Shown here: positions 1-64,000 of the stretch, one piece after another | Layout: the number at the start of each line of letters is the position of its first letter | Numbering within the stretch: the stretch's first letter is position 1 | IMG/VR virus record: IMGVR_UViG_3300034283_001962 | Coordinates: 1-64,000 of that record | Strand: one strand, 5' to 3' | Length of the DNA stretch: 64,000 nucleotides | Origin: a virus | Program-made: the position numbers and the translations under genes | The notes under the pieces: generated by a model | What the model saw: the letters and a program-made list of their open reading frames with translations, nothing else | Told to the model about the DNA's origin: nothing | Database searches by the model: none

Positions 1-3000
1 AATCCATTCTCTTGCAGTCTCTTTTGTTTTAGTACTGAAGTTTGATCTGTTCAGTACAACTTCACCATTCTTCAGATATCTTTGTTCAAAGAATTCAGGC
101 TTTTGTTTCATTAACGCATTCTCAACTTTGAGAACACCTTTAGCTTGAGCTACTGACTTTCCTATAAATCCAGTATGGAAAGCCAACCTGTTTACAATTC
201 TGTAAACGTTAGCATTCTTTCTGATACGACTGTCTGAAGCTAGATCCAGCAACCTACTATGAATACCTTCAATGCTTGTAGAATTAGCTACGTTATGTAG
301 AATATAGTTAAAGGTTTTGGTATAAAGAGCCAGTCTAGGAAGTTTAAGAATAGACGACCTTCTCTGCTTACGGATATCTGCTTCTTCTTTATCATTACCT
401 AAACCTGCCTTGCCGATAGTCTCTTTCATCTTAGCATGATCCTTCAACGACTCCCATCTTGCTTTGAATATTTCAGTAAATTCACTTTCAGCCACAGTAG
501 CAAACATTAACTTAACATACTTAGATGCTGAGTTTTTAACATCAAGACTGAAAATATCTCTATCATACTCATTCTGATTCTTGTTACTTTCATCTGAATC
601 TAAACCCACATCCAAGTCTGCTATTGTAATAGAGTCTTCTTCTTCAGTTGTTTCAAATTCAATATCAAACTGTCTTAAGAAAGTCTTATGATCTGCAACA
701 AAGTCAGCCCAGTTGTCTTTAACAAATTGCCATCCAAAAGGATTACCGTTCTTACCATCACCTAAGATAATGGCTTTAGCTTCAGCTACTAGAGCTTCTT
801 TAGTCTTTTTATCTTTAGTTCTCTCAGATTGTTTTCTAAAGAAAGCTTTAACGTTTACATTAAATTCAGTATCTAACTGTTCAAAGAGTTGATCGTAAAG
901 TTTAGTTGCTTCTTCATCTTTACCTTTTTCTAAAGCTTCAATTAGTTCAGCATCTTCCTTAAAAGCTCTACTGAACATACTTTCAGTCATAGACTGAATA
1001 ACTTCCTGAACAATAACTTCCGGAGCTTTTTGTACGTTCCTAACACGACTATAGTGTTGCTCAGAGTACTTGTAACTACTTACAGTGTCGGCATTCTTAA
1101 ATCCACCACTATCAATCTTCTTAAATAACTCAATAAGATTAGCAGCATATTGTGGATCAGCTCTTGGTCCCATGACCATTTCCATAATCCAATCTAACAG
1201 TTGACGGAATAGACTTTTGTGAACTTTACCTTCTGGTTCTTTACCAGTCAATATAAATTCTCTCATTTCTTCAGCCATTTGTTCTTTGGCTTCCTGGATA
1301 GAAGCTTGAGCAAATGTTTTAGTGTTACCTTCGTAAGTAACAAAAGTTCCTTTTCTATTACTAAACTCGTTATATAAGTCTAGTTGTTCCTTACCGGAAA
1401 AGTACATGTTCCAAACTACTTCAAATGCTTCATGGTAAGTTGTACCTTCTTCTGCATTTTCATATACATATACAGCTGCGTTATGAAGCATACCCCAAGC
1501 ACGAACACCATCAGTAGATTTAATGACCTCTTTCAATTTATTATAAGGGACATTAAACCTCTGTTTAAACCAACCTTCTTCTTTCTCAATATCTGCAACT
1601 TTATATGGTTGACCATATGTATCTTCAAGAATTCTTCTTGTATTTGTTTCAGTTGGATCAATTCCCTCACCTCTTAAGAAATCATCAACGTCATCATCAC
1701 TAACATCATCACCCTTTTCCTCTATTGATTCATCTTGTTTAACTTCTTGTTTTGGATTAGCAGACGGAGCTTGTCCTTCTGGTGCTACTTGAGGAACTTT
1801 AATTGTTCCATTAGTAATACCTGCAGAAATAGCTCCAGCTATAGTAATTTTTGCAGCTGCTGAATAAGCTAACATATCATCAGTAGTATTCAGCTTCTTC
1901 TTCATGGTCTCTGCATTCTTAGCTATCTCAGAATCATTGACAATTAAGTACTCTAGATGTTCTTTAAATTGATCATTGTCTTCTACAGTAATATTTTTTG
2001 GAGTATATGGACCACCAACAGGGACAGTTAAAGTCAATGTCTTTTTTGAAGACTTTGTAACATATTCAAACTGTTGAGTGTTTCCAGTAACAGTGCTTGT
2101 ACTCTTTCCTTTTTTAGCAGGAGGTTTCTTTTCTGCTTCTTTTTTCTCTTTTACTTCTTCTTTCTTAGCAGCTTTAGCTAGCTTAGTAGTATCTAGAATG
2201 AAAGCTCCTCCAGTAGGCATAGAGTACCTGTTCACAAATACAGTTTCACCTGCTTGTGGTTTATTCATTTTCAGAATAAGCTTAGGTTTTCTTGCTTTAC
2301 CTTTAGAATCTTTCTCACTTAATAAGTAATGATTGTAAGACTTCCATACTTCTTTAACATATTGATTACCTTGAGTATCAATAGCTACTTCAACAAATTC
2401 ACGTTGTTCAGTACCAGGAGCTGTTTTATGTTGCTCTAGTAATAAATGTTGATCAACTTGATGATAAGCTTCTTTTAAGAAGTCTTTAATACTCTCTTCA
2501 TTAGCTTCAATACCTAAAGGACTAAGATTAACAACTTGAATCTTTCCTGTATTAGGATTCTTAAACCTTAATCCTTTCCTGATCCACATTTGAGAGTTAC
2601 CGATTTTATCAGCATCTTCATTCTCTGTTGTTTCAACAGGTGGTTTAAAGAATAGAATTCTATCAAGAAACTTCTTAGTACTCTCGTTAAATACTTCCTC
2701 AGCTGGTTTAGTTGCTAATTGGGCAGCAACATATTTAAGGATGTCATAAATATTGTTTATCTCATCCTCAGTGAACTTTTCATTATACACACCTTCAATA
2801 TGAGCATCCTTGTTTAAGAATACTCCACCCTTATTAACTTTAGCTTCAGAAGACGTAGGAGAAACTCCATTGTTATTCTTGAATGCCATAGTTCCTTGTA
2901 CAGTACCTGTACCAATCTCAATGATTGGATTATCTAAATCTTCTTCAGATACTAAACCAAGGGACATTAAACCAGTTCTAGCTTCAGCATTAAATAAAGC

Positions 3001-6000
3001 TCTGTTTAGTCGACCTGCAGATATACTGAAATCATATACTTCAGCTTTATCTTTATCTTCTAGTATTTGTTTCCTGATAGATCTCCACCAATCCTGTATA
3101 CCTTTCTCATTATAATTATCTTCATTTCTGTATCTAGGATCAGTTTTATCATCTTGTTTTACAATAAGATCAGTGCTTGCCAATTGACCAAATATTAGTT
3201 TGGTATAATCAACAGCTTCACCTACTTTCGGTCCTATCTTGTTACCTTCTTGATCAATATAAAACAGATCATTACCTTCTTTGATTACATAAACAGAAGC
3301 AATAACATCTTGATCATTTTCACTCCCAGCAGCAGGAGTAAATTCAATAAACTTAGGAAGACCAAACTTATCCTGATTGTATTTAGTAATCAGCATAACT
3401 TTAACCTTACTCTTATCTCCTTTAAAAGAACTCTTGGTCATATTATCCAAGAAAGCTTCTTTCCTTTTCTCATGGTTATTATGAGGGGTGGGCATTCCTT
3501 CAGGAGCTACATACTCAGATGCTATTTGAAGCAAGCTCTTCTTAGCTAGTTCTTTAAACTCACCTGGCGTATTTTCACCTTCATTACCACTAGCATTTTT
3601 ACCAGCAGCATCATCTATTTCTTTTTGCTTCTCAACATCTTCTCTTATCTTCTTCTCATCTTCAATCAGTTGCATTGCTTTGTCAATGACAGGAGCGAAC
3701 TCATCAAGAACTTCTTGAGCAAGTTCATTGCCGTTTGAAGCCAAAGTCTGTAACATCTCCAGTCTTTTAACCAGAGGAACTGATGCAAAAGAAATATCTC
3801 TGTTTAACTCAGTTAATGGATCATATCTTACGTTCTGTAAAATTACCCTTAACTTCTCATTGAGTTGTTCAGTGTTAACAGATGCTTCATTGATATTCTT
3901 ATAGTTATCAGGAAGGTCGGTAGCTTGCTGTAAGATGAACTTATCAGCGTACTTATCTCCTTTCCTAATATCTGCAAGCTTGTTGAAACGATTGGTTGTT
4001 TCTCTCATTGCCAGATTTATGCCGGCAAAGTTCTCCATCTCAGATTGCTGCTTTTGTTCCAGAATGATATTTCTTTCAGCATTCTTCGGATCAAACATGT
4101 AACCTTTCTGATCAGTTTTATAAACAGTCAAGAAGTCAGCATTCTCTTTTTGGAAAGTTTCTTTTGCTTTTGTTGCGTCAGCTAACTCTTCCTCAGCTAA
4201 ATTGATGATGTCTTCTTCTATCTTACCTAAAGACTCACTGAGTCTGAATAAACCTTCAACCCTCGTCTTTGCTTGTAGTTCGTTAGCTATCAGCTGATTA
4301 ACTCCAAGCAAAGGATCACCTATAGCAAAAACAGCATCTGTTCTTACTTTAGATTTCTTAGCTTCTTCAATAAGGAACTGTTGACGAGCACCTAGTTCAA
4401 ACAACTTTTTCTTTCTGAAAGCAGTAAGTTCAGGTTGTTTACCGTTATCAACTACATTTCTGTTAATGTCATCATATAAATCCTGAAGCTTTTTAGCTTT
4501 GATTTTAAGTTCATTTACTTTAGAAACAGCTTGTTCTTTGTTAGTACTGTCATAACCTAGAATATTAAGATCCTCTTCTTTAATATTCTGCATGTTATCA
4601 AGCTTCTCCAGTAACCCTTCGGCATTTCCCAACTCAAAATGAGCTAAAGCAAATTGAGAGAACATTTCGTTCTCATACATATTAGCCAAGGTTTGATTAC
4701 CAGCATCTTTAGAGTTATTCATTAACTCTAACAGATGAGTTCTTTCAATAACGCCGGCTTGAAATTCTTCTAATTTCTTTTGATTGAAAATAGGATTACC
4801 TTTTTCGTCACGCTTCAATTGTTTAGTAACGATTTCGTTACCTTCAGCATCCTTAGATTTCAGTTCTTCATATTCATATATATCTTTAAGTCCTTTAAAA
4901 GAAGCTGCGATATTATTATATGTAGATACTTGTTTATTTAATGCTCTGTCTTTAGCTTTATCAGCTCTTGTAGATAGAACTCCTCCTACAATACCTCCAA
5001 GTATAGCACCAAGACCTATAGATGTTGCTGCTTCTTTATCATTTCCTGTTACAGCATTTACACTTTGTTCTAGGAAATTATCCATAACAGAACTTGAGTA
5101 TTTCTTATTCTGATAGTTAGGAGAATACTTAGCTTCGTTAAAACGAGAAATAGCTAACTGCACGTTCTCTTCCCAAAAACCTTCAGCAGCAATACCTTGA
5201 GCTGCCTTCTTTCCAAAAGATTTCAGGTAGTTAGGTTTAACAAATTGAGCAGCATCTGTAAGACCGTCTGCAAACTTGATACTTCCTGCATCTGCTCTAG
5301 ATGTAGAAGGTAAGCGTTTGAATATAAGATTGGCTTCCCATAAGTTGGATAAAGCCAATGCTATCATATTACCTTTAAAAGTTCCAAGAGCAGCTTCAGC
5401 ACCTACTTTAGTTAACTCTTCTTGAGTATATTCAATTCCTGTTGCAGGATTAACCCTTCCTTCCAGAGATTCAATTACTTTCTTTTTAGTCTCTGCAGCT
5501 TCAACCATTGATTCAGAAGCAGTTGATAAGAAGGTTTGAGTACCTACGTCAATGTTTCTAGCTAACTTTGCATTACTAATCCACTTCGCAACTCTCGGTA
5601 AAGTATTAAGAGCATCATATGTTTTATCGGCTGTACTAACAGCTTTTAAACCTTGGTTAATTGCTGTAGCTGTTTCAGCAGTTTGTTCAATCTTTCTTCC
5701 GAGTCCTAAAGCATTAAGACCTTTAATAGCTCTTGCGCCTAAACCAATTTTAGCAATTGCCATTCCCGGAAACATAGAAGAAACCATAAAAGCTGCACCA
5801 TCAGAAAAGTCTTCTGTCCAGAAGTTTAGATCAGTTAAAGCCCTACTCCAAAATCCTTTATCCCTATCTACAGCTTCTTGGTAAATAGGCATCCAATCAT
5901 TCTTGATATCATTTTCAAGACTGTTAAACCAGTTAGACAGTGCATTGTCAGCAGTACGAGCCATCCAAGAATTCAACTTATCTTCAAAAGTTATTCCTTC

Positions 6001-6390
6001 GTTTCCATATAGACTGTTAACAATTCCTGCTCCAAGATAACTAATACCAGCTCCCGTTTTAGTAAGAGCTGTTGTAGCAAATCTACCCATTCCTGATGCA
6101 ATAGAACTTAATGTAGATTGATTACGAGCATAGATATCTTCTTGATCAGCTCTCTCAGGATTAAATCCTAATATAGAATCATCATATCTCTGAGCAGTCT
6201 TTAATGGACTAAAGATATTTTCAGGAGCATACTGAGCATTAGAGGCATTCATAAATCTTAAACCATCAGCAACTGCTGCTGCAGCTAATGATTTAGGTTC
6301 ATTTATTTCTGAAACTCTGTCAAATAAAAGAGAACTAAGACCCTTTGTAGCTGGTCTAGTTATACCTTGTTGTAAAGGTGTGTCTGCCAT
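1..6390 (-). CDS. Giant (>2100 aa, 3'-truncated by window edge) virion cargo protein; position typical of the crAss-like virion RNA polymerase/large ejected protein
   Basis: ATG at 6388-6390 (MADTPLQQGITRP...); the minus-strand frame appears to stay open to the window edge (spot-checked); zincin-like TTYHEAFE segment at ~1420-1443; lies downstream of tail and cargo genes. No RNAP catalytic motif was identified in the window. Confidence 0.7.
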   Translation of the reverse strand, partial: MADTPLQQGITRPATKGLSSLLFDRVSEINEPKSLAAAAVADGLRFMNASNAQYAPENIFSPLKTAQRYDDSILGFNPERADQEDIYARNQSTLSSIASGMGRFATTALTKTGAGISYLGAGIVNSLYGNEGITFEDKLNSWMARTADNALSNWFNSLENDIKNDWMPIYQEAVDRDKGFWSRALTDLNFWTEDFSDGAAFMVSSMFPGMAIAKIGLGARAIKGLNALGLGRKIEQTAETATAINQGLKAVSTADKTYDALNTLPRVAKWISNAKLARNIDVGTQTFLSTASESMVEAAETKKKVIESLEGRVNPATGIEYTQEELTKVGAEAALGTFKGNMIALALSNLWEANLIFKRLPSTSRADAGSIKFADGLTDAAQFVKPNYLKSFGKKAAQGIAAEGFWEENVQLAISRFNEAKYSPNYQNKKYSSSVMDNFLEQSVNAVTGNDKEAATSIGLGAILGGIVGGVLSTRADKAKDRALNKQVSTYNNIAASFKGLKDIYEYEELKSKDAEGNEIVTKQLKRDEKGNPIFNQKKLEEFQAGVIERTHLLELMNNSKDAGNQTLANMYENEMFSQFALAHFELGNAEGLLEKLDNMQNIKEEDLNILGYDSTNKEQAVSKVNELKIKAKKLQDLYDDINRNVVDNGKQPELTAFRKKKLFELGARQQFLIEEAKKSKVRTDAVFAIGDPLLGVNQLIANELQAKTRVEGLFRLSESLGKIEEDIINLAEEELADATKAKETFQKENADFLTVYKTDQKGYMFDPKNAERNIILEQKQQSEMENFAGINLAMRETTNRFNKLADIRKGDKYADKFILQQATDLPDNYKNINEASVNTEQLNEKLRVILQNVRYDPLTELNRDISFASVPLVKRLEMLQTLASNGNELAQEVLDEFAPVIDKAMQLIEDEKKIREDVEKQKEIDDAAGKNASGNEGENTPGEFKELAKKSLLQIASEYVAPEGMPTPHNNHEKRKEAFLDNMTKSSFKGDKSKVKVMLITKYNQDKFGLPKFIEFTPAAGSENDQDVIASVYVIKEGNDLFYIDQEGNKIGPKVGEAVDYTKLIFGQLASTDLIVKQDDKTDPRYRNEDNYNEKGIQDWWRSIRKQILEDKDKAEVYDFSISAGRLNRALFNAEARTGLMSLGLVSEEDLDNPIIEIGTGTVQGTMAFKNNNGVSPTSSEAKVNKGGVFLNKDAHIEGVYNEKFTEDEINNIYDILKYVAAQLATKPAEEVFNESTKKFLDRILFFKPPVETTENEDADKIGNSQMWIRKGLRFKNPNTGKIQVVNLSPLGIEANEESIKDFLKEAYHQVDQHLLLEQHKTAPGTEQREFVEVAIDTQGNQYVKEVWKSYNHYLLSEKDSKGKARKPKLILKMNKPQAGETVFVNRYSMPTGGAFILDTTKLAKAAKKEEVKEKKEAEKKPPAKKGKSTSTVTGNTQQFEYVTKSSKKTLTLTVPVGGPYTPKNITVEDNDQFKEHLEYLIVNDSEIAKNAETMKKKLNTTDDMLAYSAAAKITIAGAISAGITNGTIKVPQVAPEGQAPSANPKQEVKQDESIEEKGDDVSDDDVDDFLRGEGIDPTETNTRRILEDTYGQPYKVADIEKEEGWFKQRFNVPYNKLKEVIKSTDGVRAWGMLHNAAVYVYENAEEGTTYHEAFEVVWNMYFSGKEQLDLYNEFSNRKGTFVTYEGNTKTFAQASIQEAKEQMAEEMREFILTGKEPEGKVHKSLFRQLLDWIMEMVMGPRADPQYAANLIELFKKIDSGGFKNADTVSSYKYSEQHYSRVRNVQKAPEVIVQEVIQSMTESMFSRAFKEDAELIEALEKGKDEEATKLYDQLFEQLDTEFNVNVKAFFRKQSERTKDKKTKEALVAEAKAIILGDGKNGNPFGWQFVKDNWADFVADHKTFLRQFDIEFETTEEEDSITIADLDVGLDSDESNKNQNEYDRDIFSLDVKNSASKYVKLMFATVAESEFTEIFKARWESLKDHAKMKETIGKAGLGNDKEEADIRKQRRSSILKLPRLALYTKTFNYILHNVANSTSIEGIHSRLLDLASDSRIRKNANVYRIVNRLAFHTGFIGKSVAQAKGVLKVENALMKQKPEFFEQRYLKNGEVVLNRSNFSTKTKETAREWI

Positions 6391-6394
6391 ATTA

Positions 6395-9016
6395 TTATTT
6401 TCCTAGGGTTTTTATCATTTCTGCTTCAAGTTCATTGATAGATATTTTATCAGATACCTTGCTGTAAAAATATTCTACAGCTCTTTTAGCTGCTCCAGCA
6501 TTTGGAAACTCACCAATATCTAAATGTCTAAATCCTACAGTTTTTCCATCTTGAACTTGAGGTATTGCTATTGTTGCAATTAGTGTTCTAGTTTTAGTTG
6601 GATCTACTCTTAATCCATAATTTCTTGCAACTCTATCATTTCCTGTAACAAACATTGATCCTACAAACTGTTGTTTTTCACTATAAGAAGTTCTTCCTCC
6701 AGAACCCTTTCTAAACAATCCTTCAGTTAACTCAGGCATATCATCACCTAAGAAATTTCTATACAACCAAAGATCATCAGCAGGATTTACAGCAGGTTTT
6801 AAACTGTTCTTTAAGTTACTTACATCAACATCTGCAGTTATTGTTTTAGCATCATTACCACTTCCTAGTCTCCAAGATGCTCTCATTTTCACTTTTCCAT
6901 CTAAGTCCAAATATCCACCAATAATTTCTATATCTTTAACGTTGCTAGGAAGGCTTCCTGCATCAACAGTATTACCTGCAATATCAATTACATTTCCCTG
7001 AGCTATATTATTCTGAACCGATTTTTGATATAAATCCCACTCACCTGTTGTCTTTTGTTTATCAGATGCTGATGCATAAAGCATCCGAGGTGTAACAGCT
7101 TCATCCCATTCTTTATATATTTTGTCTTTAAGAGAATTAAGTTCGTTTAAATTAATACCATATTTACCTAAGGTTTCAGTAATTTGTTTTCTATTATCAC
7201 CAAAACTATCTAGAAACTGAGCATATTTGCTACCGCTTTTAACTACATATGTGGGAGTTCCTCCTCCAGCACTAATAGGAAGAGTTGAAGGAGATAGTTC
7301 TATACTCTCATCTCTCATTCTAGCTAATTCACCTAAACTGATCTTTGTTTCTTTACCACTTTTATCCTTAAAAGAAAGTATCTCATTTGGATTAACCATC
7401 TTTCTACCTTCTGTTGCTTTTGCAGTAACATTATCATCAGATTGTTTTAAAAGACCTGCAGCTGTACCTTTAGCTATGTTACTAAGGTGAGCTTCTCTAA
7501 AAGCTTTATTTGACAAAGGAATTGGTCCAGTAAACGTTCCATCTAATGATGCTCTCTTGTAATTTATGGTAGCATCTTGAGCAAGTTTCATTACTCTTTC
7601 TCTGTCTGCTTTACTTTTCCATCTATATCCATCTGGAGAAGTTGGATCAATAATGAGTCCACTTTGATCAGCAGCATCAGGATTAGACATATCCTTTAAA
7701 GTAAAAGCATAAGCTTTTAATGAAGCTTCTTGTGCAACTCCACCTTGAGATAAATTTTCATTTAAACCTGCAATCTTTTCTTGTGTTGCTTTGGTACTAT
7801 ATATATTTTGATACTTTGAACTATTAGGATCAACGTTAATTGCTTCTGCTCCATCAACACTAGAAATTCCTCCACTATCTTTACCATCAGTAAGTGCTTT
7901 TAGTCGAGCAGTTTCAGCTTCTATTCCTCTATATATTAACTCTTGTTCCTTAGCCCATACATTAAAAGCCGGAGAAACTTCAGCATCTTTCTTTTGCTGT
8001 CTGAACTGATATGCACCTGAATAGCTGGTTTCTATTTTCTCTCTCCACATATCTCCTGCAATCTGTTCTCTGTTAAATGCAGGTGTACCGTAGCTTTCTT
8101 TTACTTGAGTAGCAAGATTATTATAAGAACTGGCGTACTGAGCATGTTGATCTGCAATATTTTTATACTTTAGTTTGTCATCATCTGACATACCTTCGGT
8201 TAGTAATGCAACATTATTATAGTAATCTGACATTTGAGTAGCACGGTTTGCAATCTCAGTATAAAGTCCGGTACTTGTATTAACTAGCTCCTCATCAGAT
8301 TTTCCGTAAGTGTTATACCAGCCATCAATACTAATAGCTTTTCTATCGTCAGCTGTAAGACTTGCTTCAATTGCAGCTTTTATTCTGGTTGCATCAAGTA
8401 TCTTATCTTCATTCTTCAACATTACTTTTCCACCAGTAAGACTATAATCAATATCTTCCATTCCTTTTAGAGTACTAATAACATCTTTTATCTTCTTATG
8501 AACATCATCAGCTGTAATATTGTGAATGCTCGTAGGACCACCATAGGTCAATCCTGCTTCCTTATTTGAAGCTGATACGTATTGATTCACATAATCTTTT
8601 ACATAGGCTTCATTAGCAGCTGAGTACCCTTTACCTGATTTCCTAGCTTCATCTATAGATGATTCCAAAACCTGAATCTTTCTAGCTGCTTCTACAGATA
8701 CTGTAATTGCTGGATCTTTAGCTATCTGAGATGCTAAGCTTCCTACTTGCATTTGAAGATTCATTTTACCAAAATCAGCTCCAGTTACTCCTTCTAAAGA
8801 GGTTCTAAGCTTTTCCATCTTTTCGGTAAGTAGAGCTATATTTGCATCTCCAACTACAGGTAAACCACCAATGGTATCTATATATCCTTGTATACGCTGA
8901 ACTCCTTCATCATAACGTTGTTGTTTTAACATACCTGTACGCATATATTCGTCTACGGGTAGTTGCTGAATGTAAGGATTAAATTGTATACCTTGAGTAT
9001 CGGTAAATGAAGCCAT
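6395..9016 (-). CDS. Virion cargo/ejection protein (873 aa)
   Basis: Long ORF with N-terminus MASFTD..FNPYIQQLP, in the cargo block upstream of the giant ORF; synteny with crAss-like phages. Confidence 0.55.
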   Translation of the reverse strand: MASFTDTQGIQFNPYIQQLPVDEYMRTGMLKQQRYDEGVQRIQGYIDTIGGLPVVGDANIALLTEKMEKLRTSLEGVTGADFGKMNLQMQVGSLASQIAKDPAITVSVEAARKIQVLESSIDEARKSGKGYSAANEAYVKDYVNQYVSASNKEAGLTYGGPTSIHNITADDVHKKIKDVISTLKGMEDIDYSLTGGKVMLKNEDKILDATRIKAAIEASLTADDRKAISIDGWYNTYGKSDEELVNTSTGLYTEIANRATQMSDYYNNVALLTEGMSDDDKLKYKNIADQHAQYASSYNNLATQVKESYGTPAFNREQIAGDMWREKIETSYSGAYQFRQQKKDAEVSPAFNVWAKEQELIYRGIEAETARLKALTDGKDSGGISSVDGAEAINVDPNSSKYQNIYSTKATQEKIAGLNENLSQGGVAQEASLKAYAFTLKDMSNPDAADQSGLIIDPTSPDGYRWKSKADRERVMKLAQDATINYKRASLDGTFTGPIPLSNKAFREAHLSNIAKGTAAGLLKQSDDNVTAKATEGRKMVNPNEILSFKDKSGKETKISLGELARMRDESIELSPSTLPISAGGGTPTYVVKSGSKYAQFLDSFGDNRKQITETLGKYGINLNELNSLKDKIYKEWDEAVTPRMLYASASDKQKTTGEWDLYQKSVQNNIAQGNVIDIAGNTVDAGSLPSNVKDIEIIGGYLDLDGKVKMRASWRLGSGNDAKTITADVDVSNLKNSLKPAVNPADDLWLYRNFLGDDMPELTEGLFRKGSGGRTSYSEKQQFVGSMFVTGNDRVARNYGLRVDPTKTRTLIATIAIPQVQDGKTVGFRHLDIGEFPNAGAAKRAVEYFYSKVSDKISINELEAEMIKTLGK

Positions 9017-9047
9017 ATTACAAAGTTAAATAAAATATTTTAATTAA

Positions 9048-11972
9048 TTATCTTCTTCCTCTAGATTGTCTAGGAAAAAATCCATGCCAATCCCAATTAT
9101 TTCGCTGTATTCTTTGTTTATCTAAAGTTTGTTGATTTTTGCTATCTGTTAATGTAGTTATATTTTTAATATTACCTTGAGCATCTTGCATTGTTCTTAC
9201 TGTAGTAGCATCACTTACTTGATTAGTAGTGTTGGTTGGAGTACCCCATCTAAATGCTGGATCTGCACCTTCATAACCAACTCCAACGATTTGACCTTTA
9301 TTATTTCTTTGGTAACGGAAATCATACAAAGCTTCGTTGGTTATAGTCTTAATGTTCTCCAATTCGTTCTGAAGAACTTTACTACTAATAGAACTAAGAG
9401 CTGTAAACAAGTCACGTTTTGTATTACTGCGAGCTTGTTCTTGACGAACCATTTGTTGGTCAGCCAAACCAAGGTTTCTAAACTGAGCATCGTTTCTAAG
9501 TGAAACATTCTTGTTGATAATATCACTTTCGATACCTTGATTTACTCTAAATTCCTCAGCTCCAATTTTAGTATCTGCCATATATTTTTGTGCAGCTAAA
9601 GTTCCTAGTGCTGCAGGATTAGAAGCCAGAGTACTTTGAATAGCATTAAATGAAGCAGTATTCTCATTCCTCATATCTTGATACGATACTTGATATGGAC
9701 TATACATTTCTGGTTCATACTTTTGAACAGGAACAGGTCTTACCCTGTTTGTACCAATAGCAGCCAACTCTGGTGCTATCTGAGTAATCTTTAATTTGTT
9801 TTGATCTGTAGCACTTGACATGTCCTTGTCCATATTGTGGATACTAGGATTGTAAGGAGTAGACTTTGCACCTTTACCAAAATCAGGAGGATTACGACTG
9901 AATGTTCTTTTACTTTGATCTACACCTAGAGCTTTAGTTAACCCTGTGGTTATAGGAGTAGGTGCTTCAGCTACTGGAGCTGCTGATTTCGGAGGATCAA
10001 CTTGTGTAGTGGAACTACTGGTTGATATACCTGCTCTTTTTACGTATTCTCTTAAAGTTTCTTTTTCTCCAGATACAGATGCCATGATAGGATCATCCCA
10101 ACCAATAGTTCTTTTCTCTCCTTTTGCAGTGGTAATAGTAGCTTTTCCTGTTTTTTGTAAGCTGTTTGCAGCTCCCTCTCCTAATCTATGAGCAGCAAGA
10201 ATAAGATTTACATCTCCTCCATATTTAGAATGTAAAGATTCAATATGCTTATTCATCACAAGTTCTTGTATATTTCCCCTGTTGTTTTTAAAAGCATCCT
10301 CAAACTCTTCTTTATTTTTGATACCAAATTGATCTTCAAATTCTTTTTTATTGGTATTATAATACTTTTGTCTGGTATCTTTGATAAATTGATATTTACC
10401 ATAAGCCGTTCCTCCCATTTTAGTAAGAATGTCATATCCTGATTTTCCTTCTGCTTTCCAGATTGCTTGTTTGATATTTACAAGTAGATCGGGATCAATT
10501 TCTCCACCAGCAGCAAATGACATCTTAGCACCAAACTTAGCTTTGATTTGTTTACCTTCACTCATTGCTTTTGGTTCCAATCCATTGACTTGAGCCATCA
10601 TTAACATTTCGTTTTGTAATGCAGATAGTAACTCTTTTGATTGAGCTATCTGTTGTTTTTTCTTTTCAGCTCCTTCTACTTTCATTTTGCCTGAATTAGA
10701 AGCAAGTCTTTCGAACATATCTTGTGGATCAGACTCGTTTATTAGTTTCATTCCCTTATCCATATTTTTTGAGATATTACTTTCCATCTCACCTAAGTTT
10801 TTAGCAACGGTTTTAAACTTCTTTTTAGTACCGGGAACAATCATATTTCCAAATATATTAAGACTACCTTGACTATCAATAGCTGCTGTTTCGTCACCTT
10901 CAACTTCAGCTTTTACTCCTCCAAAATTTATATCAATTCCACCCTCTTCATGAGAAGGCCCATTGAACATAAATGTTCCACCATCTACTTCATTGTCTCC
11001 AATCTTTTTGATTGAACCACCATATTGCATTTTAGTATATTGATTAACATTTTCATCAATAGATGTTTTTTTAACGTTTTTGAATCTACCTGGTTTATTA
11101 TAAATAGAATTTGGTATCCAATCACCATCTTTATTAAAAGAACCTTGCAATTGTTGTTGTTCTGTAATATATGAGTTTATATCTAAATTAGGATTTTGTT
11201 GCAAGAATTGTTGTTTTTTCATTTCTTGTTGAAAATCATAATCTAGTCTTTTTTGTGTAAGAGGATCAACAACCATAGCATCTCTTGCTCTAGTAGCTTC
11301 AATACTTTCAGAACGAGTAGGCCAATTAATATCTTTATAATTTGAAGACATTAACATTGGTTTTTTCTTAGGTTTAGGATCTTCTACAGTCATGCCAAGA
11401 TTAGCTTTCATTTTTCCTCCGTCCTTCATAATAGCTTGAGATCCTCTACCATACATCTTATTATTAAACGTAGTAGTTGGTCTTACAACTTCTTGGCGTT
11501 TTAAACCTTTTTGAGGAATAAGATAATCTGTAATAGCTAACCCTGTTAGTATATTATCACCCCAGTTAGTTTTATTTTTAGCTGATTGATCAGTAGAAGC
11601 TGGGCGATTAAAGCTAGCTTCAGCTTTAGCTCTAGCTGGAGTAGATACCATCATCTCTTTCCCATCCATTATATTAACTGGTTTCTGTTCAAAAGAATCC
11701 ATGATGATATTCTGTCCGCGAAACTGATTATTTATTTGTTCATCAGCATTACGGTTAGTGTACTTATCAGTAATAGTAGGATTTATTTCTTGATATGTTC
11801 CGTACATATTTTTAGCTGCTATATACTCCATAAGAGTAGAGTAGTCTTCTCTTACAGGAGGTACTCCTGGTTCAATAGGACCACCTGCAGCAAATTTCTT
11901 TCCTGTTATACCAAATAACTCATTAATATGTTTAACAAGTATTGGACTTTTCTTTGTTGTTTTCTTAGCCAT
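9048..11972 (-). CDS. Virion cargo protein with a lysozyme-fold/transglycosylase-like domain (974 aa)
   Basis: AIWKAE..G..YD..AYGKYQF...LAAHRLGEG motif; GPSHEEGG motif; repeated xxGG/xxG motifs. Confidence 0.6.
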   Translation of the reverse strand: MAKKTTKKSPILVKHINELFGITGKKFAAGGPIEPGVPPVREDYSTLMEYIAAKNMYGTYQEINPTITDKYTNRNADEQINNQFRGQNIIMDSFEQKPVNIMDGKEMMVSTPARAKAEASFNRPASTDQSAKNKTNWGDNILTGLAITDYLIPQKGLKRQEVVRPTTTFNNKMYGRGSQAIMKDGGKMKANLGMTVEDPKPKKKPMLMSSNYKDINWPTRSESIEATRARDAMVVDPLTQKRLDYDFQQEMKKQQFLQQNPNLDINSYITEQQQLQGSFNKDGDWIPNSIYNKPGRFKNVKKTSIDENVNQYTKMQYGGSIKKIGDNEVDGGTFMFNGPSHEEGGIDINFGGVKAEVEGDETAAIDSQGSLNIFGNMIVPGTKKKFKTVAKNLGEMESNISKNMDKGMKLINESDPQDMFERLASNSGKMKVEGAEKKKQQIAQSKELLSALQNEMLMMAQVNGLEPKAMSEGKQIKAKFGAKMSFAAGGEIDPDLLVNIKQAIWKAEGKSGYDILTKMGGTAYGKYQFIKDTRQKYYNTNKKEFEDQFGIKNKEEFEDAFKNNRGNIQELVMNKHIESLHSKYGGDVNLILAAHRLGEGAANSLQKTGKATITTAKGEKRTIGWDDPIMASVSGEKETLREYVKRAGISTSSSTTQVDPPKSAAPVAEAPTPITTGLTKALGVDQSKRTFSRNPPDFGKGAKSTPYNPSIHNMDKDMSSATDQNKLKITQIAPELAAIGTNRVRPVPVQKYEPEMYSPYQVSYQDMRNENTASFNAIQSTLASNPAALGTLAAQKYMADTKIGAEEFRVNQGIESDIINKNVSLRNDAQFRNLGLADQQMVRQEQARSNTKRDLFTALSSISSKVLQNELENIKTITNEALYDFRYQRNNKGQIVGVGYEGADPAFRWGTPTNTTNQVSDATTVRTMQDAQGNIKNITTLTDSKNQQTLDKQRIQRNNWDWHGFFPRQSRGRR

Positions 11973-14900
11973 TATAATATAGAAGCTTTAGATGAAGTAG
12001 CAATAAATACAGATATGAATTTATGCTCATCATTATTGTTAACAGTATGTCTTACTTTACAATCTTTAGCAATTAAAGGAGACTTATTAAATGATTTAAC
12101 TTGATAAACTATATTTGATTCGTCAATCTGTTTGAAAATCGAATCAGGTTTTACTATATGGAAACTTTTAGTCTTATCTTTAACCATATCAATAATATCA
12201 TTATAGATATATTGACTATCTACTTTACTATATGTAACAGTTCGATCTGTATCTGTAGATTTAGGATAAGTCATATATTGAGATAAACTATTCTTTGGTT
12301 TTTTTACCAATTTTAGAGTAGCACATTGTTGATCATTATATACAACAGATTCATTAAAATATACATCATCTGTTTGTATAAAAGTTTTATCTGGATTGTA
12401 TTTCAGTACTTTAGTATAATCTGAAATATGAGTTAATAACTCATCTTGGATATTAAAAGATAATGGATACTCAATAACGTATGGAGACTTTTGACCATAA
12501 AAGTTACCAAATTTGGTATTCTCAACATTATGTTCCCATACACTATTTCCTTCAGAAGTATAAAAAGTATTTACGTTTCCGATGTAGAGAATGGGCTTAT
12601 AACTATGAAAAGATGTCCAATTTTGTATGTCAAAAGAGAAAGACACAGTAAAAGTGTGATCTTCAAAATAGTCTGTGTTTTTAAGGGAAACTTCTTTACC
12701 ATTTTTGTAAAATTTATTGTTAATATATTGAACTTCTTTATCAAGAAGTTTATAATCTAACTTAGTAATAATTACTCTATTATATCTTGAGTCATATATT
12801 CCATGTAAACCAATACCTTTAAAATGGTTATCTATATTAACTTCAGGAAAGTCTTCTTTAATCTTAAACGTAAGATTATCTATAAAAAATTGTGAAGCAG
12901 TATCTTTAGTAATATCTATTGCTTTTTGACCATTTAATAAAAATATCTGACCTCTTTTAGAATCTACTGTAATGTGACCATACTCTGTTTTTAATAAAAA
13001 CTTATGTTGTGCACCTACATAACCAAAATCTGTTTCGGCAAAATCTAAAGGAGGTACATCTCTATCAAAAATAGATTGACCTAAAAACACTTGACCAGCT
13101 GATGTAGCAGTAGTTAACAATGCATTATACATCATTGATTTATTCTCAAATCTTACAAGAACTACTTTGTTTTCAATACCATCTATAGATGTAAGTCTAC
13201 CATAATTTAATGGAAAATTAAATACTGCAGATGGTCTATATATTAACCAGTTATTTTGTCCTTCCCCTTGTCTTTCAGAAAATATTGCACGATTAGGATA
13301 ATACTGTACACAATTATCGTCAGCATAATTTTCTGGTAGATATGAAAAGAAGTTTTCTTTATTTTGTTTAGAGAATGTTTTATTATACGTATAAGTGTTA
13401 TCATTAATAATAGATACTGTTTTTTCTTGTAACCAATCATTAGGAATATCAGAACTTACTCTTGGAAAGAAATCTCCTTCACGATCATTATAAGCTTGTC
13501 TTGCATCAACATTTATTTCAGACTCACAATAAAAATATTGAATACCATAAGCAAATAAGTAAAACTTACCATTTTGATAAAAAAATGGATTAGTTGGACA
13601 ACTAAAGTTATTAGCTCTTATACCTAAAACTTCTCTTAATTTATTAATAAAACCTTGTCCTTGATCATCTTGTTGTCCGACTACTACATCAGTACTCATC
13701 CAGAACGTAGGATATGCAACATTACCAAGTAAGTCATAAAAAACATCTGATTCATTAGGAAATCCTACTCTATTATCAATAAAAAAAGGAAGTTTTGATT
13801 TATAAGCAAAACGATTAATAAAACAATCACCACCAAATATTACAAGCTCATCATTTAAATTATCTATATTTTGTTGGTAACCTGTATCTATAACTTCTGT
13901 TGAATATAAAGAACCGTATTGACTAGGATTAAACTTTTTTAGTGTTGCATAATAAGTTGAACATACTGCTTGACCATTATATTTACACCCTGTATCATCA
14001 GGTATCCATTTTGTTGTATCTTGAGGAGCACCTATTACTTCATGTACATAAGGAAGAATACCAACTGTTCTAAGATAAACAGAAGACTCTCGTTGATAAT
14101 TATTAATAATATACGTATCTCCAATACCTCTCATTCCTGGTGTTAAGTAAACACCTAGATCAACTCTTCTTTGTTTGTTACCATCAGAAGGTACAGGTAA
14201 ATAACTACTATATTGATTTAAACTATTAAATTGATATGCATAGTTTTTAGTTGGAATTAGTTTTTCAATAATATCTAAAGTCAAAGTAAATCCTGCTACT
14301 GCAGCACCTCCACCATATCCACTAACACCTGTAGATGCAAGACCAAGAGCTACACCAACAGCAATAGCTATAGCATAACTTGCTCCGCTAAGTGTTTTAT
14401 ATCCAGCATGTTCTTTTACTTCAACAAACTCACCTTTAGATATACCATATTCAACTGTTTCTAATTTTAGTACAGAACCTAAATATGGTTGATAAAAAGA
14501 TGTATCAGGTGAATGTAAAGTAAATCTTTTCTTATTATCATCATTTGTAAAAGCATTTAACCTTCTCTCACTATTTACACCACTATCATTTAGAGTTTGC
14601 TGTACTGTAATAAAAGGATCAGGTCTTACATCATTTGCAACATAGTTAGGAAAGAAATAAGTTTCTTCATCTTTTTCATATGTTCCTACATTAGATATAA
14701 GTCCTCTTGCAATAATAGATTTATTATTTGCTCTATTACCTCTTACTATTTTAAATCCAATAATATTATCTTTTTCTTCTTGACTAAGATCTGAATTACG
14801 TATAATTTCCATTACTTGTGAAGCACTTATACGTACACCTAATGGAAAAATAGCACCTTCATTATCATGTATATGACTAATAGAAGAGTCAGGAAAGCGG

Positions 14901-16387
14901 TGATATCTAATAGGTAACCCTGCAAGATCTTCCCAAACATCAGCATCGCAAGGATATAATTCTGTACTTTCATGATAGGCAAATTCACCTGCTTCATATT
15001 TACCAATATAGCAAGGATCATTAACTATTTGTGTTCCTAGTTTATTTATAATTACTTCAATATCTTCAGTTTTAATAGCAGTATTATAAACTTTCCATCT
15101 AGGTTGAGGTTGTCCATCTGTTTCGCATATACCATTAACTGTTTCATCTAATGTATCAGTGTTAGCAATCATTTCGATATCAGATGCTAAAGCAGAACGG
15201 TTTGGTATATGAAATCTGTCTGCTTGATATCCTCCTTTAAGTATTGGTACAAATTCAAATGAGTATACCTCATCTCTAAAATAACCTTTATATTTACCTG
15301 TGTATAAAGGATCTTTATAAGCATCTTTAGGTAATTTAAAAGATTGCCATATAAGTTTTATCTTATTAGCAATTTTTTGATAACTTCTTCTTCTAACAGT
15401 AGTTAAATCACTCCATACAATTATATCAGATATTGTAGTTACATCTCCAGCTTTTTCATAATATGGAAACTTAGCAAATATATCATCTATACTTAAACGT
15501 ATATTTGTTTTACTTGATCCGTTATAAACTATTTCTTCTTGAGAACCTCTTATTAAAAATGTATCAACTAATTCTACTGATGGTATATTATTTACCGTTT
15601 TGATAACAGCAAGATTATAATAATCATATATACCAGAAGTATCAATATTAGAAATAAGTAAGCCGATTGCTTTAGAGGTATTATAGTTATAATCTGGAGT
15701 AATTATATTTGGATCAAATATTGATATCGGATTTGTAACAGAGTAATAACTAGTGTATCCATCACCTAATGCGTTACTATATTGAATAGCAAATTGATAT
15801 GTACCACTAGTAAGTTCTCCTGTATCCTGTATTTCTTTATAAGAAATATCTGGAATTGAAAAATTGGGTTGAATATTTAGTTTATTACAATCTATTTCAG
15901 TAGAAGTCTGCGAATCACAACCTTCAATATTTTCTAAATAAGGAAGGTTTTCCAGATCTAACCATCTTCGTTGATTTCGATTATCTGTCCAATATATTTC
16001 TATACCACAATTAGTAACTTTATGTACTACTTTAAGTATAGGAAAATCACGATGAAAATTTAAACAATTAGCATTTATGATACTAGTGTAAGTACAATTT
16101 ATTACCTTTCCTATTTCTGACTGACCTGTTTCAGGATTGGTTAAAAATAAAATAACTGTATCTCTTTCAAAAATATTATGTTTACCAATAATATAATAAC
16201 CTACTGGAATATCATAACAATGAGTATTAGCTAATTCATTTTGATAGGTAACTTTATTTCCATCAAAGTTAGAAATAACAGCGTTCATAGCATGGGTCAA
16301 CTGACCCTGCTTAACTTGAGAAATCTGGGAATCCAAATTTAATCCTAAGCTAGCTACTGATATCTTTATTTCGTTCTTTTCTGCCAT
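11972..16387 (-). CDS. Tail stabilization/muzzle protein (P22 gp10-like), 1471 aa
   Basis: N-terminal GLNLD..S, C-terminal TVSFSF...WTSFHSY.P motif, size and position as in crAss-like phages. Confidence 0.7.
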   Translation of the reverse strand: MAEKNEIKISVASLGLNLDSQISQVKQGQLTHAMNAVISNFDGNKVTYQNELANTHCYDIPVGYYIIGKHNIFERDTVILFLTNPETGQSEIGKVINCTYTSIINANCLNFHRDFPILKVVHKVTNCGIEIYWTDNRNQRRWLDLENLPYLENIEGCDSQTSTEIDCNKLNIQPNFSIPDISYKEIQDTGELTSGTYQFAIQYSNALGDGYTSYYSVTNPISIFDPNIITPDYNYNTSKAIGLLISNIDTSGIYDYYNLAVIKTVNNIPSVELVDTFLIRGSQEEIVYNGSSKTNIRLSIDDIFAKFPYYEKAGDVTTISDIIVWSDLTTVRRRSYQKIANKIKLIWQSFKLPKDAYKDPLYTGKYKGYFRDEVYSFEFVPILKGGYQADRFHIPNRSALASDIEMIANTDTLDETVNGICETDGQPQPRWKVYNTAIKTEDIEVIINKLGTQIVNDPCYIGKYEAGEFAYHESTELYPCDADVWEDLAGLPIRYHRFPDSSISHIHDNEGAIFPLGVRISASQVMEIIRNSDLSQEEKDNIIGFKIVRGNRANNKSIIARGLISNVGTYEKDEETYFFPNYVANDVRPDPFITVQQTLNDSGVNSERRLNAFTNDDNKKRFTLHSPDTSFYQPYLGSVLKLETVEYGISKGEFVEVKEHAGYKTLSGASYAIAIAVGVALGLASTGVSGYGGGAAVAGFTLTLDIIEKLIPTKNYAYQFNSLNQYSSYLPVPSDGNKQRRVDLGVYLTPGMRGIGDTYIINNYQRESSVYLRTVGILPYVHEVIGAPQDTTKWIPDDTGCKYNGQAVCSTYYATLKKFNPSQYGSLYSTEVIDTGYQQNIDNLNDELVIFGGDCFINRFAYKSKLPFFIDNRVGFPNESDVFYDLLGNVAYPTFWMSTDVVVGQQDDQGQGFINKLREVLGIRANNFSCPTNPFFYQNGKFYLFAYGIQYFYCESEINVDARQAYNDREGDFFPRVSSDIPNDWLQEKTVSIINDNTYTYNKTFSKQNKENFFSYLPENYADDNCVQYYPNRAIFSERQGEGQNNWLIYRPSAVFNFPLNYGRLTSIDGIENKVVLVRFENKSMMYNALLTTATSAGQVFLGQSIFDRDVPPLDFAETDFGYVGAQHKFLLKTEYGHITVDSKRGQIFLLNGQKAIDITKDTASQFFIDNLTFKIKEDFPEVNIDNHFKGIGLHGIYDSRYNRVIITKLDYKLLDKEVQYINNKFYKNGKEVSLKNTDYFEDHTFTVSFSFDIQNWTSFHSYKPILYIGNVNTFYTSEGNSVWEHNVENTKFGNFYGQKSPYVIEYPLSFNIQDELLTHISDYTKVLKYNPDKTFIQTDDVYFNESVVYNDQQCATLKLVKKPKNSLSQYMTYPKSTDTDRTVTYSKVDSQYIYNDIIDMVKDKTKSFHIVKPDSIFKQIDESNIVYQVKSFNKSPLIAKDCKVRHTVNNNDEHKFISVFIATSSKASIL

Positions 16388-17259
16388 TACTTAATATTAT
16401 ACATTGAGAGCCTATTCATATCTCTTTTTATTGCTTTAAACTTCTGGTAAATAGTTTGTTTTTTTGTTTCAATATCAGCCATTACTTTAGACTCATCTGC
16501 AGCTTGTTTATATTCAAGTTTTTTTCTCTCAATCTGATTAAAAGTTTCATCTGTAATCTGATTAGAAAGCATTTCAAATATTTTAAACTTTATATAATTC
16601 TCAATATATTCTTGTACTTCTGTATTATCTGGTATCATTTGATAACCATCATTGTCGTATTCCTCAGAATAATATAACATATATACATCAGCATCACGAA
16701 AGTTAACAATCATTTTATTATCTCTAATATCAAATGTTTCATGAGAATTAGAATAATGATTTAAGCAACTAACAGAACAGTTTTGCTTAACAGAAATATT
16801 ACCTGGTTTTAACAAGGTCATAATCTTTACTGTTTCTACTTCTTCTGAGTTATTAGTCTTATATGTAACTTTTACCTCGTTAGGTAAACATGGATCACAT
16901 GGATCACAACGATTATCTACATTACTATTAAAAGATGTGTAGTAAGGTGTTATATTAGTACTTACTTGTTGATACAGAGAACCTGGAAGCTTTCTTGTCT
17001 GGATTAATCTTGTACAAGTCCAAGCTTCTCTTACAGCATAAAATTCAGGAGGAAGTTTACCTTCAAAATCTTCTATTTTGATAATAGCAGACTTAATTTT
17101 ATACATGGATCTTCCTAACTTTTTTAAACATTTATCTGTCCATTTAGGAAATAATAAATCATCTACAGCTCCAGTATTAAAATATGACTTTAATTCTTCT
17201 TTAACAAGAGCATAAATCTCTTGAGGTGAAATAAAAGTATAATTATAAAAATTACTCAT
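16387..17259 (-). CDS. Tail tubular/ring protein
   Basis: 290 aa; LP.EFY and MIPD motifs; immediately upstream of the stabilization protein. Confidence 0.55.
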   Translation of the reverse strand: MSNFYNYTFISPQEIYALVKEELKSYFNTGAVDDLLFPKWTDKCLKKLGRSMYKIKSAIIKIEDFEGKLPPEFYAVREAWTCTRLIQTRKLPGSLYQQVSTNITPYYTSFNSNVDNRCDPCDPCLPNEVKVTYKTNNSEEVETVKIMTLLKPGNISVKQNCSVSCLNHYSNSHETFDIRDNKMIVNFRDADVYMLYYSEEYDNDGYQMIPDNTEVQEYIENYIKFKIFEMLSNQITDETFNQIERKKLEYKQAADESKVMADIETKKQTIYQKFKAIKRDMNRLSMYNIK

Positions 17260-17756
17260 TAAAATCTATTATTTATAAGTTCGTGATACATTTGTAAATA
17301 TTCTGAATTTGGCTTGTTAAGATATTCTGCTAGCAATCTTGAAGTCTTTCTACATGCTTTAAATACTGTATTACTAGATTGATAAAAGCGAGAAGATCCA
17401 ATATGCCAAAACCATCTACATTTAAACCCATCAGTATGAAAATTCATATGATATACTCTCTTTCCTTCTTCTTTACTTGATTTCCAGTCAATAGGGAGGT
17501 TTATATAAGGTTTACCTTGAGGATCTAGGTAATTTTTATGCCTTTTTATTTTCTTTTTTACTACAGTAAAATAACCTAATCCGTAAGGTAACTTACAAAT
17601 ATCTCCAGATTCAAGTATATATAATCTGAATTCATTAGTATAACCATATACAATATCACTAAACTGTTTATAAGTTAGTTGTGATTCTGGAAACTGTAAT
17701 TTGAACCTATTGTAGGTATCTTTACTTGCTGTTCTGTAATCGTATTTTATTCTCAT
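17259..17756 (-). CDS. IHF/HU-like DNA-binding protein of the crAss tail module
   Basis: LPYGLGYF, IDWK.S, VYH.N.HTDG, FKACR motifs. Confidence 0.6.
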   Translation of the reverse strand: MRIKYDYRTASKDTYNRFKLQFPESQLTYKQFSDIVYGYTNEFRLYILESGDICKLPYGLGYFTVVKKKIKRHKNYLDPQGKPYINLPIDWKSSKEEGKRVYHMNFHTDGFKCRWFWHIGSSRFYQSSNTVFKACRKTSRLLAEYLNKPNSEYLQMYHELINNRF

Positions 17757-18454
17757 ACTTTATTTACCGTGTCATCTTTCTCATCTTGAGTATGATCTAC
17801 AGGTACTCTAAAATATGTATCTAGCAAGGTTTTAATGGTACTAGTAACAATGGTATCTTCTAAATACCCCGGAGCTTTAAACTCTCTGTCTAAAGGATTT
17901 TGACATCTTTCATATTTCTTTAGACCTGGTACGCAATCACATTCAGCTGCGAGTAAATTGTTAGGTACATTTTCTTCAAAGTAGGCTGATAGACTAACTA
18001 GTTTTACATTTGGATCTGATAAATACAGATATTGATTTTGAATCCAATAATAAACATTTTTTGTTTTTAGATTTAACTTTAAAATATTTATTAAACGACT
18101 TGGAGTTACTTCTGTAAGTTTAAATGAAATTTCTGTAGAGAATACTCCTTGTATAAGAAATCCATAATTACCTTCACCTATTTTAGGAAGTTTAATTTTA
18201 CTTTTAGCTATTTTTTTATCAGATATAAAATCACAACATTCTGAAATAGGTACAGTCTCTAATTCCACACAAGGAATAGAGGTAAAAATATTAGAGCTTG
18301 CCCAAAGTTTTCTTCTATCGACTTCACGTTTAATAAAAAAACTAGCTTTAGAATTTAATTCAGAAACAATAACTCTATCTGTAATAAGGTTATCTCCTGA
18401 AATTAATTTATTAAGACTGCGAATTCTAGATACAAGATCTCTATAAGTAGACAT
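17753..18454 (-). CDS. Structural (tail ring-type) protein
   Basis: 233 aa ORF overlapping its neighbour in the tail operon. Confidence 0.45.
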   Translation of the reverse strand: MSTYRDLVSRIRSLNKLISGDNLITDRVIVSELNSKASFFIKREVDRRKLWASSNIFTSIPCVELETVPISECCDFISDKKIAKSKIKLPKIGEGNYGFLIQGVFSTEISFKLTEVTPSRLINILKLNLKTKNVYYWIQNQYLYLSDPNVKLVSLSAYFEENVPNNLLAAECDCVPGLKKYERCQNPLDREFKAPGYLEDTIVTSTIKTLLDTYFRVPVDHTQDEKDDTVNKV

Positions 18455-18455
18455 T

Positions 18456-19754
18456 TTAAACTGCGTTATGATTATAATTGGCTATTTCGCCCTTTTCTTT
18501 ATGATATAAAAATGCTTTGGCTTGTTTTAATGAATGATATCCTTTATCAAAGTGCCATTTATCATCACTTGATATAGAAGGAATTACTTGTACTTGAAAA
18601 GCATGGTCATCTTCTGCACTCCAATATTCCATCTTTTTGTTATGATGAAGGTGTCCAATTTTAGCCCATCTATATTTAGTTGCTGCCCATAATTCTTTTT
18701 CTTGAGATGCAAATAACTTAATCAAATCTCCCCATTTTTCATTATGGCCGTGACAATACATAAATCCATTATCACCGTATTTATAATATTTTCTAGAACG
18801 AGGAGAGTTATTAATTGTTACTCTATTATTATTATGATACCATGCTTCAATTATTTCACCCATCATAAAACAAGCTTGACTATCATGGTTACCTGGAATT
18901 ATTGTAATATCTACAATAGCTATTGTTGAAATAACATCAATTGTTTCTACAAGTATTTTTTTTATTCTTTGTACTAATTTTGCAAACCTGCTATCACTGT
19001 GCATATTAGTTCCTGCAGAAGTAGTATTAGCATCGTTATCAATATGAAATAAATCATTACCAATTGGTAAATGTATACGTCTTACTTTTGTAAGATCTGT
19101 TCTACTTAGTAATTCGTTAATAGATTCTTTAAATCTTTTTTCTGCTATTGAAAGATCATAATTATCTGTTCCTTCTTCTTCCCAAGATAACTTACCAAAA
19201 TGAGGATCAAATACACATAATTCTAGAAGTAAATTATCAATTTCAGCTTGAGGACGATAAATAATATAAGGTCGATCTATTATTTGAGTATTATACTCTT
19301 TTATATTATCAAGAATAATCTTCTTTTGTGCTTCTAGATTATCATCAACTGAATAAGCTTTAAATAAAGCTGAAACTGTCCAAGTATTACTATTGCTAAG
19401 TTTACTCCAGTAACTTGTTAGTTTCCATTTAGTTTTATCAATGTTATGAGCTGCTTCAATTTCCTCTGGACTTTTTGGTTCATTAGTCCATAAAGCTTTG
19501 GTTTCCATTGTTTTACCCTCATTTGAAACTTTTTGTTCTACTAGTTTATAGAATTCTGTAGTAGGGTTTACTTTTTTACTTACCCATGTTTCATTTAATT
19601 CTGAATTTTCTTCTGGTTGATTTCTTAATTCTTTTAATAAATTTTCTATTTCATTTTCACTTATTCCAAGTTTTTCTGCATAGTAAGACTTAGATTGTTT
19701 TCTTCTTAATAATCTTTCTAGCTGTTGTAAAAGAGAGTCTTTATTATCAAACAT
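18456..19754 (-). CDS. Calcineurin-like metallophosphoesterase with N-terminal HTH
   Basis: DPHFG, GNDLFH, PGNHD, HGH, GHLHH motifs. Confidence 0.8.
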   Translation of the reverse strand: MFDNKDSLLQQLERLLRRKQSKSYYAEKLGISENEIENLLKELRNQPEENSELNETWVSKKVNPTTEFYKLVEQKVSNEGKTMETKALWTNEPKSPEEIEAAHNIDKTKWKLTSYWSKLSNSNTWTVSALFKAYSVDDNLEAQKKIILDNIKEYNTQIIDRPYIIYRPQAEIDNLLLELCVFDPHFGKLSWEEEGTDNYDLSIAEKRFKESINELLSRTDLTKVRRIHLPIGNDLFHIDNDANTTSAGTNMHSDSRFAKLVQRIKKILVETIDVISTIAIVDITIIPGNHDSQACFMMGEIIEAWYHNNNRVTINNSPRSRKYYKYGDNGFMYCHGHNEKWGDLIKLFASQEKELWAATKYRWAKIGHLHHNKKMEYWSAEDDHAFQVQVIPSISSDDKWHFDKGYHSLKQAKAFLYHKEKGEIANYNHNAV

Positions 19755-19867
19755 TCTATTGTTTTTTGTTAAAGAAACAGTTTGTAAAAGGTAAAATTAA
19801 TATTTTTTACTAATATTACCAAATTATTTTAACCAAATACATTAGAAAGTTTAATGTAATAGGTTAT

Positions 19868-19902
19868 AAAAAAAACCCCTACTGTAGAAACAGCAGGGGT
19901 TA
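19868..19902 (-). terminator. Intrinsic terminator
   Basis: Minus strand ACCCCTGCTG-TTTCTA-CAGTAGGGG followed by a long T run. Confidence 0.7.
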
Positions 19903-19937
19903 CACAGTGAAAACCAAAAAACACTATGTTTTTAAGT

Positions 19938-21620
19938 TTATGTGTTACATGCACCCGATTCCATTGTAATAGTCATAGTATCAGTAACAGTATAAGTTAC
20001 TGCAGTAAATGTAAATGTATTGGCAACTGTAACGTTAATACATTGTTGCAGTACACCATTTTTATATAGTTTTAAACTACCAGGCACTATTGGAGAACCT
20101 GTAACTGTAACTGACATTGCAGTAGTTGTACCAAGAACTACACCTGTAACAGATTGATTACTACTTATTGGTAAAGAACCATTTGTAATTGAGTATGCTG
20201 ATACGTTTTGAATAGCACTAATTTGAGCACCGCTTAAATTATTTACTACATAAAATATACTACCTCCTGGACCTACTGGAGGATTAGTTATACAATTGTT
20301 AACTAAAGAACAAAATACAGATCTCAAAGCTGTACTATTTGCTATAAAAGATAACTGAGAAGATATAAAAGTTCCCAAATCAAGAACAGGAGTAATTTTT
20401 ACTTTATTTGTAGAAGCATTTAAAGATACGTTTAGAGTAAGACCTGCTGTTATATCAATACCTCCTTCTACTTTATCTATAAGAAATCCTCCAGAAGGAT
20501 CAGATAAATAAGATTTTACTTTTACATCTTCACCATCAGCTGATGTTTTAATAAGAACTTTTCCAGGAACACTTACTAAATCAAAGTTAATACCAGAACC
20601 TGCTTGCACTTTATCAAGAAAGAAACCAGAAACAGCATCACCTGAGTTTAAAGAGAACTTTCTATCTGTAATAGATCCAGCAAAGTTTAGCTGCCATCCT
20701 TGACAAATATCTCCTACATTAAGAGGTGTTAATATAAAATCAGAACTAACTGATACAATAGAACTTTGAGCTACATTAGAAAGTTTTGTAATAACATTCT
20801 GCATTGCATTTTGTAATGTAACTGCGGAAGTTACACAACCCCAAGTAACAGTTGTATTATCAAAAGTAGGTAATGTACACAGTTTATTTTTTATTTTATT
20901 AACTGTATCTACTAAAGTATCTGTAGCTGTAACTGGAGCAGCAAGACAGCTTCCAATATTATTAAATGTAGGCAATATAGCACCACTACCCGTAGCTAAT
21001 GTTTTTACTGAACAGATTTGATCAATAATTAAATCAAAAGCTTGTAAAAGATTAGTAGGAGGAGAACTTACAACAAAACACTGATCCCAATCAACATCTG
21101 CAATATTTAATTTTGTATTAATATTTGAGATTTGTGTACAATACTTATTTAATACAGTATTTAACGAATCTGTATTAAGTACAGAAGCACTAGTACATAC
21201 AATAGCAGGTACTTCAATAGCATCAAATCTTGTATCTACAGTATTCTGATATGTAACAAAGGTAGTTTCTGTAAATGTATTTACTGTTGTTTTAAGTGTA
21301 CAAAACTGTTGAGATATAGATTCAACAAACTGTTGCTCTGTTGTAATAGCTAATGTATCATCTACACAATATTTGTTATACAATGTATAATTTCCTACTA
21401 CTGTACAAAGTTTTTCATCTATTTTTGAAAGAACAGTATTAAGATCATCACATGAATTTACTTGAAGACAGCTAAGATTAGGACCGCTGTAAAATACACA
21501 AGAACTATTAGCTACATTTGAAGGATCACAATCTGTACATCCGCAATTCCCGTTTTGAGAACTAATTTGTGAATAACCAAGAATTGTTATATTATTTTCA
21601 TTACAACTTGAACAAGGCAT
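19938..21620 (-). CDS. Cys-rich tail fibre/structural protein
   Basis: CVFYSGPNL.C.....CDDL..VL.KID..LC repeat-type segments; beta-rich C-terminus. Confidence 0.55.
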   Translation of the reverse strand: MPCSSCNENNITILGYSQISSQNGNCGCTDCDPSNVANSSCVFYSGPNLSCLQVNSCDDLNTVLSKIDEKLCTVVGNYTLYNKYCVDDTLAITTEQQFVESISQQFCTLKTTVNTFTETTFVTYQNTVDTRFDAIEVPAIVCTSASVLNTDSLNTVLNKYCTQISNINTKLNIADVDWDQCFVVSSPPTNLLQAFDLIIDQICSVKTLATGSGAILPTFNNIGSCLAAPVTATDTLVDTVNKIKNKLCTLPTFDNTTVTWGCVTSAVTLQNAMQNVITKLSNVAQSSIVSVSSDFILTPLNVGDICQGWQLNFAGSITDRKFSLNSGDAVSGFFLDKVQAGSGINFDLVSVPGKVLIKTSADGEDVKVKSYLSDPSGGFLIDKVEGGIDITAGLTLNVSLNASTNKVKITPVLDLGTFISSQLSFIANSTALRSVFCSLVNNCITNPPVGPGGSIFYVVNNLSGAQISAIQNVSAYSITNGSLPISSNQSVTGVVLGTTTAMSVTVTGSPIVPGSLKLYKNGVLQQCINVTVANTFTFTAVTYTVTDTMTITMESGACNT

Positions 21621-21631
21621 TATTAATTATT

Positions 21632-22681
21632 TTAAAGATAAACAATCCACACTGCAGCTACAGATGGGTCACGATTTTCATGAGCAAGACCTCCACCAGA
21701 AGTTCCTACAGTAATACCTGTAGTTGCTTTAGCAGCAATATTATCTGTTATAGGAGTAACTAAAGTAGAATTAGCACCTTGACCTTCTTGTAATACTCTT
21801 GTAGAGTTTTCATTACCATAGTTAATACTTCTTGCCCAAAATTTAGCAATAGGGTGACTATGACCTGCATCTAAAACAGGATGAGTATGAGGAGGAATTT
21901 CTGATGAAAGTAAAGTAACAAACGGTGAACCAAATTTATCACCTGTTCCATAATTTACTCCAGCTCCTTGTACAGATGGATTAACAGCTGTATCTAGTGC
22001 TGCTCCAGGAACGTTACGTACAGCTCCTACTGCTTTTCTACCTCTCCAGTCCTGAGTACCATTTAATCCATTCATCATATACCAACCAAGATATTCTCCA
22101 ATACCTCTTCCGCTATTATCAAAATTTGCTAATGGTCCAGTATATAGTACAGGAACATTTTTTGGAAAATTAACTTTAGTAGGATTAGATTGAATAATCT
22201 GAAGTACAAGACTCTGTAAATCAGTTTGCTTAACGTATGTTGTAGGTAAAGTTGATATTGCAATTTGATGTGTACATAATAAATTTACTGCAGCTTGAAG
22301 TATATCTACAGAAGAAGGATTAGAAGGAAGACCTACAAGACATTTAGCATCAAATACTGTAGGAGCTTGAGCTGTAGCATCTATTAAACTTTTAAGAGTG
22401 CATTGACTATTAATAATTACTTGAAGTAACTGATTAAGTGAAGGATTAGTATTAGGTAGTTGACAAGCAATCCACTCACAATTTTCTAATGTAACTTCTG
22501 TCGGTTTAATAGACGTACCATCAAGAGCTGCTAATAGATTTTCTGCTGTTGCAGCTTCTACTTGACTAAGTGTATCACCTGTACAAATTCCTAATGCAGG
22601 AATATCTGGACCTGTATACTCAATACATCTATCTGAACCATATTTATCACCGCAGTTTTTAAAACAATCTGGACAAGCCAT
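21632..22681 (-). CDS. Tail fibre protein with collar-like and His-rich tip motifs
   Basis: GW..MNG.NGT.D.RGR...G and L...EIPPHTH...HSH...GGG.AHEN motifs. Confidence 0.7.
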   Translation of the reverse strand: MACPDCFKNCGDKYGSDRCIEYTGPDIPALGICTGDTLSQVEAATAENLLAALDGTSIKPTEVTLENCEWIACQLPNTNPSLNQLLQVIINSQCTLKSLIDATAQAPTVFDAKCLVGLPSNPSSVDILQAAVNLLCTHQIAISTLPTTYVKQTDLQSLVLQIIQSNPTKVNFPKNVPVLYTGPLANFDNSGRGIGEYLGWYMMNGLNGTQDWRGRKAVGAVRNVPGAALDTAVNPSVQGAGVNYGTGDKFGSPFVTLLSSEIPPHTHPVLDAGHSHPIAKFWARSINYGNENSTRVLQEGQGANSTLVTPITDNIAAKATTGITVGTSGGGLAHENRDPSVAAVWIVYL

Positions 22682-22947
22682 TAGTATAATAGTTTTTTAA
22701 TATGAGAAATAATTTGTTTTCTTGTTGCTATAGATTCAAATGTAGCTGAGTTGTAACTCATTTTTTCTAAAATGGACTTGTAATATATAAGACTCTTTAA
22801 AGTATCTTTGCAAATTTTTTTGTCTGCAAGGTAAACAACTTTAAATAGCATACTTTTAGTTATATCGTAAATCTTTTTATTAATATCATCTTTTAGAGAA
22901 TCTATCTCTGAACAATCTTTACAATTTTTTACAAGAAATGCACCCAT
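22681..22947 (-). CDS. Hypothetical protein (88 aa)
   Basis: ORF track; coupled to neighbours. Confidence 0.5.
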   Translation of the reverse strand: MGAFLVKNCKDCSEIDSLKDDINKKIYDITKSMLFKVVYLADKKICKDTLKSLIYYKSILEKMSYNSATFESIATRKQIISHIKKLLY

Positions 22948-23051
22948 TTAATAAATCTTTTTACACCATTATTAATACAAGCAATACAAAGACCATTTGT
23001 AAGATTACAGGCACATCCAACTTCTTTTGCACAACCTCTACACTTTGCCAT
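22929..23051 (-). CDS. Small Cys-rich protein (40 aa, MAKCRGCAKEVGCACNLTNGLCIAC...), not in ORF track
   Basis: Translated by hand; ATG abuts the upstream stop codon; CxxC, CxC, CxxC. Confidence 0.55.
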   Translation of the reverse strand: MAKCRGCAKEVGCACNLTNGLCIACINNGVKRFIKWVHFL

Positions 23052-23600
23052 TTAACATTCATTTTTAGAGTTAAAATTATCAAGTAATGATTTAGCTAAA
23101 TCATATAGTTGAACAGCCCGATTATAATCACACTCATTTGCAGCTGCTATTGCACCCTGCATAAAAATATAAATATCATCTAGTACTAATTTATCATCTC
23201 TTTTTATACTTTGATCACAATTTTTAATATCAGTAGATAAAAGAGCTTTTTGCCATTTATGCATTAAAGAATCAACTCTAAAAAAACTTTTTTCTACAAA
23301 ATATTTATATGCTGGAGAAATAGTAATCTTTACATTCCATAATCCATCTGAAAGCTCTGGTAACAAAGAGTAATCTTCAACACAAGTAATATTAAGAGTA
23401 TTAGTATTAAATACAGATATATTACTAATTACATGAGTATGTAAAGTAACAGGAAAAGAAGGAGGTGTAATTTCAATAGTAGGACTAACTACAGTAAATC
23501 CATCAGGGATTTTAGATATATCAGCTATAGCTAAAAACTTAGGATCGTGTGAATCAAGAACTAAGAAATCTAATATAGGAATATTTGTAGACAATGACAT
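23052..23600 (-). CDS. Structural protein (182 aa)
   Basis: ORF in the virion operon. Confidence 0.5.
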   Translation of the reverse strand: MSLSTNIPILDFLVLDSHDPKFLAIADISKIPDGFTVVSPTIEITPPSFPVTLHTHVISNISVFNTNTLNITCVEDYSLLPELSDGLWNVKITISPAYKYFVEKSFFRVDSLMHKWQKALLSTDIKNCDQSIKRDDKLVLDDIYIFMQGAIAAANECDYNRAVQLYDLAKSLLDNFNSKNEC

Positions 23601-23605
23601 TTTTA

Positions 23606-24034
23606 TTAAATTTTAGCTAACTGAAAGTGCATTCCATCTTGTCTTTTCCAATTACCACCCCATTCAAATCCAGCATCAGTAAAACACTTAACAAAGCCTT
23701 TGCTCAATTTTGGGTTCATATTTAATTGGTTCTCAAAAGCATTTACATCTATTGCTATACCCCAACTATGTAGTGATTGACTTGATAATCCCCTTTTTTT
23801 TCTTATATTAAAACAACCATCCCATGTTTTAAGTTCACCTACAAACTTGCGGTCTATTAAATTTTTGAATGCAATTGTTAACGGACCCACCATTGCTTTA
23901 TTACAATATATCTTTTTAGGTATTATACCAATCTCTAAATGTCTTGGAACATCCCATACAATCATATAAGTACCTTCATCATGTGTAGTTAATGGATCTC
24001 CCCACTTATTAAAACATTGCTTACTGGTTACCAT
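23606..24034 (-). CDS. M15-family peptidase (endolysin)
   Basis: R..RG....SLHSWGIAIDVN and GFEWGG.W...DGMHFQ motifs. Confidence 0.88.
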   Translation of the reverse strand: MVTSKQCFNKWGDPLTTHDEGTYMIVWDVPRHLEIGIIPKKIYCNKAMVGPLTIAFKNLIDRKFVGELKTWDGCFNIRKKRGLSSQSLHSWGIAIDVNAFENQLNMNPKLSKGFVKCFTDAGFEWGGNWKRQDGMHFQLAKI

Positions 24035-24054
24035 TTTTCTTGATTTAATTATAA

Positions 24055-24101
24055 AAAAAAAAGTCGGAAGGATAAGTTAAGTTAACCTTCCTCCCGACTT
24101 A
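24055..24101 (-). terminator. Intrinsic terminator
   Basis: AAGTCGGGAGGA...TCCTTCCGAC followed by a long T run on the minus strand. Confidence 0.65.
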
Positions 24102-24123
24102 GGGTATTTTTATGTGACTACTA

Positions 24124-25236
24124 TTATGGATTCAATTGTGTTGTACTAGTAGTTGAAGTTGAAGTAGTAGAAGTAGTTGTTGTTGTTGTTCTATCAGCTG
24201 CTGATTTATTAGATACTGCTCCAAGATAAGCAACAAGTACTGTTTCGATTGAAGAACCCGCACCTGTAGGTACAGCAATAATTACAGTAAAGTCATGTTC
24301 TTCTCTCATAGTGTAAGCTCCATCAAATATTTCTTCAGCTTTAATCACATAAGTGTCATAAAATGTTCCATCTACTACTAATGATTCGTAAGCTCCATTG
24401 TAACCTGCCTGACGGAATAAATGTTTATAAGTTGATTGATAACTGAAGAAATTGATTTCTAGTTGTTTGATTTCACTGGAAGTACCACGTAGAAAACTAG
24501 CTCTTTGTTTAACTAATACAGTTGCAACAGTATCGCATTTGTCATCAGTAAAAAAGTCTTGAGTTGTTTCTGTACCAGTGTAAACAAATACACGGAAGTA
24601 AAGTCTGTCATATTCTTGTGGATAAGCAGCAACATCACAAGCATTTGCATATCTATCAAGAGTTTTACCAGTTACTCTAAGAATAGAAGAAGTACCAGAA
24701 CCAATTCTTTGAAAAGTAAGATATTTATTTAAATATACATCTTCTTTAGCTTTAGCTATAATTAAATCTACAGTTGCTTGAGGATCAATATCAGTACAAG
24801 GATTACCACCACAATCGCAACAAGCTGTTTTAACAGTAACTGAACGAGTCATACCATTATAAAAACCAGCATCAATATAATTGGCATGAAGTCTGAAGGT
24901 TACTGATACATCTTCTCCACACTGTACTTTGAAATTAGAAACTTCAGATACTTGAGGAAGAATATCAGATTCAGCTACAACTTTGTACCAATCTTTAATT
25001 TTAAGTTTACCAATTTTATCAGACCTTTTAGTAGTAAGAGGTAATACACCTTCTTTTCTACCTTGTGCAAGGTAAATATAAGGTTCGTTAACTACGTTAC
25101 CAGCTGTAGCAGCCAGATAGTCCGATTTAAATATGCCAAACTGAGCGTTGTTTGCACCCAATAATTCAGTTCCACCTGAAGTAGGGATTGTGTTACCACT
25201 AGGAACAACGAACACTGTTGTTAGAGAGAAATCCAT
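24124..25236 (-). CDS. Conserved crAss-type structural protein (auxiliary capsid-like) with Thr-rich C-terminal tail
   Basis: 370 aa in the capsid operon; C-terminal TTTTTTSTTSTSTTSTT. Confidence 0.5.
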   Translation of the reverse strand: MDFSLTTVFVVPSGNTIPTSGGTELLGANNAQFGIFKSDYLAATAGNVVNEPYIYLAQGRKEGVLPLTTKRSDKIGKLKIKDWYKVVAESDILPQVSEVSNFKVQCGEDVSVTFRLHANYIDAGFYNGMTRSVTVKTACCDCGGNPCTDIDPQATVDLIIAKAKEDVYLNKYLTFQRIGSGTSSILRVTGKTLDRYANACDVAAYPQEYDRLYFRVFVYTGTETTQDFFTDDKCDTVATVLVKQRASFLRGTSSEIKQLEINFFSYQSTYKHLFRQAGYNGAYESLVVDGTFYDTYVIKAEEIFDGAYTMREEHDFTVIIAVPTGAGSSIETVLVAYLGAVSNKSAADRTTTTTTSTTSTSTTSTTQLNP

Positions 25237-25265
25237 TTGTTAGATTTTGTTAATGAAAAATAAAG

Positions 25266-25991
25266 TTATTCAGAATTTTTTATCTTTTCTGCAGCCATTT
25301 GAGCAGCAGGAATATTTTGTGTGTTTATTGCAATTTCCATTTCAGCAATATCTAAAAGTTCATCTTCTAGATATTCTTTTAATTCGCAATCAGAGTTTAT
25401 AGAAGGTGTACCATCAAAGTCTTCGTATCCTTCTAAATCAATTTTTCTAGGATATCTTAGATAAGAGACAAAAAGTTTAGTTGGAGTAAACGTTCCGTCA
25501 GTGTATACTTCAATATCACCTGAAGTTTTAGTTGTAAAAGTATCTTGATATTCAAAAGAAGGTTTGTAATTATTATTTGATAAAAGCGTGTGAACATCTG
25601 CATGTTTCACTAAATCTGAATTAACAGCTATCACTCTATCTTTACAATCTTCTTTATTTGCAAGTAGATAAGAATCTACATAAAACATATAGTCTGGTTT
25701 ACTTATTAAGCTAGCAGACCATTTATTTAGTTTTTTATCTGTTTCCGTAAGAGATAATGGAGTATCTTCAAAAGGAACAACCAGATTTTCTAAGTCCTCA
25801 TATCTTTTTTTGTTACCATCAAATCCAATTCCTAAAGGATTATTAGGATTCATCTTTTTCTTTATTAACTTTAATTGGGCTTCATTTAAAGCTAATATTT
25901 TATTTTCTAATGGTATTCTTTGATGTTGATTAGAAGAAAGTTTATTAAGACGCTGATCTAACTTATATAAAAGTCTTATTGTTGGGATCAT
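25266..25991 (-). CDS. Conserved structural (ring/adaptor-type) protein
   Basis: LNEAQ, PSFEY, Y+RYP motifs; capsid module synteny. Confidence 0.55.
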   Translation of the reverse strand: MIPTIRLLYKLDQRLNKLSSNQHQRIPLENKILALNEAQLKLIKKKMNPNNPLGIGFDGNKKRYEDLENLVVPFEDTPLSLTETDKKLNKWSASLISKPDYMFYVDSYLLANKEDCKDRVIAVNSDLVKHADVHTLLSNNNYKPSFEYQDTFTTKTSGDIEVYTDGTFTPTKLFVSYLRYPRKIDLEGYEDFDGTPSINSDCELKEYLEDELLDIAEMEIAINTQNIPAAQMAAEKIKNSE

Positions 25992-26881
25992 TGTAAGATA
26001 CTTTCTTTAATACCTAGGTCTTGTTCAAGTTGTAACAAATGTTCTTGACCTTTTTTTGACTTTAAAAAATCTATATAATCTTCTTTAGATTTAGCTATCT
26101 CAGCATCACCTTTCATAAGACGACCACCAGAAGCAACTCTAAATATACTATGTTTAATACCTTGTTCAACTAAATCCATCACAGCAATATCTTCATTTTT
26201 CATTTGGGCAAATTGATTAAACTTATTAATGCTATTCATTCCTTTATAAGGACCAAGAACAACAGTACCTTGTTTAATAAATTGGGATAGATCAGTAAAT
26301 ACTTTTTCATATTTAGTAGAATCTGTTACAGGAAATCCAAGCATTCTTGCTACTTTTCTTGACTTTTCTACAGACATACTTCCTAGTATACCTATTGCTT
26401 TATTCTCTTCTAAATCTTTTTTGTATCTTCTATCAACTTCAACTTCTCCATCATTAACATAAAATTCAGTATCCGAAGTAAATACACCTTCTTCAAATTC
26501 TTGAAAAGAAGAAGCAATAGTTGGATGAGCTGATAACCAATAATAAGTTACTGCTAACCAAGGATCTTCTAAGTTAAATATATTATCACCTTCTGTTAGT
26601 TTATAACCATCAGTCTTTGTTTTTGAATTAGACGTAAAGTTATAATAATCAGATTCCGGACTTAAATCAAGCTTTGTTGCTTTCTCTAATCTTTCTCTTT
26701 CTTCAGGTTTATCTTCCAGACCAGTACGATACGCACCATTTGCTAATCTGTATGGAAACTTACGAACTCCTGTTGAAGGAATACGATTCTTATTGTACGT
26801 ATTTGCTAAAGTAGCCTCTACGGTTAAAGTACCTGCTGGATACTTCTTCTTAATTGAAGAAATTTTACCAATTCTGCCCAT
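25988..26881 (-). CDS. Conserved capsid-module protein
   Basis: 297 aa immediately downstream of the major capsid gene. Confidence 0.5.
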   Translation of the reverse strand: MGRIGKISSIKKKYPAGTLTVEATLANTYNKNRIPSTGVRKFPYRLANGAYRTGLEDKPEERERLEKATKLDLSPESDYYNFTSNSKTKTDGYKLTEGDNIFNLEDPWLAVTYYWLSAHPTIASSFQEFEEGVFTSDTEFYVNDGEVEVDRRYKKDLEENKAIGILGSMSVEKSRKVARMLGFPVTDSTKYEKVFTDLSQFIKQGTVVLGPYKGMNSINKFNQFAQMKNEDIAVMDLVEQGIKHSIFRVASGGRLMKGDAEIAKSKEDYIDFLKSKKGQEHLLQLEQDLGIKESILQ

Positions 26882-27037
26882 ATGTAGTTGAATTTAAAAT
26901 TTGGTTTATTGTGAGGAGTTTAGAAATCAAATTCTTACAGTCAAGCTGAACTCCTAGAGGAGGGAGAGAGTTTCTAATAAGGTGGGAATCTGGCTAGAAA
27001 CTCTCTCCGGAAGGATTTATATAAAAAGCAACGATCC

Positions 27038-28576
27038 TTAGAATTGAGGAACTTCCTCAATGATAACTGTTCTTGACAAGTCTTCGATGAACACATCACA
27101 ACGATCTTCCATCCAGATTGTATATCCAGGCTGCTTACTAGCAGAAGACATACCTTTAGATGCTGCGTGACCAAGGTGATGCTGGCGACCATCAATATAT
27201 CCCCAAGTCATAGAAGGAGCACCCTTCAAACGTACTTCACGAACATTATTTTTTGGTGTACCATCTCCTGTTGGAGATACATCAAATACCATAAACAAAG
27301 GAGCTGATTTCTTATTTTGACCAAACTCAAGGTTAGTTTGAGGAAGATCAAGTTCTTTCAAGTGAATCAGATCAATACGACCTGTTTCTCTTGTAGTCAT
27401 GGCGTTGAAACCATAAGAAACCATCATATTTTGTCCAGAACCTTCGATAAACCTTTGATCAGCAATTACTGTCAAACCAGAGTTTAGAAGGTCTTCTTTA
27501 TTAGCTTGATTGAACAAGTCAAAACCAGCTTCGTTAGTGTAGATTTTAACTCTACGATCTTTAATATCTACTCTTCTATAGAACAAGTCTCCAAAGACAG
27601 TCCTTAAAAGGTTAGTTGTGAATTCACCTCTGTTATACTGTACAAGATTACCATTATCTCTCATCTTGTGATAGATACCTTTAGAAGAACGTTTAACCTC
27701 TTGCTTAGAACCACGAGTTTTAGCAGTACCCTCAACACCCCAAATCATTTTGTTAACCTTCATATCAAGCATCTTCTTTCTCATCAGAGTCTCGATATAT
27801 GGCTCCCAACGTGTTCCTACTACTTCAGATTTACCTATTTCGTTTCTTTGCATTTTAGCAAATACCATTAGATCAAGACCATCACGAATAACTCTTTCGT
27901 CAGCCCATTTTGTGATACTATGCTCAACACCAAATCCACCTGAAAGTGAATCAAATAAAGTTAATTTCTCACCAAGACGAGGAAGACCAGAAAGATCTTG
28001 ATCAAATTCTCCAATAATATTGTACAAAAATTGTAGTTCTGTACCAGGTTGGATAAATTTAGGATGAATAAAATCTGTCTGAGAATTCTCAGCAAGGATA
28101 GTAAAAGTATAAAGGAAACCTGCATTATAAGGAACAGGATCTTTAATTACAAAAAGAGCATTTTTATTATAGCGTCTTTCTGGAGTAATAACATCGTTCA
28201 TTACATACTCAGCAGTATCAAGAACTAGTTGGAACTCTTGACCATCAATACCTGGTTTTGCAAGTTGTGCAGTAGCATCAGGGATTTCAATGATCTTTGG
28301 AAACTTATAAGGAATAGTAATATCCCATTTCCAGTAATCAGTCTGTCCGTCAATATAATACGGAGTAGACTTATTAATCATCTCCATAAAATCATTGGCA
28401 TACAATGAAGTTTGAGTGTACAGAGAAATGATTTTTTTGTCATATTCTGCAGGAGATTCTTGGTGAAGTGATTCTAAGTGATTAGTATCAGTCAATTTTC
28501 CTATTGCTCTTTTGTCCATTGAAGACACTCTAGCGTAGGTATACCCATTAAATCCTGGTACTTGTTGAAAAGCCAT
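27038..28576 (-). CDS. Major capsid protein (crAss-like)
   Basis: 512 aa; LTD.NHL N-terminal motif; high-expression codon usage; portal-scaffold-capsid order. Confidence 0.8.
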   Translation of the reverse strand: MAFQQVPGFNGYTYARVSSMDKRAIGKLTDTNHLESLHQESPAEYDKKIISLYTQTSLYANDFMEMINKSTPYYIDGQTDYWKWDITIPYKFPKIIEIPDATAQLAKPGIDGQEFQLVLDTAEYVMNDVITPERRYNKNALFVIKDPVPYNAGFLYTFTILAENSQTDFIHPKFIQPGTELQFLYNIIGEFDQDLSGLPRLGEKLTLFDSLSGGFGVEHSITKWADERVIRDGLDLMVFAKMQRNEIGKSEVVGTRWEPYIETLMRKKMLDMKVNKMIWGVEGTAKTRGSKQEVKRSSKGIYHKMRDNGNLVQYNRGEFTTNLLRTVFGDLFYRRVDIKDRRVKIYTNEAGFDLFNQANKEDLLNSGLTVIADQRFIEGSGQNMMVSYGFNAMTTRETGRIDLIHLKELDLPQTNLEFGQNKKSAPLFMVFDVSPTGDGTPKNNVREVRLKGAPSMTWGYIDGRQHHLGHAASKGMSSASKQPGYTIWMEDRCDVFIEDLSRTVIIEEVPQF

Positions 28577-28607
28577 CTTATTTTAAATTTTGAAGTTAAA
28601 GTCGTTA

Positions 28608-29900
28608 TTAATCAAAAAATGATTTTGGTTTAGCCTTTACGACAGCGGTTTGTTTTTTAGATTTATGACGTACTACTTCTTGAAATGCTTCACTACTCTC
28701 GTTTGATATTGCTCTCTTTTTAATAGAAGAAAGCGTAGGATCAGTTTTTACTAGTTGCATTAGCATAGCTAATTTAACTTTAAGTTGATGATTTTCTGGA
28801 CGTTTAAATTCTAGAATATCTTTATCAAACTCAGTAAGTAACTCACCTGTTGGAAGTTTGTATTTCTTTGTAGTTAGGAAATCCATAGTTTTTTCAGCAA
28901 ATTGCTTATTAACTGGAATTCCGTCAAAATCTTTACTTTGGTACTTTTCACGAATAACATTATAAACGTTATTCTCGTACTGTTGGTCGATTTCGTCCTG
29001 TCTTTTTAGTTCGGCTTCTTTTGTTTCTGCTAGTTTGGCAAGGGACGCTTCTTCTTTTTTAACTAGACTTTTATGGAATCTTTTAGATACTGGTTCTAAA
29101 TCACCGTAGTTTTTTAATCTAGTGATTTCTTTTTCAATATCATCTTCTTCCAAATCTTGTTGTTGAAGAGCTTTTCTAACTACTGTTTCCTGATTTCTTT
29201 CTTCTTCTAAGTCTAATTCTTTGAAGTTTGAGATTTCAGTAGACTTTGTAAAATATTGTTCTGGACGTACACCTTTAAGAAAAATGGCATCGAATGCATT
29301 TCTGTAATCTTCTCCATGTTTACTTAAAAAGTTATCTACAACATTTTGAGCTTGTATCTTTAATTCAGTTACGAATTTTTCTTTGAATTCTTCTGGAGTT
29401 TTAGCAACAAATGGGAGTTCGTTACCTTCTTCATCTTCATCAATAGTAAAGATACCTAGTTTAGTTAAGTCTTTCGAAAGAGAAGACCATATAGGTTCAT
29501 CAGTTTCATCTTCATTAGTTTTTTCAGTAGTAGATGTAGATGCTTCTAAAGCTTTATCTTCATCTTCTTCTTCTTCTTCAATTCCACTTAAAGATTTTCT
29601 TAGAATCTCAGAATAGTTATCATCTGTAACTTCTTCCTCATCTTCTTCTAATGTAGGTTTTTGCTTTTCTACAGGAGATTTAGGTTGAGGTTTCGGTTTA
29701 CGAGAAGAAGGTTTAGGAGTGTCATTAACAAATGAATCTTCTGATTGTATATCTGCATCAAATACAGAAGATACATCATCAGGATTTGCTGTTATACCTG
29801 GTTCTGGAGCATATAATGCTTCAAGAATTTCGGCTGCACCTGTATCTAAAGTTTCTTCTATTCCAAAACCTAATGAAATAGATTCTCTTTCGTTTGCCAT
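28608..29900 (-). CDS. Acidic putative scaffolding protein
   Basis: Very acidic N-half, coiled-coil C-half, directly upstream of the capsid gene. Confidence 0.55.
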   Translation of the reverse strand: MANERESISLGFGIEETLDTGAAEILEALYAPEPGITANPDDVSSVFDADIQSEDSFVNDTPKPSSRKPKPQPKSPVEKQKPTLEEDEEEVTDDNYSEILRKSLSGIEEEEEDEDKALEASTSTTEKTNEDETDEPIWSSLSKDLTKLGIFTIDEDEEGNELPFVAKTPEEFKEKFVTELKIQAQNVVDNFLSKHGEDYRNAFDAIFLKGVRPEQYFTKSTEISNFKELDLEEERNQETVVRKALQQQDLEEDDIEKEITRLKNYGDLEPVSKRFHKSLVKKEEASLAKLAETKEAELKRQDEIDQQYENNVYNVIREKYQSKDFDGIPVNKQFAEKTMDFLTTKKYKLPTGELLTEFDKDILEFKRPENHQLKVKLAMLMQLVKTDPTLSSIKKRAISNESSEAFQEVVRHKSKKQTAVVKAKPKSFFD

Positions 29901-30030
29901 AATGTAGTTATTTTAGAACTTGGTTTACTAGCGAATGTGAATGTAAAATTATGGTAAAATATAATACTATCAAAAAAAAATATTAAGAAAATACATGATT
30001 TTAAGCTTAATATAGCATTAAGTATTTTTG

Positions 30031-30438
30031 TTATTCTACAAGTAGCTTTAAATTTACTTTAAACTTATTTTTTATTAACTTTAGTATATCTTCAAATATA
30101 GAAGTTGAGGTATACGCAAAGAATTCATCAGAATCCATTGTATGAGGTTGACCAATATAATCAAATATATGTGTAGCTATATGAATACTTTCATGATGAA
30201 TGTCAGCAACTGTACTATCAAAATTTAGCAACATAAACATTTTTCCGTTAATAGGAGTAATAGTAAGAGCTGCACAATTTTCTAAATTAATTGTAGTAAA
30301 AATTTCGTTTGTTTCAGGATAAACATTTCCTAAAATCTTATCCATTTCAGTAATAGTAAGTGTTTTACTATACCAAACTTCAAGTTTCATCCGGAGATGA
30401 TTATATTCAAAACAATGTCTCCTGATTTTACGTGTCAT
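30031..30438 (-). CDS. Small zincin-like (HExxH) protein
   Basis: HHESIH...E..AY motif. Confidence 0.55.
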   Translation of the reverse strand: MTRKIRRHCFEYNHLRMKLEVWYSKTLTITEMDKILGNVYPETNEIFTTINLENCAALTITPINGKMFMLLNFDSTVADIHHESIHIATHIFDYIGQPHTMDSDEFFAYTSTSIFEDILKLIKNKFKVNLKLLVE

Positions 30439-30439
30439 T

Positions 30440-33028
30440 TTATTTCTTTTTCTTAGCTGAAGCTAATTTCTGTGCTCTATTCTTAGCATTAATTTGTGCT
30501 ATTTCCTTATCATTCTTCATATTTTCTCTGGCTATCTTAGCATCTTCTATAGATTTTTGCTTATCATTCTCCATTTTTTGTCTCTCTGTTCCTAATTTAG
30601 CCATCTCAATCTCAAACTTTTTGTCTGCACTTTGTTGATCCATAGATAATCTGGTCATTTCTAGTGCATCAGGAATACCTGTATTATCGTTATCAGCCAT
30701 TGCATTCTCATTTCTACCAAATGCTTGAATTAAAGCAATTTCTTTCTTATTGATTCGATCAAGCTCCATGTTGTAGTTATCATTAATCCTATCAATTTCA
30801 GCTTGTTCTGCATTTTGCTGTAACTGCATTTGAACAGCTGACTGCTCTTGTTCAAGTTTAGCTTGCTCAAGTTGTTGTTGTTGTTCAGCAAATGCTTTTT
30901 GTTCTTCTTTTACTTTCTTCATGATATCCTTCATCTTACGCATAGAGTTGGTAGAATAAACTTCAGCTATTTCATAACCCGAAGTACCATTCTGAAGCAT
31001 TGCTTGAGATAAATCTCTGAACATCTTAAGGTTCTGAGTATCTTCTGGACGATCTACTACAAATACCCAAAGATCTCTACTTTTAAGTTCTGAACCTTGA
31101 ACTTGTAAGAAAGCTTGTTCTCCTTCATTAGTTAAATACTTAATAGAAGATACTGGTTTATTACTCTCAATAAACTGAGCTGCATCAAGTAAACCTTGAA
31201 ATACATCATTCATTACATATGAGTGTTGTGCAAAGTAGGGTTCGGTTTGAGCATATGATTGAGCAAGTGCTGTATTAGTACCTGTAGCTGTTTCTGTAGC
31301 TAATACTGAACCAGTACGTTGTCTGCTGATACCTACTAATTCCCAAGCTTCATTCTTAAGTTGTGCAGCAAGGTTATACCTAGCTTGTATTTCATTGTGT
31401 CTAGATAAATCAAGACGAGCGTACTGATTAAAAGTAGATGGCCCCTTTACATTTTCAGGAGAATCATCAATAAACATAATACCTCTTCTTCTTGCTTCCT
31501 CTTCCCACATTTCTAATGCATCCTGAGCATCTCCATCTTTAGGAACAGCAATATGTCTAATAGACATCAACTGTACCACACCCATATCTTTCTCAAGTAA
31601 CTTGAATAGTTGATTCATAGTTACATTATAAAGGGTTTGGAACGGTTTTAATAGATCAATGAATGAACGAGGTTCACCATTTTTAATGTCGTGTATAACA
31701 CCTATAATAGGACAATAAGGTAAAAGTTTAAAAGGTTCACATCTAAATATATCTGATCCTATTCTAAATCCTTTATACCATTGATTAATCCAACCCCATA
31801 TAATATCAATTTCTCCTGGATGATCTCCTAGCTTATAGTTTTCGTCTACAAGCATAGATTGTATCTCTCCCATTTCATCTTGATAAAATACATTACCTAC
31901 TTTCTTTTTAGTAATCCAGTAAGCTTGTACTACTGCATATTTTAATGAATGAGCTGCAGCACCTCCATTTATACCCAGCCAATTACTTAGTTCTTCATGA
32001 CCTTCATTTAAACGTGATTCAGCTAATGCTCTTTCTTGTAAGATAACAGGATCATATACGTCATATTTTACACCTGCGATACCTACTTGAGGATTTGTAA
32101 GATTAGATTCTCTTACATTAAGAAGGTTAAAATTATTTAGGTTGTTTCGCAGGTGATCTATTTCATCTTTATCTAAATCAAACTTATCAATAATTTCAGA
32201 TAATTCCATTACATGTACTGTACCTACAGCATAAGATCCGTGTTCTTTATGTATGTATTTTTTATTAGGCGTAGAAAGATGCCAAAAGTTTGCTGGATTA
32301 ATTACCTCAATACTAAAACCTACTTTTGAATTATCTTCATATATATGAAAGAACTCTCTTGATGAAATAAGAAGATCTCTAAATGCATCTTCGCTTTTTT
32401 CTTTTATATTAAAGTAAGCATCTAATGCTTTTAACATGTGATTAGCCCAACTCTCTGCAAGAGTAGAATAATTAGCTAAGTTTTCCTCAACTTCTTCCAT
32501 AGTAAGTTGTTGCTTTTCTTCTTCTTCTACTTCTATTCCTTTTTCTGCTAGTTGAGCATTAATCTTTTTGGTAGCCATTTGCATAATCAAACCCTCTACC
32601 ATTGAAGTCTTATACTCAGCCTCTTCGCTTTTACTATCGTCATCAAATGCTTTTACAAAACGAGTATTAGGACGATTACTCATTTCTCCTATCATTGTAT
32701 TTAATGGAGGATTCAGAATCGAGTAATGTTTAACATAAGAAGGTAATTCTAAGTCCTCAACCATTAAGTCTACAAAACTACGAACATCTTCTTTTTTAGT
32801 TTGTTCATAGAAGTCTTCAGGTGTAAGAATACCTTTAACAAGATTATAGTTTTTTACAAACTTATCTCTATTCTTTGTATATTGTGAATAAGCAACATTA
32901 GCAAAGTAATCAAGATTTTGTTTAATCCATTCATTCCCTTTCTTTTTCTTATCAGAAACAAATTGGTCAGGATATATATTCATATATGCTGCTCTAATAT
33001 CGTCCTGTTTTGTATATTTAATGATCAT
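30440..33028 (-). CDS. Portal protein
   Basis: 862 aa next to terminase; HY.I.NPPL..MIGE, GISRQR.G motifs; Gln-rich coiled-coil C-terminus. Confidence 0.85.
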   Translation of the reverse strand: MIIKYTKQDDIRAAYMNIYPDQFVSDKKKKGNEWIKQNLDYFANVAYSQYTKNRDKFVKNYNLVKGILTPEDFYEQTKKEDVRSFVDLMVEDLELPSYVKHYSILNPPLNTMIGEMSNRPNTRFVKAFDDDSKSEEAEYKTSMVEGLIMQMATKKINAQLAEKGIEVEEEEKQQLTMEEVEENLANYSTLAESWANHMLKALDAYFNIKEKSEDAFRDLLISSREFFHIYEDNSKVGFSIEVINPANFWHLSTPNKKYIHKEHGSYAVGTVHVMELSEIIDKFDLDKDEIDHLRNNLNNFNLLNVRESNLTNPQVGIAGVKYDVYDPVILQERALAESRLNEGHEELSNWLGINGGAAAHSLKYAVVQAYWITKKKVGNVFYQDEMGEIQSMLVDENYKLGDHPGEIDIIWGWINQWYKGFRIGSDIFRCEPFKLLPYCPIIGVIHDIKNGEPRSFIDLLKPFQTLYNVTMNQLFKLLEKDMGVVQLMSIRHIAVPKDGDAQDALEMWEEEARRRGIMFIDDSPENVKGPSTFNQYARLDLSRHNEIQARYNLAAQLKNEAWELVGISRQRTGSVLATETATGTNTALAQSYAQTEPYFAQHSYVMNDVFQGLLDAAQFIESNKPVSSIKYLTNEGEQAFLQVQGSELKSRDLWVFVVDRPEDTQNLKMFRDLSQAMLQNGTSGYEIAEVYSTNSMRKMKDIMKKVKEEQKAFAEQQQQLEQAKLEQEQSAVQMQLQQNAEQAEIDRINDNYNMELDRINKKEIALIQAFGRNENAMADNDNTGIPDALEMTRLSMDQQSADKKFEIEMAKLGTERQKMENDKQKSIEDAKIARENMKNDKEIAQINAKNRAQKLASAKKKK

Positions 33029-33030
33029 GT

Positions 33031-35148
33031 TTATGATAAAATTTTAAGTGTTCTTTTTTTTCTATACTGACTAACAACTCTGGACTTATTATAATCAAGT
33101 ATAGATGATTTAACTCCTCTTTGAGTACCGTATAATGAATCTAATCTGCTATCTCCCCTATTATCAGATACTTTAATTTGAGGAGTCATATGTTCTGCTA
33201 AAGCAAGAGCACACTCTGCTGCAATAATTCGGTCAAAGTTTCCATCTTTATCATAGCGAACAATTTCTTCAAGTAACATAGGATCAAGAATTCGAGATAC
33301 ACCAATTACTTCACGTAATATTTTTCCTTCTTCATCTTTATCTATATATATAACTTCATCCAAATACTTCTTTAATATACCATCTAAGTAATCTCTAGTT
33401 TTACTAGAAGATCTTGAGATACCTTTCTTACGAGTTAGGGTTCTGGTATTGGGAACAATCTCTTTTAACCATCCTGGAGGATCTGCTAAATAGTGACCAT
33501 CTCCTTTATAAATCATGTAATTAATAAAGCTCATTTCATCATTCTCACAGAGTCCGTATGCATTATAATACTTGATAAGGTTTCGAGCGTTTTCATGCCA
33601 AGTATCTATATCTTTTGGTCGAGCTGAATATGAAGCAACAAACATCCATTGATATTTCTCTGCCATAATATCATGCTGTAACTTAAAGATATATACAGAA
33701 CCTAAAGAATCAGAAAAGCCACTATCACCGCTTTGGCGATAAGGATCAATTCCTGCCACGTACAATCCAAATGGAGGATTCTCAATAGGGAATTCGTAAA
33801 TAATAATAGGGGCATCCTTTGATTGTGTTTTTACTGGAAACTCTGTAATAGCTACTTTATCTGTAAATTTATGTGTTAGTTTTTGTCCATCATGGTATAT
33901 TTCAACAGGAGTACCTGTTCTACCTAAACCATTTAGTTTATCTTTTTGTAAACGTGCAGCTTCGATATTGAAATCATTACGAGCTAAACGTAGAAAAGAG
34001 TCAGAAGGTTTTAAAGGCCAGTAAGCTTTAAACTTAAGAATAGCTTTACTATTACCTGATTTTAACGCTTTATCATACTGTGGTTGCCACCATTCTTTAA
34101 GTGCTTTTTCCTCATTAGAAACTAAGATAGTTATCTTACTAAGTTGCTCATATCCTGGTTCATCTTCTTTAACATTCAGATATTCAGATAAAGCAATTGG
34201 CTCTTTATAAGCCATTTTAGCCATAGTAGCTGGGATAAATCTACCAATACGATTAACAGATCCAGGTTCTCTAGTATTCTCAAAGCTCAATAAGTTATAC
34301 GCATCAGCATTAAAGAATACTTCAGCTGCTTCTTCACCTACTTCCATGTCACCACCTGTACCTGCGTACATGGTTAAACAAGAAGGTTTATCACCATCAC
34401 CTGACCACCAACAACCATCAGAGTCTTTAATACATCCAATAAAATTTGGTAGTGCTCCAATTTCATCTATAAGATGAAATCCAGGACGAGTACCATTAGC
34501 AGCCATTGTTTTGTTACCATCTTCATAATTTCTAACTTTAATAGAAGACTTTGAAGACTTTTCGTGAGCAAGACCTGTTTTCTTATCCTTCCAGCCTGCA
34601 ACAATCTCTTTCTTCCAATCACTCATTAAACGCTGCTTTCTAAATGCAGGATGGATGTTAGTTAATCCATCTTCAATTTTATCAGTAGCTAGTTTAATAT
34701 AACTTGCAGCTCCAGCTGAAATAACTGCTTCTGATTGATCATAAAAGGTATATAAATATGCAGCACGAGAAGCTGCAATAATAGATTTACCAAAGTCACG
34801 AGACCCAACTAATCCATAAAATCTACCAAATTCTTCACATTTAAGAAAGTCATCTGATGTAATCCACTCAATATCTCGAAGAAAAGGAACTTTTACAAAC
34901 CTTGCTTTCTTTTTTGTTTTTGGATTTTCTATGTACATAGCAATTTTCCAATATACTGTATGGAAATATAACCATCCAGAAATAAAGATATTACCTATAT
35001 AAAATCCAGTAATACATCTTTCTTTTTCTTTTGCCCAGTATTCTTTAAATACTTCATATAGTACATGATTTTGTGGATCATATATAGGTTCAACCTGAGA
35101 AGGAAACCATATATTAACAGTGTCTTGCCTATATTTATTTGTATCCAT
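33031..35148 (-). CDS. terL: Terminase large subunit
   Basis: Walker A SRDFGKS, Walker B LIDEIG, GTGG, nuclease AGIDPY, GNFDR. Confidence 0.9.
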   Translation of the reverse strand: MDTNKYRQDTVNIWFPSQVEPIYDPQNHVLYEVFKEYWAKEKERCITGFYIGNIFISGWLYFHTVYWKIAMYIENPKTKKKARFVKVPFLRDIEWITSDDFLKCEEFGRFYGLVGSRDFGKSIIAASRAAYLYTFYDQSEAVISAGAASYIKLATDKIEDGLTNIHPAFRKQRLMSDWKKEIVAGWKDKKTGLAHEKSSKSSIKVRNYEDGNKTMAANGTRPGFHLIDEIGALPNFIGCIKDSDGCWWSGDGDKPSCLTMYAGTGGDMEVGEEAAEVFFNADAYNLLSFENTREPGSVNRIGRFIPATMAKMAYKEPIALSEYLNVKEDEPGYEQLSKITILVSNEEKALKEWWQPQYDKALKSGNSKAILKFKAYWPLKPSDSFLRLARNDFNIEAARLQKDKLNGLGRTGTPVEIYHDGQKLTHKFTDKVAITEFPVKTQSKDAPIIIYEFPIENPPFGLYVAGIDPYRQSGDSGFSDSLGSVYIFKLQHDIMAEKYQWMFVASYSARPKDIDTWHENARNLIKYYNAYGLCENDEMSFINYMIYKGDGHYLADPPGWLKEIVPNTRTLTRKKGISRSSSKTRDYLDGILKKYLDEVIYIDKDEEGKILREVIGVSRILDPMLLEEIVRYDKDGNFDRIIAAECALALAEHMTPQIKVSDNRGDSRLDSLYGTQRGVKSSILDYNKSRVVSQYRKKRTLKILS

Positions 35149-35471
35149 TAGAACTCTCCTTGCTCAAAGGGACTAAGATCTGCGTCACCTCTAGTTAACA
35201 TCTTTTTCTGTTCTTCTTTTTCTCTAAGTTTAGCAATAGCTTCAACGATTAGTGCATAATCTTTTAAGGTATCCCTAATGTTTTTATGCTGTTGTTCAAT
35301 AGTGGCAACTACCATAGGTATTACTCCACCTCCCCTTGTTTCTCTATTCTGAATTCTATCTATTAAAGTAGATAAAGGGTTGCTATCTACATAAGAACGG
35401 AGTTCTTCGGCTTTCATTTCAAGCCACTCCAATTCCATGTCTATGTAGTTGTTTCTTTTACTTACTGCCAT
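35148..35471 (-). CDS. Hypothetical protein, candidate terminase small subunit
   Basis: Helical 107 aa ORF coupled to terL. Confidence 0.4.
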   Translation of the reverse strand: MAVSKRNNYIDMELEWLEMKAEELRSYVDSNPLSTLIDRIQNRETRGGGVIPMVVATIEQQHKNIRDTLKDYALIVEAIAKLREKEEQKKMLTRGDADLSPFEQGEF

Positions 35472-35776
35472 AAATCATCATCCTCCTCTTCATTATCATT
35501 ATATAAATTAATCTTATCAATATTTTTTCCTTCTTCAATTATTTTCTCAAGTTCAGAATCATGAGTTGGAATAAAGTTTTCAATTTCCATATTAGCTTGA
35601 TATTTTTCTAATGCAAATACCAATTCTTTATTAGATAAACCCCATAGATCTTGTATTTTTCCATAATCAGAAAATGCTGTAGCTAAATGATTAGATATAG
35701 GTTGAGCAGGAAATTGCTTATTAAGTTCCTGTAATAAAGTAATAAATTGATTTAATTGATTTAATTTTTTAGACAT
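35462..35776 (-). CDS. Hypothetical protein
   Basis: ORF track. Confidence 0.5.
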   Translation of the reverse strand: MSKKLNQLNQFITLLQELNKQFPAQPISNHLATAFSDYGKIQDLWGLSNKELVFALEKYQANMEIENFIPTHDSELEKIIEEGKNIDKINLYNDNEEEDDDLWQ

Positions 35777-35781
35777 AAATC

Positions 35782-35988
35782 TTATATTAGTTCAGAAAGA
35801 TTATTATTTTTATTTACTAATAAGTTATTAGTATTTAATTGTTTAGGATAAGTTTCAATTGGAGGTACACTAATTATTTTTACAGTATTTGTTTTATCAT
35901 CTAAAGTAATATTGATATATTTAGAATGTACTGATAAATCATTCAGCACTTTAAATATTTTATTAATCTCTACGTTATAAACAGTCAT
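35782..35988 (-). CDS. Hypothetical protein
   Basis: ORF track. Confidence 0.45.
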   Translation of the reverse strand: MTVYNVEINKIFKVLNDLSVHSKYINITLDDKTNTVKIISVPPIETYPKQLNTNNLLVNKNNNLSELI

Positions 35989-36291
35989 ATATTATTCTTT
36001 TGCTTTAAAGATTCCCATTCAGCATCTTCCATAACTTTTAACCATTTCTTTTGGGGACATTCACAATCCAAACATCTAGTTTTTAAATGAATATTACATC
36101 CACAATCAGTACAATGATTATCAGGTCTATCTGTTAAATATCCTTTTGATATAGCATTAGTAGAAAAAGATGGACACTCTTTACATATTTCTGTTCTTTC
36201 TATTGCAATAGCTTCAACCCATTTTCTAACAAATATTGAGTTATAAGCTCCTTTAATAATACCTTTAACATCAATTTTTTTCCAGTTCATT
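35985..36291 (-). CDS. Zn-binding protein (C..C...C..CGC....KTR.....CP...W)
   Basis: Conserved Cys pattern; likely start near MNWKK (start approximate). Confidence 0.6.
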
Positions 36292-36621
36292 AATTTTAGT
36301 TTTGGCATTTTCAATATACATTTGTAAGCTTTTAATAAAATTTAATATATTTTCAGAAGGGTTTTCAATTTTTTGAATCTCTAGTAACTTCTTTTCTTTT
36401 TTACGAATATCTATCTTTAGCTTTCGAACAGAAAATCTAAATACTCCAAACCCAGATAATTCTACAGTGGTACAAGAGTTAAATGCTTTAGTTGCATCTT
36501 TAAATATAAAGTTTATAACTTTATCTATTTCTATAGGTTTAATATCTAACTTAGAAGATAATCTATTAATTAATACTTCCTGAAGTTTATCTTTAGATAT
36601 AAGGTTATTTTCTAGATTCAT
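36271..36621 (-). CDS. HU/IHF-like DNA-binding protein
   Basis: VELSGFGVF motif. Confidence 0.7.
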   Translation of the reverse strand: MNLENNLISKDKLQEVLINRLSSKLDIKPIEIDKVINFIFKDATKAFNSCTTVELSGFGVFRFSVRKLKIDIRKKEKKLLEIQKIENPSENILNFIKSLQMYIENAKTKINELEKN

Positions 36622-36625
36622 TTAA

Positions 36626-36976
36626 TTATAATTTTTTAATTAAACTTATATCTAAAGATATATCTCTATTTATAAAATCTAGGTTGATTTGGTGAACTAT
36701 TCTATATTTACCTTGAAATTTTTCTAATAAACCTATTTCTTTTAATTCAGATATCATATTATTGACAGAGTTAACTGAACTGTTATATTTAACAGAGAAG
36801 TCATTTTTGGCTGACAAAGAAGATATCGTACCTCTAATAGCCGTAAAAGCTAATAATTGAAGTTGTTTATTTGTTACTTTAATATTATTAACTAAACAGA
36901 TTATAGAATAATACTTTAGAGCTATATCTAAAGCTGATTCTTCTTGTTTTTTGATTTTTTGTACGATTAAAGTCAT
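36626..36976 (-). CDS. Putative winged-helix DNA-binding protein
   Basis: S..SVNN.IS.LK..GLL pattern. Confidence 0.5.
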   Translation of the reverse strand: MTLIVQKIKKQEESALDIALKYYSIICLVNNIKVTNKQLQLLAFTAIRGTISSLSAKNDFSVKYNSSVNSVNNMISELKEIGLLEKFQGKYRIVHQINLDFINRDISLDISLIKKL

Positions 36977-37061
36977 CGTTCCTAATGTAATTAATTATGC
37001 AAAGATAGTGAAATTATAATATAAAGATATAGTTATATAATAACTTAATGCTATATTAAAC

Positions 37062-37090
37062 AAAAAAATCCTCCCTTTTGAGGAGGATTT
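37062..37090 (-). terminator. Terminator closing tRNA cassette C
   Basis: AAATCCTCC-TCAAAAG-GGAGGATTTTTTT. Confidence 0.75.
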
Positions 37091-37092
37091 AG

Positions 37093-37166
37093 AACACCTA
37101 GAAAGACTCGAACTTTCACTCTTTTGATCCGTAGTCAAAAGCTTTATCCAATTAAGCTATAGGTGC
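37093..37166 (-). tRNA. tRNA-Arg(ACG)
   Basis: Cloverleaf; anticodon loop CT-ACG-GA; TTCGAGT T-loop. Confidence 0.9.
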
Positions 37167-37169
37167 AGA

Positions 37170-37243
37170 TGGGTGGAATTGGGATTCGAACCCAATCAAG
37201 TGATTCACAGTCACCCGTCAGAATCCAGTCTGAACGATTCCAC
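37170..37243 (-). tRNA. tRNA-His(GTG)
   Basis: Loop CT-GTG-AA; G-1; TTCGAAT. Confidence 0.88.
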
Positions 37244-37245
37244 AG

Positions 37246-37318
37246 TTCCCTTATCTAGGCTCGAACTAGAACTACCAGAGTCAAAATCTGATGTGTTAAC
37301 CATTACACTATAAGGGAA
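37246..37318 (-). tRNA. tRNA-Gln(TTG)
   Basis: Loop TT-TTG-AC. Confidence 0.9.
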
Positions 37319-37334
37319 TAGCATACCATAAAAA

Positions 37335-37408
37335 TGGCACAGGTAGAGAGATTCGAACTCCCAACAGCAGTTTTGGAGACTGACATGATACCATTTCACC
37401 ATACCTGT
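37335..37408 (-). tRNA. tRNA-Trp(CCA)
   Basis: Loop CT-CCA-AA; encoded CCA end. Confidence 0.9.
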
Positions 37409-37413
37409 TTCTG

Positions 37414-37485
37414 TGGTAAGAAAGGGTAACGATCCCTTCTCCAAGGTTTTTCAGACCTTTGCTAATCCATCTCAGCTATCTTACC
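37414..37485 (-). tRNA. tRNA-Phe(GAA)
   Basis: Loop CT-GAA-AA; atypical T-loop ATCGTTA. Confidence 0.85.
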
Positions 37486-37494
37486 GTAATTTAA

Positions 37495-37568
37495 AGCATG
37501 TTGTACAAATTCTTCGTTTTCACATTGCAGGTGAATTAAGCCTATGTGTGCTGGCTGCGTAACATGTT
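37495..37568 (-). ncRNA. Y-RNA-like unit with Cys(GCA) anticodon-type hairpin
   Basis: Terminal stem CATGTT/AACATG, CAGCCA motif, hairpin TTCAC-CTGCAAT-GTGAA; same layout as the units at 58972-59398. Confidence 0.5.
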
Positions 37569-37571
37569 AAA

Positions 37572-37598
37572 AGCACTAACCAGATTCGAACTGGTGTG
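37572..37598 (-). pseudogene. 3' half of a disrupted tRNA (T-arm plus acceptor strand)
   Basis: ACCAG-TTCGAAT-CTGGT-TAGTGCT; matching 5' part AGCACTA-TG-ACCGA lies at ~37765-37778. Confidence 0.65.
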
Positions 37599-37599
37599 A

Positions 37600-37667
37600 A
37601 TCCAGTATGAGAATCGAACTCATTTCAATAGTTTTGCAGACTATTTGGCTTCCATAACCTCACTGGA
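37600..37667 (-). tRNA. tRNA-Cys(GCA), short D-arm
   Basis: Loop CT-GCA-AA; acceptor TCCAGTG/TACTGGA. Confidence 0.82.
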
Positions 37668-37772
37668 TAATTTATACCAATTAAAATCTTTTGCCGTTTT
37701 TCTTCTATGACAATTTGCGCATCTTACATCACATTTTTCAATTTCATTTTTTACCTGATTTAAATCGGTCAT
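37641..37772 (-). pseudogene. HNH endonuclease C-terminal remnant
   Basis: Translates MTDLNQVKNEIEKCDVRCANCHRRKTAK... Confidence 0.65.
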
Positions 37773-37783
37773 AGTGCTATTTG

Positions 37784-37855
37784 ATCCTCGTAAGGTACTC
37801 GAAACCTTTTCCCCAGTTTACAAGACTGGTGCATCACCATATATGCTTACAAGGA
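37784..37855 (-). tRNA. tRNA-Thr(TGT)
   Basis: Loop CT-TGT-AA. Confidence 0.85.
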
Positions 37856-37860
37856 ATATG

Positions 37861-37935
37861 TCGAGTAAACAGGAGTCGAACCTGCATGATGTCTTCACCC
37901 CAAATGAAGAGGCTTACCAGTTAGCCCATTACTCG
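37861..37935 (-). tRNA. tRNA-Pro(TGG)
   Basis: Loop TT-TGG-GG; TTCGACT. Confidence 0.88.
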
Positions 37936-37944
37936 ATGCTATAA

Positions 37945-37979
37945 AATAAAAAACCCCCGATTTTATGTCGGAGGGTGAA
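37945..37979 (-). terminator. Attenuator terminator of cassette C
   Basis: CCCTCCGA-CATAAAA-TCGGGGG-TTTTTT; the 5' arm is complementary to leader nt GAGGGTGAA. Confidence 0.75.
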
Positions 37980-38012
37980 TAGACTTTTTTTAGTCCGTTA
38001 TGCACGAATAGT

Positions 38013-38105
38013 CTAATTTTTTATGACACATGTACATAGTTCACCCTCTCCACAGATACACTGCGGGGTAAAAGTAAACCACGTATGACGTACTATCTTT
38101 TTCAT
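38013..38105 (-). CDS. Leader peptide C (MKKIVRHTWFTFTPQCICGEGELCTCVIKN)
   Basis: Translated by hand; lies between promoter 38110-38141 and terminator 37945-37979. Confidence 0.75.
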   Translation of the reverse strand: MKKIVRHTWFTFTPQCICGEGELCTCVIKN

Positions 38106-38109
38106 AACA

Positions 38110-38141
38110 CAAACATATGAAGAAATTCTGAAACTTCCAAA
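38110..38141 (-). promoter_or_regulatory. Bacteroidota-type promoter for cassette C
   Basis: TTTG-N20-TATGTTTG. Confidence 0.75.
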
Positions 38142-38154
38142 TTTATTTTTTTTG

Positions 38155-38225
38155 TTGGATAGGAGAGAATCGAACTCTCTTGCCTACGTTTTACAGACGT
38201 TGCTGGTTGCCCTGACCTCTACCCA
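38155..38225 (-). tRNA. tRNA-Tyr(GTA), short variable loop
   Basis: Loop CT-GTA-AA; acceptor TGGGTAG/CTATCCA. Confidence 0.8.
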
Positions 38226-38230
38226 ATATG

Positions 38231-38319
38231 CGGAGAAAGTGAGACTCGAACTCACACTAGAGTTTTATCCCTAGAACAGTTTAGCAAACTGCTGCAGTAC
38301 CATTATGACTTATTCCTCC
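38231..38319 (-). tRNA. tRNA-Ser(GCT)
   Basis: Loop TT-GCT-AA; long variable arm. Confidence 0.88.
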
Positions 38320-38324
38320 AAATG

Positions 38325-38408
38325 CGGTGGTAACAGGAATCGAACCTGTATGGCTGTTACACCTTCAACGTTTTCAAGACGCATAAGCCCTCTCTATTGC
38401 GTACCACC
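38325..38408 (-). tRNA. tRNA-Ser(TGA)
   Basis: Loop CT-TGA-AA; long variable arm; reduced D-arm. Confidence 0.82.
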
Positions 38409-38413
38409 AATTG

Positions 38414-38487
38414 TAGCTCTGATGAGATTCGAACTCACACAAAACAGATTTTAAGTCTGCCGCCGTTACCAATTAGACCACAGAGCT
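38414..38487 (-). tRNA. tRNA-Leu(TAA), short variable loop
   Basis: Loop CT-TAA-AA. Confidence 0.85.
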
Positions 38488-38490
38488 ATG

Positions 38491-38566
38491 TACCCCTAGC
38501 GAGATTCGAACTCGCAAAACTCCTGATTCTAAGTCAGGCGACTTTACCTAATTTGCCCATAGAGGT
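38491..38566 (-). tRNA. tRNA-Leu(TAG), short variable loop
   Basis: Loop CT-TAG-AA. Confidence 0.85.
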
Positions 38567-38574
38567 ATATAAAT

Positions 38575-38604
38575 AAAAAAACCTAGCTCTTTTAGGAACT
38601 AGGC
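38575..38604 (-). terminator. Attenuator terminator of cassette B
   Basis: GCCTAGTTC-CTAAAA-GAGCTAGGT-TTTTTT. Confidence 0.75.
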
Positions 38605-38629
38605 TTTAAGAAGTAGGTTAGAAAAAACC

Positions 38630-38707
38630 TTACTGTATATAATCCCTGTTCCCTTGATGAATCAAGAGCGATAAACTGGAATAATATGACAGTAATAGAT
38701 TTCTCAT
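38630..38707 (-). CDS. Leader peptide B (MRNLLLSYYSSLSLLIHQGNRDYIQ)
   Basis: Translated by hand; ATG 4 nt after the stop of the 126-aa ORF. Confidence 0.75.
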   Translation of the reverse strand: MRNLLLSYYSSLSLLIHQGNRDYIQ

Positions 38708-38711
38708 TGGA

Positions 38712-39092
38712 TTATCCTTCTACAGAAGTTTCAGGTTCAGTTGGTTCTTCAACTGGATCTACTGGGGGTTCTACTACATCAGTAATAGTACCTTTAAGGT
38801 CAGCAATAGCTAGATCTAATTTATCAGCTACAGCTTGAATTTCTTGTGAAGTTACTGAACTAGCTAATTGAGCTTGAAGATCAGCTACTACAGCTTCAAG
38901 ATCAGTAATTACTTTTGCAATTTGTGCTTGTTCAGCATCAAGAGACAATTGAAGTTCATCTACTTTTGCTGAAAGTTCTTGAATAGTTGCCATTGTTTGT
39001 TTATTTTGTGATTGTATTAAAAATATTTTTTTTACTAAATATACAAGAAATCCTATTGTTAGACTTTGTAAGATTATTATAAATAATAGCAT
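38712..39092 (-). CDS. Coiled-coil protein with possible N-terminal membrane anchor (alternative start MATIQ at ~38993)
   Basis: ORF track; hydrophobic N-terminus, heptads, Pro/acidic tail. Confidence 0.6.
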   Translation of the reverse strand: MLLFIIILQSLTIGFLVYLVKKIFLIQSQNKQTMATIQELSAKVDELQLSLDAEQAQIAKVITDLEAVVADLQAQLASSVTSQEIQAVADKLDLAIADLKGTITDVVEPPVDPVEEPTEPETSVEG

Positions 39093-39110
39093 AGTATATC
39101 TTTTCTACCA

Positions 39111-39142
39111 CAAATATAAACTTATAATTTGAAACTACCAAA
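39111..39142 (-). promoter_or_regulatory. Promoter for the 126-aa ORF and cassette B
   Basis: TTTG-N20-TATATTTG. Confidence 0.75.
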
Positions 39143-39155
39143 TTAATTTAATATG

Positions 39156-39228
39156 TACTCCTTATTAGACTTGAACTAATAACTTCTTCCATGTAAGGGA
39201 AGCACTCTACCAATTGAGTTAAAGGAGC
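39156..39228 (-). tRNA. tRNA-Val(TAC)
   Basis: Loop CT-TAC-AT. Confidence 0.88.
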
Positions 39229-39233
39229 AAAAG

Positions 39234-39307
39234 TGGAAGTCATGGGTATCGAACCCATCTCAGTTTGCTTGCAAAGCAATCTCGCCAGCCAAGGAACATG
39301 CACCCCC
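39234..39307 (-). tRNA. tRNA-Ala(TGC)
   Basis: Loop TT-TGC-AA; G3:U70. Confidence 0.8.
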
Positions 39308-39313
39308 AAAAAA

Positions 39314-39460
39314 TCAGGACTTTACGCCCTGATTAGTTAACTTAAAATAATCTGCTGCAGAAATCCGGTCTCGTACAAAAAGAGAAATAGGATTTGTACG
39401 AGCTGCAGCTTTTCTTTTCTTTTTGCCAAACTTACGTTGGCTTTTTACTTTCTGTGCCAT
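39314..39460 (-). CDS. Small basic protein (48 aa, MAQKVKSQRKFGKKKRKAAART...)
   Basis: Translated by hand; the region also folds into a long hairpin. Confidence 0.4.
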   Translation of the reverse strand: MAQKVKSQRKFGKKKRKAAARTNPISLFVRDRISAADYFKLTNQGVKS

Positions 39461-39536
39461 GTGAATACTTGGCTACTGTTTTGTCAGTAGTTACCGTATT
39501 CGGCTCATAGAATTCTTCATATTCATATTATTTAAG

Positions 39537-39609
39537 TTGGCATACTCAGACTCGAACTGAGGACTTCTGCAGTATCAGTGCAGTACTCTAACCACTGAGT
39601 TATACGCCA
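39537..39609 (-). tRNA. tRNA-Ile(GAT)
   Basis: Loop CT-GAT-AC. Confidence 0.88.
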
Positions 39610-39614
39610 GTATG

Positions 39615-39689
39615 TTGACTCTATCGGATTCGAACCGATGACCTTAACGTTATGAGCGTTCTGCTACTAACCAACTGAGCTAAGAGTCA
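39615..39689 (-). tRNA. tRNA(CAT): Ile2 or elongator Met
   Basis: Loop CT-CAT-AA. Confidence 0.85.
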
Positions 39690-39695
39690 AGAAGC

Positions 39696-39766
39696 CGAGA
39701 GTGGGAGGTTCGAACTCCGACCTTCACATCGACAGTGTGACATGCTCGCCATTACACTACACCCTC
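39696..39766 (-). tRNA. tRNA-Asp(GTC)
   Basis: Loop CT-GTC-GA. Confidence 0.85.
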
Positions 39767-39780
39767 GTTTAAATTTATTG

Positions 39781-39853
39781 TACTCTCAACGGGGATTGAA
39801 CCCGTATTGACAGATTGAAAGTCTGTTATCCTGACCAATTAGATGATGAGAGC
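39781..39853 (-). tRNA. tRNA-Glu(TTC)
   Basis: Loop CT-TTC-AA. Confidence 0.88.
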
Positions 39854-39900
39854 AAAGCTCTTCACCCTCTTTTAGTGAATTTCTCATAATACTATTTTTG

Positions 39901-39974
39901 TGCAGTAAACAAGACTCGAACTTGCAACTTCCACCTTGGCAAGGTGGCACTCTAACCAATTGAGCTATTACTGC
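39901..39974 (-). tRNA. tRNA-Gly(GCC)
   Basis: Loop TT-GCC-AA. Confidence 0.9.
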
Positions 39975-39975
39975 G

Positions 39976-40049
39976 TGGAGCAGGTAACCGGGATCGAACC
40001 GACATCAGAAGATTGGAAATCTCCTGCACTACCATTGTGCTATACCTGC
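39976..40049 (-). tRNA. tRNA-Gly(TCC)
   Basis: Loop TT-TCC-AA; encoded CCA. Confidence 0.9.
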
Positions 40050-40165
40050 ATTTCAGTTTTTCATGAGCCTTGTAGAACTGTAACTACCGCCGGACCTACT
40101 TTCTAGAATTTCCTCCGAACCCCTTTGCACCAGATTTTATATCTGGTGTGGTGCTACTGTTATCT

Positions 40166-40693
40166 TTAACCTACTTTCCTCAGTAATTCACTAAGTCTAA
40201 GTTCTGTGTAATCTTCTAATGGGATGACACTTAAAGCTTTCTTTCTGATAATGTGATCAGCTGCTTTTGTAGCTATCATTTGTCCACTTTTAAAGATCGG
40301 GACTTGGTTGATTCCTTTAGTCCATCCTTTAAAATCTTGTACCAGTTTTGATGACAGGGTTTTTTTGACATCTGCGAAATCAAACTCAAGCCCTTCAATA
40401 GAGATTGGTATCTCTCTACTGATAAGTTCTGATGTTTCGATTGTCTTAACCCCTTCTTCATATAATCTCAGGTACTCTGTTTTGTACCTTTTTTTCTCAT
40501 CATAATTGAATATATAATGAGCACCTCTTAAACCGTAACGGAAAACTACTACTGTAACAAACTTGGTAAGCTTGTAGTCCTGGGAGTCCGTACCTATCCT
40601 AATAGTCAAGTTGTTGTGTTCATTGACTTGTTCTAGAATATGATCTACCAGATTTACTATAGTACCATCCTCTTTTCTGAAGTACTTTTCCAT
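40166..40693 (-). CDS. RNase H-like YkuK (DUF458) family protein
   Basis: IGTDSQ, GAHY, RLYEE, A.KAADH motifs; start moved to MEKYF because the track's longer start overlaps a tRNA. Confidence 0.8.
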   Translation of the reverse strand: MEKYFRKEDGTIVNLVDHILEQVNEHNNLTIRIGTDSQDYKLTKFVTVVVFRYGLRGAHYIFNYDEKKRYKTEYLRLYEEGVKTIETSELISREIPISIEGLEFDFADVKKTLSSKLVQDFKGWTKGINQVPIFKSGQMIATKAADHIIRKKALSVIPLEDYTELRLSELLRKVG

Positions 40694-40706
40694 AACGGTT
40701 TTGTTG

Positions 40707-40780
40707 ATGCAGGGGTGGGCCGACGATCCCACGTATTTCTAGGTTATGAGCCTAGCGAGTCACCTCTACTCTACCCTGCA
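40707..40780 (-). tRNA. tRNA-Met(CAT), initiator-like, atypical T-loop
   Basis: TGCAGGG acceptor; CTAGG-CTCATAA-CCTAG. Confidence 0.75.
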
Positions 40781-40790
40781 GTTTATAATG

Positions 40791-40862
40791 CGTTCCCACC
40801 AAGACTCGAACTTGGATCAAATGATTAACAGTCACCCGTACTAGCCTTTGTACTATAGGAAC
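40791..40862 (-). tRNA. tRNA-Asn(GTT)
   Basis: Loop CT-GTT-AA. Confidence 0.88.
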
Positions 40863-40871
40863 ATTTAGTTG

Positions 40872-40943
40872 TAGCCCCAACAAGGATCGAACTCAGCAAT
40901 TGTTTTTTAAATTATAATGTAGTTTTCTATGACAATTACTGCA
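40872..40943 (-). pseudogene. HNH remnant (CSNCHRKLHY...) fused to a tRNA 3' fragment (GTTCGATCCTTGTTGGGGCTA)
   Basis: Hand translation plus T-loop/acceptor fragment. Confidence 0.6.
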
Positions 40944-41013
40944 GGGTTACGCAGAATCGAACTGCGACTGAAAGATTAGAAGTCTCTCGTTCTATCCATT
41001 AAACTATAACCCC
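40942..41013 (-). tRNA. tRNA-Arg(TCT)
   Basis: Loop CT-TCT-AA. Confidence 0.9.
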
Positions 41014-41071
41014 ATTATATTTAAATTCTCAATAACCTTTGTAAATACAACACATTATTTAATTAAACAAG

Positions 41072-41144
41072 TTCCCCCGCTGAGATTCGAACTCAGCCCC
41101 ATAGGTTAAAAGCCTATTGCCTACTACCAGTTTGCTACAGGGGA
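41072..41144 (-). tRNA. tRNA-Lys(TTT)
   Basis: Loop CT-TTT-AA. Confidence 0.9.
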
Positions 41145-41155
41145 TTATAAAAACG

Positions 41156-41190
41156 AAAAACCCCTGTACCGTTTTACTGGCTCAGGGGTC
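41156..41190 (-). terminator. Attenuator terminator of cassette A
   Basis: CCCCTGAGCC-AGTAAAAC-GGTACAGGGG-TTTTT. Confidence 0.78.
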
Positions 41191-41220
41191 TTAAAATTGC
41201 TATGTTAAAATTAACTTTTC

Positions 41221-41310
41221 TTAAGTTATAGCAAAAGGACCCACTGAGCCGAACTTCTCATTCGCTCTCCCGATATTATCTACTATAATATATGATGGTC
41301 TTGTTTGCAC
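41221..41310 (-). CDS. Leader peptide A (GTG start; MQTRPSYIIVDNIGRANEKFGSVGPFAIT)
   Basis: Translated by hand; lies between promoter 41328-41359 and the terminator. Confidence 0.72.
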   Translation of the reverse strand: MQTRPSYIIVDNIGRANEKFGSVGPFAIT

Positions 41311-41327
41311 TTTAAAATTTTGAATCA

Positions 41328-41359
41328 CAATATTAAGAAATCTTTTTGATACTACCAAA
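41328..41359 (-). promoter_or_regulatory. Promoter for cassette A
   Basis: TTTG-N20-TAATATTG (one mismatch to TAnnTTTG). Confidence 0.65.
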
Positions 41360-41363
41360 TTTT

Positions 41364-41828
41364 TTATTTTATTTCTTTTTCTGGTTCTGTTTTAAGCTGA
41401 TTTATATGAAAAATTTGTTCATAAACTGAGTCTGATCGCAATTTTGATAATTTTTTTACATGTTCATTAATCTTTTCTTTAAACATTTTCCTATTCCAAA
41501 TACACCAATATGTTTGAGCATCTCCTTTTATGTATATTTCAGTAAGATCAAATCCAAATTGTTCAATATCTTGAGCTTCTCTACCAGGTGTGTACCATTC
41601 TCCATAACCTATTATTGATTCATGAGGAAAAGAAACCATTCCTACTACTCTATCTATATCTTCGTCATCTTCTTCCTCATCATTAACTAAACCTAATTCT
41701 CTAAGTTTATTCTTACTTGCATCTTTCTTTTTACTAATAGATATTAATACTGGAAACTCAAATAGGTTATCTGTAAAATTAATATCAGGTTCGACAAGTA
41801 TTCCTTGTGGAGTTTTAGTTATGGACAT
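41364..41828 (-). CDS. Hypothetical protein
   Basis: ORF track. Confidence 0.55.
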   Translation of the reverse strand: MSITKTPQGILVEPDINFTDNLFEFPVLISISKKKDASKNKLRELGLVNDEEEDDEDIDRVVGMVSFPHESIIGYGEWYTPGREAQDIEQFGFDLTEIYIKGDAQTYWCIWNRKMFKEKINEHVKKLSKLRSDSVYEQIFHINQLKTEPEKEIK

Positions 41829-42414
41829 ATAAAACTTTTGGTATTTTAATTATATTTTCTTGTGGAAACTTTATTTTAAACTCCTCTACATATTCTCCAT
41901 CTGCTGCATAACTTGTATTTAATACAATCTGTTGAGCCAGATCATTTCTAGTCGCAAATGCTCCCATATCAATCTGATTAAATCCAGGTGAACATTTAAA
42001 GTAACTGTAATCATAATGACTATGTACCATATCCCAATAGATCATTCCTGGCTGTGTATAACTATTAATTGTTTTTTCAAATTCACTTACAAATGTAGGT
42101 ACATAGTAATTATCATCCCCACTCATAATTACATACTTTCCTCTACATTGTTGTTTACCTAATTCTCTAGGTGTATGTCCCCAATCATTATATCGCTTAT
42201 CCAAGTAAAGTACACGTATCCTTTTATCTATACCTTTTACTATATCAAAAAGCATACCTCTAAACTGATCTGAATAATCCAATCCATCCACTACCACCAG
42301 TGCTTCCCAATTCTCATTTGTCTGACATAATAAAGCACATAAAGTACTGCGTAATTCATTTATCCTATTATAAGTAGGTAACACAAAGCTTACCAATGGC
42401 TGATTATTTATCAT
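41815..42414 (-). CDS. Glycosyltransferase family 2
   Basis: VSFVLPTYNR, VVVDG, GDDN motifs. Confidence 0.85.
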   Translation of the reverse strand: MINNQPLVSFVLPTYNRINELRSTLCALLCQTNENWEALVVVDGLDYSDQFRGMLFDIVKGIDKRIRVLYLDKRYNDWGHTPRELGKQQCRGKYVIMSGDDNYYVPTFVSEFEKTINSYTQPGMIYWDMVHSHYDYSYFKCSPGFNQIDMGAFATRNDLAQQIVLNTSYAADGEYVEEFKIKFPQENIIKIPKVLYVHN

Positions 42415-42686
42415 AGTTCAGTCTTTTTACGATAAATAGTAACTTCTCTATAGTCATTAGTAACATTTGCAGGTGGTACATTTCTCAACATAAAACTAAT
42501 CTTCTTAATTCCCAATGTTTTACTAATAACCCTGTTGGCATCTGATACTTGCATCATATACTTACGTAAGTTCAGAAAGTCCACATCTTTATATGTAACT
42601 TCTCTTAAAGCAGGAGTATTGTCCAGTTTTCTAATAAGAGCCTGATACACCTTTTTACCTTGTTCTCTTGTACCTAAATTATTCAT
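42411..42686 (-). CDS. Hypothetical protein
   Basis: ORF track; overlapping operon. Confidence 0.5.
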   Translation of the reverse strand: MNNLGTREQGKKVYQALIRKLDNTPALREVTYKDVDFLNLRKYMMQVSDANRVISKTLGIKKISFMLRNVPPANVTNDYREVTIYRKKTEL

Positions 42687-42883
42687 CTTAATGGAATTGA
42701 GGCGTTAAGTATAACTTCAACAGCATGACACATTTCTTCTCTTTTTGTTTCTATTGAAATATTAGAAATATATCCAGTTACTATTACATGTGTATTTTTA
42801 TTTTGGTAATCCTCTACGGCTTTCTTAATCAAAGATTCAAGTATCGCAAGATCATCTTTAGCTTCCCCAACTGTTACTGTCAT
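42683..42883 (-). CDS. Hypothetical protein
   Basis: ORF track. Confidence 0.45.
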   Translation of the reverse strand: MTVTVGEAKDDLAILESLIKKAVEDYQNKNTHVIVTGYISNISIETKREEMCHAVEVILNASIPLR

Positions 42884-42886
42884 ATC

Positions 42887-43501
42887 TTAATATTTTGTAA
42901 TAGCAATTAGCTTATCATTACAGTGAAACTCAATTTTCTTAATATCAAAGCAGCCAACCTTCAGATTTTTAAACAAATCTATCGTTTTATGGCAATCTTT
43001 AGCGTGACAGTCCTCAATAAAATATACACCTCCACTATGAATAACTGGAAAAAGTGCAAAGAAACTGTTAATCTGAGCCTCAAATGTGTGAATACCATCA
43101 TCAATAATAAAGTCCCATGCTGGAATCTGATCCAATAATCTTATTAAATCTATCGGCTTTGTCTGATCAGCATAATGTAATGAACATCTTTTTCTATGAG
43201 CACTCTCAATATCCCGTAAGTTTTGATCAATATTAATATCAATTCCTGTATATGTAGATTCTTTACTTAACCATTCCAACCACATCAGCATTCCAGCACC
43301 CGGAAATCTAGGATCATTTATACCAATCTCCATCATATCAAAAACTACCTTATCCTCTCTTCTCATATAAGCTTCATAGACAGGAGTATAATTGTGCTTT
43401 TCATGGTGAAGATTACCTTTATCTGTACCGTACTTATTAGCTATATCAGTTAAGCTTTGTATCATTTTAGCAAATTTAATAGTTTTTTCCGTAATAAACA
43501 A
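42887..43501 (-). CDS. Class I SAM-dependent methyltransferase (sugar O-methyltransferase-like)
   Basis: YGTDK, H.Y..VY, EIG, GIDI, DQ, DFIIDDG.H, GG.YFIED; true start may be MIQSL (~43465). Confidence 0.8.
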   Translation of the reverse strand: MFITEKTIKFAKMIQSLTDIANKYGTDKGNLHHEKHNYTPVYEAYMRREDKVVFDMMEIGINDPRFPGAGMLMWLEWLSKESTYTGIDINIDQNLRDIESAHRKRCSLHYADQTKPIDLIRLLDQIPAWDFIIDDGIHTFEAQINSFFALFPVIHSGGVYFIEDCHAKDCHKTIDLFKNLKVGCFDIKKIEFHCNDKLIAITKY

Positions 43502-43617
43502 AAAAAGTGAAATTTTCCTATACTAGTAAGTATATATACTAACCTATATTCCTACTAACCTATATCTATATTTACAATATAACCTGCTACCCTTGAACCC
43601 TCCCCTCCCTCCACCCA

Positions 43618-43650
43618 CAAAGTTAGAGGGTTTTATCTATAACTTCCAAA
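43618..43650 (-). promoter_or_regulatory. Leftward promoter at the strand switch
   Basis: TTTG-N21-TAACTTTG. Confidence 0.65.
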
Positions 43651-43799
43651 TTTCATTTTTAATTTTTTTTCCAAATTTCAAATTTGATGTATATATCTAG
43701 GAGTACTGACCCACCCTTTTGAATACCCCTACCTAAAAATTGCAGTTGGCGGTAGTCCCCGTCAACATTTATTACATACTTTAAACTAAAAACAGTTTT

Positions 43800-44201
43800 A
43801 TGAACATTCTACAGATTGCATCCCTCAGTGAAAGCGGTAAAGTTGGTTACAACACAGCTAACGAAAGTTTCTTTATTCCGGAAAGGCTCCGTGAAGATAT
43901 TAAACCTTTGTCCTATGCGCTGGTTGTTGACCAGAAAATTAACCTGGTCTACAAAAATGCTGCTGGTGATTACACCGACGCTAATGGTAACGTGCTTGAT
44001 GCTGATGCAGACCCAATCCAAACGGGTGAAACAGACATCAGGAAGACAATCAGCTTCGTCGGCTCATTTGCTGATTGCGTTAAAGCCAAGAATCAGCCTG
44101 CTATTCTTGCTAAAGCAGAAAGTAAGCTTATTGATAAGCTTGCTGATGACGCTATGGCTGAATTCGGCTTGACCGCAGAGCAAATGGATGCAACGATTTA
44201 A
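43800..44201 (+). CDS. Hypothetical protein, first rightward gene, distinct codon usage
   Basis: 133 aa; higher GC; followed by a terminator. Confidence 0.7.
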   Translation: MNILQIASLSESGKVGYNTANESFFIPERLREDIKPLSYALVVDQKINLVYKNAAGDYTDANGNVLDADADPIQTGETDIRKTISFVGSFADCVKAKNQPAILAKAESKLIDKLADDAMAEFGLTAEQMDATI

Positions 44202-44214
44202 TCGTTGTTTCTTT

Positions 44215-44257
44215 AGGAAGGGTGCATCAATTCGGTGCATCCTTCCTTTTATTTTTT
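44215..44257 (+). terminator. Intrinsic terminator
   Basis: AGGAAGGGTGCATC-AATTC-GGTGCATCCTTCCT-TTT. Confidence 0.75.
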
Positions 44258-44898
44258 ACTGGCAGGTGTTAAGGCCAGTGCGTTGCTTAATTGCAGGTCA
44301 CCATGACATCCGAAGTTTTCGGTGTTATCATGAGCATTCAAGATGCTTGTGATTGGGATTTCAGGTAAATCCAGCACCAATACGAATTAGTAATACTGTA
44401 TTAGCTAAACGGCTAATACAGTATTTTTATATGTATGTATGTATATATGTATGTACATTTAGCTTAATTTCAATTGGTTTTCGTTGATTCATCTAATAAA
44501 TCCTCATTATATTAGATAATTTCTAAAGAGTGAAGTGTTTTCTCGGTGGTCAATTAGATAATATCTAATAAATGCTAGTTCTTATTGTAACTATTACCGA
44601 AGCTGGGATATATATGTATAATATATATTAATAAGGCAGGAGAACTAACATTTAGTACCACAACTAATTGATATTCAAGTAAATATATATTTATTTGTGT
44701 ATGCATTTGTGATGAGGTGGTTATACGATACAGAAACTGTCATTTATTGACTAACGATAAATATTTATCTTTTAATATACTAATATAGCATTATGGAACT
44801 ATTTATTAGTGATATACCATCTATTTATCACATAGATCCTTCTTTTCTTATTTTGATCCTCCAGATGATTATTAATTAATTTATTAAATAGTTTAAAA

Positions 44899-45177
44899 AT
44901 GAAAAAATTATCAGCTATTCTGTTTATTATTGCTATTACTCTGCTTATTTATGGCTTATGTATGATATTCTTTGTTGTTAAAGGAACAGATAAAGAGCTG
45001 TTATTGAGTATAATGGGATCATTCTTTATTGTTTCTTGTGGTCTATTTATTGATTCTTACAGTGATGTGTACCATTCAGCTGAGATGAAATATAAAAGAA
45101 AGATAAGAATAAAAAGTTCTATAATAGCTTGTGTTCTCTCATTTGGTACATTTGTTATAATATGGTTAAAGTATTAG
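44899..45177 (+). CDS. Small membrane protein
   Basis: Three hydrophobic segments. Confidence 0.55.
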   Translation: MKKLSAILFIIAITLLIYGLCMIFFVVKGTDKELLLSIMGSFFIVSCGLFIDSYSDVYHSAEMKYKRKIRIKSSIIACVLSFGTFVIIWLKY

Positions 45178-45281
45178 AAAGATAAGAGCCTGAAATAGCT
45201 CTTTCTTTCGTAGAACTATTGTTCTATCTGATAATGGTGTAATTGAGCACCGAAACAGAAAACCCCAATTAATATAGCATT

Positions 45282-45512
45282 ATGGCTACTAAAGGACTTA
45301 AATCATTGATATTTCCACCATTAGTAGATAATAAATATCATGTATCCTGGGGTACATCTAATGGCGTTGTTGGTGTAGTTGTTTCTATTGATACTGTTAA
45401 TAAGACAGTAGTAATGAAATCTCCACGTACTCATATACATTGGAAAAATCCTGTTAAATGGAGTGATCTTAGATATATTCGTAGAGAAGAACATAAACTA
45501 TTTAAAAAGTAA
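45282..45512 (+). CDS. Hypothetical protein
   Basis: ORF track. Confidence 0.55.
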   Translation: MATKGLKSLIFPPLVDNKYHVSWGTSNGVVGVVVSIDTVNKTVVMKSPRTHIHWKNPVKWSDLRYIRREEHKLFKK

Positions 45513-45581
45513 ATATTCGGATGGTAAGACTATTAAAGAGCTTGAAATAGCTCTTTACACTTTTTTTCTAAATAATATATT

Positions 45582-45797
45582 ATGAAAATATTACGTAGAC
45601 TTATACTTTGGGTATCTATTAGTAGTGTACCAACATGTGTAGTAATACTTGTTTGGTTGTTATCTTTTCAATCATTTGAATTGTTAGCTGTAGTAAGAGA
45701 TGAAGTAACTATTAAAATAAGTACCTTTTTTACTTTAGCAGGTTTGATTGCTGCTATAATATTACCTAATGAGATGATTGAAGATATGATATCTTAA
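45582..45797 (+). CDS. Small membrane protein
   Basis: Two hydrophobic segments. Confidence 0.55.
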   Translation: MKILRRLILWVSISSVPTCVVILVWLLSFQSFELLAVVRDEVTIKISTFFTLAGLIAAIILPNEMIEDMIS

Positions 45798-45898
45798 TTA
45801 AATAATATATATTAAAATATAAAAACTAATCTATGTACGGTTATAATTTTAGATATTACAATAGATAGAATAACTGATCTATTAAAATAAAAATTGAT

Positions 45899-46165
45899 AT
45901 GGAATACAAAGTTCAAATAACCGATGAAGCTGGCAATGTTCAGCAATACGTTGTTAGCCGTAGTTCTTCTTCCGAAGATAAAAGTTTAAATGACTTCATT
46001 TTAGAAGCATTACGAATTTCAGAAGATAAACGAAAGCTACCATTAAAAACACAATGTCCAAACGGATTAGAGGTTTATCCTTCAATTAAAATGAAGTTTG
46101 AAAACTATGGCAGTCCGATACTTGGTGATAAGTTAGAAGCAATGTACATCACTTGGCGTGATTAG
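45899..46165 (+). CDS. Hypothetical protein
   Basis: ORF track. Confidence 0.6.
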   Translation: MEYKVQITDEAGNVQQYVVSRSSSSEDKSLNDFILEALRISEDKRKLPLKTQCPNGLEVYPSIKMKFENYGSPILGDKLEAMYITWRD

Positions 46166-46319
46166 AATTACGGCTAACATTGTATAGCTGAAAAATGCTT
46201 CGCAGGTTGAGATGTACATTAGATCTGCGGTTATCTTGAATTAACAAGTATATTTTGGATTAAATAGTAAGTATTCAACTGAGTGCAGAAGAGGTAATAA
46301 TTGTAAAAATAAATAAATT

Positions 46320-47336
46320 ATGAAAAACATATATGTTATATCAACAGATAAACCAAGTAGACTATACAAGACAAGGAATAAATTCTATTTAGAACCGTAC
46401 CCTGATAAATCCGTCATTGCTGGTAATCAAAATATCTACATCAGTAATGATGAAGAAATTAAAGAAGGGGATTATATAGGTTATCCAACTTTAAATAATT
46501 GGGTTCCTATTAAATATTTGGGTGGTGATTTAATAGGTAGTGAGAAAAAAATCATCCTAACAACAGACCAAGACCTTATCAAAGATGGTATTCAAGCTAT
46601 TGATGATGAGTTCTTAGAATGGTTTGCTAAGAATCCAAGTTGTGAATATGTTAAGATTGATAAGTTAGTTTTTTATGAGCATAAAAATTACAAAATCATC
46701 ATTCCAAAAAAAGAAGCTAAACAAGAAAATTGTTGTACTCCAATAGGTCAAATTAAAAGATATGTTGATTGTGTAGGATGTGACAGAAAACCTAAACAAG
46801 AAATAGTAGGATATAGACTAAATTCAAACATAAGTAGGGTAATGGTTGACAGAGTTTTACAATATTCAATGCCTAATTGGAATGATAAAGATAAATCTGT
46901 ATATTTTATTAGAGGTCATGTTGGAGGTTCTTTAGTTGCAAAGATGAAAGAATTAAAAGTTCTTGATTTATGGTTTACTCCTATTTACGAATCAGAAGAA
47001 GTTAAAAGTGATTGGATAAAAGAACATCATATTGACTATTACAAAAAAGAAGGTATGATGGCTGATAAACCTTTACAAGAAACACTTGAAGAAGTTGCTA
47101 AAAGATTATATGAATATCAATCTCAAAACCCACCCTACACAATTATTACACCAAAAGCTAAAATAGAAGGATTTATTGCAGGTGCTAAATGGCAAGCAGA
47201 GAGAAGTTATAGTGAGGAAGATTTAATTAGTTTTGCACACTTTTATTTTAAAGAAGAATTTAATTCAACAATGCAAACTTCTAAATCAACAGATGAAATC
47301 TTTAAAGAATGGTTTGAACAATTTAAAAAGAAATAG
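46320..47336 (+). CDS. Mosaic hypothetical protein
   Basis: KIILTTDQDLIKDG.QAIDDEFLEWF, KQE modules and GAKWQAERSYSEE, as recalled from Bacteroidota phage hypothetical proteins. Confidence 0.65.
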   Translation: MKNIYVISTDKPSRLYKTRNKFYLEPYPDKSVIAGNQNIYISNDEEIKEGDYIGYPTLNNWVPIKYLGGDLIGSEKKIILTTDQDLIKDGIQAIDDEFLEWFAKNPSCEYVKIDKLVFYEHKNYKIIIPKKEAKQENCCTPIGQIKRYVDCVGCDRKPKQEIVGYRLNSNISRVMVDRVLQYSMPNWNDKDKSVYFIRGHVGGSLVAKMKELKVLDLWFTPIYESEEVKSDWIKEHHIDYYKKEGMMADKPLQETLEEVAKRLYEYQSQNPPYTIITPKAKIEGFIAGAKWQAERSYSEEDLISFAHFYFKEEFNSTMQTSKSTDEIFKEWFEQFKKK

Positions 47337-47340
47337 GATT

Positions 47341-47562
47341 ATGAAAGCTTCTATACCGATAGTTGTAAAATTGAAAGAACAAATTAAAGTTCTTAAAAAA
47401 GAAAAAGCTCAATTTGAATCAATTAAACAAGTTTATAAAAAAGCTTATGAAGAATTAAATTGTTATTTTGACTCTATTTCAGATGAAGAACAACCTAAAG
47501 TTGCTAAAAAATTAGATAAAATCTTTAAAAATAATGGAAGCTTAAAGAATGAAAGAACTTAA
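47341..47562 (+). CDS. Hypothetical protein (start MKASIP)
   Basis: 3' part of track ORF 47233-47562. Confidence 0.5.
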   Translation: MKASIPIVVKLKEQIKVLKKEKAQFESIKQVYKKAYEELNCYFDSISDEEQPKVAKKLDKIFKNNGSLKNERT

Positions 47563-47697
47563 ACAAATTAAATGTTATTGTGGTCATACAATATATTGTG
47601 ATTATAGTTCTTTAAAATAACCTCAACCAGATGTTGATACATCAATTGAGGAGTATCATGGTCCTGAAAATTATCCTGCACCATAAAAGTATTAATC

Positions 47698-48058
47698 ATG
47701 AAAGGTAAAAAAAAGAAATATAAAAAATGAAGAGTTTTTAATTGATAAAGAATTAGAAAAAGAAAAGAAAGAATTAGAAAAAAAAGAGTTTAAAGCACAG
47801 GTCAATCCTCTTAAAATAAAAATATTTACTGAATTATGTAATTCATTACATAAACATACATTTTTACACCAATATCATATTATCGGTTCTTTAATGAAAG
47901 ATCTAGAAGGAAAAATAAGTCCTAGAACAGGAGATGTTGACGATGATTATATAACTGATTTATATAATATTTTAGGTCATATTGATATTGCTTGTCAAGA
48001 TGAAAGTTTCTTTGGTAAGTGGATACAAGATCAATTAGAAATGATATTTGAGCTTTAA
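47698..48058 (+). pseudogene. ~119-aa ORF frameshifted in an A8 run
   Basis: ATG 47698; A8 at 47707-47714; A7 would give an open frame to TAA 48056-48058. Confidence 0.55.
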
Positions 48059-48097
48059 TGGTCCTAAGAATTATCCTGCATCATAAAATGATTTAAT

Positions 48098-48586
48098 ATG
48101 AAAGTAGAGATACCTAATAAGATTTGTTCTCATTGTGGTAGTACTACTTGGAATAAAGTAAAAACATATAAAAGTTTATTTAATAAACCTTATAAATATA
48201 AATGTAATACATGTACAAATAGAAAAAGAAGAGAAAAAAGAATACCTATTCCTAGACTTCCTAGACTTAATTATAAAGTTTTAAGTGATGAAAAAACTTC
48301 ATTAAAACATCTATATAAAGATATTTTGACTGAAGAACAATTTAAAACATATATCAAATATAGGAGTGTACATTTTAAAAGATTGTTAGAAAGAAAAAAG
48401 AGAAAAATAGCATATTATAAAGCTTCAACTCAATTAAAAGGTACAGGTTTTCGTAAACTAGTAGCTAGATCATTAGGTATACATAGAACTGAAGTTACTA
48501 TTAATCAAGAAGAAAAATATCGTATTTATTTACAAACTTTAAGACAATGGAAAAAAATAATCAAACAATCACAACAGTCCCAGTAG
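48098..48586 (+). CDS. Basic Zn-ribbon protein
   Basis: CSHC...CNTC; very basic. Confidence 0.55.
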   Translation: MKVEIPNKICSHCGSTTWNKVKTYKSLFNKPYKYKCNTCTNRKRREKRIPIPRLPRLNYKVLSDEKTSLKHLYKDILTEEQFKTYIKYRSVHFKRLLERKKRKIAYYKASTQLKGTGFRKLVARSLGIHRTEVTINQEEKYRIYLQTLRQWKKIIKQSQQSQ

Positions 48587-48750
48587 ATAAACTAAAAGTT
48601 ATTGAAGATAAGTCTTTTAATGTAGGTAACAAATGTATGGATATTTGGGAGAAAACTGGTGATAATAATACTTTAAGAATGGCTGTATCTACATTTCGTA
48701 CATCAATGCAAGCTATAAGAGATCAATCCAGATATAAATCAAATAAGTAA
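48547..48750 (+). CDS. Hypothetical protein
   Basis: ORF track. Confidence 0.5.
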   Translation: MEKNNQTITTVPVDKLKVIEDKSFNVGNKCMDIWEKTGDNNTLRMAVSTFRTSMQAIRDQSRYKSNK

Positions 48751-48752
48751 TT

Positions 48753-48980
48753 ATGAGTGATGTAATATATGCTTCAGGTATGTATGGCAAAGGTCGTGGT
48801 GTGTTAACTAGGTTACGCACCACGATAGCTGGTAATAAGTTCTGGTGGGATATAGCATGTTATAACAAACGATTTAATACCATACAAGAAGCAATATCTG
48901 AGATATCTGTAGACTTTGCACCATTTGAGTTAATATCTGATAAACCTCATCTGTTAATAGATAAAAGAAAAGAATTATGA
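48753..48980 (+). CDS. Hypothetical protein
   Basis: ORF track. Confidence 0.5.
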   Translation: MSDVIYASGMYGKGRGVLTRLRTTIAGNKFWWDIACYNKRFNTIQEAISEISVDFAPFELISDKPHLLIDKRKEL

Positions 48981-49600
48981 GATTAGAACTGCCAGCAAAT
49001 AGAACCTTTTTTACCTCAGATCCTCATTTTCACCATACTAATATCTGTAAAGGTATTAGTAAATGGAGTGATAAGGAATCATGCCGTCCATATGCATCAT
49101 TAGATGAAATGAACAATGAATTAGTTAAAATGATGAATGTAGCTGATGTATATGATCATATTGTTTGTTTAGGTGATTGGTCATTTGGTGGTATTGAACA
49201 AATAACTAGGTTTAGAAATCAAATTAGATGTCAGAATATATATCTAGTTTTAGGTAACCATGACCATCATATTGCTAATACATCTAATACTGATATTAGA
49301 CAGCTATTTGCCACTATAGATAAAAGACTACATATAGTATTAGATAAACAAAATATTATATGTGATCATTATCCTATTATTTCTTGGGAAAATATGAATA
49401 AAGGATGGTGGCACTTACATGGTCATGTACATTTACCTCCAAAATATGCTTTAAACAAAGGTAAATCAATGGATGTAGGTGTTGATGGTTCTAGTATGAA
49501 TTTGTATACTTTTAAAATGTTACAAAGCATATTAGATAACCAACCTATTTCAATAAATGTATTAGCTAAAGATCATCATTTAAAAGAGGTAAACTACTAA
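48977..49600 (+). CDS. Calcineurin-like metallophosphoesterase
   Basis: SDPHF.H, LGDW, GNHD, HYP, HGHVH, DVGVD. Confidence 0.88.
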   Translation: MRLELPANRTFFTSDPHFHHTNICKGISKWSDKESCRPYASLDEMNNELVKMMNVADVYDHIVCLGDWSFGGIEQITRFRNQIRCQNIYLVLGNHDHHIANTSNTDIRQLFATIDKRLHIVLDKQNIICDHYPIISWENMNKGWWHLHGHVHLPPKYALNKGKSMDVGVDGSSMNLYTFKMLQSILDNQPISINVLAKDHHLKEVNY

Positions 49601-49619
49601 ATCACTAAATAAAGTTATT

Positions 49620-49910
49620 ATGAAACTTTCATCATCTGTCTTTGTAATTCTTTTTGTTATATTTTATATTTGTAGTTTAATTTGTATTTTAAGTAAATCA
49701 ACAACAGATAACTTTCTTTACATAAAAATATTAGAAGTATTAAGTATTATTTTATGTTTTATTACTATTTTTTGTGGATTTCAGTATAGATATGTAAAAA
49801 TGAAAGAAGAAAGAGATTTATATAGAAAAGCATTTATAAAAGAATGGCAAAAAAATTATATTCGTAGTATAATTAATGAAGAGACCGAAGCACATTTATA
49901 TGTAAATTAA
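49620..49910 (+). CDS. Membrane protein
   Basis: Two hydrophobic segments. Confidence 0.5.
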   Translation: MKLSSSVFVILFVIFYICSLICILSKSTTDNFLYIKILEVLSIILCFITIFCGFQYRYVKMKEERDLYRKAFIKEWQKNYIRSIINEETEAHLYVN

Positions 49911-50023
49911 AAGAATTAAAAATGAAAAGTAAAAAATTAGAAGTAATAGCAAGCAGCATATTAATGATTAGCTTTATTTCTATAATATGTTTATTATTAC
50001 ACTTACTTAAAAAATTAAACTAA

Positions 50024-50446
50024 ATGGAAAAAAGTATTTCAATTCCAAGAACTGTTCTTGCTAAGTTGTATATGATGGCTAATGTATCAGTACATAATAA
50101 TTATAAGCAATACTGTTTTCGTATTAAAGAAATTATGGCAAATCATTCACCATTTGCAGATTTTTTTAATATACCTGAAAAAGAAATTAAAGAAGTAATG
50201 CTTTCTCCTAATATTTGTGAAGATGCAAAGATTCTTCTTGAAAAGTATATACCAAATAAAACCTTAGATAAGTATCATAGATTTAATGATGGTATATTAA
50301 GTGCAGATTGTGAAGGAATATTTATTGGAAAAGAAGCAGCACCTGTTGGTTTTATTCACAAATGTATTATATTTGAAACTTGTAATTATGAAATGATTGT
50401 TGAAAAAGAAAATAATTATACAATAATTAAGTTTAAAATTATTTAA
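50024..50446 (+). CDS. Hypothetical protein
   Basis: ORF track. Confidence 0.55.
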   Translation: MEKSISIPRTVLAKLYMMANVSVHNNYKQYCFRIKEIMANHSPFADFFNIPEKEIKEVMLSPNICEDAKILLEKYIPNKTLDKYHRFNDGILSADCEGIFIGKEAAPVGFIHKCIIFETCNYEMIVEKENNYTIIKFKII

Positions 50447-50467
50447 TTTTATAAAAATCTAAGTAAA

Positions 50468-50632
50468 ATGAGAGTTTTAGTAGTTAAACAAAAAGAAAAG
50501 AAAGAGAATTTTGAAAAGACAGCTAAAGATCTTAAATTGAAAGACAAAAAGTATAATAAACAAAAAGCAAAAGTATTTAAAGAAACAATAATTAAGAAAG
50601 ATCGTCAAGGAAATCCTATTCTTTGGTATTGA
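50468..50632 (+). CDS. Small basic protein (54 aa), not in track
   Basis: Translated by hand MRVLVVKQKEKK...GNPILWY. Confidence 0.5.
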   Translation: MRVLVVKQKEKKENFEKTAKDLKLKDKKYNKQKAKVFKETIIKKDRQGNPILWY

Positions 50633-50665
50633 TCTTGTATTTTTTTAAAAAAACATAAGGGAAAA

Positions 50666-50986
50666 ATGGCTGAATTATCAATTAAACAGATTCTAGAATC
50701 AGAGAGTTATAAACACCAAAAAGATATAGTAAAACGTGCTATCAATAAAAATGTTACACCTTTAAAAATAGATAATGGTTTATTTGCACCAGCAAGGTTG
50801 GCAGATTTAAGAAGAGTATTAAGTGTAGATTATAATACATTTAAGAAAACAGATAGCGAAAAAGCAGAATTAAGTACTTTAAAAGACAGTTATATTAAAA
50901 AAATGAAGAAAAGTTTTCCTGATTGGACTCAAAAAACGTCAGGTAAAATTAAATTCTTACAGTTTCATACTAAAAGTATATGGTAG
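50666..50986 (+). CDS. Hypothetical protein
   Basis: ORF track. Confidence 0.55.
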   Translation: MAELSIKQILESESYKHQKDIVKRAINKNVTPLKIDNGLFAPARLADLRRVLSVDYNTFKKTDSEKAELSTLKDSYIKKMKKSFPDWTQKTSGKIKFLQFHTKSIW

Positions 50987-51294
50987 TAAAAATAGAATTT
51001 GTTCCTAACAGAGATGGTATAACAACAACTATGTTAGTTAATAAAAATATAATTGATGAAGAAATTCCTTTTGTTCCACTTAAACTTATAGATTCAAGAG
51101 GAATTGCTTTATGGAAATTATGTAATGAAATGAATATAAAGTTTGAAACTGATATAGAATTTATTAACGAAACTTGGGATGAAAAAAGAGAATTGAAACG
51201 TTTATTTGATTACATGCTAAATCCTATTTATGTTCAGAGCTATATGCAACAAGTTGTTCAACCAAAAATTATCAAAAGATTTAATTTTGCTTGA
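50980..51294 (+). CDS. Hypothetical protein
   Basis: ORF track. Confidence 0.55.
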   Translation: MVVKIEFVPNRDGITTTMLVNKNIIDEEIPFVPLKLIDSRGIALWKLCNEMNIKFETDIEFINETWDEKRELKRLFDYMLNPIYVQSYMQQVVQPKIIKRFNFA

Positions 51295-51484
51295 TAAGTT
51301 AGCAAATGGTAATTTAATTCAAATTATTAAAAAAAAGAATAAAAAAGGTATTAATGTTTATTTTATTCGAGTTAAATCAATAATTTACTGGCATGATGTA
51401 TCAGAACATAGTAATATTGAAGAAGCTTATGATGAAGTAAAAAGCATTGAACAAATTATTGCAGAATCATTTAATCAAAAATAA
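51287..51484 (+). CDS. Hypothetical protein (likely TTG start; approximate)
   Basis: 3' part of track ORF 51230-51484. Confidence 0.4.
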   Translation: MLDKLANGNLIQIIKKKNKKGINVYFIRVKSIIYWHDVSEHSNIEEAYDEVKSIEQIIAESFNQK

Positions 51485-51659
51485 AAATGAAAAGACAACA
51501 TACAAAGTTTTTTAAAGTAGCTAATAGTTATCTTGGAACATTTACTCACCGATTGTATAATAAGTTTCGTAGCAGGTATGTAATTTTACAATCTTGGTTT
51601 AGTTTAGGTGGTTTATATAAATATATGGAAATTTTATTTTGGTAATTTTTAAATGAAAG

Positions 51660-51688
51660 AAAAAGGGGGAGTAAAATCCCCCTTTTTT
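51660..51688. terminator. Bidirectional terminator
   Basis: AAAAAGGGGGA-GTAAAA-TCCCCCTTTTTT. Confidence 0.75.
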
Positions 51689-51777
51689 AATCTAAACTTG
51701 TACAAAATGTGTTTATTAGTCACTTTAACAAAGAATAAGTTAAATGAAAGAACAAAATCGTTAAAATTAGTTAAATA

Positions 51778-52662
51778 ATGGAATATATTATAAATCTTAT
51801 TCAAAACAGTCTTATTCCTTCAAGTTTAAATGTTGTTATATCTAAATTTCCAGATGGACAACAGAATGTATCTATTGATAACATTCCAATGAACTTATCA
51901 GCTAATGATAGTGTTATTATTCGCTCCAGATTAAATTCTTGGAAAGACTTGGAGCTAATTGTAGCTACTAATGCTGCAATTCGTAAATTTACTAAGAAAG
52001 TAACATTATATATTCCCTATCTATTAGGTGCACGTTCAGATAGACAATTTTCTAAATATGGTAATTCATATCTTGTTGATGTTTTAGCTCCACATATAAA
52101 TCTATGTGAATTTCAACAAGTAACTGTAGTGGATGTACATAGTGATGTAGCTGCAGCTTGCATTAAGAATCTTGATATTATTTCTAATAACTTCTTTGTT
52201 CAAGAAGCTATAGAAGATATATTTAGGAAGCCTATAAGTGACTTACAAGATGAAATTGTATTTGTTGCTCCTGATGCAGGTGCTGCAAAAAAGGTCTATA
52301 AGTTAGCTAAAGAAATAGGTTTTAAAGGTGATATAGTAGTGTGTTCTAAATATCGTGATGAGGAAGGAGAATTGTCTAATCTATCTATAAATTTAGATAT
52401 TCTTTCTAATTTACATAAAATGTTTATAATTATTGATGATATATGTGATGGAGGTCGTACCTTTATCAATATTTCTGAATATCTAAAAAAAGAATATGGT
52501 ATAGGATTATTTAATAAAGTATTGTTTGTAACACATGGTATATTCTCACAAGGATTTGATCAGTTGTTACAAGAATTTTCAACGATAGCCACTACTAATT
52601 CTTATCAAGACTTTCCTGAAATGGAAGAAAGCCCAAAATTTACACTAATTAATGTAATATAA
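51778..52662 (+). CDS. prs: Ribose-phosphate pyrophosphokinase-like (PRS/Adps-type)
   Basis: KFPDGQ, PYL.GARSDR, DVHS, APDAGA.K, IIDDICDGGRTF, VTHGIFS. Confidence 0.9.
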   Translation: MEYIINLIQNSLIPSSLNVVISKFPDGQQNVSIDNIPMNLSANDSVIIRSRLNSWKDLELIVATNAAIRKFTKKVTLYIPYLLGARSDRQFSKYGNSYLVDVLAPHINLCEFQQVTVVDVHSDVAAACIKNLDIISNNFFVQEAIEDIFRKPISDLQDEIVFVAPDAGAAKKVYKLAKEIGFKGDIVVCSKYRDEEGELSNLSINLDILSNLHKMFIIIDDICDGGRTFINISEYLKKEYGIGLFNKVLFVTHGIFSQGFDQLLQEFSTIATTNSYQDFPEMEESPKFTLINVI

Positions 52663-53210
52663 TGCTTGAAAAACAATCATTCATAAATAAAAATCCATTA
52701 ATGAATTATGATGAAATTGATGGTGATTTAATTGAACTAACAAAAGAAGGTAGATTTCAAATTATTGCACATGGATGTAATTGTTTCTGTCGTATGAAAA
52801 GAGGAATTGCTCCTCAAATGGCAGAAGCTTTTAAGTGTGATTATTTTGAATTAGAAGCTGATATGTATGAAGGAGATCCTAATAAATTGGGTCAAATTGA
52901 TTGGGAAACATTACATATTCGTGAAGATGGTTATGTAATTAGAACAAATAAAAGTTACCCTGATACATTAAAAATAGTTGTAATTAATGCCTATACACAA
53001 TATGAATATGATACTACAAAAAAACCATTTGATTACGAAGCATTTACATTATGTATGCGTAAGATAGCTCTTACATTTCCAGGTGGTCATATAGGATTAC
53101 CTAAAATAGGTTCTCATCTTGCTGGTGGTGATTGGAATCAAATCAAACAAATCATACAGAGAGAATTATGTCCTAAAATGCTAGTAACTGTAGTAAATTA
53201 TATATCATGA
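52662..53210 (+). CDS. Macrodomain (ADP-ribose processing) protein
   Basis: GDL, IAHGCNC...M..GIA, NAYTQ, PKIG..LAGGDW. Confidence 0.85.
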   Translation: MLEKQSFINKNPLMNYDEIDGDLIELTKEGRFQIIAHGCNCFCRMKRGIAPQMAEAFKCDYFELEADMYEGDPNKLGQIDWETLHIREDGYVIRTNKSYPDTLKIVVINAYTQYEYDTTKKPFDYEAFTLCMRKIALTFPGGHIGLPKIGSHLAGGDWNQIKQIIQRELCPKMLVTVVNYIS

Positions 53211-53240
53211 ATTATTTAAATTTAAAATAATTTAAAACAA

Positions 53241-53577
53241 ATGAGAATCAATCCTCTTTTACAAACAGACTTTTATAAGGTAAATCATTATAACATGTAC
53301 CCAAAAAGTACAACTAAGATTTATTCTAATTTAACTCCTCGTAAATCGAGAGTTTCAGGAATAAATAAAATAGTTGTATTTGGTATCCAAGCTTTTATCT
53401 TAGATACATTAATAGAGCAATGGAGAGATAATTTCTTTCTAAGGCGTGAATCTATTACTGAGTATAAGCGTATGATGGATGCTACACTTGGTAAAGATGC
53501 TGTTAAAATTGATCATATAGAAGATCTTTGGGATTTAGGGTATCTTCCTTTGCATATCAAAGCTTTACCTGAAGGGT
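53241..53577 (+). CDS. nadV: Nicotinamide phosphoribosyltransferase (NAMPT/Namat-like), exon 1
   Basis: TDFYK..H, YSN.TPR, LGYLPL.IKALPEG. Confidence 0.88.
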
Positions 53578-54415
53578 TAAAATAATGGCTCTTTTAAAAT
53601 CTATTTAATTGCTGGAACGTCTTAAAAATTAAGAAAATCAGCAGCTAAGATTTGTTTATTTAAATAATATATCTTATATTTGTATTATAAAATACTTTAT
53701 ATGGGATATAATATAGGAAAAAATCATCCGAAATTTATTGATTTAACAGGAAGAAAATTTGGAAAACTTACAGTTTTAGAATATACAGAAATCCAAGAAA
53801 AACATAGTAAAGTTTGGAAATGGAAATGTCAATGTGAATGTGGTAAAATTACATTCACAAGAACTAAAGAATTTCTAAAATTGAAGCCTGTACAGTCTTG
53901 TGCATCTTGTGGTAGAAAAAGAATGGGAATAAAAAGAACTCTTCCAGATAATTTAAGTTTAAAAAATAGAGTTTTTAGAGTTTACAAAAAAGGTGCTAGA
54001 AATAGAGGATATGATTTTAGTTTAACTTTTGAACAAGTTATGAATATTATAAATCAAAAATGTCATTATTGTAATAAATCTCCAGAAAATATTGAAGGAG
54101 AATTTACAAGAAATGGTATAGACAGAAAGGATAATAAACTTGGATACAGTATCGAAAATACAGTTCCTTGCTGCAAAACTTGTAACAAAATGAAAATGGA
54201 TATGGATTATAATGAATTTATAAAACATATTTCCGAAATTTATAAACAAATAAAGTTCAACGACTATCTCGAAAGAGAGTACACTATAAGCTAATGATAG
54301 TGGAAAAGGTAGACATCTTTTAAAAGATGAAGATATAGTCTAATCTACATAGTAATATGTAGCAGTTCATAAGAGAACGTGTATAAAAGTTGCGTTTTAT
54401 ACAGAATATAAATTG
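53578..54415 (+). mobile_element. Group I intron in NAMPT
   Basis: P1 AAGGGT/GCTCTT with U.G at 53577; AATTGCTGGAA, AATCAGCAGC, GTTCAACGACTA, AAGATATAGTCT core elements; omega-G 54415; splicing gives ...ALPEG-S-LCPIGVP in frame. Confidence 0.9.
53701..54294 (+). CDS. Intron-encoded HNH-type homing endonuclease
   Basis: DLTGRKFGKLTV, WKCQCECG, CHYC, NGIDRKDN..GY..EN.VPCC..CN.MK; own promoter TTTG-N20-TATATTTG at 53651-53682. Confidence 0.85.
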   Translation: MGYNIGKNHPKFIDLTGRKFGKLTVLEYTEIQEKHSKVWKWKCQCECGKITFTRTKEFLKLKPVQSCASCGRKRMGIKRTLPDNLSLKNRVFRVYKKGARNRGYDFSLTFEQVMNIINQKCHYCNKSPENIEGEFTRNGIDRKDNKLGYSIENTVPCCKTCNKMKMDMDYNEFIKHISEIYKQIKFNDYLEREYTIS

Positions 54416-54897
54416 CATTATGTCCTATTGGTGTACCATGTTTAACAATTACCAATACTGTAGATCATGCATATTGGCTTGTAAACTATTTAGAAACTAT
54501 TATTTCAGCTTCAGTATGGCAACCGATAACAAGTGCTACTATAGCATTTGAGTACCGTAAATTGCTTAATAAGTACGCTCTGGAGACTACTGGTACAACA
54601 GATGGTGTACAATGGCAGGGTCATGATTTCTCAATGAGAGGTATGTCTTCTTTACAATCAGCATGTTCTAGTGGTGCAGGTCATTTACTTTCATTTACTG
54701 GAAGTGACACTGTACCTGCTATTTCATTTCTGGAAGAATTCTATAATGCTGATGTTGAGAAAGAATTGATAGGTGCTTCTATACCGGCAACAGAACACAG
54801 TGTAGCTTGTATGAGTAGTAATATAAATCAATATTCACAAGTTGAAGAAGAATTTGATGAATCAATAAATCAATGGAAAATTATCCGTTATTTTTAG
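54416..54897 (+). CDS. nadV: NAMPT exon 2 (ends in a stop after ...ATEHSVACM plus a novel tail)
   Basis: WLVNYLET, HDFSMRG, GHL.SF.GSDT.PA, SIPATEHSV. Confidence 0.85.
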
Positions 54898-55510
54898 TTC
54901 TTGATAAATTATCTTTTGCCCAAAGAGGTCGTTGATTTGTATAATGAAAACATTTCTTTTGTTCTTCTGGATTAGTTAAATCAAAAGTAAAACACGGTTT
55001 AATATGGTCTATATGCCATTTACCATAGTTTTCCCAAGACATATCTTTATCCATGAGCTTAGAAATATAATCCTTAAAAAAATTAGGAGTACATCCAATA
55101 AGATTAAAGGTTTTATCAGCTTTTCTGTTTCCTTTTAAAGCATGATGAACTCTTCTTCTAAGATTTCTTTTAATTTTAAAAGTAGGATCATTTTTATGTA
55201 AACGTTCCCAATTTTTCTTATACTCTTTAATTTTCAAATTGTTAATATTACGATAATCTTTATCATAATTAGACTTTTCAGATTTATGAGATTTATAATA
55301 AGTTCTTTTAGCTAATCTGTGTTTTTCAATATTTTTTTGATAATGAGATTTGCGAGTTTTATTGAACAAATCAGTGTTATTCTCTCTGTAATTTTTATTA
55401 ATTAAATTAATACAAACTTTACAGATAGAATTATAACCTGATTTAAATCTTTTATTTTTAGGAAAATTATCTAATTCTTTTTCAATATGACATTTTGTAC
55501 ATAATTTCAT
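54881..55510 (-). CDS. Free-standing HNH-type endonuclease, inverted, inside NAMPT
   Basis: CTKC...CKVC, IGC, M.WENYG.WHIDHI.P...F, CFHYTN.RPLW..DN; promoter TTTG-N20-TATTTTTG at 55515-55546. Confidence 0.85.
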   Translation of the reverse strand: MKLCTKCHIEKELDNFPKNKRFKSGYNSICKVCINLINKNYRENNTDLFNKTRKSHYQKNIEKHRLAKRTYYKSHKSEKSNYDKDYRNINNLKIKEYKKNWERLHKNDPTFKIKRNLRRRVHHALKGNRKADKTFNLIGCTPNFFKDYISKLMDKDMSWENYGKWHIDHIKPCFTFDLTNPEEQKKCFHYTNQRPLWAKDNLSRTKNNG

Positions 55511-55554
55511 TGTACAAAAATACACAATGTACACATAACTACCAAATTATTTTT

Positions 55555-56547
55555 ATGGTAAATTCAAAAAAAGTAAGAACTAGATCTATAACAAAAACAG
55601 AACAGTTATTTAAAGGTCAAAAAGATATGTTATTAAGACATTTTCAATTATATCCATCAGGTATTCTTGCTGAAGTTATGGATACTTGGAATCTTTGGCA
55701 AGTTCTTACAGAACTTCTTCCTGATCCTGAAATTAAAGCAGCAATTCTAGCTAGAGATGGTAAGTTAGTTATACGTCCTGATTCTGGTGATCCTGTTGAT
55801 ATTATTTGTGGTAAACCTATTCCAGAATTTAATACATTAGAAGAAGCAGAAAAACATTTTTATAAAAATGTTTTTGTAAATGGGAATATTCTTTTCAGGT
55901 TAAATGGAGAATTAAGACAAGTTATTACTCATTCTGGAAATACATTTATGAGTCAACTTCTTAAGCAATTTCCTCAAGATAAAGGTGTTATTGAATTGCT
56001 TTGGGATGTATTTGGTGGTACAGTAAACGAACAAGGTTATAAAGTACTTGATCCACACATAGGAGCTATTTACGGAGATTCAATTACATTAGGTAGAGCT
56101 ACTGAAATCTGTGAACGTTTAAAAGCTAAAGGGTTTGCAAGTACTAATATTGTATTAGGTATAGGTTCATTTACCTACCAGTACAATACTCGTGATACTT
56201 TTGGGTTTGCTGTTAAAGCTACTTATGGTGAAGTACTTCAAGAAACAGGTGTGATATTAACAACATATCCTTCTAAAAAAGAGATGAAACCTGTAGGTCG
56301 TGAAATCTTTAAAAATCCTATTACTGATGATGGTACTAAGAAATCAGCCAAAGGGTTACTTCGTGTAGATCATGTTGTAAAAGTTGATTCTTTAGGTGAT
56401 GTAGTAAGTCATGAGTATAAACTTGTTGACCAAGTATCTAAAGAAGAGGAAAAGCAAGGAGCATTAGAAACAGTATTTCTTAATGGAAAACTTGTTAAAT
56501 TGCAAAGTTTATCAGAAATTCGCAAAAGATTATCTAAAAACTTATAA
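55555..56547 (+). CDS. nadV: NAMPT C-terminal fragment (separate ORF, start MVNSKK)
   Basis: YPSG...V.DTW, VIRPDSGDP, IYGDSIT, GIGSFTYQ..TRDT.GFA.KAT, K.P.TDDG.KKSAKG. Confidence 0.85.
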   Translation: MVNSKKVRTRSITKTEQLFKGQKDMLLRHFQLYPSGILAEVMDTWNLWQVLTELLPDPEIKAAILARDGKLVIRPDSGDPVDIICGKPIPEFNTLEEAEKHFYKNVFVNGNILFRLNGELRQVITHSGNTFMSQLLKQFPQDKGVIELLWDVFGGTVNEQGYKVLDPHIGAIYGDSITLGRATEICERLKAKGFASTNIVLGIGSFTYQYNTRDTFGFAVKATYGEVLQETGVILTTYPSKKEMKPVGREIFKNPITDDGTKKSAKGLLRVDHVVKVDSLGDVVSHEYKLVDQVSKEEEKQGALETVFLNGKLVKLQSLSEIRKRLSKNL

Positions 56548-56549
56548 TT

Positions 56550-57194
56550 ATGGTTCCAGGAACAGTAACAATGTCATTGGCTGATATAGATAAACTTAGA
56601 AATGATGTCAAAGAAGCTCAAAATCAATTAAAAACAGTTGAAAAAGAAAAAGAAGAAATTAAAGCTGAGAAAAGAGTTTTAAAGATAACTATAACTAAGC
56701 ATTATAGTCAAAGTAATAAATATCTTATTGAAGAATTTATTAGATATGCTAGTGCAGAACATAGATTTGATAGTTTACAGTATGTTAAAGATTCTTTTTT
56801 TGCTCGTCACTTTAGATATTATAATAACTTTGGTTATGATTCAGCTAAAAATGCAGAAGATAAAACAGAAGAGTATATCAACTTTGATGATGCAATCTCT
56901 GATCTTCGTAAAGATGTGGAATACAAAGTGTTTACAGAGCTAGAAACTTTAAGAAAAGCTGAACAAACTTATTCACTAAAGTATGAAACATTAAAAGAGC
57001 AGTACAATAGTGATATAGTAGCCTTCATTAAAGAACATAATGATAGGTATTGTAAATTAATGAAGGAATATACTGATCTAAAAGAAGACAAGGATACTCG
57101 TAAAACTGAGGAAATTCTTAAAGAAAAGATCGCTAAACTCGAAAAAGATTTGTCTGAAGAAAAAGCAAAGAAATGGTATCATAAACTATTCTAA
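56550..57194 (+). CDS. Coiled-coil hypothetical protein
   Basis: ORF track. Confidence 0.55.
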   Translation: MVPGTVTMSLADIDKLRNDVKEAQNQLKTVEKEKEEIKAEKRVLKITITKHYSQSNKYLIEEFIRYASAEHRFDSLQYVKDSFFARHFRYYNNFGYDSAKNAEDKTEEYINFDDAISDLRKDVEYKVFTELETLRKAEQTYSLKYETLKEQYNSDIVAFIKEHNDRYCKLMKEYTDLKEDKDTRKTEEILKEKIAKLEKDLSEEKAKKWYHKLF

Positions 57195-57227
57195 AAATCT
57201 TTAAAAATCAAGTAAAAGAAACTAACA

Positions 57228-58916
57228 ATGTTTAAAACTAAGCAAAGTAACTTAATCGAAAAGAAAGAAAGTACTACCATTAAAGGTAAAAAGAATGCAT
57301 TTGTTGCAGCAGCTAATGAAAAAGCTGCAGTTACTATTAGTGGTAATGGTGCAATGAAGTACAGTACTACTGGTAATGATTTTGTTGATCAGTTTGGTAA
57401 ATGCTCTAATTACAAAGCTCCTCGTAGTTACAATGAAGTAAGTAAAGATATGAGTACGTTATGGGCGATTGATCCACAACAAGCATTTGCTTTTGCATTG
57501 TATATTAGAATGATTACCAGAACAGTATCTTTAATCAATGGTGTAAAAACAACCAGTGTACAAAGAGGACAAGGTTTAAAGCACGAAGGAATCATGAGAA
57601 TGATCTGGATTGCTGTAAATTATCCTAATGTATTCTGGAAAAATGCTCACTTGATTGTAGCAGTTGGTTCATGGAAAGATATCATTCAAATGCTCTCTTA
57701 TGATCTTCAGTATAATGGTTGGAAAGACCGTTTAATGAACTGGAATTATTTTGGAGATATGATTTTAGCTGGTCTGGAAAATCCAGCTCAGTCTAATTTA
57801 TTAAAGAAATACCTTCCTCAGATCAAAGCCAATTCTCGTTGTAAGACTATTGAGGCTCAAGCTGATAACCTAATTAGCAAGTGGATATGTTCACTACTTT
57901 TTGGTAGCAAAGAGAGTACATATAACTATAAGAAATACCGTCAATTAAAAACTAGCGGTACTGCACATGAATGGCAGAAGTTAATTTCAACAAAGAACTT
58001 AGTAAATATTAACTTTAGCACTATTCATGGTCGTGCATTAGCTATGATGGTATCTTCTAAGTTCTTGAAAAACAATGGTTTAGAAGCACGTTATGATCAA
58101 TGGCTGACTACACAACCTCTGGTGAAATATACAGGATTTGTGTATGAATTATGTGCAAAGATCAGTGCTATCAAAAAACCATATGAAGAACAAACAATCA
58201 ATAAGCAGTTCATGTCTTTGGTTGAAACAGCTAAAAAAGGAGCTAAGAAAGAAACTTCATTGATTGTAGTACGTGATACAAGTGGCTCTATGAGTTCAAA
58301 TGCAACAGGTACAAAAATATCATGTGGAGATGTAGCTAAATCTTTAGCTCTGTTCTTTAGTTACATGTTACCAGAAGGAGCATTTAACGATTCTTGGATC
58401 GAATTCCATAGCACAGCTCAAATGCGTACTTGGAAAGGTAAAACTCCAGTTGAACGTTGGAAGAATGATCATTCTTCGTATGTAGGAGATACAAATTTTG
58501 AAGGAGTAATTGACCTAATTTGTAATATTAAAAGAAAAGGAATTAGTGAAGAAGAGTTTCCAACAGGAATTCTTTGTGTATCCGATGGTGAATTTAATCC
58601 TGCTCAATTAGGTAAAACTAACGTTGAATCAGCTCGTATAAAGCTTAAAAAAGCTGGTTTCTCTGCTGAATATGTAAAGAATTTCCAGATAATTCTATGG
58701 AATTTAGGTAATTCTTACTACGGTAGAGGTAACTCTGGTAATAAGTTTGAAACTCATGGAGAAACTGAGAACGTGTTTTATTTCTCAGGTCTTGATGGAT
58801 CAGTTATAGCATTTCTTACAGGTTTAGAAGGTCAGAAAGCTGGTGTTCCTAAAACTGATGTAGAATTAATGCAAGCTGCATTAAATCAAGAGATCTTTGG
58901 AATGATCCAGATCTAA
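57228..58916 (+). CDS. DUF2828-like TROVE/Ro60-related helical plus vWA protein
   Basis: T.SGNGA, RGQG, GSWKD, K.LP; vWA MIDAS DTSGSM, TNF, SDGEF, WNL. Confidence 0.75.
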   Translation: MFKTKQSNLIEKKESTTIKGKKNAFVAAANEKAAVTISGNGAMKYSTTGNDFVDQFGKCSNYKAPRSYNEVSKDMSTLWAIDPQQAFAFALYIRMITRTVSLINGVKTTSVQRGQGLKHEGIMRMIWIAVNYPNVFWKNAHLIVAVGSWKDIIQMLSYDLQYNGWKDRLMNWNYFGDMILAGLENPAQSNLLKKYLPQIKANSRCKTIEAQADNLISKWICSLLFGSKESTYNYKKYRQLKTSGTAHEWQKLISTKNLVNINFSTIHGRALAMMVSSKFLKNNGLEARYDQWLTTQPLVKYTGFVYELCAKISAIKKPYEEQTINKQFMSLVETAKKGAKKETSLIVVRDTSGSMSSNATGTKISCGDVAKSLALFFSYMLPEGAFNDSWIEFHSTAQMRTWKGKTPVERWKNDHSSYVGDTNFEGVIDLICNIKRKGISEEEFPTGILCVSDGEFNPAQLGKTNVESARIKLKKAGFSAEYVKNFQIILWNLGNSYYGRGNSGNKFETHGETENVFYFSGLDGSVIAFLTGLEGQKAGVPKTDVELMQAALNQEIFGMIQI

Positions 58917-58933
58917 AAATATACAAAGGTAAA

Positions 58934-58965
58934 TTTGGATATTTCGATATCCTTATTTACCTTTG
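58934..58965 (+). promoter_or_regulatory. Promoter for the ncRNA array, embedded in an inverted repeat
   Basis: TTTG-N20-TACCTTTG inside ACAAAGGTAAAT...ATTTACCTTTGT. Confidence 0.7.
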
Positions 58966-58971
58966 TTTTAC

Positions 58972-59398
58972 AAGACTACAAACAGCAACACAAAAACAAA
59001 AATTCAAACTTGAAACTTGAACAAGGAAGTTCGAATCTTCCACCGTTATACCGAGGTAGTTGGTCTGGAAAATCGGTAGTAGTCTGAACAAAGTCGCTTA
59101 CAGCAACTAAAGCAATCCCTTTGTAATGGAAAAAAGCAAAAAGCGACTTGAAATAAGAACTCTAACAGCAATATATAATGATTGAGGATCAACTGGTCAG
59201 TGGTTCGAGTCCACTCATTAGAGAAATCTAATGTAGCTCAGCTGGTAGAGCAGTTTAAAAATGAGTTCTGAAAAGGTTATCAACCGCAAACCATAATAAT
59301 TTTCACTTTTACTGAAAAAAACAAATGGTAACCTGTATAAGAATAGCAACAGCAACTAATAAAATTTCAATTGGTGAAAAAAAACAAATGCTATTCTG
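58972..59398 (+). ncRNA. Array of five Y-RNA-like units (58972-59086, 59091-59150, 59155-59270, 59273-59335, 59339-59398)
   Basis: Each unit has an AAG-started 7-9 bp terminal stem, an AC(A/C)GCAA motif and an A-rich linker; unit 3 has a circularly permuted tRNA domain as in YrlA. Confidence 0.75.
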
Positions 59399-59777
59399 AT
59401 TTTTTTAAATGGGGCAGACCGGATTTGACAGCGAAGGATCGGTAATTACACATGTAGGCAAAGCAAGAACGCCTTAAAACACTTGCAAAACAACAAACGA
59501 CACTTCTAAAGAAGCACGTATTGCAGAAGGTGGAGCGGTTATCCGTTCAATCTTCAACAAGGTAGCAGTAGCTGCCTAAGCAATTGGGGGAGTTATCCCT
59601 TATTACCCAAAATAGCAATTGTTTTCTTTGTTTTCTCAAAACAAAGTGGTGGTAGCTCTAACCTTGGTTAGTTCCCTTTACGGTGCAGAAAGTAATTGAA
59701 TGGGTAAACCAGATAATGAAATTAGTACTAAACATGTGAAACGTTGTAATTATTGAAATTTTGTTTGGACGTGGGTT

Positions 59778-60441
59778 TAAAGTCGGACCCGCTATATAGG
59801 AATATATAGGCAATAATTGGGAGAATTGCTGGAACGCTAAGGATTTATATCTATGCTAATCAGCAGCCGAGCTTCAAGGAAGTTTGAAGAAGGTTCAGAG
59901 ACTAGGGATACTACGGTAAGCCCATAGCACCCAACATCCAGAACGGATGATGATATAGTCCAACATCTATTGAAAAATAGAGAGTTAAAAGTTTGGAGAT
60001 GTAGTATATTTACCCTATCTTCGTATTAAATAATACGTATGAACTGGGATTATATTACAGGTTTTTTTGATGCAGATGGTTCTATTAGTTTAGTTCGACA
60101 GAACAAAAATAGAGAACGTGCACCTCAAATTTCATTTCATAATAATGAACTGAATATTCTAGAAAATATTCAAAGTTTTATTAAAAAAGAATTGAATATT
60201 ATAGGTCATATTTCTAAGAAAAAGAAAGCTAAAGAACATCATGGTCAACAATATGATTTAAAGTATCACGGTTTTCCAAAATGTATTGTAATTGGAAGTA
60301 AATTAAGAAGTATTCATCAAAAGAAAATTAAAAGAATACTTTTAAGTGAACTTATTCATAAGATAACTCCTAGAAACGGTAAATATAGTGAACAAACACT
60401 TAAAACCAGATCAGAGTTAGAACTCAAATTTTTAAATTAAG
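59778..60441 (+). mobile_element. Group I intron in the tmRNA T-loop
   Basis: P1 GTGGGTT/GACCCGC; GAATTGCTGGAA, AATCAGCAGCC, GTTCAGAGACTA, ATGATATAGTCC; omega-G 60441. Confidence 0.9.
60039..60440 (+). CDS. LAGLIDADG homing endonuclease (single motif)
   Basis: YITGFFDADGSI; promoter TTTG-N20-TATCTTCG at 59992-60023. Confidence 0.88.
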   Translation: MNWDYITGFFDADGSISLVRQNKNRERAPQISFHNNELNILENIQSFIKKELNIIGHISKKKKAKEHHGQQYDLKYHGFPKCIVIGSKLRSIHQKKIKRILLSELIHKITPRNGKYSEQTLKTRSELELKFLN

Positions 60442-60483
60442 CGACTCCCACCTGCTCCACTTTTTTTAATGCGTAAAAAAGTC

Positions 60484-60513
60484 GCCCGGTATTTTCTAAT
60501 ACTGGGCTTTTTT
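60484..60513 (+). terminator. Terminator after tmRNA
   Basis: GCCCGGTATT-TTCT-AATACTGGGC-TTTTT. Confidence 0.8.
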
Positions 60514-60529
60514 ATTTAAATTTGTTCCT

Positions 60530-62560
60530 ATGTATAATGTTAGAATATATGACATTGAGACTCTGAAAGAGTATTTTCTGGTGTGTGTTTATGACCCTAA
60601 TACAAATGAATGGATAGATTTTTCTATTAACAAAAATGTTGATGAGGGGTATAAAATGATTAATTACTTTGAATCACTTAAATGTGATTTTGTAGTTGGT
60701 TATAACAATGTAAACTTTGATGGTCAGATTATAGAATATGTCATCAGAAATTACCACAAATGGACAGATTTAAATAGGCTTGAAATATGTTACAAAATAT
60801 GGCAATATGCTCAAGATGTAATTGATGATATTAATAATGGTTTATTTGCTCCATTCAGAGAAGAACACTTAACAAACCGACAATTAGATCTTTTAAGAGT
60901 TCATCACTTTGACAATGAAGCTAAGAGAACAAGTCTTAAGTGGCTTGAGTTCATGATGGATCTGGAAAATATTCAAGATATGCCAATAGCTCATGATGCA
61001 ACTAATCTTACAGATAAAGATTTAGAAGAGGTTATTATTTATTGTAGAAATGACGTATTAGCTACACATAAGTTTTATAAATATACTATTGGTAATGTTG
61101 AAGATGATTGGGTATTTGCTAATTTATATCAAGGAAAGAATAAAATTCAAGATAGATTAGACTTAATTGAAGAATTTACATTTCCTGCAATAGCTATTAA
61201 CTGGTCAGATGTACGAATAGGTGATGAGATTAATTTAAAAGGGTACTCCTTACGTACAGGTAGAGATAGAAGTGAAGTATATAAGCTCAAGAAACAGCGC
61301 AAACCTACCCGTAAAATCACATTTGGAGAATGTATTCCTGATTACGTACAGTTTGAAACTCCTGAGTTTAAAGCATTTTATAATAGTATTAAGAATGTCA
61401 GGCTTACCTACATGGATAAACAAGAGTTTTTGTTTACTTATAATGGAACAAGATATAATATTGCTAAGGGAGGAATACACTCAACTGAAAAGAAAAGAGC
61501 AATTACTGTTACAGAAAATGAGATACTTAGAGATGCAGATGTAGGTTCACAATACCCTAATGCCATCAAAAAGCGTAAACTGTTTCCTTCTCACTTAGGA
61601 AAAGAATGGTTAGTTAACTACGAAAATACCATTACAAAAAGGATTGAATATAAACATATTGGTACAGCTAAATATAAAGGTTTATCTGATATGCTTAAGC
61701 TTGCTCTAAATGGTGGTGGTTTTGGTAAAACTAATGAAAATACATCTTGGCAATATGATCCTGTAGTTACATTTTATTGTACTATTGGTAATCAGTTTGA
61801 GATTTTAATGCTTATTGAAAGGCTTGAAATGGTTGGAATACATTGTGTATCTGCTAATACAGACGGTATTGTATGTAAATTTCATAAAGAACAGGAAGAA
61901 AAATACAATGAAGTATGTAAATGGTGGGAAGAAACAGTAGGTAATTCTGATCAAGGTAAGCTTGAATATGCTGATTTTAAAGCAATTTATCAAACATCTG
62001 TTAATCATTATATTGCTATTAAAGCTGATGGTTCAACTAAAAAGAAAGGTCAATTTGCTACTGATTTTGAATTTAACAAGAATAAATCAGGAAGAGTTAT
62101 ACCTTTAGCACTTGAAACATATTATAAAGATGGAACAGATCCTATAGAATATTTAAAGAATCATACTAATATTTTTGATTTCTGTATTGGTGTAAAAGGT
62201 AACAAAAAGTATTATTATCGTACTCAAAATTCTGATAATCATCAAACTCTAGATTACTTTGATAAAGTACTTAGATATATTATTACTACAAAAGGTGAAA
62301 TATTATTTAAAGTAAAGAAAAAAGTATATGAATGGGATGGAGGTAATGATATTATGCATTGTGAAGCTCCAGATTCATTTACTGGTAAACAACCTTTAGT
62401 AACAATCTGTAATACAATTGATAAATCTAAAAGTATTAATGAATATAACATTGATTATGATTATTATTTAAAAGAAATAAATACTTTAATCGAACAGATT
62501 AATCGTCAAGGATCTAAGAAAAAAGGTTATAATAATCCTAATCAAATAACTTTATTTTAA
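60530..62560 (+). CDS. polB: DNA polymerase family B
   Basis: ExoI YDIET, ExoII GYN..FD, ExoIII YC.NDV, DV.SQYP, K..LN...G, NTDG. Confidence 0.9.
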   Translation: MYNVRIYDIETLKEYFLVCVYDPNTNEWIDFSINKNVDEGYKMINYFESLKCDFVVGYNNVNFDGQIIEYVIRNYHKWTDLNRLEICYKIWQYAQDVIDDINNGLFAPFREEHLTNRQLDLLRVHHFDNEAKRTSLKWLEFMMDLENIQDMPIAHDATNLTDKDLEEVIIYCRNDVLATHKFYKYTIGNVEDDWVFANLYQGKNKIQDRLDLIEEFTFPAIAINWSDVRIGDEINLKGYSLRTGRDRSEVYKLKKQRKPTRKITFGECIPDYVQFETPEFKAFYNSIKNVRLTYMDKQEFLFTYNGTRYNIAKGGIHSTEKKRAITVTENEILRDADVGSQYPNAIKKRKLFPSHLGKEWLVNYENTITKRIEYKHIGTAKYKGLSDMLKLALNGGGFGKTNENTSWQYDPVVTFYCTIGNQFEILMLIERLEMVGIHCVSANTDGIVCKFHKEQEEKYNEVCKWWEETVGNSDQGKLEYADFKAIYQTSVNHYIAIKADGSTKKKGQFATDFEFNKNKSGRVIPLALETYYKDGTDPIEYLKNHTNIFDFCIGVKGNKKYYYRTQNSDNHQTLDYFDKVLRYIITTKGEILFKVKKKVYEWDGGNDIMHCEAPDSFTGKQPLVTICNTIDKSKSINEYNIDYDYYLKEINTLIEQINRQGSKKKGYNNPNQITLF

Positions 62561-62573
62561 AAATTAAGGAAAT

Positions 62574-62822
62574 ATGAAAACAGCAATGCAGGAACTGATA
62601 GAATTATTGGAAGACTTTAAAGGTGAACTAAAAGATACGTACGATGGTAACCCTTGGATAACCCGTGGAGTACTTATCTCTATTGCCGAGGCTAAGAAAC
62701 TATTGCGTAAAGAACGCGAACAGATCGAGAAGGCGTTTTTTGATGGGGACGAAGACGGAAGATCGGAATATTATAAAAAATTTGTAGGCTCACAAGATTA
62801 CTACAATAAAACATACAGCTAA
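62574..62822 (+). CDS. Hypothetical protein (KTAM...EREQI..A...YY..TY type)
   Basis: ORF track. Confidence 0.6.
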   Translation: MKTAMQELIELLEDFKGELKDTYDGNPWITRGVLISIAEAKKLLRKEREQIEKAFFDGDEDGRSEYYKKFVGSQDYYNKTYS

Positions 62823-63280
62823 TGAACAACTTACAAACCAAACTCAAAGAATTAGAAGCCTGTGATGGCCCTGATGGTGCTATTGAATGGGCCAAAGACT
62901 ACGACACCCTTCAAGATGCTTGGGATAATTGCCAAAGAGGGGATTGGATGATTTGGCTCATTGATAAGATGGGCTGGAGCAATGATAAGGATCTAAGACT
63001 GATGTCTGTTGCGTTTGCAAGGCAAGTGCAGCATCTCATGAAAGATCAGAGGTCAATCAATGCCCTTGATGTTGCGGAAAGATACGCAAATGGGGAGGCT
63101 ACTGTTGACGAATTACGGGAGGCAAGGGCGGCAGCAAGGGCGGCAGATACGGCATGGGCGGCAGCATGGGCGGCAGATGCGGCAGATGCGGCAGAGGCGG
63201 CAGCAGATGCGGCAGGGGGGGCAGTAAGGGCTGATCAGGCTAATATAATTAGACAGTATTTGCCAACGGTAACATTCTAA
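62822..63280 (+). CDS. Hypothetical protein with Ala-rich AAWAA/AADAA repeats
   Basis: AC....EW, W..C.RGDWM.WL, D.RS..A..VAE..A.G. Confidence 0.65.
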   Translation: MNNLQTKLKELEACDGPDGAIEWAKDYDTLQDAWDNCQRGDWMIWLIDKMGWSNDKDLRLMSVAFARQVQHLMKDQRSINALDVAERYANGEATVDELREARAAARAADTAWAAAWAADAADAAEAAADAAGGAVRADQANIIRQYLPTVTF

Positions 63281-63292
63281 AACATACAGCCA

Positions 63293-63832
63293 ATGAACAC
63301 TGAAAAAATAAAAGCAGCACGATCTGCCTATACCGCAGGAATTAATTACGCAGCTGCCAATTTACTAAAATTTGATAAATACGGGTGGGAGTGGGGAGGT
63401 CGGTGGACCAACTTCAAGGATATGCCACACTTCCAGAAAACATTCGGCAAGACAACAAAAACAGCAAAGATGAAACTAAAACAAATCGACTTTAACGCGG
63501 AACTAATCGGCAAGGATGGCATCGTAGTGAAAACAATGGATGGCATAGAAGTCAAGCAGCTTACTTTTTTTAAGTGCGATGTTTCCTACAAAGTTGTAGG
63601 AACTATGGATGGAGTGCTACAAACTTGGAATAGTATTGGAAATTATATTTTTTCAATTACTTCGGATGGTAATTGTGTAATTGCCAGACACTCCACATTA
63701 AACCTAATAATGTACAAAGAAGTCAAGGTTATGACGGTGGACGAGTTTTATCAACGTTATTATAGTACAATAGGTGCTTACGACTTCGCCCACAAACTTG
63801 CCGCTGCTGTAAAGGCTGGGGAGGTGGAGTAA
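63293..63832 (+). CDS. Chimeric ORF containing an M15 peptidase C-terminal fragment
   Basis: F.KYGWEWGG.W..FKD.PHFQ then an unrelated MKLKQIDF... domain. Confidence 0.5.
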   Translation: MNTEKIKAARSAYTAGINYAAANLLKFDKYGWEWGGRWTNFKDMPHFQKTFGKTTKTAKMKLKQIDFNAELIGKDGIVVKTMDGIEVKQLTFFKCDVSYKVVGTMDGVLQTWNSIGNYIFSITSDGNCVIARHSTLNLIMYKEVKVMTVDEFYQRYYSTIGAYDFAHKLAAAVKAGEVE

Positions 63833-63877
63833 GATCATAATATGAAACATTAAGGCGGGAAAATATCTTTGAAATAG

Positions 63878-63908
63878 TTTGCATAATCAAAATAAGGTTG
63901 TATATTTG
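63878..63908 (+). promoter_or_regulatory. Promoter ahead of an ORF starting at 63928 (runs off window)
   Basis: TTTG-N19-TATATTTG. Confidence 0.65.
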
Positions 63909-64000
63909 TAAGACAAAAGCAAACAAAATGACACTAACCGAAAAAATCAACAGCAATCCTTACTTAAAAGTAAGCAACTGCACAGACATTGCAGACCTTG

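Follow-up and report, generated by a model that had tools for sequence, protein, structure and literature searches.

In a stretch of 64,000 nucleotides (here called the window) from the 118,407-bp genome of a lake phage, we found that the tRNA genes form three units, A, B and C, in all of which an ORF of 25-30 codons is followed by an intrinsic terminator and then by a block of tRNA genes. Each ORF contains an unbroken run of codons taken only from the amino acids of the block behind it. This organization, read from the DNA, leads us to propose, with a probability of about 0.75, that each unit is a ribosome-mediated (leader-peptide) transcription attenuator that would tie tRNA transcription to decoding speed. 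No published description of the design was found in open-access papers and bioRxiv, in agreement with the original prediction, which knew of no such arrangement for tRNA genes.

All the tRNA genes of the genome sit in a single array (37092-41144, minus strand), divided as follows:

39155 to 41144, minus strand: tRNA block A, with Lys, Arg(TCT), Asn, CAT, a 175-aa ORF, Gly(TCC), Gly(GCC), Glu, Asp, CAT, Ile(GAT), a 48-aa ORF and a hairpin with T6, Ala(TGC), Val
38154 to 38566, minus strand: tRNA block B, with Leu(TAG), Leu(TAA), Ser(TGA), Ser(GCT), Tyr(GTA)
37092 to 37935, minus strand: tRNA block C, with Pro, Thr, Cys, Phe, Trp, Gln, His, Arg(ACG)
37066 to 37090, minus strand: closing terminator of the array, a fourth hairpin directly 3' of tRNA-Arg(ACG)

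Over the whole 118,407-bp genome, ARAGORN called 23 tRNAs at its default setting; Ala(TGC) (39233-39301) and Ser(TGA) (38324-38411) were called at a relaxed threshold only, giving the 25 tRNAs in three cassettes that had been predicted. The Rfam search returned 22 tRNA matches in the array plus a sub-threshold tRNA-Sec-like match at the place of Ser(TGA), and no match at the Ala and Tyr places. Block A is broken up by the 175-aa and 48-aa ORFs, and its extra hairpin with T6 lies immediately 5' of tRNA-Ala. Since no terminator separates the 3' end of one block from the next unit, transcripts that read through from upstream would cross the next leader too. In the same genome there are a Y-RNA-like match below threshold, a tmRNA-like match and tRNA-like elements, which indicates that this phage invests in translation-related RNAs. 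No RNA run was found that contains this DNA.

The leaders and their codon runs are located as follows:

41221 to 41310, minus strand: leader ORF A, 29 codons from a GTG start, with no in-frame ATG
41254 to 41289, minus strand: run A, 12 codons, for Ile, Val, Asp, Asn, Gly, Arg(AGA), Ala, Glu and Lys only
38630 to 38707, minus strand: leader ORF B, 25 codons
38663 to 38698, minus strand: run B, 12 codons, for Leu, Ser and Tyr only
38013 to 38105, minus strand: leader ORF C, 30 codons
38058 to 38090, minus strand: run C, 11 codons, for Arg (CGT), His, Thr, Trp, Phe, Pro, Gln and Cys
38712 to 39092, minus strand: 126-aa ORF between promoter B and leader B, coiled-coil-like, 93 aa from an internal ATG

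The only alternative to the GTG of leader A (at 41310) is a TTG 5 nt past the stop of the upstream gene; the unit of the same block type in Cellulophaga phage phi4:1 also begins with GTG after an A-rich stretch. The ATG of leader B lies 4 nt downstream of the stop of the 126-aa ORF, for which no family was found.

The runs cover 9/10, 3/3 and 8/8 of the amino acids of blocks A, B and C, respectively. A cognate tRNA is present in the own block for 34 of the 35 run codons, and 22 of the 25 tRNAs are matched by a codon of the run in front of their block, the exceptions being the two CAT tRNAs and Gly(GCC) of block A; the ATA codon of run A needs a lysidine tRNA, which is putative here. Run B uses 10 different codons and touches all five tRNAs of its block. 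The arginine isoacceptors sort as had been claimed: run A has AGA and block A has Arg(TCT), while run C has CGT and block C has Arg(ACG). When the amino acids were randomly partitioned into sets of 10, 3 and 8, taking the maximum over all three reading frames, none of 300,000 partitions reached the observed run sum of 35 (maximum 32, mode 12). The assertion that each leader's run, of 12, 12 or 11 residues, is confined to the amino acids of its own cassette was upheld. Each run is also the unique top instance among the 236,810 six-frame residues of the genome: run A is the sole one that is 12 or more residues long and includes 9 or more different residues of set A, and run B the sole one of at least 12 residues from the Leu/Ser/Tyr set. 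The run codons comprise 31 distinct codons among 35, and 11 of the 35 end in G, against 3.0 expected from the synonymous usage of the phage (0/200,000 simulations). To judge from this usage, the run codons are mostly rare, being G-ending and predicted to be read by phage U34 tRNAs.

Upstream of the leaders we located three promoters of the Bacteroidota type:

41328 to 41359, minus strand: promoter A, TTTG, 20 nt and a -7 box with one mismatch to TAnnTTTG
39111 to 39142, minus strand: promoter B, exact TTTG-N20-TAnnTTTG
38110 to 38141, minus strand: promoter C, exact TTTG-N20-TAnnTTTG

A 13-mer starting at TTTG is common to the three promoters, and its copies with 0 mismatches occur at these three sites only, by construction. 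The pattern TTTG-N19-21-TAnnTTTG was found 10 times in the window, against 2.17 expected (0/100 shuffles), and two of these matches are those of units B and C. The mRNA of unit C is probably leaderless, because the ATG of leader C lies only 4 nt past the -7 box; this exact spacing recurs in 7 of the 13 units of the window and the phages phi38:1, phi4:1, Panino and Gundel_1. The predicted order of promoter, leader, terminator and tRNAs does not apply to unit B, in which the 126-aa ORF intervenes between promoter and leader.

Three terminator-like hairpins with T tracts end 4-12 nt 5' of the first tRNA of each block (tRNA-Lys, the first of block A, begins at 41144), a distance in which another promoter cannot fit:

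41146 to 41192, minus strand: terminator A, 10+3 bp hairpin with one mismatch and a T tract, -19.3 kcal/mol
38568 to 38607, minus strand: terminator B, 12-bp hairpin and T tract, -14.8 kcal/mol
37944 to 37980, minus strand: terminator C, hairpin and T tract; 6 nt on its 5' side also pair with region 2
41238 to 41250, minus strand: antiterminator strand A (region 2), complementary to the terminator 5' arm, duplex of -23.3 kcal/mol, 0/300 shuffles
38040 to 38048, minus strand: antiterminator strand C (region 2), 9-nt perfect complement overlapping the terminator 5' arm, -15.8 kcal/mol, 3/300 shuffles

A strand complementary to the terminator 5' arm had been proposed for every unit; this stands for units A and C. 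In unit B, no antiterminator exceeds chance, as 246 of 300 shuffles do as well. We then folded the leaders with a stalled ribosome modelled as a footprint of 12 nt, and calculated equilibrium pair probabilities. In unit A, the mean terminator pair probability stayed at 0.00-0.16 while the A site was on any of run codons 1-9, rose to 0.92-0.96 over the last three run codons and reached 0.98 at the stop codon (0/200 shuffles); given this footprint, stalling on those last three codons (Asn, Glu, Lys) is predicted to lead to termination and not to read-through. In unit C, the probability was 0.72-0.75 at codons 1-4, 0.00-0.13 at codons 5-15 and 0.69-0.83 later (1/200 shuffles), the run occupying leader codons 6-16. 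The model thus predicts for units A and C a terminator/antiterminator switch that depends on ribosome position, the kind of alternative fold that had been anticipated. The switch of unit B was partial at equilibrium, with the terminator probability falling to 0.48-0.74 at codons 10-14, and this unit may work more weakly or differently.

The same design was found in other phages, whose leaders played no part in their selection: Cellulophaga phages phi38:1 (KC821614.1) and phi4:1 (KC821632.1), Maribacter phage Panino (PP540027.1), Tenacibaculum phage Gundel_1 (MT732474.1), a 635-kb uncultured phage (LR745206.1) and the IMG/VR loci L049-L051, L054, L075 and L082. As in the window, a promoter is followed by a short ORF (often 4 nt past the -7 box), a terminator and a block that the run matches; some of these leaders are annotated in GenBank, as hypothetical proteins only, and the design in these phages is apparently unpublished. 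Lack of covariation between leader codons and cassette content had been set beforehand as grounds for rejecting the proposal; in the window, phi38:1, phi4:1, Panino and Gundel_1, the run on the own block was the longest in its row in 13/13 units. Scored on their own sets, the window leaders give runs of 12/12/11, and on the phi38:1 sets they do not exceed 8; the phi38:1 leaders give 11/16/13 on theirs and at most 7 on those of the window. Phages most closely related by terminase or flanking gene have no tRNA array; covariation was therefore compared across phages and not within a lineage. The marine phages have in common the partition Ala-Lys-Ile-Gly-Met-Asp-Thr-Val-Arg / Tyr-Ser-Asn-Trp-Phe-Cys / Pro-Glu-Gln-His-Leu-Arg, whereas the window puts Glu and Asn in block A, Thr in C and Leu with Ser and Tyr, a set also present in L054 and L075; the leaders follow the split of their own phage. 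An unbiased pattern scan of IMG/VR gave 52 matches, 15 of them with short ORFs and 9 of these followed by tRNA arrays; seven of the tRNA-array loci were new, and 6/7 were concordant at p<=0.007. Weak or failed units occur at L059, in Panino (N2, p 0.098), in Gundel_1 (G2, p 0.073, with His and Ile codons yet no His or Ile tRNAs behind) and in the 635-kb phage, for whose second unit 441/1140 sets match equally well. An upstream complement to the 5' arm exceeded chance (at most 5/300 shuffles) in 10 of 15 units, with sequences that differ between units, and of 10 units in the other phages, equilibrium folding predicted a strong switch for 4 and a weak one for 3, the other 3 showing no switch.

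In the scheme that we infer from these results, ribosomes translate the leaders, transcription ends at the hairpins, and a stalled ribosome lets the polymerase read through. The host RNA polymerase would initiate at the Bacteroidota-type promoter, and a ribosome would translate the short ORF as the polymerase nears the terminator. On reaching the stop codon, the ribosome would cover the strand able to pair with the terminator 5' arm, so that the terminator forms and the tRNA block is left untranscribed; a ribosome slowed on any run codon would leave that strand free to pair with the 5' arm, and the polymerase would enter the block. Each unit would thus behave as an OR gate that responds to any of 3 to 10 amino acids. 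The run is read by tRNAs that the block itself encodes, which would create a negative feedback loop: transcription of the tRNA genes would continue until the new tRNAs let the leader be decoded faster. Since the run codons are mostly rare, the units are probably ON by default at the start of infection. Most amino acids appear once or twice per run, compared with the repeated codons of classical attenuators, and sensitivity to a mild shortage could therefore be low. The attenuator reading that had been put forward is supported, at the level of sequence, by the leader/block concordance, the terminator position, the alternative folds of units A and C and, above all, the covariation; the antiterminator proposed for unit B did not hold.

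The same hardware could serve counter-defence, as the original prediction proposed: host anticodon nucleases, such as PrrC, or other defences that cleave tRNAs would deplete a tRNA, ribosomes would stall on its codon in the leader and the block holding the replacement would be induced. Defences that target tRNAs exist, an OR gate with one or two codons per tRNA suits the all-or-none loss of a single tRNA better than graded starvation, and the investment of this phage in translation-related RNAs points the same way. However, the sequence has nothing that favours a nuclease over plain decoding speed, and the rare-codon bias predicts read-through in an undamaged host as well, so we regard this purpose as possible but rather unlikely. 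Supply-and-demand feedback on decoding speed explains the same anatomy with fewer assumptions than a nuclease trigger and fits the rare-codon bias, and it is the best reading.

It is quite improbable that no switch exists, with hairpins that are constitutive partial terminators or RNA-processing or stability elements and ORFs that act otherwise (RNase protection or exposure, small peptides). Unit B without a significant antiterminator, the three units elsewhere without an equilibrium switch and the chained blocks would agree with this, but the above-chance complements differ in sequence from unit to unit, the stall positions that free the antiterminator in units A and C coincide with the run, and a peptide function would not make residues track the tRNA block across phages. 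A sensor independent of translation, in which the run binds tRNA anticodons directly like a T-box specifier, seems very improbable to us: the run is complementary to the block anticodons by definition, but in 13/13 units its codons belong to the reading frame of an ORF that has a start and a stop, the recurrent 4-nt spacing between -7 box and ATG also argues against it, and no T-box or other cis-regulatory family was detected at E<=0.1 in 36500-42000. We know of no case in which a three-base contact is stable without the T-box scaffold. Chance resemblance chosen after the fact has a negligible probability; the frames and runs were indeed selected after being seen, but the partition test, the uniqueness of the runs in the genome and the recurrence in other phages refute it.

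The phage units have parallels in known systems. T-boxes bind uncharged tRNA directly, with no ribosome, and control aminoacyl-tRNA synthetase and amino-acid genes. They resemble the phage units in tying read-through of translation-related genes to a specific tRNA state through a terminator/antiterminator choice, and differ in that direct binding and in having no match in the region searched. Enterobacterial leader-peptide attenuators sense a single amino acid (trpL, hisL, pheL, leuL) or several (thrL, for Thr and Ile; ilvL/ivbL, for Leu, Val and Ile). They have in common with the phage units a short translated ORF rich in regulatory codons, a terminator just 3' and a competing antiterminator set by ribosome position and, in the multivalent cases, the sensing of several amino acids by one leader. 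In contrast, the phage units would regulate tRNA genes and not biosynthetic enzymes, their leaders list 3 to 10 amino acids, mostly once or twice, where those of enterobacteria repeat one to three, and their product would feed directly back on the decoding of the leader; they also stand in a phage, behind Bacteroidota-type promoters, with mRNAs that are often probably leaderless, and show no sequence homology. In mycobacteria, polycysteine leaderless short ORFs are reported to act as cysteine-responsive attenuators (bioRxiv 10.1101/834739). There, too, codon-specific translation speed on a leaderless short ORF would set downstream expression, although it is one amino acid that is sensed, in cellular operons with protein-coding targets (10.1101/834739).

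The tRNA genes of this lake phage (genome of 118,407 bp, 32% G+C, whose first 64 kb form the window) are concentrated in a single array. Under its default settings, ARAGORN called 23 tRNA genes on the minus strand, from 41144 to 37092, and these are all the tRNAs of the whole genome. Two extra calls within the array and on the same strand, Ala(TGC) at 39233-39301 and Ser(TGA) at 38324-38411, were obtained only at the relaxed threshold. Rfam gave 22 tRNA matches in the array and a sub-threshold tRNA-Sec-like match where Ser(TGA) is located, but none at the places of the Ala and Tyr genes. Inspected by eye, the Ala-like gene shows a G3:U70 pair and a TGC anticodon, and it is 82% identical to a stretch of the Cellulophaga phage phi38:1 that holds the first position behind a terminator there. 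The original prediction counted 25 tRNAs, which is reasonable, although these two are weak calls. Six further relaxed ARAGORN calls in the window, including Leu(aag) at locus position 2632, were judged false.

In the 5' to 3' direction of the minus strand, three predicted terminators, each a hairpin followed by a T tract, split the array; they precede blocks A (Lys, Arg, Asn, Met, Gly, Glu, Asp, Ile, Ala and Val), B (Leu, Ser and Tyr) and C (Pro, Thr, Cys, Phe, Trp, Gln, His and Arg). In the three cases the first tRNA starts 4-12 nt past the T tract, so the array tRNAs could be transcribed only through read-through of the hairpin. Each block forms a unit with its terminator and with a short leader ORF upstream of it; the leaders and the terminator that closes the array are the following:

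41310-41221, minus strand: leader ORF A, 29 codons, GTG start
38707-38630, minus strand: leader ORF B, 25 codons, ATG start
38105-38013, minus strand: leader ORF C, 30 codons, ATG start
37066-37090, minus strand: closing terminator of the array, the sole terminator at a block 3' end

Since blocks A and B have no terminator at their 3' ends, read-through transcripts would continue into the next leader. Leader A has no ATG; its GTG at 41310 is 17 nt past the −7 box of the promoter, and the alternative start is a TTG located 5 nt after the upstream stop. A 126-aa coiled-coil-like ORF, for which no protein family was found, separates promoter B from leader B, and the ATG of this leader is 4 nt past the stop of the ORF. 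The proposed order of promoter, leader, terminator and tRNAs was confirmed for the leaders and terminators of the three units, but in unit B it is interrupted between promoter and leader. Behind the terminators lie tRNA genes and, apart from these, only a pair of inserted ORFs and an upstream one.

Two ORFs interrupt block A: a 175-aa RNase H-like one (Pfam PF04308, E 9.5e-11) and a 48-aa basic one. The former (40166-40693, minus strand) matches PF04308 (RNaseH_like) and phrog_11311, of unknown function, and a longer, GTG-started version of its frame overlaps the preceding CAT tRNA. The very basic 48-aa ORF (39314-39460, minus strand) lies between tRNA-Ile and tRNA-Ala and contains three consecutive Ala codons but no convincing Ala/Val run; at its end, a hairpin of 6-7 bp followed by T6 (39314-39332) abuts tRNA-Ala and may be a fourth terminator inside block A, in this case without a leader run. 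Other remnants in the array, at 37641-37772 (minus strand), 37486-37597 and about 40870-40905, comprise a 43-aa ORF whose Cys-x-x-Cys-His motif recalls the terminal part of an HNH endonuclease (without a Pfam hit at E≤0.01) and two stretches resembling the T arm and acceptor end of broken tRNAs.

Regarding the relationship between leaders and blocks, each leader contains, as the original prediction claimed, an uninterrupted run of codons taken only from the amino acids of its own block. The runs of A, B and C have 12, 12 and 11 residues and cover 9/10, 3/3 and 8/8 of the amino acids of the corresponding block, and no leader scores more than 6 against the other two blocks. We evaluated this match with random 10/3/8 partitions of the 20 amino acids; to avoid choosing the frame by hand, each promoter-to-terminator interval was scored in its three frames and the best score was kept. 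None of 300,000 partitions reached the observed sum of 35; 12 was the commonest sum and 32 the highest. Across the whole genome translated in six frames (236,810 residues), leader B holds the only set-B run of at least 12 residues, and leader C the only set-C run of 11 residues or more with 8 or more distinct ones; among 47 set-A runs of at least 12 residues, only that of leader A has at least 9 distinct residues.

The correspondence extends to the codons. All but one of the 35 run codons (34) have a cognate tRNA in the same block; the remaining codon, ATA, would have one only if either of the two CAT tRNAs were a lysidine-containing tRNA-Ile2. Conversely, 22 of the 25 tRNAs have a cognate codon in the run of their own unit, the exceptions being two CAT tRNAs and Gly(GCC). 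The predicted sorting of the Arg isoacceptors was also observed at this level, with AGA in the unit of Arg(TCT) and CGT in that of Arg(ACG). The codon match between leaders and blocks is thus real and non-random. As many as 31 of the 35 run codons are distinct, and 11 of them end in G, versus 3.0 expected from the synonymous usage of 67 long ORFs (27,399 codons); 0/200,000 simulations reached 11. Nine run codons each represent only 2-7% of their synonymous family, and the codons preferred by the phage are avoided. The rare G-ending codons would be decoded through wobble by the phage U34 tRNAs. The runs therefore give the impression of test sequences made slow on purpose, in which each tRNA is probed with many of its codons.

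The possible effect of a stalled ribosome on the terminators was examined by folding each leader with pairing barred from the 5' end to 12 nt beyond the A-site codon, while tracking the mean pair probability of the terminator stem. For unit A, the terminator probability was 0.00-0.16 with the ribosome at run codons 1-9, 0.92-0.96 at the last three, 0.98 at the stop codon and 0.67 in the free RNA, a switch that 0/200 dinucleotide-shuffled leaders equalled. For unit C, it was 0.72-0.75 at codons 1-4, 0.00-0.13 at codons 5-15, 0.52 at codon 16 and 0.69-0.83 later, so that the permissive interval coincides with the run (codons 6-16); 1/200 shuffles matched this behavior. For unit B, the probability merely dipped to 0.48-0.74 at codons 10-14 (2/200 shuffles). 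Independently of equilibrium folding, we searched the 110 nt upstream for the best duplex with the terminator 5' arm plus 6 nt, and obtained −23.3 kcal/mol for A (0/300 shuffles), −15.8 for C (3/300) and −7.1 for B (246/300). Since both approaches agree, units A and C have a predicted geometry of the trp/his type, in which an antiterminator strand (region 2) pairs with the terminator 5' arm. The claim that all three units carry such a strand was accordingly sustained for A and C but not for B, which by these predictions is a leader plus a terminator lacking a convincing antiterminator. Outside the window, equilibrium folding gave mixed results (of 10 units of other phages, 4 had a clear switch, 3 a weak one and 3 none), and the duplex test was adopted as the general switch test. 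With this test, the complementarity to the terminator 5' arm was reached by no more than 5/300 shuffles in 10 of 15 units from the window and other phages.

The sites upstream of leaders A, B and C have in common a 13-mer that starts with TTTG. Promoters recognized by the Bacteroidota housekeeping sigma factor have the consensus TTTG at −33 and TAnnTTTG at −7 (TTTG-N20-TAnnTTTG). Candidate promoters B and C fit this consensus exactly, and candidate promoter A has one mismatch in the −7 box. The pattern with a spacing of 19-21 nt occurs 10 times in the window versus 2.17 expected, and 0/100 shuffles reach 10. This promoter pattern points to a Bacteroidota host and to the use of the host polymerase. 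In 7 of 13 units, including window unit C, an ATG is located exactly 4 nt past the −7 box, which, considering the usual position of Bacteroidota transcription start sites relative to this box, suggests that their mRNAs are leaderless. The units of the Ala-Lys-Ile type, including window unit A, present instead an A-rich leader of 17-22 nt, and a GTG start is common to window unit A and unit P2 of Cellulophaga phage phi4:1.

To determine whether leader codons covary with cassette content elsewhere, as the original prediction required, we turned to the GenBank Bacteroidota phages with tRNA similarity to the array. The same design was found in four of them: three units in phi38:1, three in phi4:1, two in Maribacter phage Panino and two in Tenacibaculum phage Gundel_1. 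These phages belong to different virus families, and some of the leaders are annotated as hypothetical proteins. The units in five GenBank phages were picked by eye; an automatic finder of terminators before tRNAs missed most units because the first tRNA of the block is often not called by ARAGORN and because of a mismatch in terminator A. Calle_1 was excluded from the counts, given that it is about 95-100% identical to phi38:1. Some tRNAs were added by eye from their anticodon loops (Ala in phi38:1, Cys in phi4:1, Tyr and Cys in Gundel_1). Three relaxed calls were considered false: Leu(tag) at 9357 of phi38:1, inside leader 2, and Arg(tct) at 5412 of Gundel_1, overlapping a terminator, both outside the ranges used, and Asp(atc) at 8146 of Panino, which was dropped. 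In Panino, a permuted tmRNA match above threshold (62.2 bits; locus L032, 7673-7881) lies in a tRNA block behind an attenuator-like unit.

For each block, we scored the preceding 230 nt, in all three frames, against the amino acid sets derived from the tRNA calls. The run for the own block was the longest in its row in 13/13 units of the window and the four GenBank phages. Unit 2 of phi38:1 has a 16-residue run in which Tyr, Ser, Asn, Trp, Phe and Cys are all represented, which 0/20,000 random sets of equal size reached; the corresponding figures for window units A, B and C were 140, 13 and 118, and for the weakest of the 13, Panino N2, 1,969. Because one partition of the code is common to all the marine phages, they are probably not independent of one another. 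The window, in contrast, splits the code otherwise, with Glu and Asn in A, Thr in C, and Leu together with Ser and Tyr. Window leaders score 12, 12 and 11 on their own sets and no more than 8 on those of phi38:1, whereas phi38:1 leaders score 11, 16 and 13 on their own sets and no more than 7 on those of the window. Together with the 13/13 units, these cross-scores bear out the predicted covariation. Window unit A and the marine Ala-Lys-Ile units show a weak similarity (59% mean column identity in the alignment), for which we claim no homology.

Additional examples were also found. In LR745206.1, a 635-kb uncultured phage, a leader rich in Tyr and Glu codons precedes a block of Tyr and Glu tRNAs, and this pair ranks best of 190 (8-residue window); its second unit is below significance, as 441/1140 sets do as well. 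A less hand-picked scan of IMG/VR looked for a −7 box followed, after 4 nt, by the start sequence that the marine leaders have in common. It gave 52 matches in 51 loci, of which 37 open ORFs of more than 60 codons (ordinary genes) and 15 open short ORFs. A tRNA array follows 9 of the 15 short ORFs, two of the 9 being Gundel_1 itself. Of the seven new loci, six are concordant (random-set fraction ≤0.007), with two pairs that resemble duplicates of one phage, and in one (L059) the leader does not agree with the tRNA array. The set of window block B reappears in loci L054 and L075, where the Leu/Ser/Tyr block comes with a run of 11 residues. Bacterial Leu, Ser and Tyr tRNAs are normally those of the long-variable-arm class; block B (38154-38566, minus strand) groups exactly these three, a grouping that recurs in the two loci. 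In block B, the Leu and Tyr calls span 72-77 nt, and Ser(GCT), at 90 nt, is the only long one. In two gut Bacteroides phages, DAC19 and the crAss-like cr106_1, reading by eye revealed no leader plus terminator before the tRNAs, so the design is not universal in Bacteroidota phages.

Close relatives of the window were sought with several probes. BLAST of the array against GenBank phages gave only scattered tRNA matches, the search for relatives of the 175-aa ORF inside the array gave nothing, and a 22-nt stretch of the odd tRNA-Ala matched only phi38:1 and Calle in IMG/VR. A 154-aa flanking protein has three homologues in a large protein collection; no relative of this protein was detected in IMG/VR, nor in JGI metagenome contigs with a four-sequence alignment. 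A 116-aa downstream protein has relatives in 12 loci (43-45% identity), none with tRNAs, ARAGORN calling a single tmRNA (in locus L013), and five whole records obtained through these relatives contained no tRNA. The terminase has relatives in 15 loci (best identity 59%), and no tRNA array was present at the loci examined. The nearest of these, record G006 (59%), has three lone, odd tRNA-like elements (L040, 1501-1570 and 1898-1994; L042, 1486-1585), each directly after the stop codon of a protein gene and followed by a similar A/T-rich motif. Among 23 sequencing runs listed for the window DNA, all of lake-water metagenome DNA, contigs from four were near-identical to the window. Within the leaders they differ from it at a single position, 38090, where one contig (run X7, depth 3.6) has A in place of G; run C then opens with Cys rather than Arg, and Cys also belongs to set C. 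We treat this as an anecdote and give it no weight as evidence.

Elsewhere in the window, a 562-aa DUF7788 protein is directly followed (59175-59982) by a group I intron (59767-59982, plus strand; Rfam 91.9 bits, above threshold), a YrlA Y-RNA-like match (59175-59286, plus strand; 39.5 bits against a threshold of 69) and a tmRNA-like match (59418-59774, plus strand; 29.2 bits against 47), the last two sub-threshold. Putative auxiliary genes encode a nicotinate phosphoribosyltransferase-family protein (55495-56547, plus strand; PF04095, E 1e-21) and a family-2 glycosyltransferase (41815-42414, minus strand; PF00535, E 2.3e-11).

The analysis shows the anatomy of the units, their statistics, their predicted folds and their recurrence, and the finding is real, non-random, mechanistically coherent and present in cultured phages. 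We consider ribosome-mediated, leader-peptide attenuation the probable explanation of the units, with a probability of roughly three in four. According to this model, a ribosome that moves quickly through the run would reach the stop codon and cover region 2, the terminator would form, and the block would stay silent. A delay at any run codon would leave region 2 free to hold the terminator 5' arm, and the polymerase would enter the tRNA genes. As the block encodes the tRNAs that decode its run, the loop would be self-limiting. The rare-codon bias of the runs suggests that the units would be on when the phage arrives and shut down as phage tRNAs accumulate; they would switch on again whenever one tRNA becomes limiting, from any cause. 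Here we infer leader translation, termination at the hairpins and stalling-dependent read-through. The account is weakest at leader A, with its GTG start, and at unit B, where the antiterminator is missing. We are less sure that attenuation applies to unit B; there, coupling of leader translation to the upstream ORF and a weaker or different switch may be at work.

A broader reading seems to us rather unlikely as a whole: that the units are self-contained sensors of tRNA supply, through which tRNA genes would be transcribed on demand as decoding of their codons slows, and, in its boldest form, a counter-defence in which tRNA loss to host cleavage induces the replacement block, with rare G-ending codons tuned to the U34 tRNAs, in a widespread and unrecognised class in phages of Flavobacteriia and other Bacteroidota. 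Cleavage by anticodon nucleases, proposed in the original prediction, may be one cause of a limiting tRNA, and the sequence neither favours nor disfavours it.

In agreement with the original prediction, we found no open-access paper in PubMed Central or bioRxiv that describes tRNA genes, whether of phages or of cells, as controlled by a leader peptide or an attenuator. In the text of the phi38:1 transcriptome paper (PMC5335546), the words "leader" and "terminator" do not appear, and "attenuat" appears only in the reference list. The design is present in cultured phage-host pairs, namely Cellulophaga baltica with phi38:1 and phi4:1, and phages of Maribacter and Tenacibaculum, and since an infection time-course RNA-seq exists for one of these pairs, the idea is directly testable. 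The window contributes a freshwater example whose split of the code differs from that of the marine phages, and the covariation argument rests on this difference.

Phage tRNA genes are usually seen as a fixed supplement to the host pool, either for matching codon usage or for escaping defences that target tRNAs. The sequence implies instead that their transcription is conditional, the condition being slow decoding of the codons that they serve. If true, this would be, to our knowledge, the first case of tRNA genes under leader-peptide attenuation. The product would feed back directly on the sensor, the leader would be a natural OR gate with as many as ten amino acids as inputs, and the design would offer a compact and portable way to sense the decoding capacity of single tRNAs. 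As sensors of tRNA, T-box elements are the functional counterpart; no T-box leader model matched the region 36500-42000 on either strand at E≤0.1. The logic and the parts of the phage units are the same as those of the multivalent leader-peptide attenuators of amino-acid operons. However, all the leader-peptide attenuators that we know of regulate amino-acid biosynthesis or related protein genes, and the phage units depart from them in regulating tRNA genes, with a leader that resembles a checklist and a feedback that is direct.

What the first reader, a model, noticed from the sequence alone, without database searches (positions are those of the whole stretch)
37945..38141. Attenuator C: near-leaderless leader covering all eight downstream tRNA types
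Codons 6-16 (CGT CAT ACG TGG TTT ACT TTT ACC CCG CAG TGT) include all eight amino acids of the cassette. GAGGGTGAA (codons 20-22) is a perfect 9-nt complement of TTCACCCTC, which overlaps the terminator's 5' arm. The ATG lies only 4 nt after the TAnnTTTG box, so the mRNA is probably leaderless or nearly so (inference).
Basis: partly seen in the sequence, partly recalled or inferred. Interest (0 to 1): 0.82.

Follow-up and report, generated by a model that had tools for sequence, protein, structure and literature searches.

The report
Leader-peptide switch gating phage tRNA genes
This lake-water phage places eight of its tRNA genes behind a tiny test gene spelled in exactly those eight amino acids and wired to a switchable transcription stop, so it probably makes these tRNAs only when ribosomes run short of them, and the same design occurs in cultured marine phages where it can be tested.

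Summary
On the minus strand, a 30-codon ORF (38105..38013) lies between a Bacteroidota-type promoter and an intrinsic terminator. The terminator ends 6 nt before a block of eight tRNA genes.

- **Codon match:** codons 6-16 use only the eight amino acids of those tRNAs, and all eight. This is the only such 11-codon window in the six frames of the 118-kb genome.
- **RNA switch:** folding gives a trp-style 1:2 / 2:3 / 3:4 switch.
- **Sister units:** two more units in the window (A, B) gate the other 17 tRNA genes. The three leaders together cover all 20 amino acids.
- **Other phages:** my screen found the same architecture in Cellulophaga phages phi40:1/phi38:1, Calle_1, phi4:1, phi17:2 and phi10:1, and in Maribacter phage Panino. 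Leader composition tracks cassette composition there too.
- **Controls:** antisense strands and 82 spacers in other phages' loci gave one partial-coverage hit inside an annotated gene.

Best reading (about 0.8): a multivalent ribosome-stalling attenuator that opens the tRNA cassette when its codons are decoded slowly.

There is no RNA or experimental evidence, and no orthologue of leader C. Ten literature searches found no published account. This scan has noted similar candidates on other phage DNA.

The parts
38138..38141 (-). -33-like TTTG element of promoter P_C
   Evidence: Lies 20 nt upstream of the -7 box. It is one of only 13 full TTTG-N19-21-TAnnTTTG motifs in the 118-kb genome, both strands.
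38110..38117 (-). -7 box (TAnnTTTG type); predicted +1 is the A of the ATG
   Evidence: The box position of -12 to -5 in flavobacteria comes from PMC9723704 (passages).
38013..38105 (-). Leader ORF C, 30 codons plus TAG stop
38058..38090 (-). Sensing run, codons 6-16: only and all of the eight cassette amino acids
38070..38085 (-). Segment 1 (inside the sensing run); pairs with segment 2 in the free RNA (16 pairs, 6 of them G-U)
   Evidence: Minimum-free-energy folds; coordinates.
38033..38048 (-). Segment 2 (core 38048..38040, codons 20-22): partner of segment 1 or of segment 3
37971..37979 (-). Segment 3: perfect 9-nt complement of the segment 2 core; overlaps the terminator 5' arm
   Evidence: Duplex 2:3 is -17.3 kcal/mol against -10.6 for the terminator.
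37941..37974 (-). Intrinsic terminator: hairpin 37974..37954 (7 pairs, 5 G-C) plus T-run 37953..37941
37092..37935 (-). Cassette C: tRNA-Pro, Thr, Cys, Phe, Trp, Gln, His, Arg(acg); no consensus promoter box inside it
37066..37090 (-). Terminator closing the tRNA array
38578..38707 (-). Sister attenuator B. Leader ORF 38707..38630, with a 12-codon run of only Leu, Ser and Tyr codons. Segment 2 at 38653..38645, terminator at 38607..38578.
   Evidence: The run is unique in the six frames of the genome.
38154..38566 (-). Cassette B: tRNA-Leu(tag), Leu(taa), Ser(tga), Ser(gct), Tyr
   Evidence: Ser(tga) at 38324-38411 was found only with relaxed ARAGORN and weakly by Rfam.
41157..41359 (-). Sister attenuator A. 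Promoter-like boxes at 41359.. and 41335..41328. Leader ORF 41310..41221 (GTG start inferred). A 12-codon run at 41289..41254 drawn from the ten cassette amino acids. Segment 2 at 41250..41238, segment 3 at 41190..41179, terminator hairpin at 41192..41157.
39155..41144 (-). Cassette A: Lys, Arg(tct), Asn, Met, [175-aa ORF], Gly, Gly, Glu, Asp, Met, Ile, [48-aa ORF], Ala-like(tgc), Val
   Evidence: The Ala-like gene at 39307..39234 was read by eye and aligned to annotated phage tRNA-Ala genes.

Best explanation
Attenuator C is a ribosome-mediated (leader-peptide) transcription attenuator that controls a block of eight phage tRNA genes.

Proposed mechanism:
- Transcription starts at or next to the ATG of a 30-codon leader, and a ribosome loads at once.
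- If codons 6-14 are read quickly, the ribosome moves onto segment 2. After release, segment 1 re-pairs with segment 2. The terminator hairpin then forms, and transcription stops 6 nt before tRNA-Pro.
- If the ribosome stalls on any sensing codon because the matching charged tRNA is scarce, segment 1 is covered and segment 2 is free. Segment 2 pairs with segment 3 and takes away the terminator's 5' arm, so RNA polymerase runs into the cassette.
- Each of the eight amino acids is represented, so the leader acts as an OR-gate. As the phage tRNAs accumulate, the switch closes again (negative feedback).

Shown: the sequence elements, their order, the alternative pairings, the non-random leader/cassette match, and its recurrence in other phages.
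Inferred: the transcription start, translation of the leader, stalling, and the direction of control.
For: Anatomy: promoter boxes, ORF, terminator and tRNA genes lie in the right order with no room for another promoter.

Leader/cassette match:
- The 11-codon window is unique in the genome.
- Chance is 1.6e-4 per spacer by simulation, or 4e-6 if all eight must be covered.

Switch:
- The free RNA folds into 1:2 plus the terminator.
- With a ribosome footprint placed at codon 7 or codon 10, the 2:3 helix forms and the terminator is lost.
- The nascent RNA up to the terminator loop folds into 2:3.
- 2:3 is -17.3 kcal/mol against -10.6 for the terminator.

Sister units: B (Leu/Ser/Tyr run before Leu, Leu, Ser, Ser, Tyr tRNAs) and A (run drawn from the ten amino acids of the 12 tRNAs behind it) have the same layout. 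The Arg codon is of the CGN type in C, whose cassette holds tRNA-Arg(acg). It is AGA in A, whose cassette holds tRNA-Arg(tct).

Other phages: the same layout precedes tRNA cassettes in phi40:1 (3 leaders), Calle_1 (3), Panino (2), phi4:1 (3), phi17:2 (3) and phi10:1 (1). Composition tracks the cassette. For example, Asn codons appear in the run where the cassette holds tRNA-Asn and are absent in phi10:1, which lacks it.

In 12 non-redundant leaders:
- The best partner of the terminator 5' arm always starts at ORF nt 44-67. It beats mononucleotide shuffles at 46 or fewer per 1000 in 11 of 12.
- 147 of 195 residues between codon 2 and that partner belong to the leader's own cassette set, against 38 of 112 residues after it.
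- The own-cassette mean is 0.75 against 0.19 for 96 unrelated leader-cassette pairs. 0 of 20,000 label permutations reach the observed value.

Screen controls:
- 9 of 48 sense spacers score 4.5 or more in six loci: five flavobacterial-phage loci plus the window, which was grouped with them on inference. None of the 48 antisense spacers does.
- In other phages' loci, 0 of 44 spacers and 1 of 38 reach that score. The one hit has partial coverage and lies inside an annotated HNH gene.

Host machinery: leader-peptide attenuation is reported for amino-acid operons of Flavobacterium psychrophilum (PMC9723704, passages).
Against: - No RNA evidence of any kind: no RNA run holds the locus.
- No orthologue of leader C was found, so its helices cannot be tested by covariation.
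- With the A site at codon 16 (Cys), the modelled footprint reaches segment 2 and the terminator forms. Further Cys and Thr codons (18, 24-26) lie in or beyond segment 2. Stalling there would favour termination, so Cys sensing is doubtful.
- 5 of 17 residues in codons 2-18 are outside the set.
- Two Thr codons (ACT, ACC) need extended U34 wobble to be read by the single tRNA-Thr(tgt). This rests on wobble rules recalled, not on a call.
- There is no terminator between tRNA-Tyr and P_C. Transcripts coming from cassette B also enter leader C, and they are not leaderless.
- One lake-water contig (depth 3.6) changes codon 6 from Arg to Cys. The residue stays in the set, but the only Arg codon is lost.
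- B's antiterminator is weak: 418 of 1000 shuffles do as well in the systematic test.
- The 12 leaders are not independent: three cassette types are shared among the marine phages.
- Leaderless mRNAs are only 5.5% of mRNAs in F. psychrophilum.
- In an earlier run with genome-wide frequencies, one antisense spacer scored 5.06.
Confidence: 0.8

Rival explanations
1. A real leader-peptide attenuator that reports general translation capacity or amino-acid starvation (charging) rather than tRNA supply. The match to the cassette would then arise from a shared evolutionary history of the module, not from a feedback on the tRNAs themselves.
For: Stalling cannot tell scarce tRNA from uncharged tRNA. 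This is established for classical attenuators (recalled). Each amino acid appears only once to three times in the run, unlike the long runs of the his or phe leaders.
Against: Leader composition follows the cassette set closely in units with quite different sets. It also follows the isoacceptor family for Arg. A general sensor would not need this partition. More tRNA would not relieve amino-acid starvation.
Confidence: 0.1
2. No regulation. The hairpin merely ends transcription coming from the upstream cassette, the ORF is not translated, and the composition match is a chance or mutational by-product.
For: No expression data. There is no terminator between cassette B and P_C, so a terminator here would be useful for upstream transcripts.
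Against: The terminator lies downstream of promoter P_C and directly before tRNA-Pro. A constitutive stop would therefore silence eight tRNA genes that have no other consensus promoter. Chance is excluded and by recurrence in other phages. The antiterminator position is conserved.
Confidence: 0.04
3. The small ORF encodes a functional micro-protein, and the terminator is unrelated to it.
For: Homologous leaders are annotated as hypothetical proteins in public records: phi40:1 gp066 and gp070, Panino CDS0063, phi4:1_13 gene 075.
Against: There is no sequence conservation among leaders beyond composition. tblastn of the peptide found nothing in 50,697 phage records. Composition changes with the cassette.
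Confidence: 0.02
4. A switch with the opposite sign or acting after transcription: translation of the leader protects the precursor RNA or guides its processing, and stalling lowers tRNA output.
For: Stalls at the last sensing codon and in the distal Cys/Thr codons favour the terminator in the model. In unit A the free RNA folds into the antiterminator rather than the terminator.
Against: For codons 6-14 the geometry gives read-through on stalling. The layout is that of classical attenuators in all 12 leaders.
Confidence: 0.04

Closest known systems
Multivalent leader-peptide attenuators of enterobacterial amino-acid operons (thr leader: Thr and Ile codons; ilvGMEDA leader: Ile, Leu, Val). Recalled from general knowledge, not from a call.
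   Same: A short translated leader with codons for more than one amino acid, alternative 1:2 / 2:3 / 3:4 helices, and an intrinsic terminator before the regulated genes. Read-through follows ribosome stalling.
   Different: The regulated genes are tRNA genes, not biosynthetic enzymes. Eight to ten amino acids are sampled, once to three times each, instead of runs of one to three amino acids. Segment 2 lies inside the ORF. The mRNA is predicted to be leaderless. No Rfam leader family matches.
pheST leader (pheM) attenuator of E. coli (recalled)
   Same: Leader-peptide attenuation controlling a component of the translation apparatus according to the supply of charged tRNA.
   Different: It controls a synthetase gene, senses a single amino acid, and is bacterial rather than phage-borne.
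T-box riboswitches (Rfam RF00230)
   Same: They sense tRNA status and act through a terminator/antiterminator choice.
   Different: T-boxes bind uncharged tRNA directly through a specifier codon and need no translation. There is no T-box match here at E up to 1. An in-frame ORF with start and stop carries the codons here.
Leader-peptide attenuation candidates upstream of amino-acid operons in Flavobacterium psychrophilum (PMC9723704; passages read)
   Same: A related host group with the same promoter type. This suggests that flavobacterial hosts can run this mechanism.
   Different: Those control amino-acid biosynthesis operons of the bacterium. tRNA genes are not mentioned in the passages I read.

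Membership tests
Classical leader-peptide transcription attenuators | Short ORF at the 5' end of the transcript, upstream of the regulated genes | tested here: met
   30-codon ORF at 38105..38013, directly after the promoter boxes.
Classical leader-peptide transcription attenuators | Regulatory codons that correspond to the product of the regulated genes | tested here: met
   Codons 6-16 use only and all of the eight cassette amino acids. 12 of 17 residues in codons 2-18 are in the own set, against 0 of 17 for set B and 6 of 17 for set A.
Classical leader-peptide transcription attenuators | Intrinsic terminator between the leader and the regulated genes | tested here: met
   Hairpin at 37974..37954 plus T-run, ending 6 nt before tRNA-Pro.
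Classical leader-peptide transcription attenuators | Antiterminator helix mutually exclusive with the terminator | tested here: met
   Perfect 9-nt complement overlapping the 5' arm. 7 of 1000 shuffles do as well. It forms in footprint-constrained folds.
Classical leader-peptide transcription attenuators | Segment 1 within the regulatory codons that sequesters segment 2 when no ribosome is stalled | tested here: met
   16-pair helix 38085..38070 with 38048..38033 in the minimum-free-energy fold.
Classical leader-peptide transcription attenuators | Regulated genes encode amino-acid biosynthesis enzymes or synthetases | tested here: not met
   The regulated genes are eight tRNA genes.
Classical leader-peptide transcription attenuators | Translation of the leader, and stalling-dependent read-through | not testable with these tools
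   No RNA holder is listed for the locus. An experiment is needed.
Rfam leader families (Trp, His, Thr, Leu, Phe leaders) and T-box | Match to the covariance model | tested here: not met
   No match at 37941-38141 at E up to 1. The only leader hit (Phe_leader, E 0.91) lies at 37060-37124 on the array's final terminator.
Bacteroidota sigma-A promoter (-33 TTTG / -7 TAnnTTTG) | Both boxes present with 19-21 nt spacing | tested here: met
   Spacing is 20 nt. It is one of 13 such motifs in 118 kb. Activity was not tested.

The most novel reading that the evidence does not exclude
Phage tRNA arrays are built from demand-controlled units. Each unit carries a leader peptide that serves as a barcode of its own tRNAs. 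The phage would then replace exactly those tRNAs that the infected cell lacks, for instance after host anticodon nucleases or other tRNA-depleting defences strike, or in a host with a mismatched tRNA pool. In this phage three barcodes would together survey all 20 amino acids.
Probability: 0.35. Interest if true: 0.92.

Novelty: new variant of a known kind. Interest (0 to 1): 0.86.

Why it matters
Why phages carry tRNA genes, and how they use them, is a long-standing question. The arrays are usually treated as constitutive.

A leader-peptide switch whose codons mirror the tRNAs behind it would show that tRNA output is set by measured decoding demand. It would also extend the textbook attenuation mechanism from enzymes to the tRNAs themselves.

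The same device is present in cultured Cellulophaga and Maribacter phages with an established host system. Time-course RNA-seq has been published for phi38:1. The idea can therefore be tested directly.

The compact multi-amino-acid sensors could also serve as reporters of the supply of individual tRNAs.

Tried and rejected
**Orthologues of the window phage**
- A terminase search in viral contigs and metagenome contigs gave one relative at 59% identity (L002 = L021). It has no tRNA array.
- The 175-aa ORF inside the array has no relative in viral contigs.
- A degenerate pattern of the C run gave 0 hits.
- tblastn of the leader against phages gave no match.
- blastn of the array against phages matched single tRNA genes only.

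**Wider hunts in viral contigs**
- The box-N4-start pattern gave 120 loci. None lay before a tRNA gene.
- A pattern from the Pro-type leaders found phi4:1 itself and one chance hit without tRNAs.

**RNA evidence**
- No RNA holder is listed.

**Micro-diversity**
- Lake-water contigs of four runs are identical to the window in leader C, apart from one low-depth change at 38090. No covariation test is possible.

**Phages with no signal in the screen**
- Tenacibaculum phage Gundel_1, the 635-kb uncultured phage LR745206, Bacteroides phage DAC19, crAss-like cr106_1 and Lak-A1.
- Myrna, Phendrix, PAU and Metamorpho.

**Weak or incomplete tests**
- B's antiterminator is not better than shuffles in the arm-only test.
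- A first automatic terminator finder mis-set the hairpins and crashed. It was replaced.
The count was then made from stored files by coordinates.

**Not seen**
- Supplementary files, for example the per-gene RNA-seq tables of PMC5335546. They may show whether the phi38:1 leaders and tRNAs are expressed.

Full report
**Setting.** The window is the first 64 kb of a 118,407-bp virus record. Portal, terminase and major head proteins match phage families. The DNA is held by lake-water metagenomes only. All tRNA genes of the genome lie on the minus strand between 37092 and 41144:
- 23 by ARAGORN;
- a tRNA-Ser(tga) at 38324-38411, found with a relaxed threshold (weak Rfam hit);
- an odd tRNA-Ala(tgc)-like gene at 39307..39234, which neither program calls. 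I read it by eye. It aligns over its whole length with annotated tRNA-Ala genes of two marine phages, with an invariant anticodon loop.

**The observation.** Between tRNA-Tyr (ends 38154) and tRNA-Pro (starts 37935) the minus strand holds, in this order:
- a TTTG at 38141..38138;
- 20 nt later, a TAnnTTTG box at 38117..38110;
- four bases, then an ATG at 38105 that opens a 30-codon ORF ending in TAG at 38015..38013;
- a hairpin at 37974..37954 with a T-run at 37953..37941.

They encode only Arg, His, Thr, Trp, Phe, Pro, Gln and Cys, and all eight. Those are the amino acids of the eight tRNA genes that follow, up to the array's final terminator at 37090..37066. The 9-nt segment in codons 20-22 (38048..38040) is the perfect complement of 37979..37971, which overlaps the terminator's 5' arm. 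All stated facts are therefore correct.

**Chance.**
- In all six frames of the genome there is 1 window of 11 codons with only and all of these eight amino acids. There are 3 windows (2 loci) with only these amino acids.
- The eight amino acids make up 0.285 of six-frame residues. The expected number of such runs per 218-nt spacer is 1.8e-4, or 4e-6 if all eight must occur.
- 16 of 100,000 simulated spacers had a run of 11 or more.
- The spacer folds with z = -4.16; 0 of 200 shuffles fold as well.
- The 4.6-kb array region has 12 terminator-like sites, against 2.4 +/- 1.4 in shuffles.

**The switch.**
- The free RNA pairs 38085..38070, which lies inside the sensing run (segment 1), with 38048..38033 (segment 2). 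The helix has 16 pairs, 6 of them G-U. The terminator also forms.
- With a 30-nt footprint placed with the A site at codon 7 or codon 10, segment 2 instead pairs with segment 3 and beyond, and the terminator is lost.
- The nascent RNA up to the terminator loop also adopts 2:3.
- The 2:3 duplex is -17.3 kcal/mol; the terminator is -10.6.
- With the A site at codon 16, the footprint reaches segment 2 and the terminator forms. The last sensing codon, and the later Cys/Thr codons, therefore do not fit the simple model.
- No Rfam leader or T-box model matches the locus.

**Sister units in the window.**

Unit B:
- The ORF at 38707..38630 holds a 12-codon run of only Leu, Ser and Tyr codons. The run is unique in the genome, with an expectation of 8.8e-6 per spacer.
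- It precedes a terminator at 38607..38578 and tRNA-Leu(tag), Leu(taa), Ser(tga), Ser(gct) and Tyr.
- The Leu and Ser codons come from both codon families, as do the tRNAs.
- Its antiterminator (38653..38645 with 38603..38595) appears when the nascent RNA is folded (-12.4 kcal/mol). It is no better than shuffles in the arm-only test (418 of 1000).

Unit A:
- The ORF is at 41310..41221; the GTG start is inferred.
- It has a 12-codon run drawn entirely from the ten amino acids of the 12 tRNA genes behind it. Alone, this has an expectation of 7e-3.
- Directly after the run comes a 13-nt segment that pairs with the terminator's 5' arm (-23.3 kcal/mol, 0 of 1000 shuffles).
- Here the free RNA prefers the antiterminator.

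A, B and C gate 12, 5 and 8 tRNA genes, and together they cover all 20 amino acids. Arg occurs twice: as AGA in A, with tRNA-Arg(tct), and as a CGN codon in C, with tRNA-Arg(acg).

Only 13 full -33/-7 promoter motifs exist in the genome. Two of them serve C and the gene preceding B, and none lies inside cassette C.

**Other phages.** No orthologue of this phage carrying the array was found. I therefore wrote a screen. For each spacer before a tRNA gene, it looks for the longest run of residues drawn only from the amino acids of the downstream tRNAs, scored by background frequency and by coverage of the set.

It recovered B and C. It also found the same device in cultured phages of marine flavobacteria from several taxonomic groups (taxonomy lines):
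- phi40:1 (99.9% identical to phi38:1 over the array) and Calle_1: three leaders each;
- phi4:1 and phi17:2: three each;
- Panino: two;
- phi10:1: one.

Cassette sets differ between phages, and the runs follow them:
- phi10:1 has tRNAs for Tyr, Trp, Phe, Ser and Cys, and a 10-codon run of exactly these.
- phi40:1 adds tRNA-Asn, and its 16-codon run adds Asn.
- The Pro/Glu/Gln/His/Leu/Arg cassettes have runs of exactly these six.

Several tRNAs needed for these sets were found only with relaxed ARAGORN settings. Some leaders are annotated as hypothetical proteins: phi40:1 gp066 and gp070, Panino CDS0063, phi4:1_13 gene 075.

**Quantification.**
- Six loci were scored together: five flavobacterial-phage loci and the window, which I grouped with them on inference. 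Calle_1 and phi17:2 were left out as near-duplicates, and Gundel_1 was included. 9 of 48 sense spacers score 4.5 or more, 8 of them with full coverage. None of the 48 antisense spacers does.
- In other loci, 0 of 44 spacers reach that score, and 1 of 38 does. The one hit has coverage 0.85 and lies inside an annotated HNH gene of Myrna.
- An earlier run with genome-wide frequencies gave one antisense score of 5.06.
- In 12 non-redundant leaders, the best partner of the terminator 5' arm starts at ORF nt 44-67. It beats shuffles at 46 or fewer per 1000 in 11 of 12.
- The sensing part was defined uniformly as codon 2 up to that partner. 147 of 195 residues belong to the leader's own cassette set, against 38 of 112 in the distal part.
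- The own-cassette mean is 0.75 against 0.19 for 96 unrelated pairs. 0 of 20,000 label permutations reach the observed value.
- The leaders share ancestry within three cassette types, so these are not 12 independent events. The window's differently composed cassettes are the most informative cases.

**Leaderless start.** A TAnnTTTG-like box ends exactly 4 nt before the start codon in 6 of 12 leaders (C among them). It ends 12-22 nt before the start in 4, and is absent within 70 nt in 2 that follow an upstream ORF. In Flavobacterium psychrophilum this box lies at -12 to -5, and leaderless mRNAs are 5.5% of mRNAs (PMC9723704, passages read). The predicted +1 of leader C is therefore the A of its ATG.

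**Natural variation.** Contigs of four lake-water runs match the window without differences across leader C. The exception is one contig (depth 3.6) that changes codon 6 from Arg to Cys. The residue stays within the set, but the only Arg codon is removed.

**Literature and earlier notes.** Ten full-text searches found no account of leader-peptide attenuation acting on tRNA genes. I read passages of three papers:
- the Panino paper (PMC11590407), which counts 20 tRNAs and mentions no leaders;
- the phi38:1 transcriptome paper (PMC5335546), which has no mention of leaders or terminators;
- PMC9723704.

The library lacks most subscription journals, and supplements were closed. This scan's own notes list similar codon-matched candidates before tRNA genes of other uncultured phages: giant freshwater, T4-like, peat-soil and crAss-like. 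I did not test those. They suggest that the device is not confined to the phages I sampled.

**Verdict.** It works like a multivalent trp/thr-type attenuator, but its cargo is a tRNA cassette and its leader is a compact sample of that cassette's amino acids. It fails the membership feature 'controls biosynthetic or synthetase genes' and matches no curated RNA family. I therefore class it as a new variant of a known kind.

Noticed in passing
window 39234-39307 (-); L037 about 12000-12076 (-): An odd tRNA-Ala(tgc)-like gene with a G3:U70-type acceptor stem and an unusual D region. ARAGORN and Rfam both miss it. A close homologue sits at the head of the first cassette of Cellulophaga phage phi40:1.
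   Followed up: partly
window 40166-40693 (-): A 175-aa ORF embedded in cassette A matches Pfam PF04308 (RNase H-like; E 9.5e-11, above the cut-off). This is a nuclease-fold protein inside a tRNA array.
   Followed up: partly
window 39314-39460 (-): A 48-codon, very basic ORF between tRNA-Ile and the Ala-like tRNA. It has three consecutive Ala codons inside a long hairpin. Its stop codon lies in the 3' arm of a hairpin plus T-run directly before the Ala-like gene. It may be a fourth control unit with a different logic. Its Ala/Val content is not striking.
   Followed up: no
window 37641-37772 (-): A 43-codon ORF with Cys/His motifs between tRNA-Thr and tRNA-Cys, with no significant Pfam match. 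It may be a remnant of a homing endonuclease like the HNH genes inside the tRNA arrays of Gundel_1 and Myrna. Lake-water contigs vary at 37702-37723.
   Followed up: partly
window 41157-41310 (-): In unit A the free RNA folds into the antiterminator rather than the terminator. A may therefore be open by default, unlike B and C.
   Followed up: no
L037, L038, L039, L040, L166, L167: The tRNA cassettes recur as modules in unrelated flavobacterial phages, with 74-89% DNA identity over tRNA genes. The modules are Pro/Glu/Gln/His/Leu/Arg, Ala/Lys/Ile/Gly/Met/Asp/Thr/Val/Arg and Tyr/Ser/Asn/Trp/Phe/Cys. This suggests horizontal spread of leader-plus-cassette units.
   Followed up: partly
window 37502-37507: Some lake-water contigs carry 3-nt insertions in the spacer between tRNA-Cys and tRNA-Phe.
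   Followed up: no

Follow-up and report, generated by a model that had tools for sequence, protein, structure and literature searches.

What decides whether a phage transcribes a block of tRNA genes that stands directly behind an intrinsic terminator? tRNA genes are usually viewed as constitutive or growth-rate controlled, and those of phages as a constant addition to the tRNAs of the host. The window, a stretch of 64,000 nucleotides (positions 1 to 64,000 of the IMG/VR virus record IMGVR_UViG_3300034283_001962), carries a short reading frame, a terminator and five tRNA genes, and all elements of this leader and terminator locus lie on the minus strand. An earlier, sequence-only reading had proposed an attenuator here, and the computational analysis supports it: leader, terminator and antiterminator would act together as a trp-type attenuator. 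We regard it as likely that a ribosome-mediated leader-peptide transcription attenuator controls read-through into the five-gene tRNA block. Judged from the sequence, the phage would probably hold back its Leu, Ser and Tyr tRNAs unless ribosomes were slow in reading those codons.

Leader codons and the tRNA genes behind the terminator

The leader ORF (38707..38630, minus strand) comprises 25 codons and a TAA stop, and encodes MRNLLLSYYSSLSLLIHQGNRDYIQ. The same frame is closed by a TAG 15 nt before the ATG, which is therefore the sole possible start. Codons 4-15 (38663..38698, minus strand) form a sensor run of 12 successive Leu/Ser/Tyr codons, CTA TTA CTG TCA TAT TAT TCC AGT TTA TCG CTC TTG. 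Both the codon spread and the ATG position given by the sequence-only reading were borne out. The run uses five of the six Leu codons and four of the six Ser codons, with TAT twice, and the ATG lies 4 nt past the TAA of a 126-aa ORF (38714-38712). In a six-frame search covering 236,000 codons of the 118,407-bp genome, this run of 12 was the longest composed of {L,S,Y} only, the runner-up having 10. Under the phage's own codon usage, drawing at least five distinct Leu codons in six has p=0.040 and four distinct Ser codons in four has p=0.080, while the Leu and Ser diversity of the run jointly gives p=0.0032. Rare codons contribute to this spread (CTG 4.5%, CTC 2.3%, TCC 2.2%, TCG 2.0%). Contigs from four lake-water DNA runs comprised identical low-cover pieces, and the leader, here called leader B, was without variants in them.

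Behind the terminator lies cassette B, whose five genes, all on the minus strand, correspond exactly to the amino acids of the sensor run, a match absent from the earlier reading. Two tRNA-Leu genes come first, with anticodons UAG (38490..38566) and UAA (38413..38487); both were called by ARAGORN and scored 58.1 and 60 bits, respectively, with the Rfam tRNA model. A probable tRNA-Ser (UGA) with a reduced D arm (38324..38411) was missed at default thresholds and found by ARAGORN at -ps80; the Rfam tRNA-Sec model gave it 27.1 bits, below the cut-off. ARAGORN also identified tRNA-Ser (GCU; 38230..38319; Rfam 38.3 bits) and the final gene of the cassette, tRNA-Tyr (GUA; 38154..38225). The five codon boxes CUN, UUR, UCN, AGY and UAY are all present in the leader, one per downstream tRNA. 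An unbiased scan of runs against tRNAs gave the sensor run its best score at exactly k=5 tRNAs. The first tRNA begins 9 bases past the U-run of the terminator and 11 past its stem. No promoter motif occurs between terminator and first tRNA, so that read-through is the only way into the block.

Transcription would be driven by a promoter-like motif, TTTG-N20-TATATTTG (39111..39142, minus strand), the sole motif of its kind ahead of cassette B. The pattern TTTGN{19,21}TANNTTTG occurs 10 times in the window where 2.17 occurrences are expected, a count of 10 being reached by 0 of 100 shuffles, and we take it to be the Bacteroidota promoter type. The motif precedes the 126-aa ORF (39092..38712, minus strand), which has an N-terminal hydrophobic stretch and a coiled coil and would be transcribed ahead of the leader. 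This ORF matched no Pfam or PHROG family and has one relative in another viral record (L002), with 46% identity over residues 31-103 (E 7e-17). Leader B thus lies inside its transcript rather than heading it. Ribosome loading on the leader may depend on re-initiation after the 126-aa ORF, and the lack of any promoter motif between the promoter of that ORF and leader B fits this view. A putative Shine-Dalgarno-like GAAGGA (38715..38720, minus strand) stands 7 nt before the ATG, which makes independent initiation equally possible. Among the 12 loci with such a leader, the promoter ends 4-17 nt before the leader ATG in eight, and an ORF precedes the leader here and in three others.

Predicted alternative pairings of the leader transcript

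In the predicted folds, which follow the four-segment plan of classical attenuators, three segments on the minus strand compete for pairing. Segment 1 (38674..38695), inside the sensor run, is the 5' strand of the 1:2 hairpin. Segment 2, GGGAACAGGGAUUAUAUACAGU (38631..38653), has two alternative partners: segment 1 and, by way of GGGAACAGG, segment 3 (38595..38607), the 5' arm of the terminator with the core CCUAGUUCC. The intrinsic terminator itself (38575..38607) starts 22 nt after the end of the leader ORF; it is predicted as a 12-pair hairpin (38607-38578) of -14.8 kcal/mol followed by U7. That codons 19-21 could pair with the terminator had been noted from the letters alone, and this holds: GGGAACAGG (38653-38645) complements CCUAGUUCC (38603-38595) with one bulged A. 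Predicted energies are -20.4 kcal/mol for the 1:2 hairpin and -12.3 to -12.4 kcal/mol for the 2:3 duplex. The complete leader folds at -40.8 kcal/mol (z=-5.6), a value equalled by 1 of 200 shuffles. For the 2:3 duplex of leader B, 46 of 500 dinucleotide shuffles reach the same energy, so that it is only modestly better than shuffles.

Ribosome positions were represented by masking the leader in transcripts cut before the 3' arm of the terminator; cut transcripts were used because masked folds of the full transcript never lose the terminator. Only when the A site is within codons 2-15 does the 2:3 antiterminator form; at this locus it is absent without a ribosome or with the A site at codons 16-26. 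In the full transcript at equilibrium, the terminator has a probability of 0.87-0.96 wherever the ribosome is masked. Since the terminator always wins at equilibrium, the switch must be kinetic, as in trpL.

The sequence of events suggested by these folds can be outlined as follows. Transcription would start at the 39142-39111 motif, pass the 126-aa ORF and enter the leader. If the 12 Leu/Ser/Tyr codons were read fast, the ribosome would reach codons 16-26 or the stop, or be released; segment 2 would then be covered or back on segment 1, the 3:4 terminator would form, and RNA polymerase would stop 9 bases before tRNA-Leu. If charged Leu, Ser or Tyr tRNA were scarce for any of the codon boxes, the ribosome would stall inside the run and hold segment 1, leaving GGGAACAGG of segment 2 to pair with CCUAGUUCC in the terminator 5' arm. 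Under such antitermination, polymerase would go on to make Leu(UAG), Leu(UAA), Ser(UGA), Ser(GCU) and Tyr(GUA). The new tRNAs would relieve the stall, and the block would hence limit its own synthesis.

Most hallmarks of the trpL/leuL/ilvL class are present. The ORF is short, has a single ATG and its own TAA, and lies upstream of the tRNA genes; the cognate codons are clustered, with 12 Leu/Ser/Tyr codons before the matching tRNAs; and the intrinsic terminator is followed by no later promoter. In silico, antiterminator and terminator exclude each other and the 1:2 hairpin overlaps the sensor codons, while the masked folds reproduce the expected stall geometry, in which a stall in the run frees segment 2. 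The targets differ, being five tRNA genes behind the terminator rather than genes for enzymes or synthetases; the locus is therefore filed as a variant that would work like the attenuator class, outside the described leader families. At the gathering score, Rfam searches of 35000-43000 returned tRNA models only. At E<=1, positions 38100-39350 matched no leader family (Leu_leader, Thr_leader, His_leader, Trp_leader and others) and no T-box; the matches were to the tRNA clan, to three weak plastid-UTR models antisense to the tRNA genes, and to YrlA (E=0.98). A degenerate tRNA was also weighed as a reading and rejected.

Leaders in related loci and other cassettes

The related set consists of 13 distinct loci whose array starts with the Leu block, of which 12, this locus included, have a leader. 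Homologous ATG-started leaders of 15-26 codons occupy the same place in the 11 other distinct loci, and an unbroken Leu/Ser/Tyr run of 8-12 codons is found in 12 of the 13; the tRNA array of L063 has no such leader. The runs read LLLSYYSSLSLL, YYSLSLSLS, LYSSLSYLL, YSSLSLLYS, LYLLLSLSY and SYYSSSLLLY in the first six leaders, and SLYLSSYSLLSY, YYSSLSLLLS, SYYSSSLLLL, YYSLSLSS, LYLLSSLSYSL and SLYYSSLSLLS in the other six. For 10 of the 11 relatives, the leader run is the longest Leu/Ser/Tyr run of the locus. The sequence-only reading had named a conserved hydrophobic peptide as the pattern that would speak against it; the homologues instead keep Leu/Ser/Tyr codons in permuted order. Its suggestion of isoacceptor sampling likewise gains support, as all five codon boxes occur in 12/12 leaders. 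The chance values for five boxes multiply to 0.0025 across loci that are not independent. C-ending codons recur as well (CUC in 12/12 leaders, UCC in 11/12), and these are poorly read by U34 tRNAs. CUC and UCC may report on host tRNAs, or they may be kept only for G-C pairs in the 1:2 stem.

The pairing scheme is retained alongside the codons. Terminator arms were set by hand for L043 and L050 and by an automatic finder for the other loci. Segment 2 starts at codons 17-20 in all 12 loci, and the segment 2/3 pairs change from locus to locus yet stay complementary: GGGAACAGG/CCUAGUUCC, CAGGAGC/GCCUCCUG, GCAGGG/CCCUGC, GCCGGG/CCCGGU, UAACAGGGAU/AUCCCUGUUA and ACUGGAA/UUCCAGU. The masked-ribosome pattern is the same in 12/12 loci, and the cut transcripts of 5/12 still form the antiterminator when no ribosome is present. 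Across the 12 loci, 4-46 of 500 shuffles per locus match the 2:3 duplex energies. When the 12 leaders were aligned with MAFFT, RNAalifold returned only a weak terminator consensus (8 pairs, -0.44 kcal/mol). The MAFFT alignment is not structure-aware, and per-locus duplexes are accordingly given in place of a covariation statistic.

Relatives were reached by two routes only, tblastn of TerL against cultured phages and alignments of the RNase H-like protein. The TerL relatives are crAss-like phages, some of which carry their own RNA polymerase. Other searches led elsewhere. The 126-aa ORF retrieved one locus (L002) with 0 tRNAs; the RNase H-like protein as single query and the 154-aa protein retrieved no related locus; and the 116-aa protein retrieved 12 loci, 12/12 of them without a tRNA. 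The TerL search gave 15 loci, and the seven that were scanned held 0-1 tRNA each; counted over their complete records, L003 and L002 have 3 and 1 tRNAs, respectively. A blastn search of 37900-39300 against phage records produced tRNA-sized matches only.

Codon-matched runs also precede other cassettes of this genome. Cassette A, next after cassette B, starts at a promoter motif (38141-38110, minus strand). The run RHTWFTFTPQC stands before the next cassette, with tRNAs for Pro, Thr, Cys, Phe, Trp, Gln, His and Arg(ACG), and uses 8/8 of these amino acids; a third run, IIVDNIGRANEK, lies ahead of the first tRNA block of the genome. In four of 10 distinct relatives, no Pro-block leader occurs within 300 nt, which indicates that such control is not obligatory.

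Cultured phages carry comparable elements. Leptolyngbya phage Lbo-JY46 (PP438436.1), which is among the 12 loci with a leader, has a homologous Leu/Ser/Tyr leader, MKNFNTYYSLSLSLSQPTQELYLCAY, before Leu, Leu and Ser-like tRNAs, in an array that has the same gene order and adjoins TerL. Cellulophaga phage phi4:1 (NC_021788.1) has three leaders matched to their tRNA blocks. Homologous leaders precede Pro-Glu-Gln-His-Leu-Arg blocks in Cellulophaga phage phi38:1 (NC_021796.1) and Maribacter phage Panino (PP540027.1), and the two are equal in composition with the order changed. The blocks found among phi4:1, phi38:1 and Panino (PEQHLR, AKIGMDTVR and YSNWF) are partitioned differently from cassette B; their leaders are analogues or homologues of those of other cassettes, not of cassette B. 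In phage T5, small ORFs have reportedly been matched to neighbouring tRNAs in old papers; a scan of its tRNA region gave no clean analogue of a codon-matched leader.

Rival readings and known systems

Several other explanations bear on the same observations. The locus could act as a general translation sensor, with tRNA transcription following overall ribosome traffic or speed (global slowing, ribosome shortage) and codon choice being secondary. The masked folds would allow this, in that any stall at codons 2-15 antiterminates whatever the codon, and translation of leader B may depend on that of the upstream ORF. Such a sensor leaves unexplained, however, why every leader draws only on the amino acids of the block it precedes (three such blocks in this genome, three in phi4:1) and why five codon boxes persist in 12/12 homologues despite the change in order, and we consider it unlikely. 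A plain gene-end terminator or insulator of the 126-aa gene, accompanied by a meaningless ORF and with the tRNAs made by leaky read-through, appears very improbable. In that case, the Leu/Ser/Tyr run would simply reflect the AT-rich sequence or the hairpin; TTA, TAT and TCA are indeed AT-rich and the G+C content of the genome is 32%, the terminator always forms at equilibrium, and 46/500 shuffles reach the duplex energy of leader B. Yet the run is the longest among 236,000 six-frame codons and employs rare codons, and ATG, open frame and run are retained in 12/13 related loci. Moreover, eight loci have no upstream gene to end, their promoter lying 4-17 nt before the ATG.

Readings centered on the peptide or on tRNA binding fare no better. 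The 25-residue product might be a membrane or regulatory peptide with a role in trans, either in place of a cis switch or in addition to one; peTrpL of Sinorhizobium acts in trans according to the accessible part of its description. Although the core LLLSYYSSLSLLI is fairly hydrophobic, the homologues are 15-26 residues long, have permuted runs and share no common flanks, and the only further residues in common, RDYI of this locus and of L041, overlie RNA segment 2; we therefore attach little credence to a peptide function. A membrane peptide in particular was rejected on length and composition: it calls for a conserved peptide with a helix of about 18 or more residues, and the hydrophobic stretch, 13 residues with 4 Ser, is too short for one. 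In the T-box (Rfam RF00230), uncharged tRNA is bound by the RNA itself, a single specifier codon is read and translation plays no part. Direct sensing of this kind would likewise link tRNA status to read-through, and leader B shares with the T-box a terminator/antiterminator switch that would report the state of particular tRNAs. No T-box or riboswitch matched at the gathering score or at E<=1, however, and where a T-box reads a single codon, the present locus keeps 12 in-frame codons, five tRNAs, and both start and stop. The T-box assignment was rejected on the absence of an Rfam match and the multi-codon ORF with start and stop, and direct tRNA sensing is exceedingly improbable.

Attenuation by a translated leader has close precedents in cellular operons. 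The ilvGMEDA leader (Ile/Leu/Val), the thr leader (Thr/Ile) and the leu leader are multivalent enterobacterial attenuators. Leader B has in common with them a short translated leader (putative here), a codon cluster for several amino acids, an intrinsic terminator, exclusive 1:2, 2:3 and 3:4 pairings with a stall-dependent antiterminator (in silico here), and a terminator more stable than the antiterminator, hence kinetic control. It differs in being phage-borne, in following a 126-aa ORF, in offering five codon boxes for five anticodons, and in regulating tRNA genes instead of biosynthetic enzymes, so that the product would be the molecule sensed. The Escherichia coli pheST attenuator has a Phe-rich leader before the phenylalanyl-tRNA synthetase operon. 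It shares leader-peptide attenuation of the translation machinery, but serves a synthetase for one amino acid, has no tRNA genes and is not viral.

To our knowledge, no tRNAs have been described before whose synthesis is set by how fast the specific codons that they read are decoded. A literature search brought up no publication describing leader-peptide control of tRNA genes. The accessible portions of PMC4810235 and PMC7412058 contained nothing relevant to such control, and the available tRNA passages of PMC5335546 concern host tRNA genes only. Leaderless polycysteine short ORFs of mycobacteria are presented, in the available part of a preprint, as cysteine-responsive attenuators (bioRxiv 10.1101/834739). 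As far as that part goes, they resemble 8/12 loci of the leader B set in starting at or near the 5' end and in having a run of sensor codons, and differ from leader B in serving one amino acid, cellular operons and protein-coding targets.

If an attenuator does precede these tRNA genes, it would constitute a direct feedback loop inside translation and would provide phages with a built-in sensor that registers when particular tRNAs are lost, a point of relevance to the current question of how phage tRNAs act against tRNA-cleaving defence systems. A broader proposal, which we advance only tentatively, is that phage tRNA blocks are product-repressed operons that sense and repair tRNA shortage, an old trait of crAss-related phages. 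Leader stalling would turn a block on, and its own tRNAs would turn it off; the shortage could come from mismatched codon usage or from host anticodon nucleases acting as anti-phage defence. The proposal would extend over a wide crAss-related group, with Leu/Ser/Tyr, Pro-type and Lys-type blocks, and over cultured phages of Cellulophaga, Maribacter and Leptolyngbya. The same design in phi38:1 and phi4:1 (Cellulophaga baltica), Panino (Maribacter) and Lbo-JY46 makes the attenuator reading testable in existing strains. In the records of these four phages, the leaders are unannotated or entered as hypothetical proteins. Codon-matched leaders may serve as a practical aid to annotation, as public records omit them or list them under that label.

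Leader, terminator and tRNA block B

On the minus strand, a 25-codon leader ORF (MRNLLLSYYSSLSLLIHQGNRDYIQ; 38707..38630) starts with an ATG located 4 nt past the TAA of a 126-aa ORF (39092..38712). Twenty-two bases past the leader stop begins a terminator composed of a 12-pair hairpin and seven U (38607-38575), among the three strong minus-strand terminators of the region. Codons 4-15 read CTA TTA CTG TCA TAT TAT TCC AGT TTA TCG CTC TTG. Reading the sequence confirmed both the Leu/Ser/Tyr run described in the sequence-only reading, with five distinct Leu codons in six and four distinct Ser codons in four, and the noted position of the ATG.

Nine bases separate the end of the T-run from five tRNA genes on the same strand: Leu(UAG) (38566-38490), Leu(UAA) (38487-38413), a probable Ser(UGA) (38411-38324), Ser(GCU) (38319-38230), and Tyr(GUA) (38225-38154). 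ARAGORN and Rfam both identify four of them. The Ser(UGA) gene is not called at default ARAGORN thresholds; it appears at a relaxed threshold only, and its score against the Rfam tRNA-Sec model is 27 bits. The run contains one or more cognate codon boxes for every one of the five tRNAs, in line with the suggested isoacceptor sampling.

Across the genome's six reading frames, the 12-codon run is the longest of its composition (runner-up, 10). The genome is a complete viral record of 118,407 bp and 32% G+C whose tRNAs all lie in a single array. An unbiased scan considered, for each tRNA block start, upstream codon runs limited to amino acids carried by the following k tRNAs; the leader-B run ranked first, at exactly k=5. 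Measured against the phage's own codon usage, the Leu and Ser codon diversity has a joint probability of 0.0032, with rare CTG, CTC, TCC, and TCG present and common CTT and TCT absent.

Bacterial class II tRNAs come in three identities, Leu, Ser, and Tyr; block B may thus be a class II block of old origin. A long variable arm is usual in bacterial Leu and Tyr tRNAs; within 38154-38566 (minus strand), it is missing from the two Leu tRNAs (75-77 nt) and from the Tyr tRNA (72 nt), whereas both Ser tRNAs carry it. A weak gene resembling tRNA-Ala(UGC), whose acceptor stem is poor, lies at 39233-39301 (minus strand), seen only at the relaxed ARAGORN threshold. With this gene and Ser(UGA) added, the array comprises 25 tRNAs covering all 20 amino acids.

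Alternative folds and predicted attenuation

The leader RNA folds at -40.8 kcal/mol, far better than shuffles (z=-5.6). Segment 1 (38695-38674), within the sensor codons, pairs with segment 2 (38653-38631) at -20.4 kcal/mol. Segment 2 may instead pair with the 5' arm of the terminator: GGGAACAGG is complementary to CCUAGUUCC, forming a 2:3 antiterminator of -12.4 kcal/mol. Folding thus upholds the proposed pairing of GGAAC-AGG with the terminator, a hairpin of -14.8 kcal/mol. At equilibrium, the full transcript favours the terminator at every masked-ribosome position; therefore the switch must be kinetic, as is that of trpL attenuation. In a second folding, the transcript was cut prior to synthesis of the terminator 3' arm and folded with and without a masked ribosome. 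Without a ribosome, the 1:2 hairpin is present and the terminator arm is free. The antiterminator forms when the A site is at codons 2-15 but not when it is at codons 16-26. The permissive interval coincides with the run at codons 4-15.

Leader B and its terminator are probably a leader-peptide attenuator of the tRNA block. A ribosome within the run would allow 2:3 pairing and read-through into the tRNAs; one that has moved on to codons 16-26 would not, and in its absence 1:2 pairing would leave the terminator arm free. A motif scan of the window found no promoter motif between the terminator and the block-B tRNAs, so these would be made by read-through alone. A connection with host defences that cleave tRNAs is plausible.

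The only promoter-like motif upstream of leader B (39142-39111, minus strand) precedes the 126-aa ORF. The window contains 10 copies of this motif, TTTG-N19-21-TANNTTTG, which we take to be of the Bacteroidota promoter type, whereas 2.2 would be expected. The leader ATG is internal to the transcript, 4 nt past the upstream stop and 7 nt past GAAGGA, and either re-initiation, which the sequence-only reading suggested, or SD-guided initiation would serve for ribosome loading.

Neither an Rfam leader family nor a T-box or other riboswitch model matched 35000-43000 at gathering score or 38100-39350 at E<=1. The mechanism itself is known from textbook leader-peptide attenuators, of which the closest in kind are the multivalent ilv and thr leaders. 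What differs is the target: phage tRNA genes, with each phage leader spelling the codons of its own block. A concept-based literature search returned no account of leader-peptide control of tRNA genes.

Conservation among related arrays

Searches through neighbouring genes returned phages without tRNA arrays. TerL matched crAss-like phages and the Cellulophaga phages phi4:1 and phi17:2, the best cultured match being Leptolyngbya phage Lbo-JY46 (36.8% identity). The gene order of its 21-tRNA array is nearly identical, and the array lies upstream of TerL as in the present genome. At the equivalent site, a promoter-like motif is followed by a leader of 26 codons (MKNFNTYYSLSLSLSQPTQELYLCAY), then by a terminator and by Leu(UAG), Leu(UAA), and Ser(UGA)-like tRNAs; a homologue of leader A (MKITRQHTQFWFPTGTGLGML) is also present.

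Further relatives were sought by alignment of an RNase H-like protein (PF04308) encoded inside both arrays, which yielded three viral loci (two identical) and 22 metagenome loci, many with the same three blocks. Among 13 distinct loci containing the start of the Leu block, 12 possess a leader that starts with ATG, spans 15-26 codons, and includes 8-12 L/S/Y codons without a break; in the exception, L063, the array is arranged differently and has no such leader. In 10 of 11 relatives, this run is the longest of its kind in its own locus.

A conserved hydrophobic peptide would have pointed to a small membrane peptide, yet the homologues keep L/S/Y runs and change the order of residues. A conserved membrane helix was rejected, the peptide being too short and too Ser-rich and its homologues too variable. 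Codon diversity is likewise retained: all five codon boxes occur in 12/12 leaders (product of chance values 0.0025, from related and hence non-independent loci), CUC in 12/12, and UCC in 11/12.

In masked-ribosome folds of all 12 loci, the antiterminator forms while the ribosome occupies the run and is lost beyond it; terminator arms were set by hand for two loci and a third needed a second parser. At five of these loci, the antiterminator is present even without a ribosome. Segment 2 invariably starts at codons 17-20, and segments 2 and 3 vary in sequence among loci while keeping complementarity. Per locus, 4-46 of 500 shuffles matched the 2:3 duplex, leader B being the weakest (46). MAFFT with RNAalifold produced no usable consensus of the leaders, so a formal covariation statistic is not given.

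In 8/12 loci, the promoter motif ends 4-17 nt upstream of the ATG, which makes these leaders (nearly) leaderless; in the remaining four, leader B included, the leader is placed behind an ORF. In Lbo-JY46 (L039), TTTG-N20-TAnnTTTG motifs, presumably also of Bacteroidota type, lie upstream of the leaders (2929-2960 and 2199-2235, minus strand), but the recorded host is the cyanobacterium Leptolyngbya boryana. Unless the motif is phage-specific, the host assignment is worth a second look.

Other codon-matched leaders and array genes

Cassette A, the next tRNA cassette of this genome (37945-38141, minus strand, from promoter-like motif to terminator), has its motif directly past tRNA-Tyr (38141-38110). 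Its 30-codon leader (MKKIVRHTWFTFTPQCICGEGELCTCVIKN) contains the run RHTWFTFTPQC, all eight amino acids of its block and none besides; GAGGGUGAA is complementary to UUCACCCUC of the terminator arm (terminator, 37974-37954), followed by Pro, Thr, Cys, Phe, Trp, Gln, His, and Arg(ACG) tRNAs. One lake-water run (X7, one contig, depth 3.6, too shallow to trust) has A instead of G at 38090, changing Arg CGT of leader A to Cys TGT, still within the block's set.

Cassette C (41148-41330, minus strand), upstream of the first block (Lys ... Val), includes a GTG-started frame with IIVDNIGRANEK as its run. The run alone is statistically weak (1/47 runs >=12 for its large amino-acid set). The terminator upstream of tRNA-Lys has a 12-bp antiterminator partner, and its GACCCCUGAGCC is matched by the complementary GGCUCAGUGGGUC. 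Arg codons fit their own blocks, CGT with Arg(ACG) in leader A and AGA with Arg(UCU) in cassette C, at a joint chance of about 0.2 given codon usage.

Cultured phages hold further examples. Three leaders of phi4:1 each precede their own block: QRLHLQELEQP before Pro-Glu-Gln-His-Leu-Leu-Arg, TKTGITVIDKTKGARA (recorded as hypothetical protein gp075) before Ala-Lys-Ile-Gly-Met-Asp-Thr-Val-Arg-Met, and YNNSNWSFSY before Tyr-Ser-Asn-Trp-Phe. Homologous leaders of equal composition and changed order occur in phi38:1 (Cellulophaga; run LLHQEPLEQLRLP) and Panino (Maribacter; run QRLHQELEQP), each with terminator and antiterminator upstream of a Pro-Glu-Gln-His-Leu-Arg block. In public records, such ORFs are hypothetical proteins, partly with wrong starts, or unannotated (L040, phi4:1, 2490-2609; L023, phi38:1, 9895-10077; L024, Panino, 5307-5402). 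A scan of the T5 tRNA region gave no clean case. T5.072 (L022, NC_005859, 13618-13893, minus strand; 91 aa; WEGWEGEIEWLYFY), upstream of the Tyr, Glu, Trp, and Phe tRNAs, is enriched in exactly these residues, but others interrupt and a promoter is annotated between gene and tRNAs; it is a weak hint only.

The RNase H-like gene (40166-40693, minus strand) lies within the array, as do its relatives in Lbo-JY46, the three viral loci, and most of the 22 metagenome loci. The gene serves well as a marker of this array family, and a tRNA-processing role is possible. Between tRNA-Thr and tRNA-Cys, an ORF of 43 aa (37641-37772, minus strand) carries a CxxC...H motif and resembles the remains of an HNH homing endonuclease; the arrays of Lbo-JY46 and the related locus L041 are broken up by HNH or homing endonuclease genes that are intact. 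Two related arrays include a CUA-anticodon tRNA labelled Pyl by ARAGORN (L043, 8056-8128, equal to L054, 9056; L045, 5439), which could be an amber suppressor and a hint that stop codons are recoded in these relatives.
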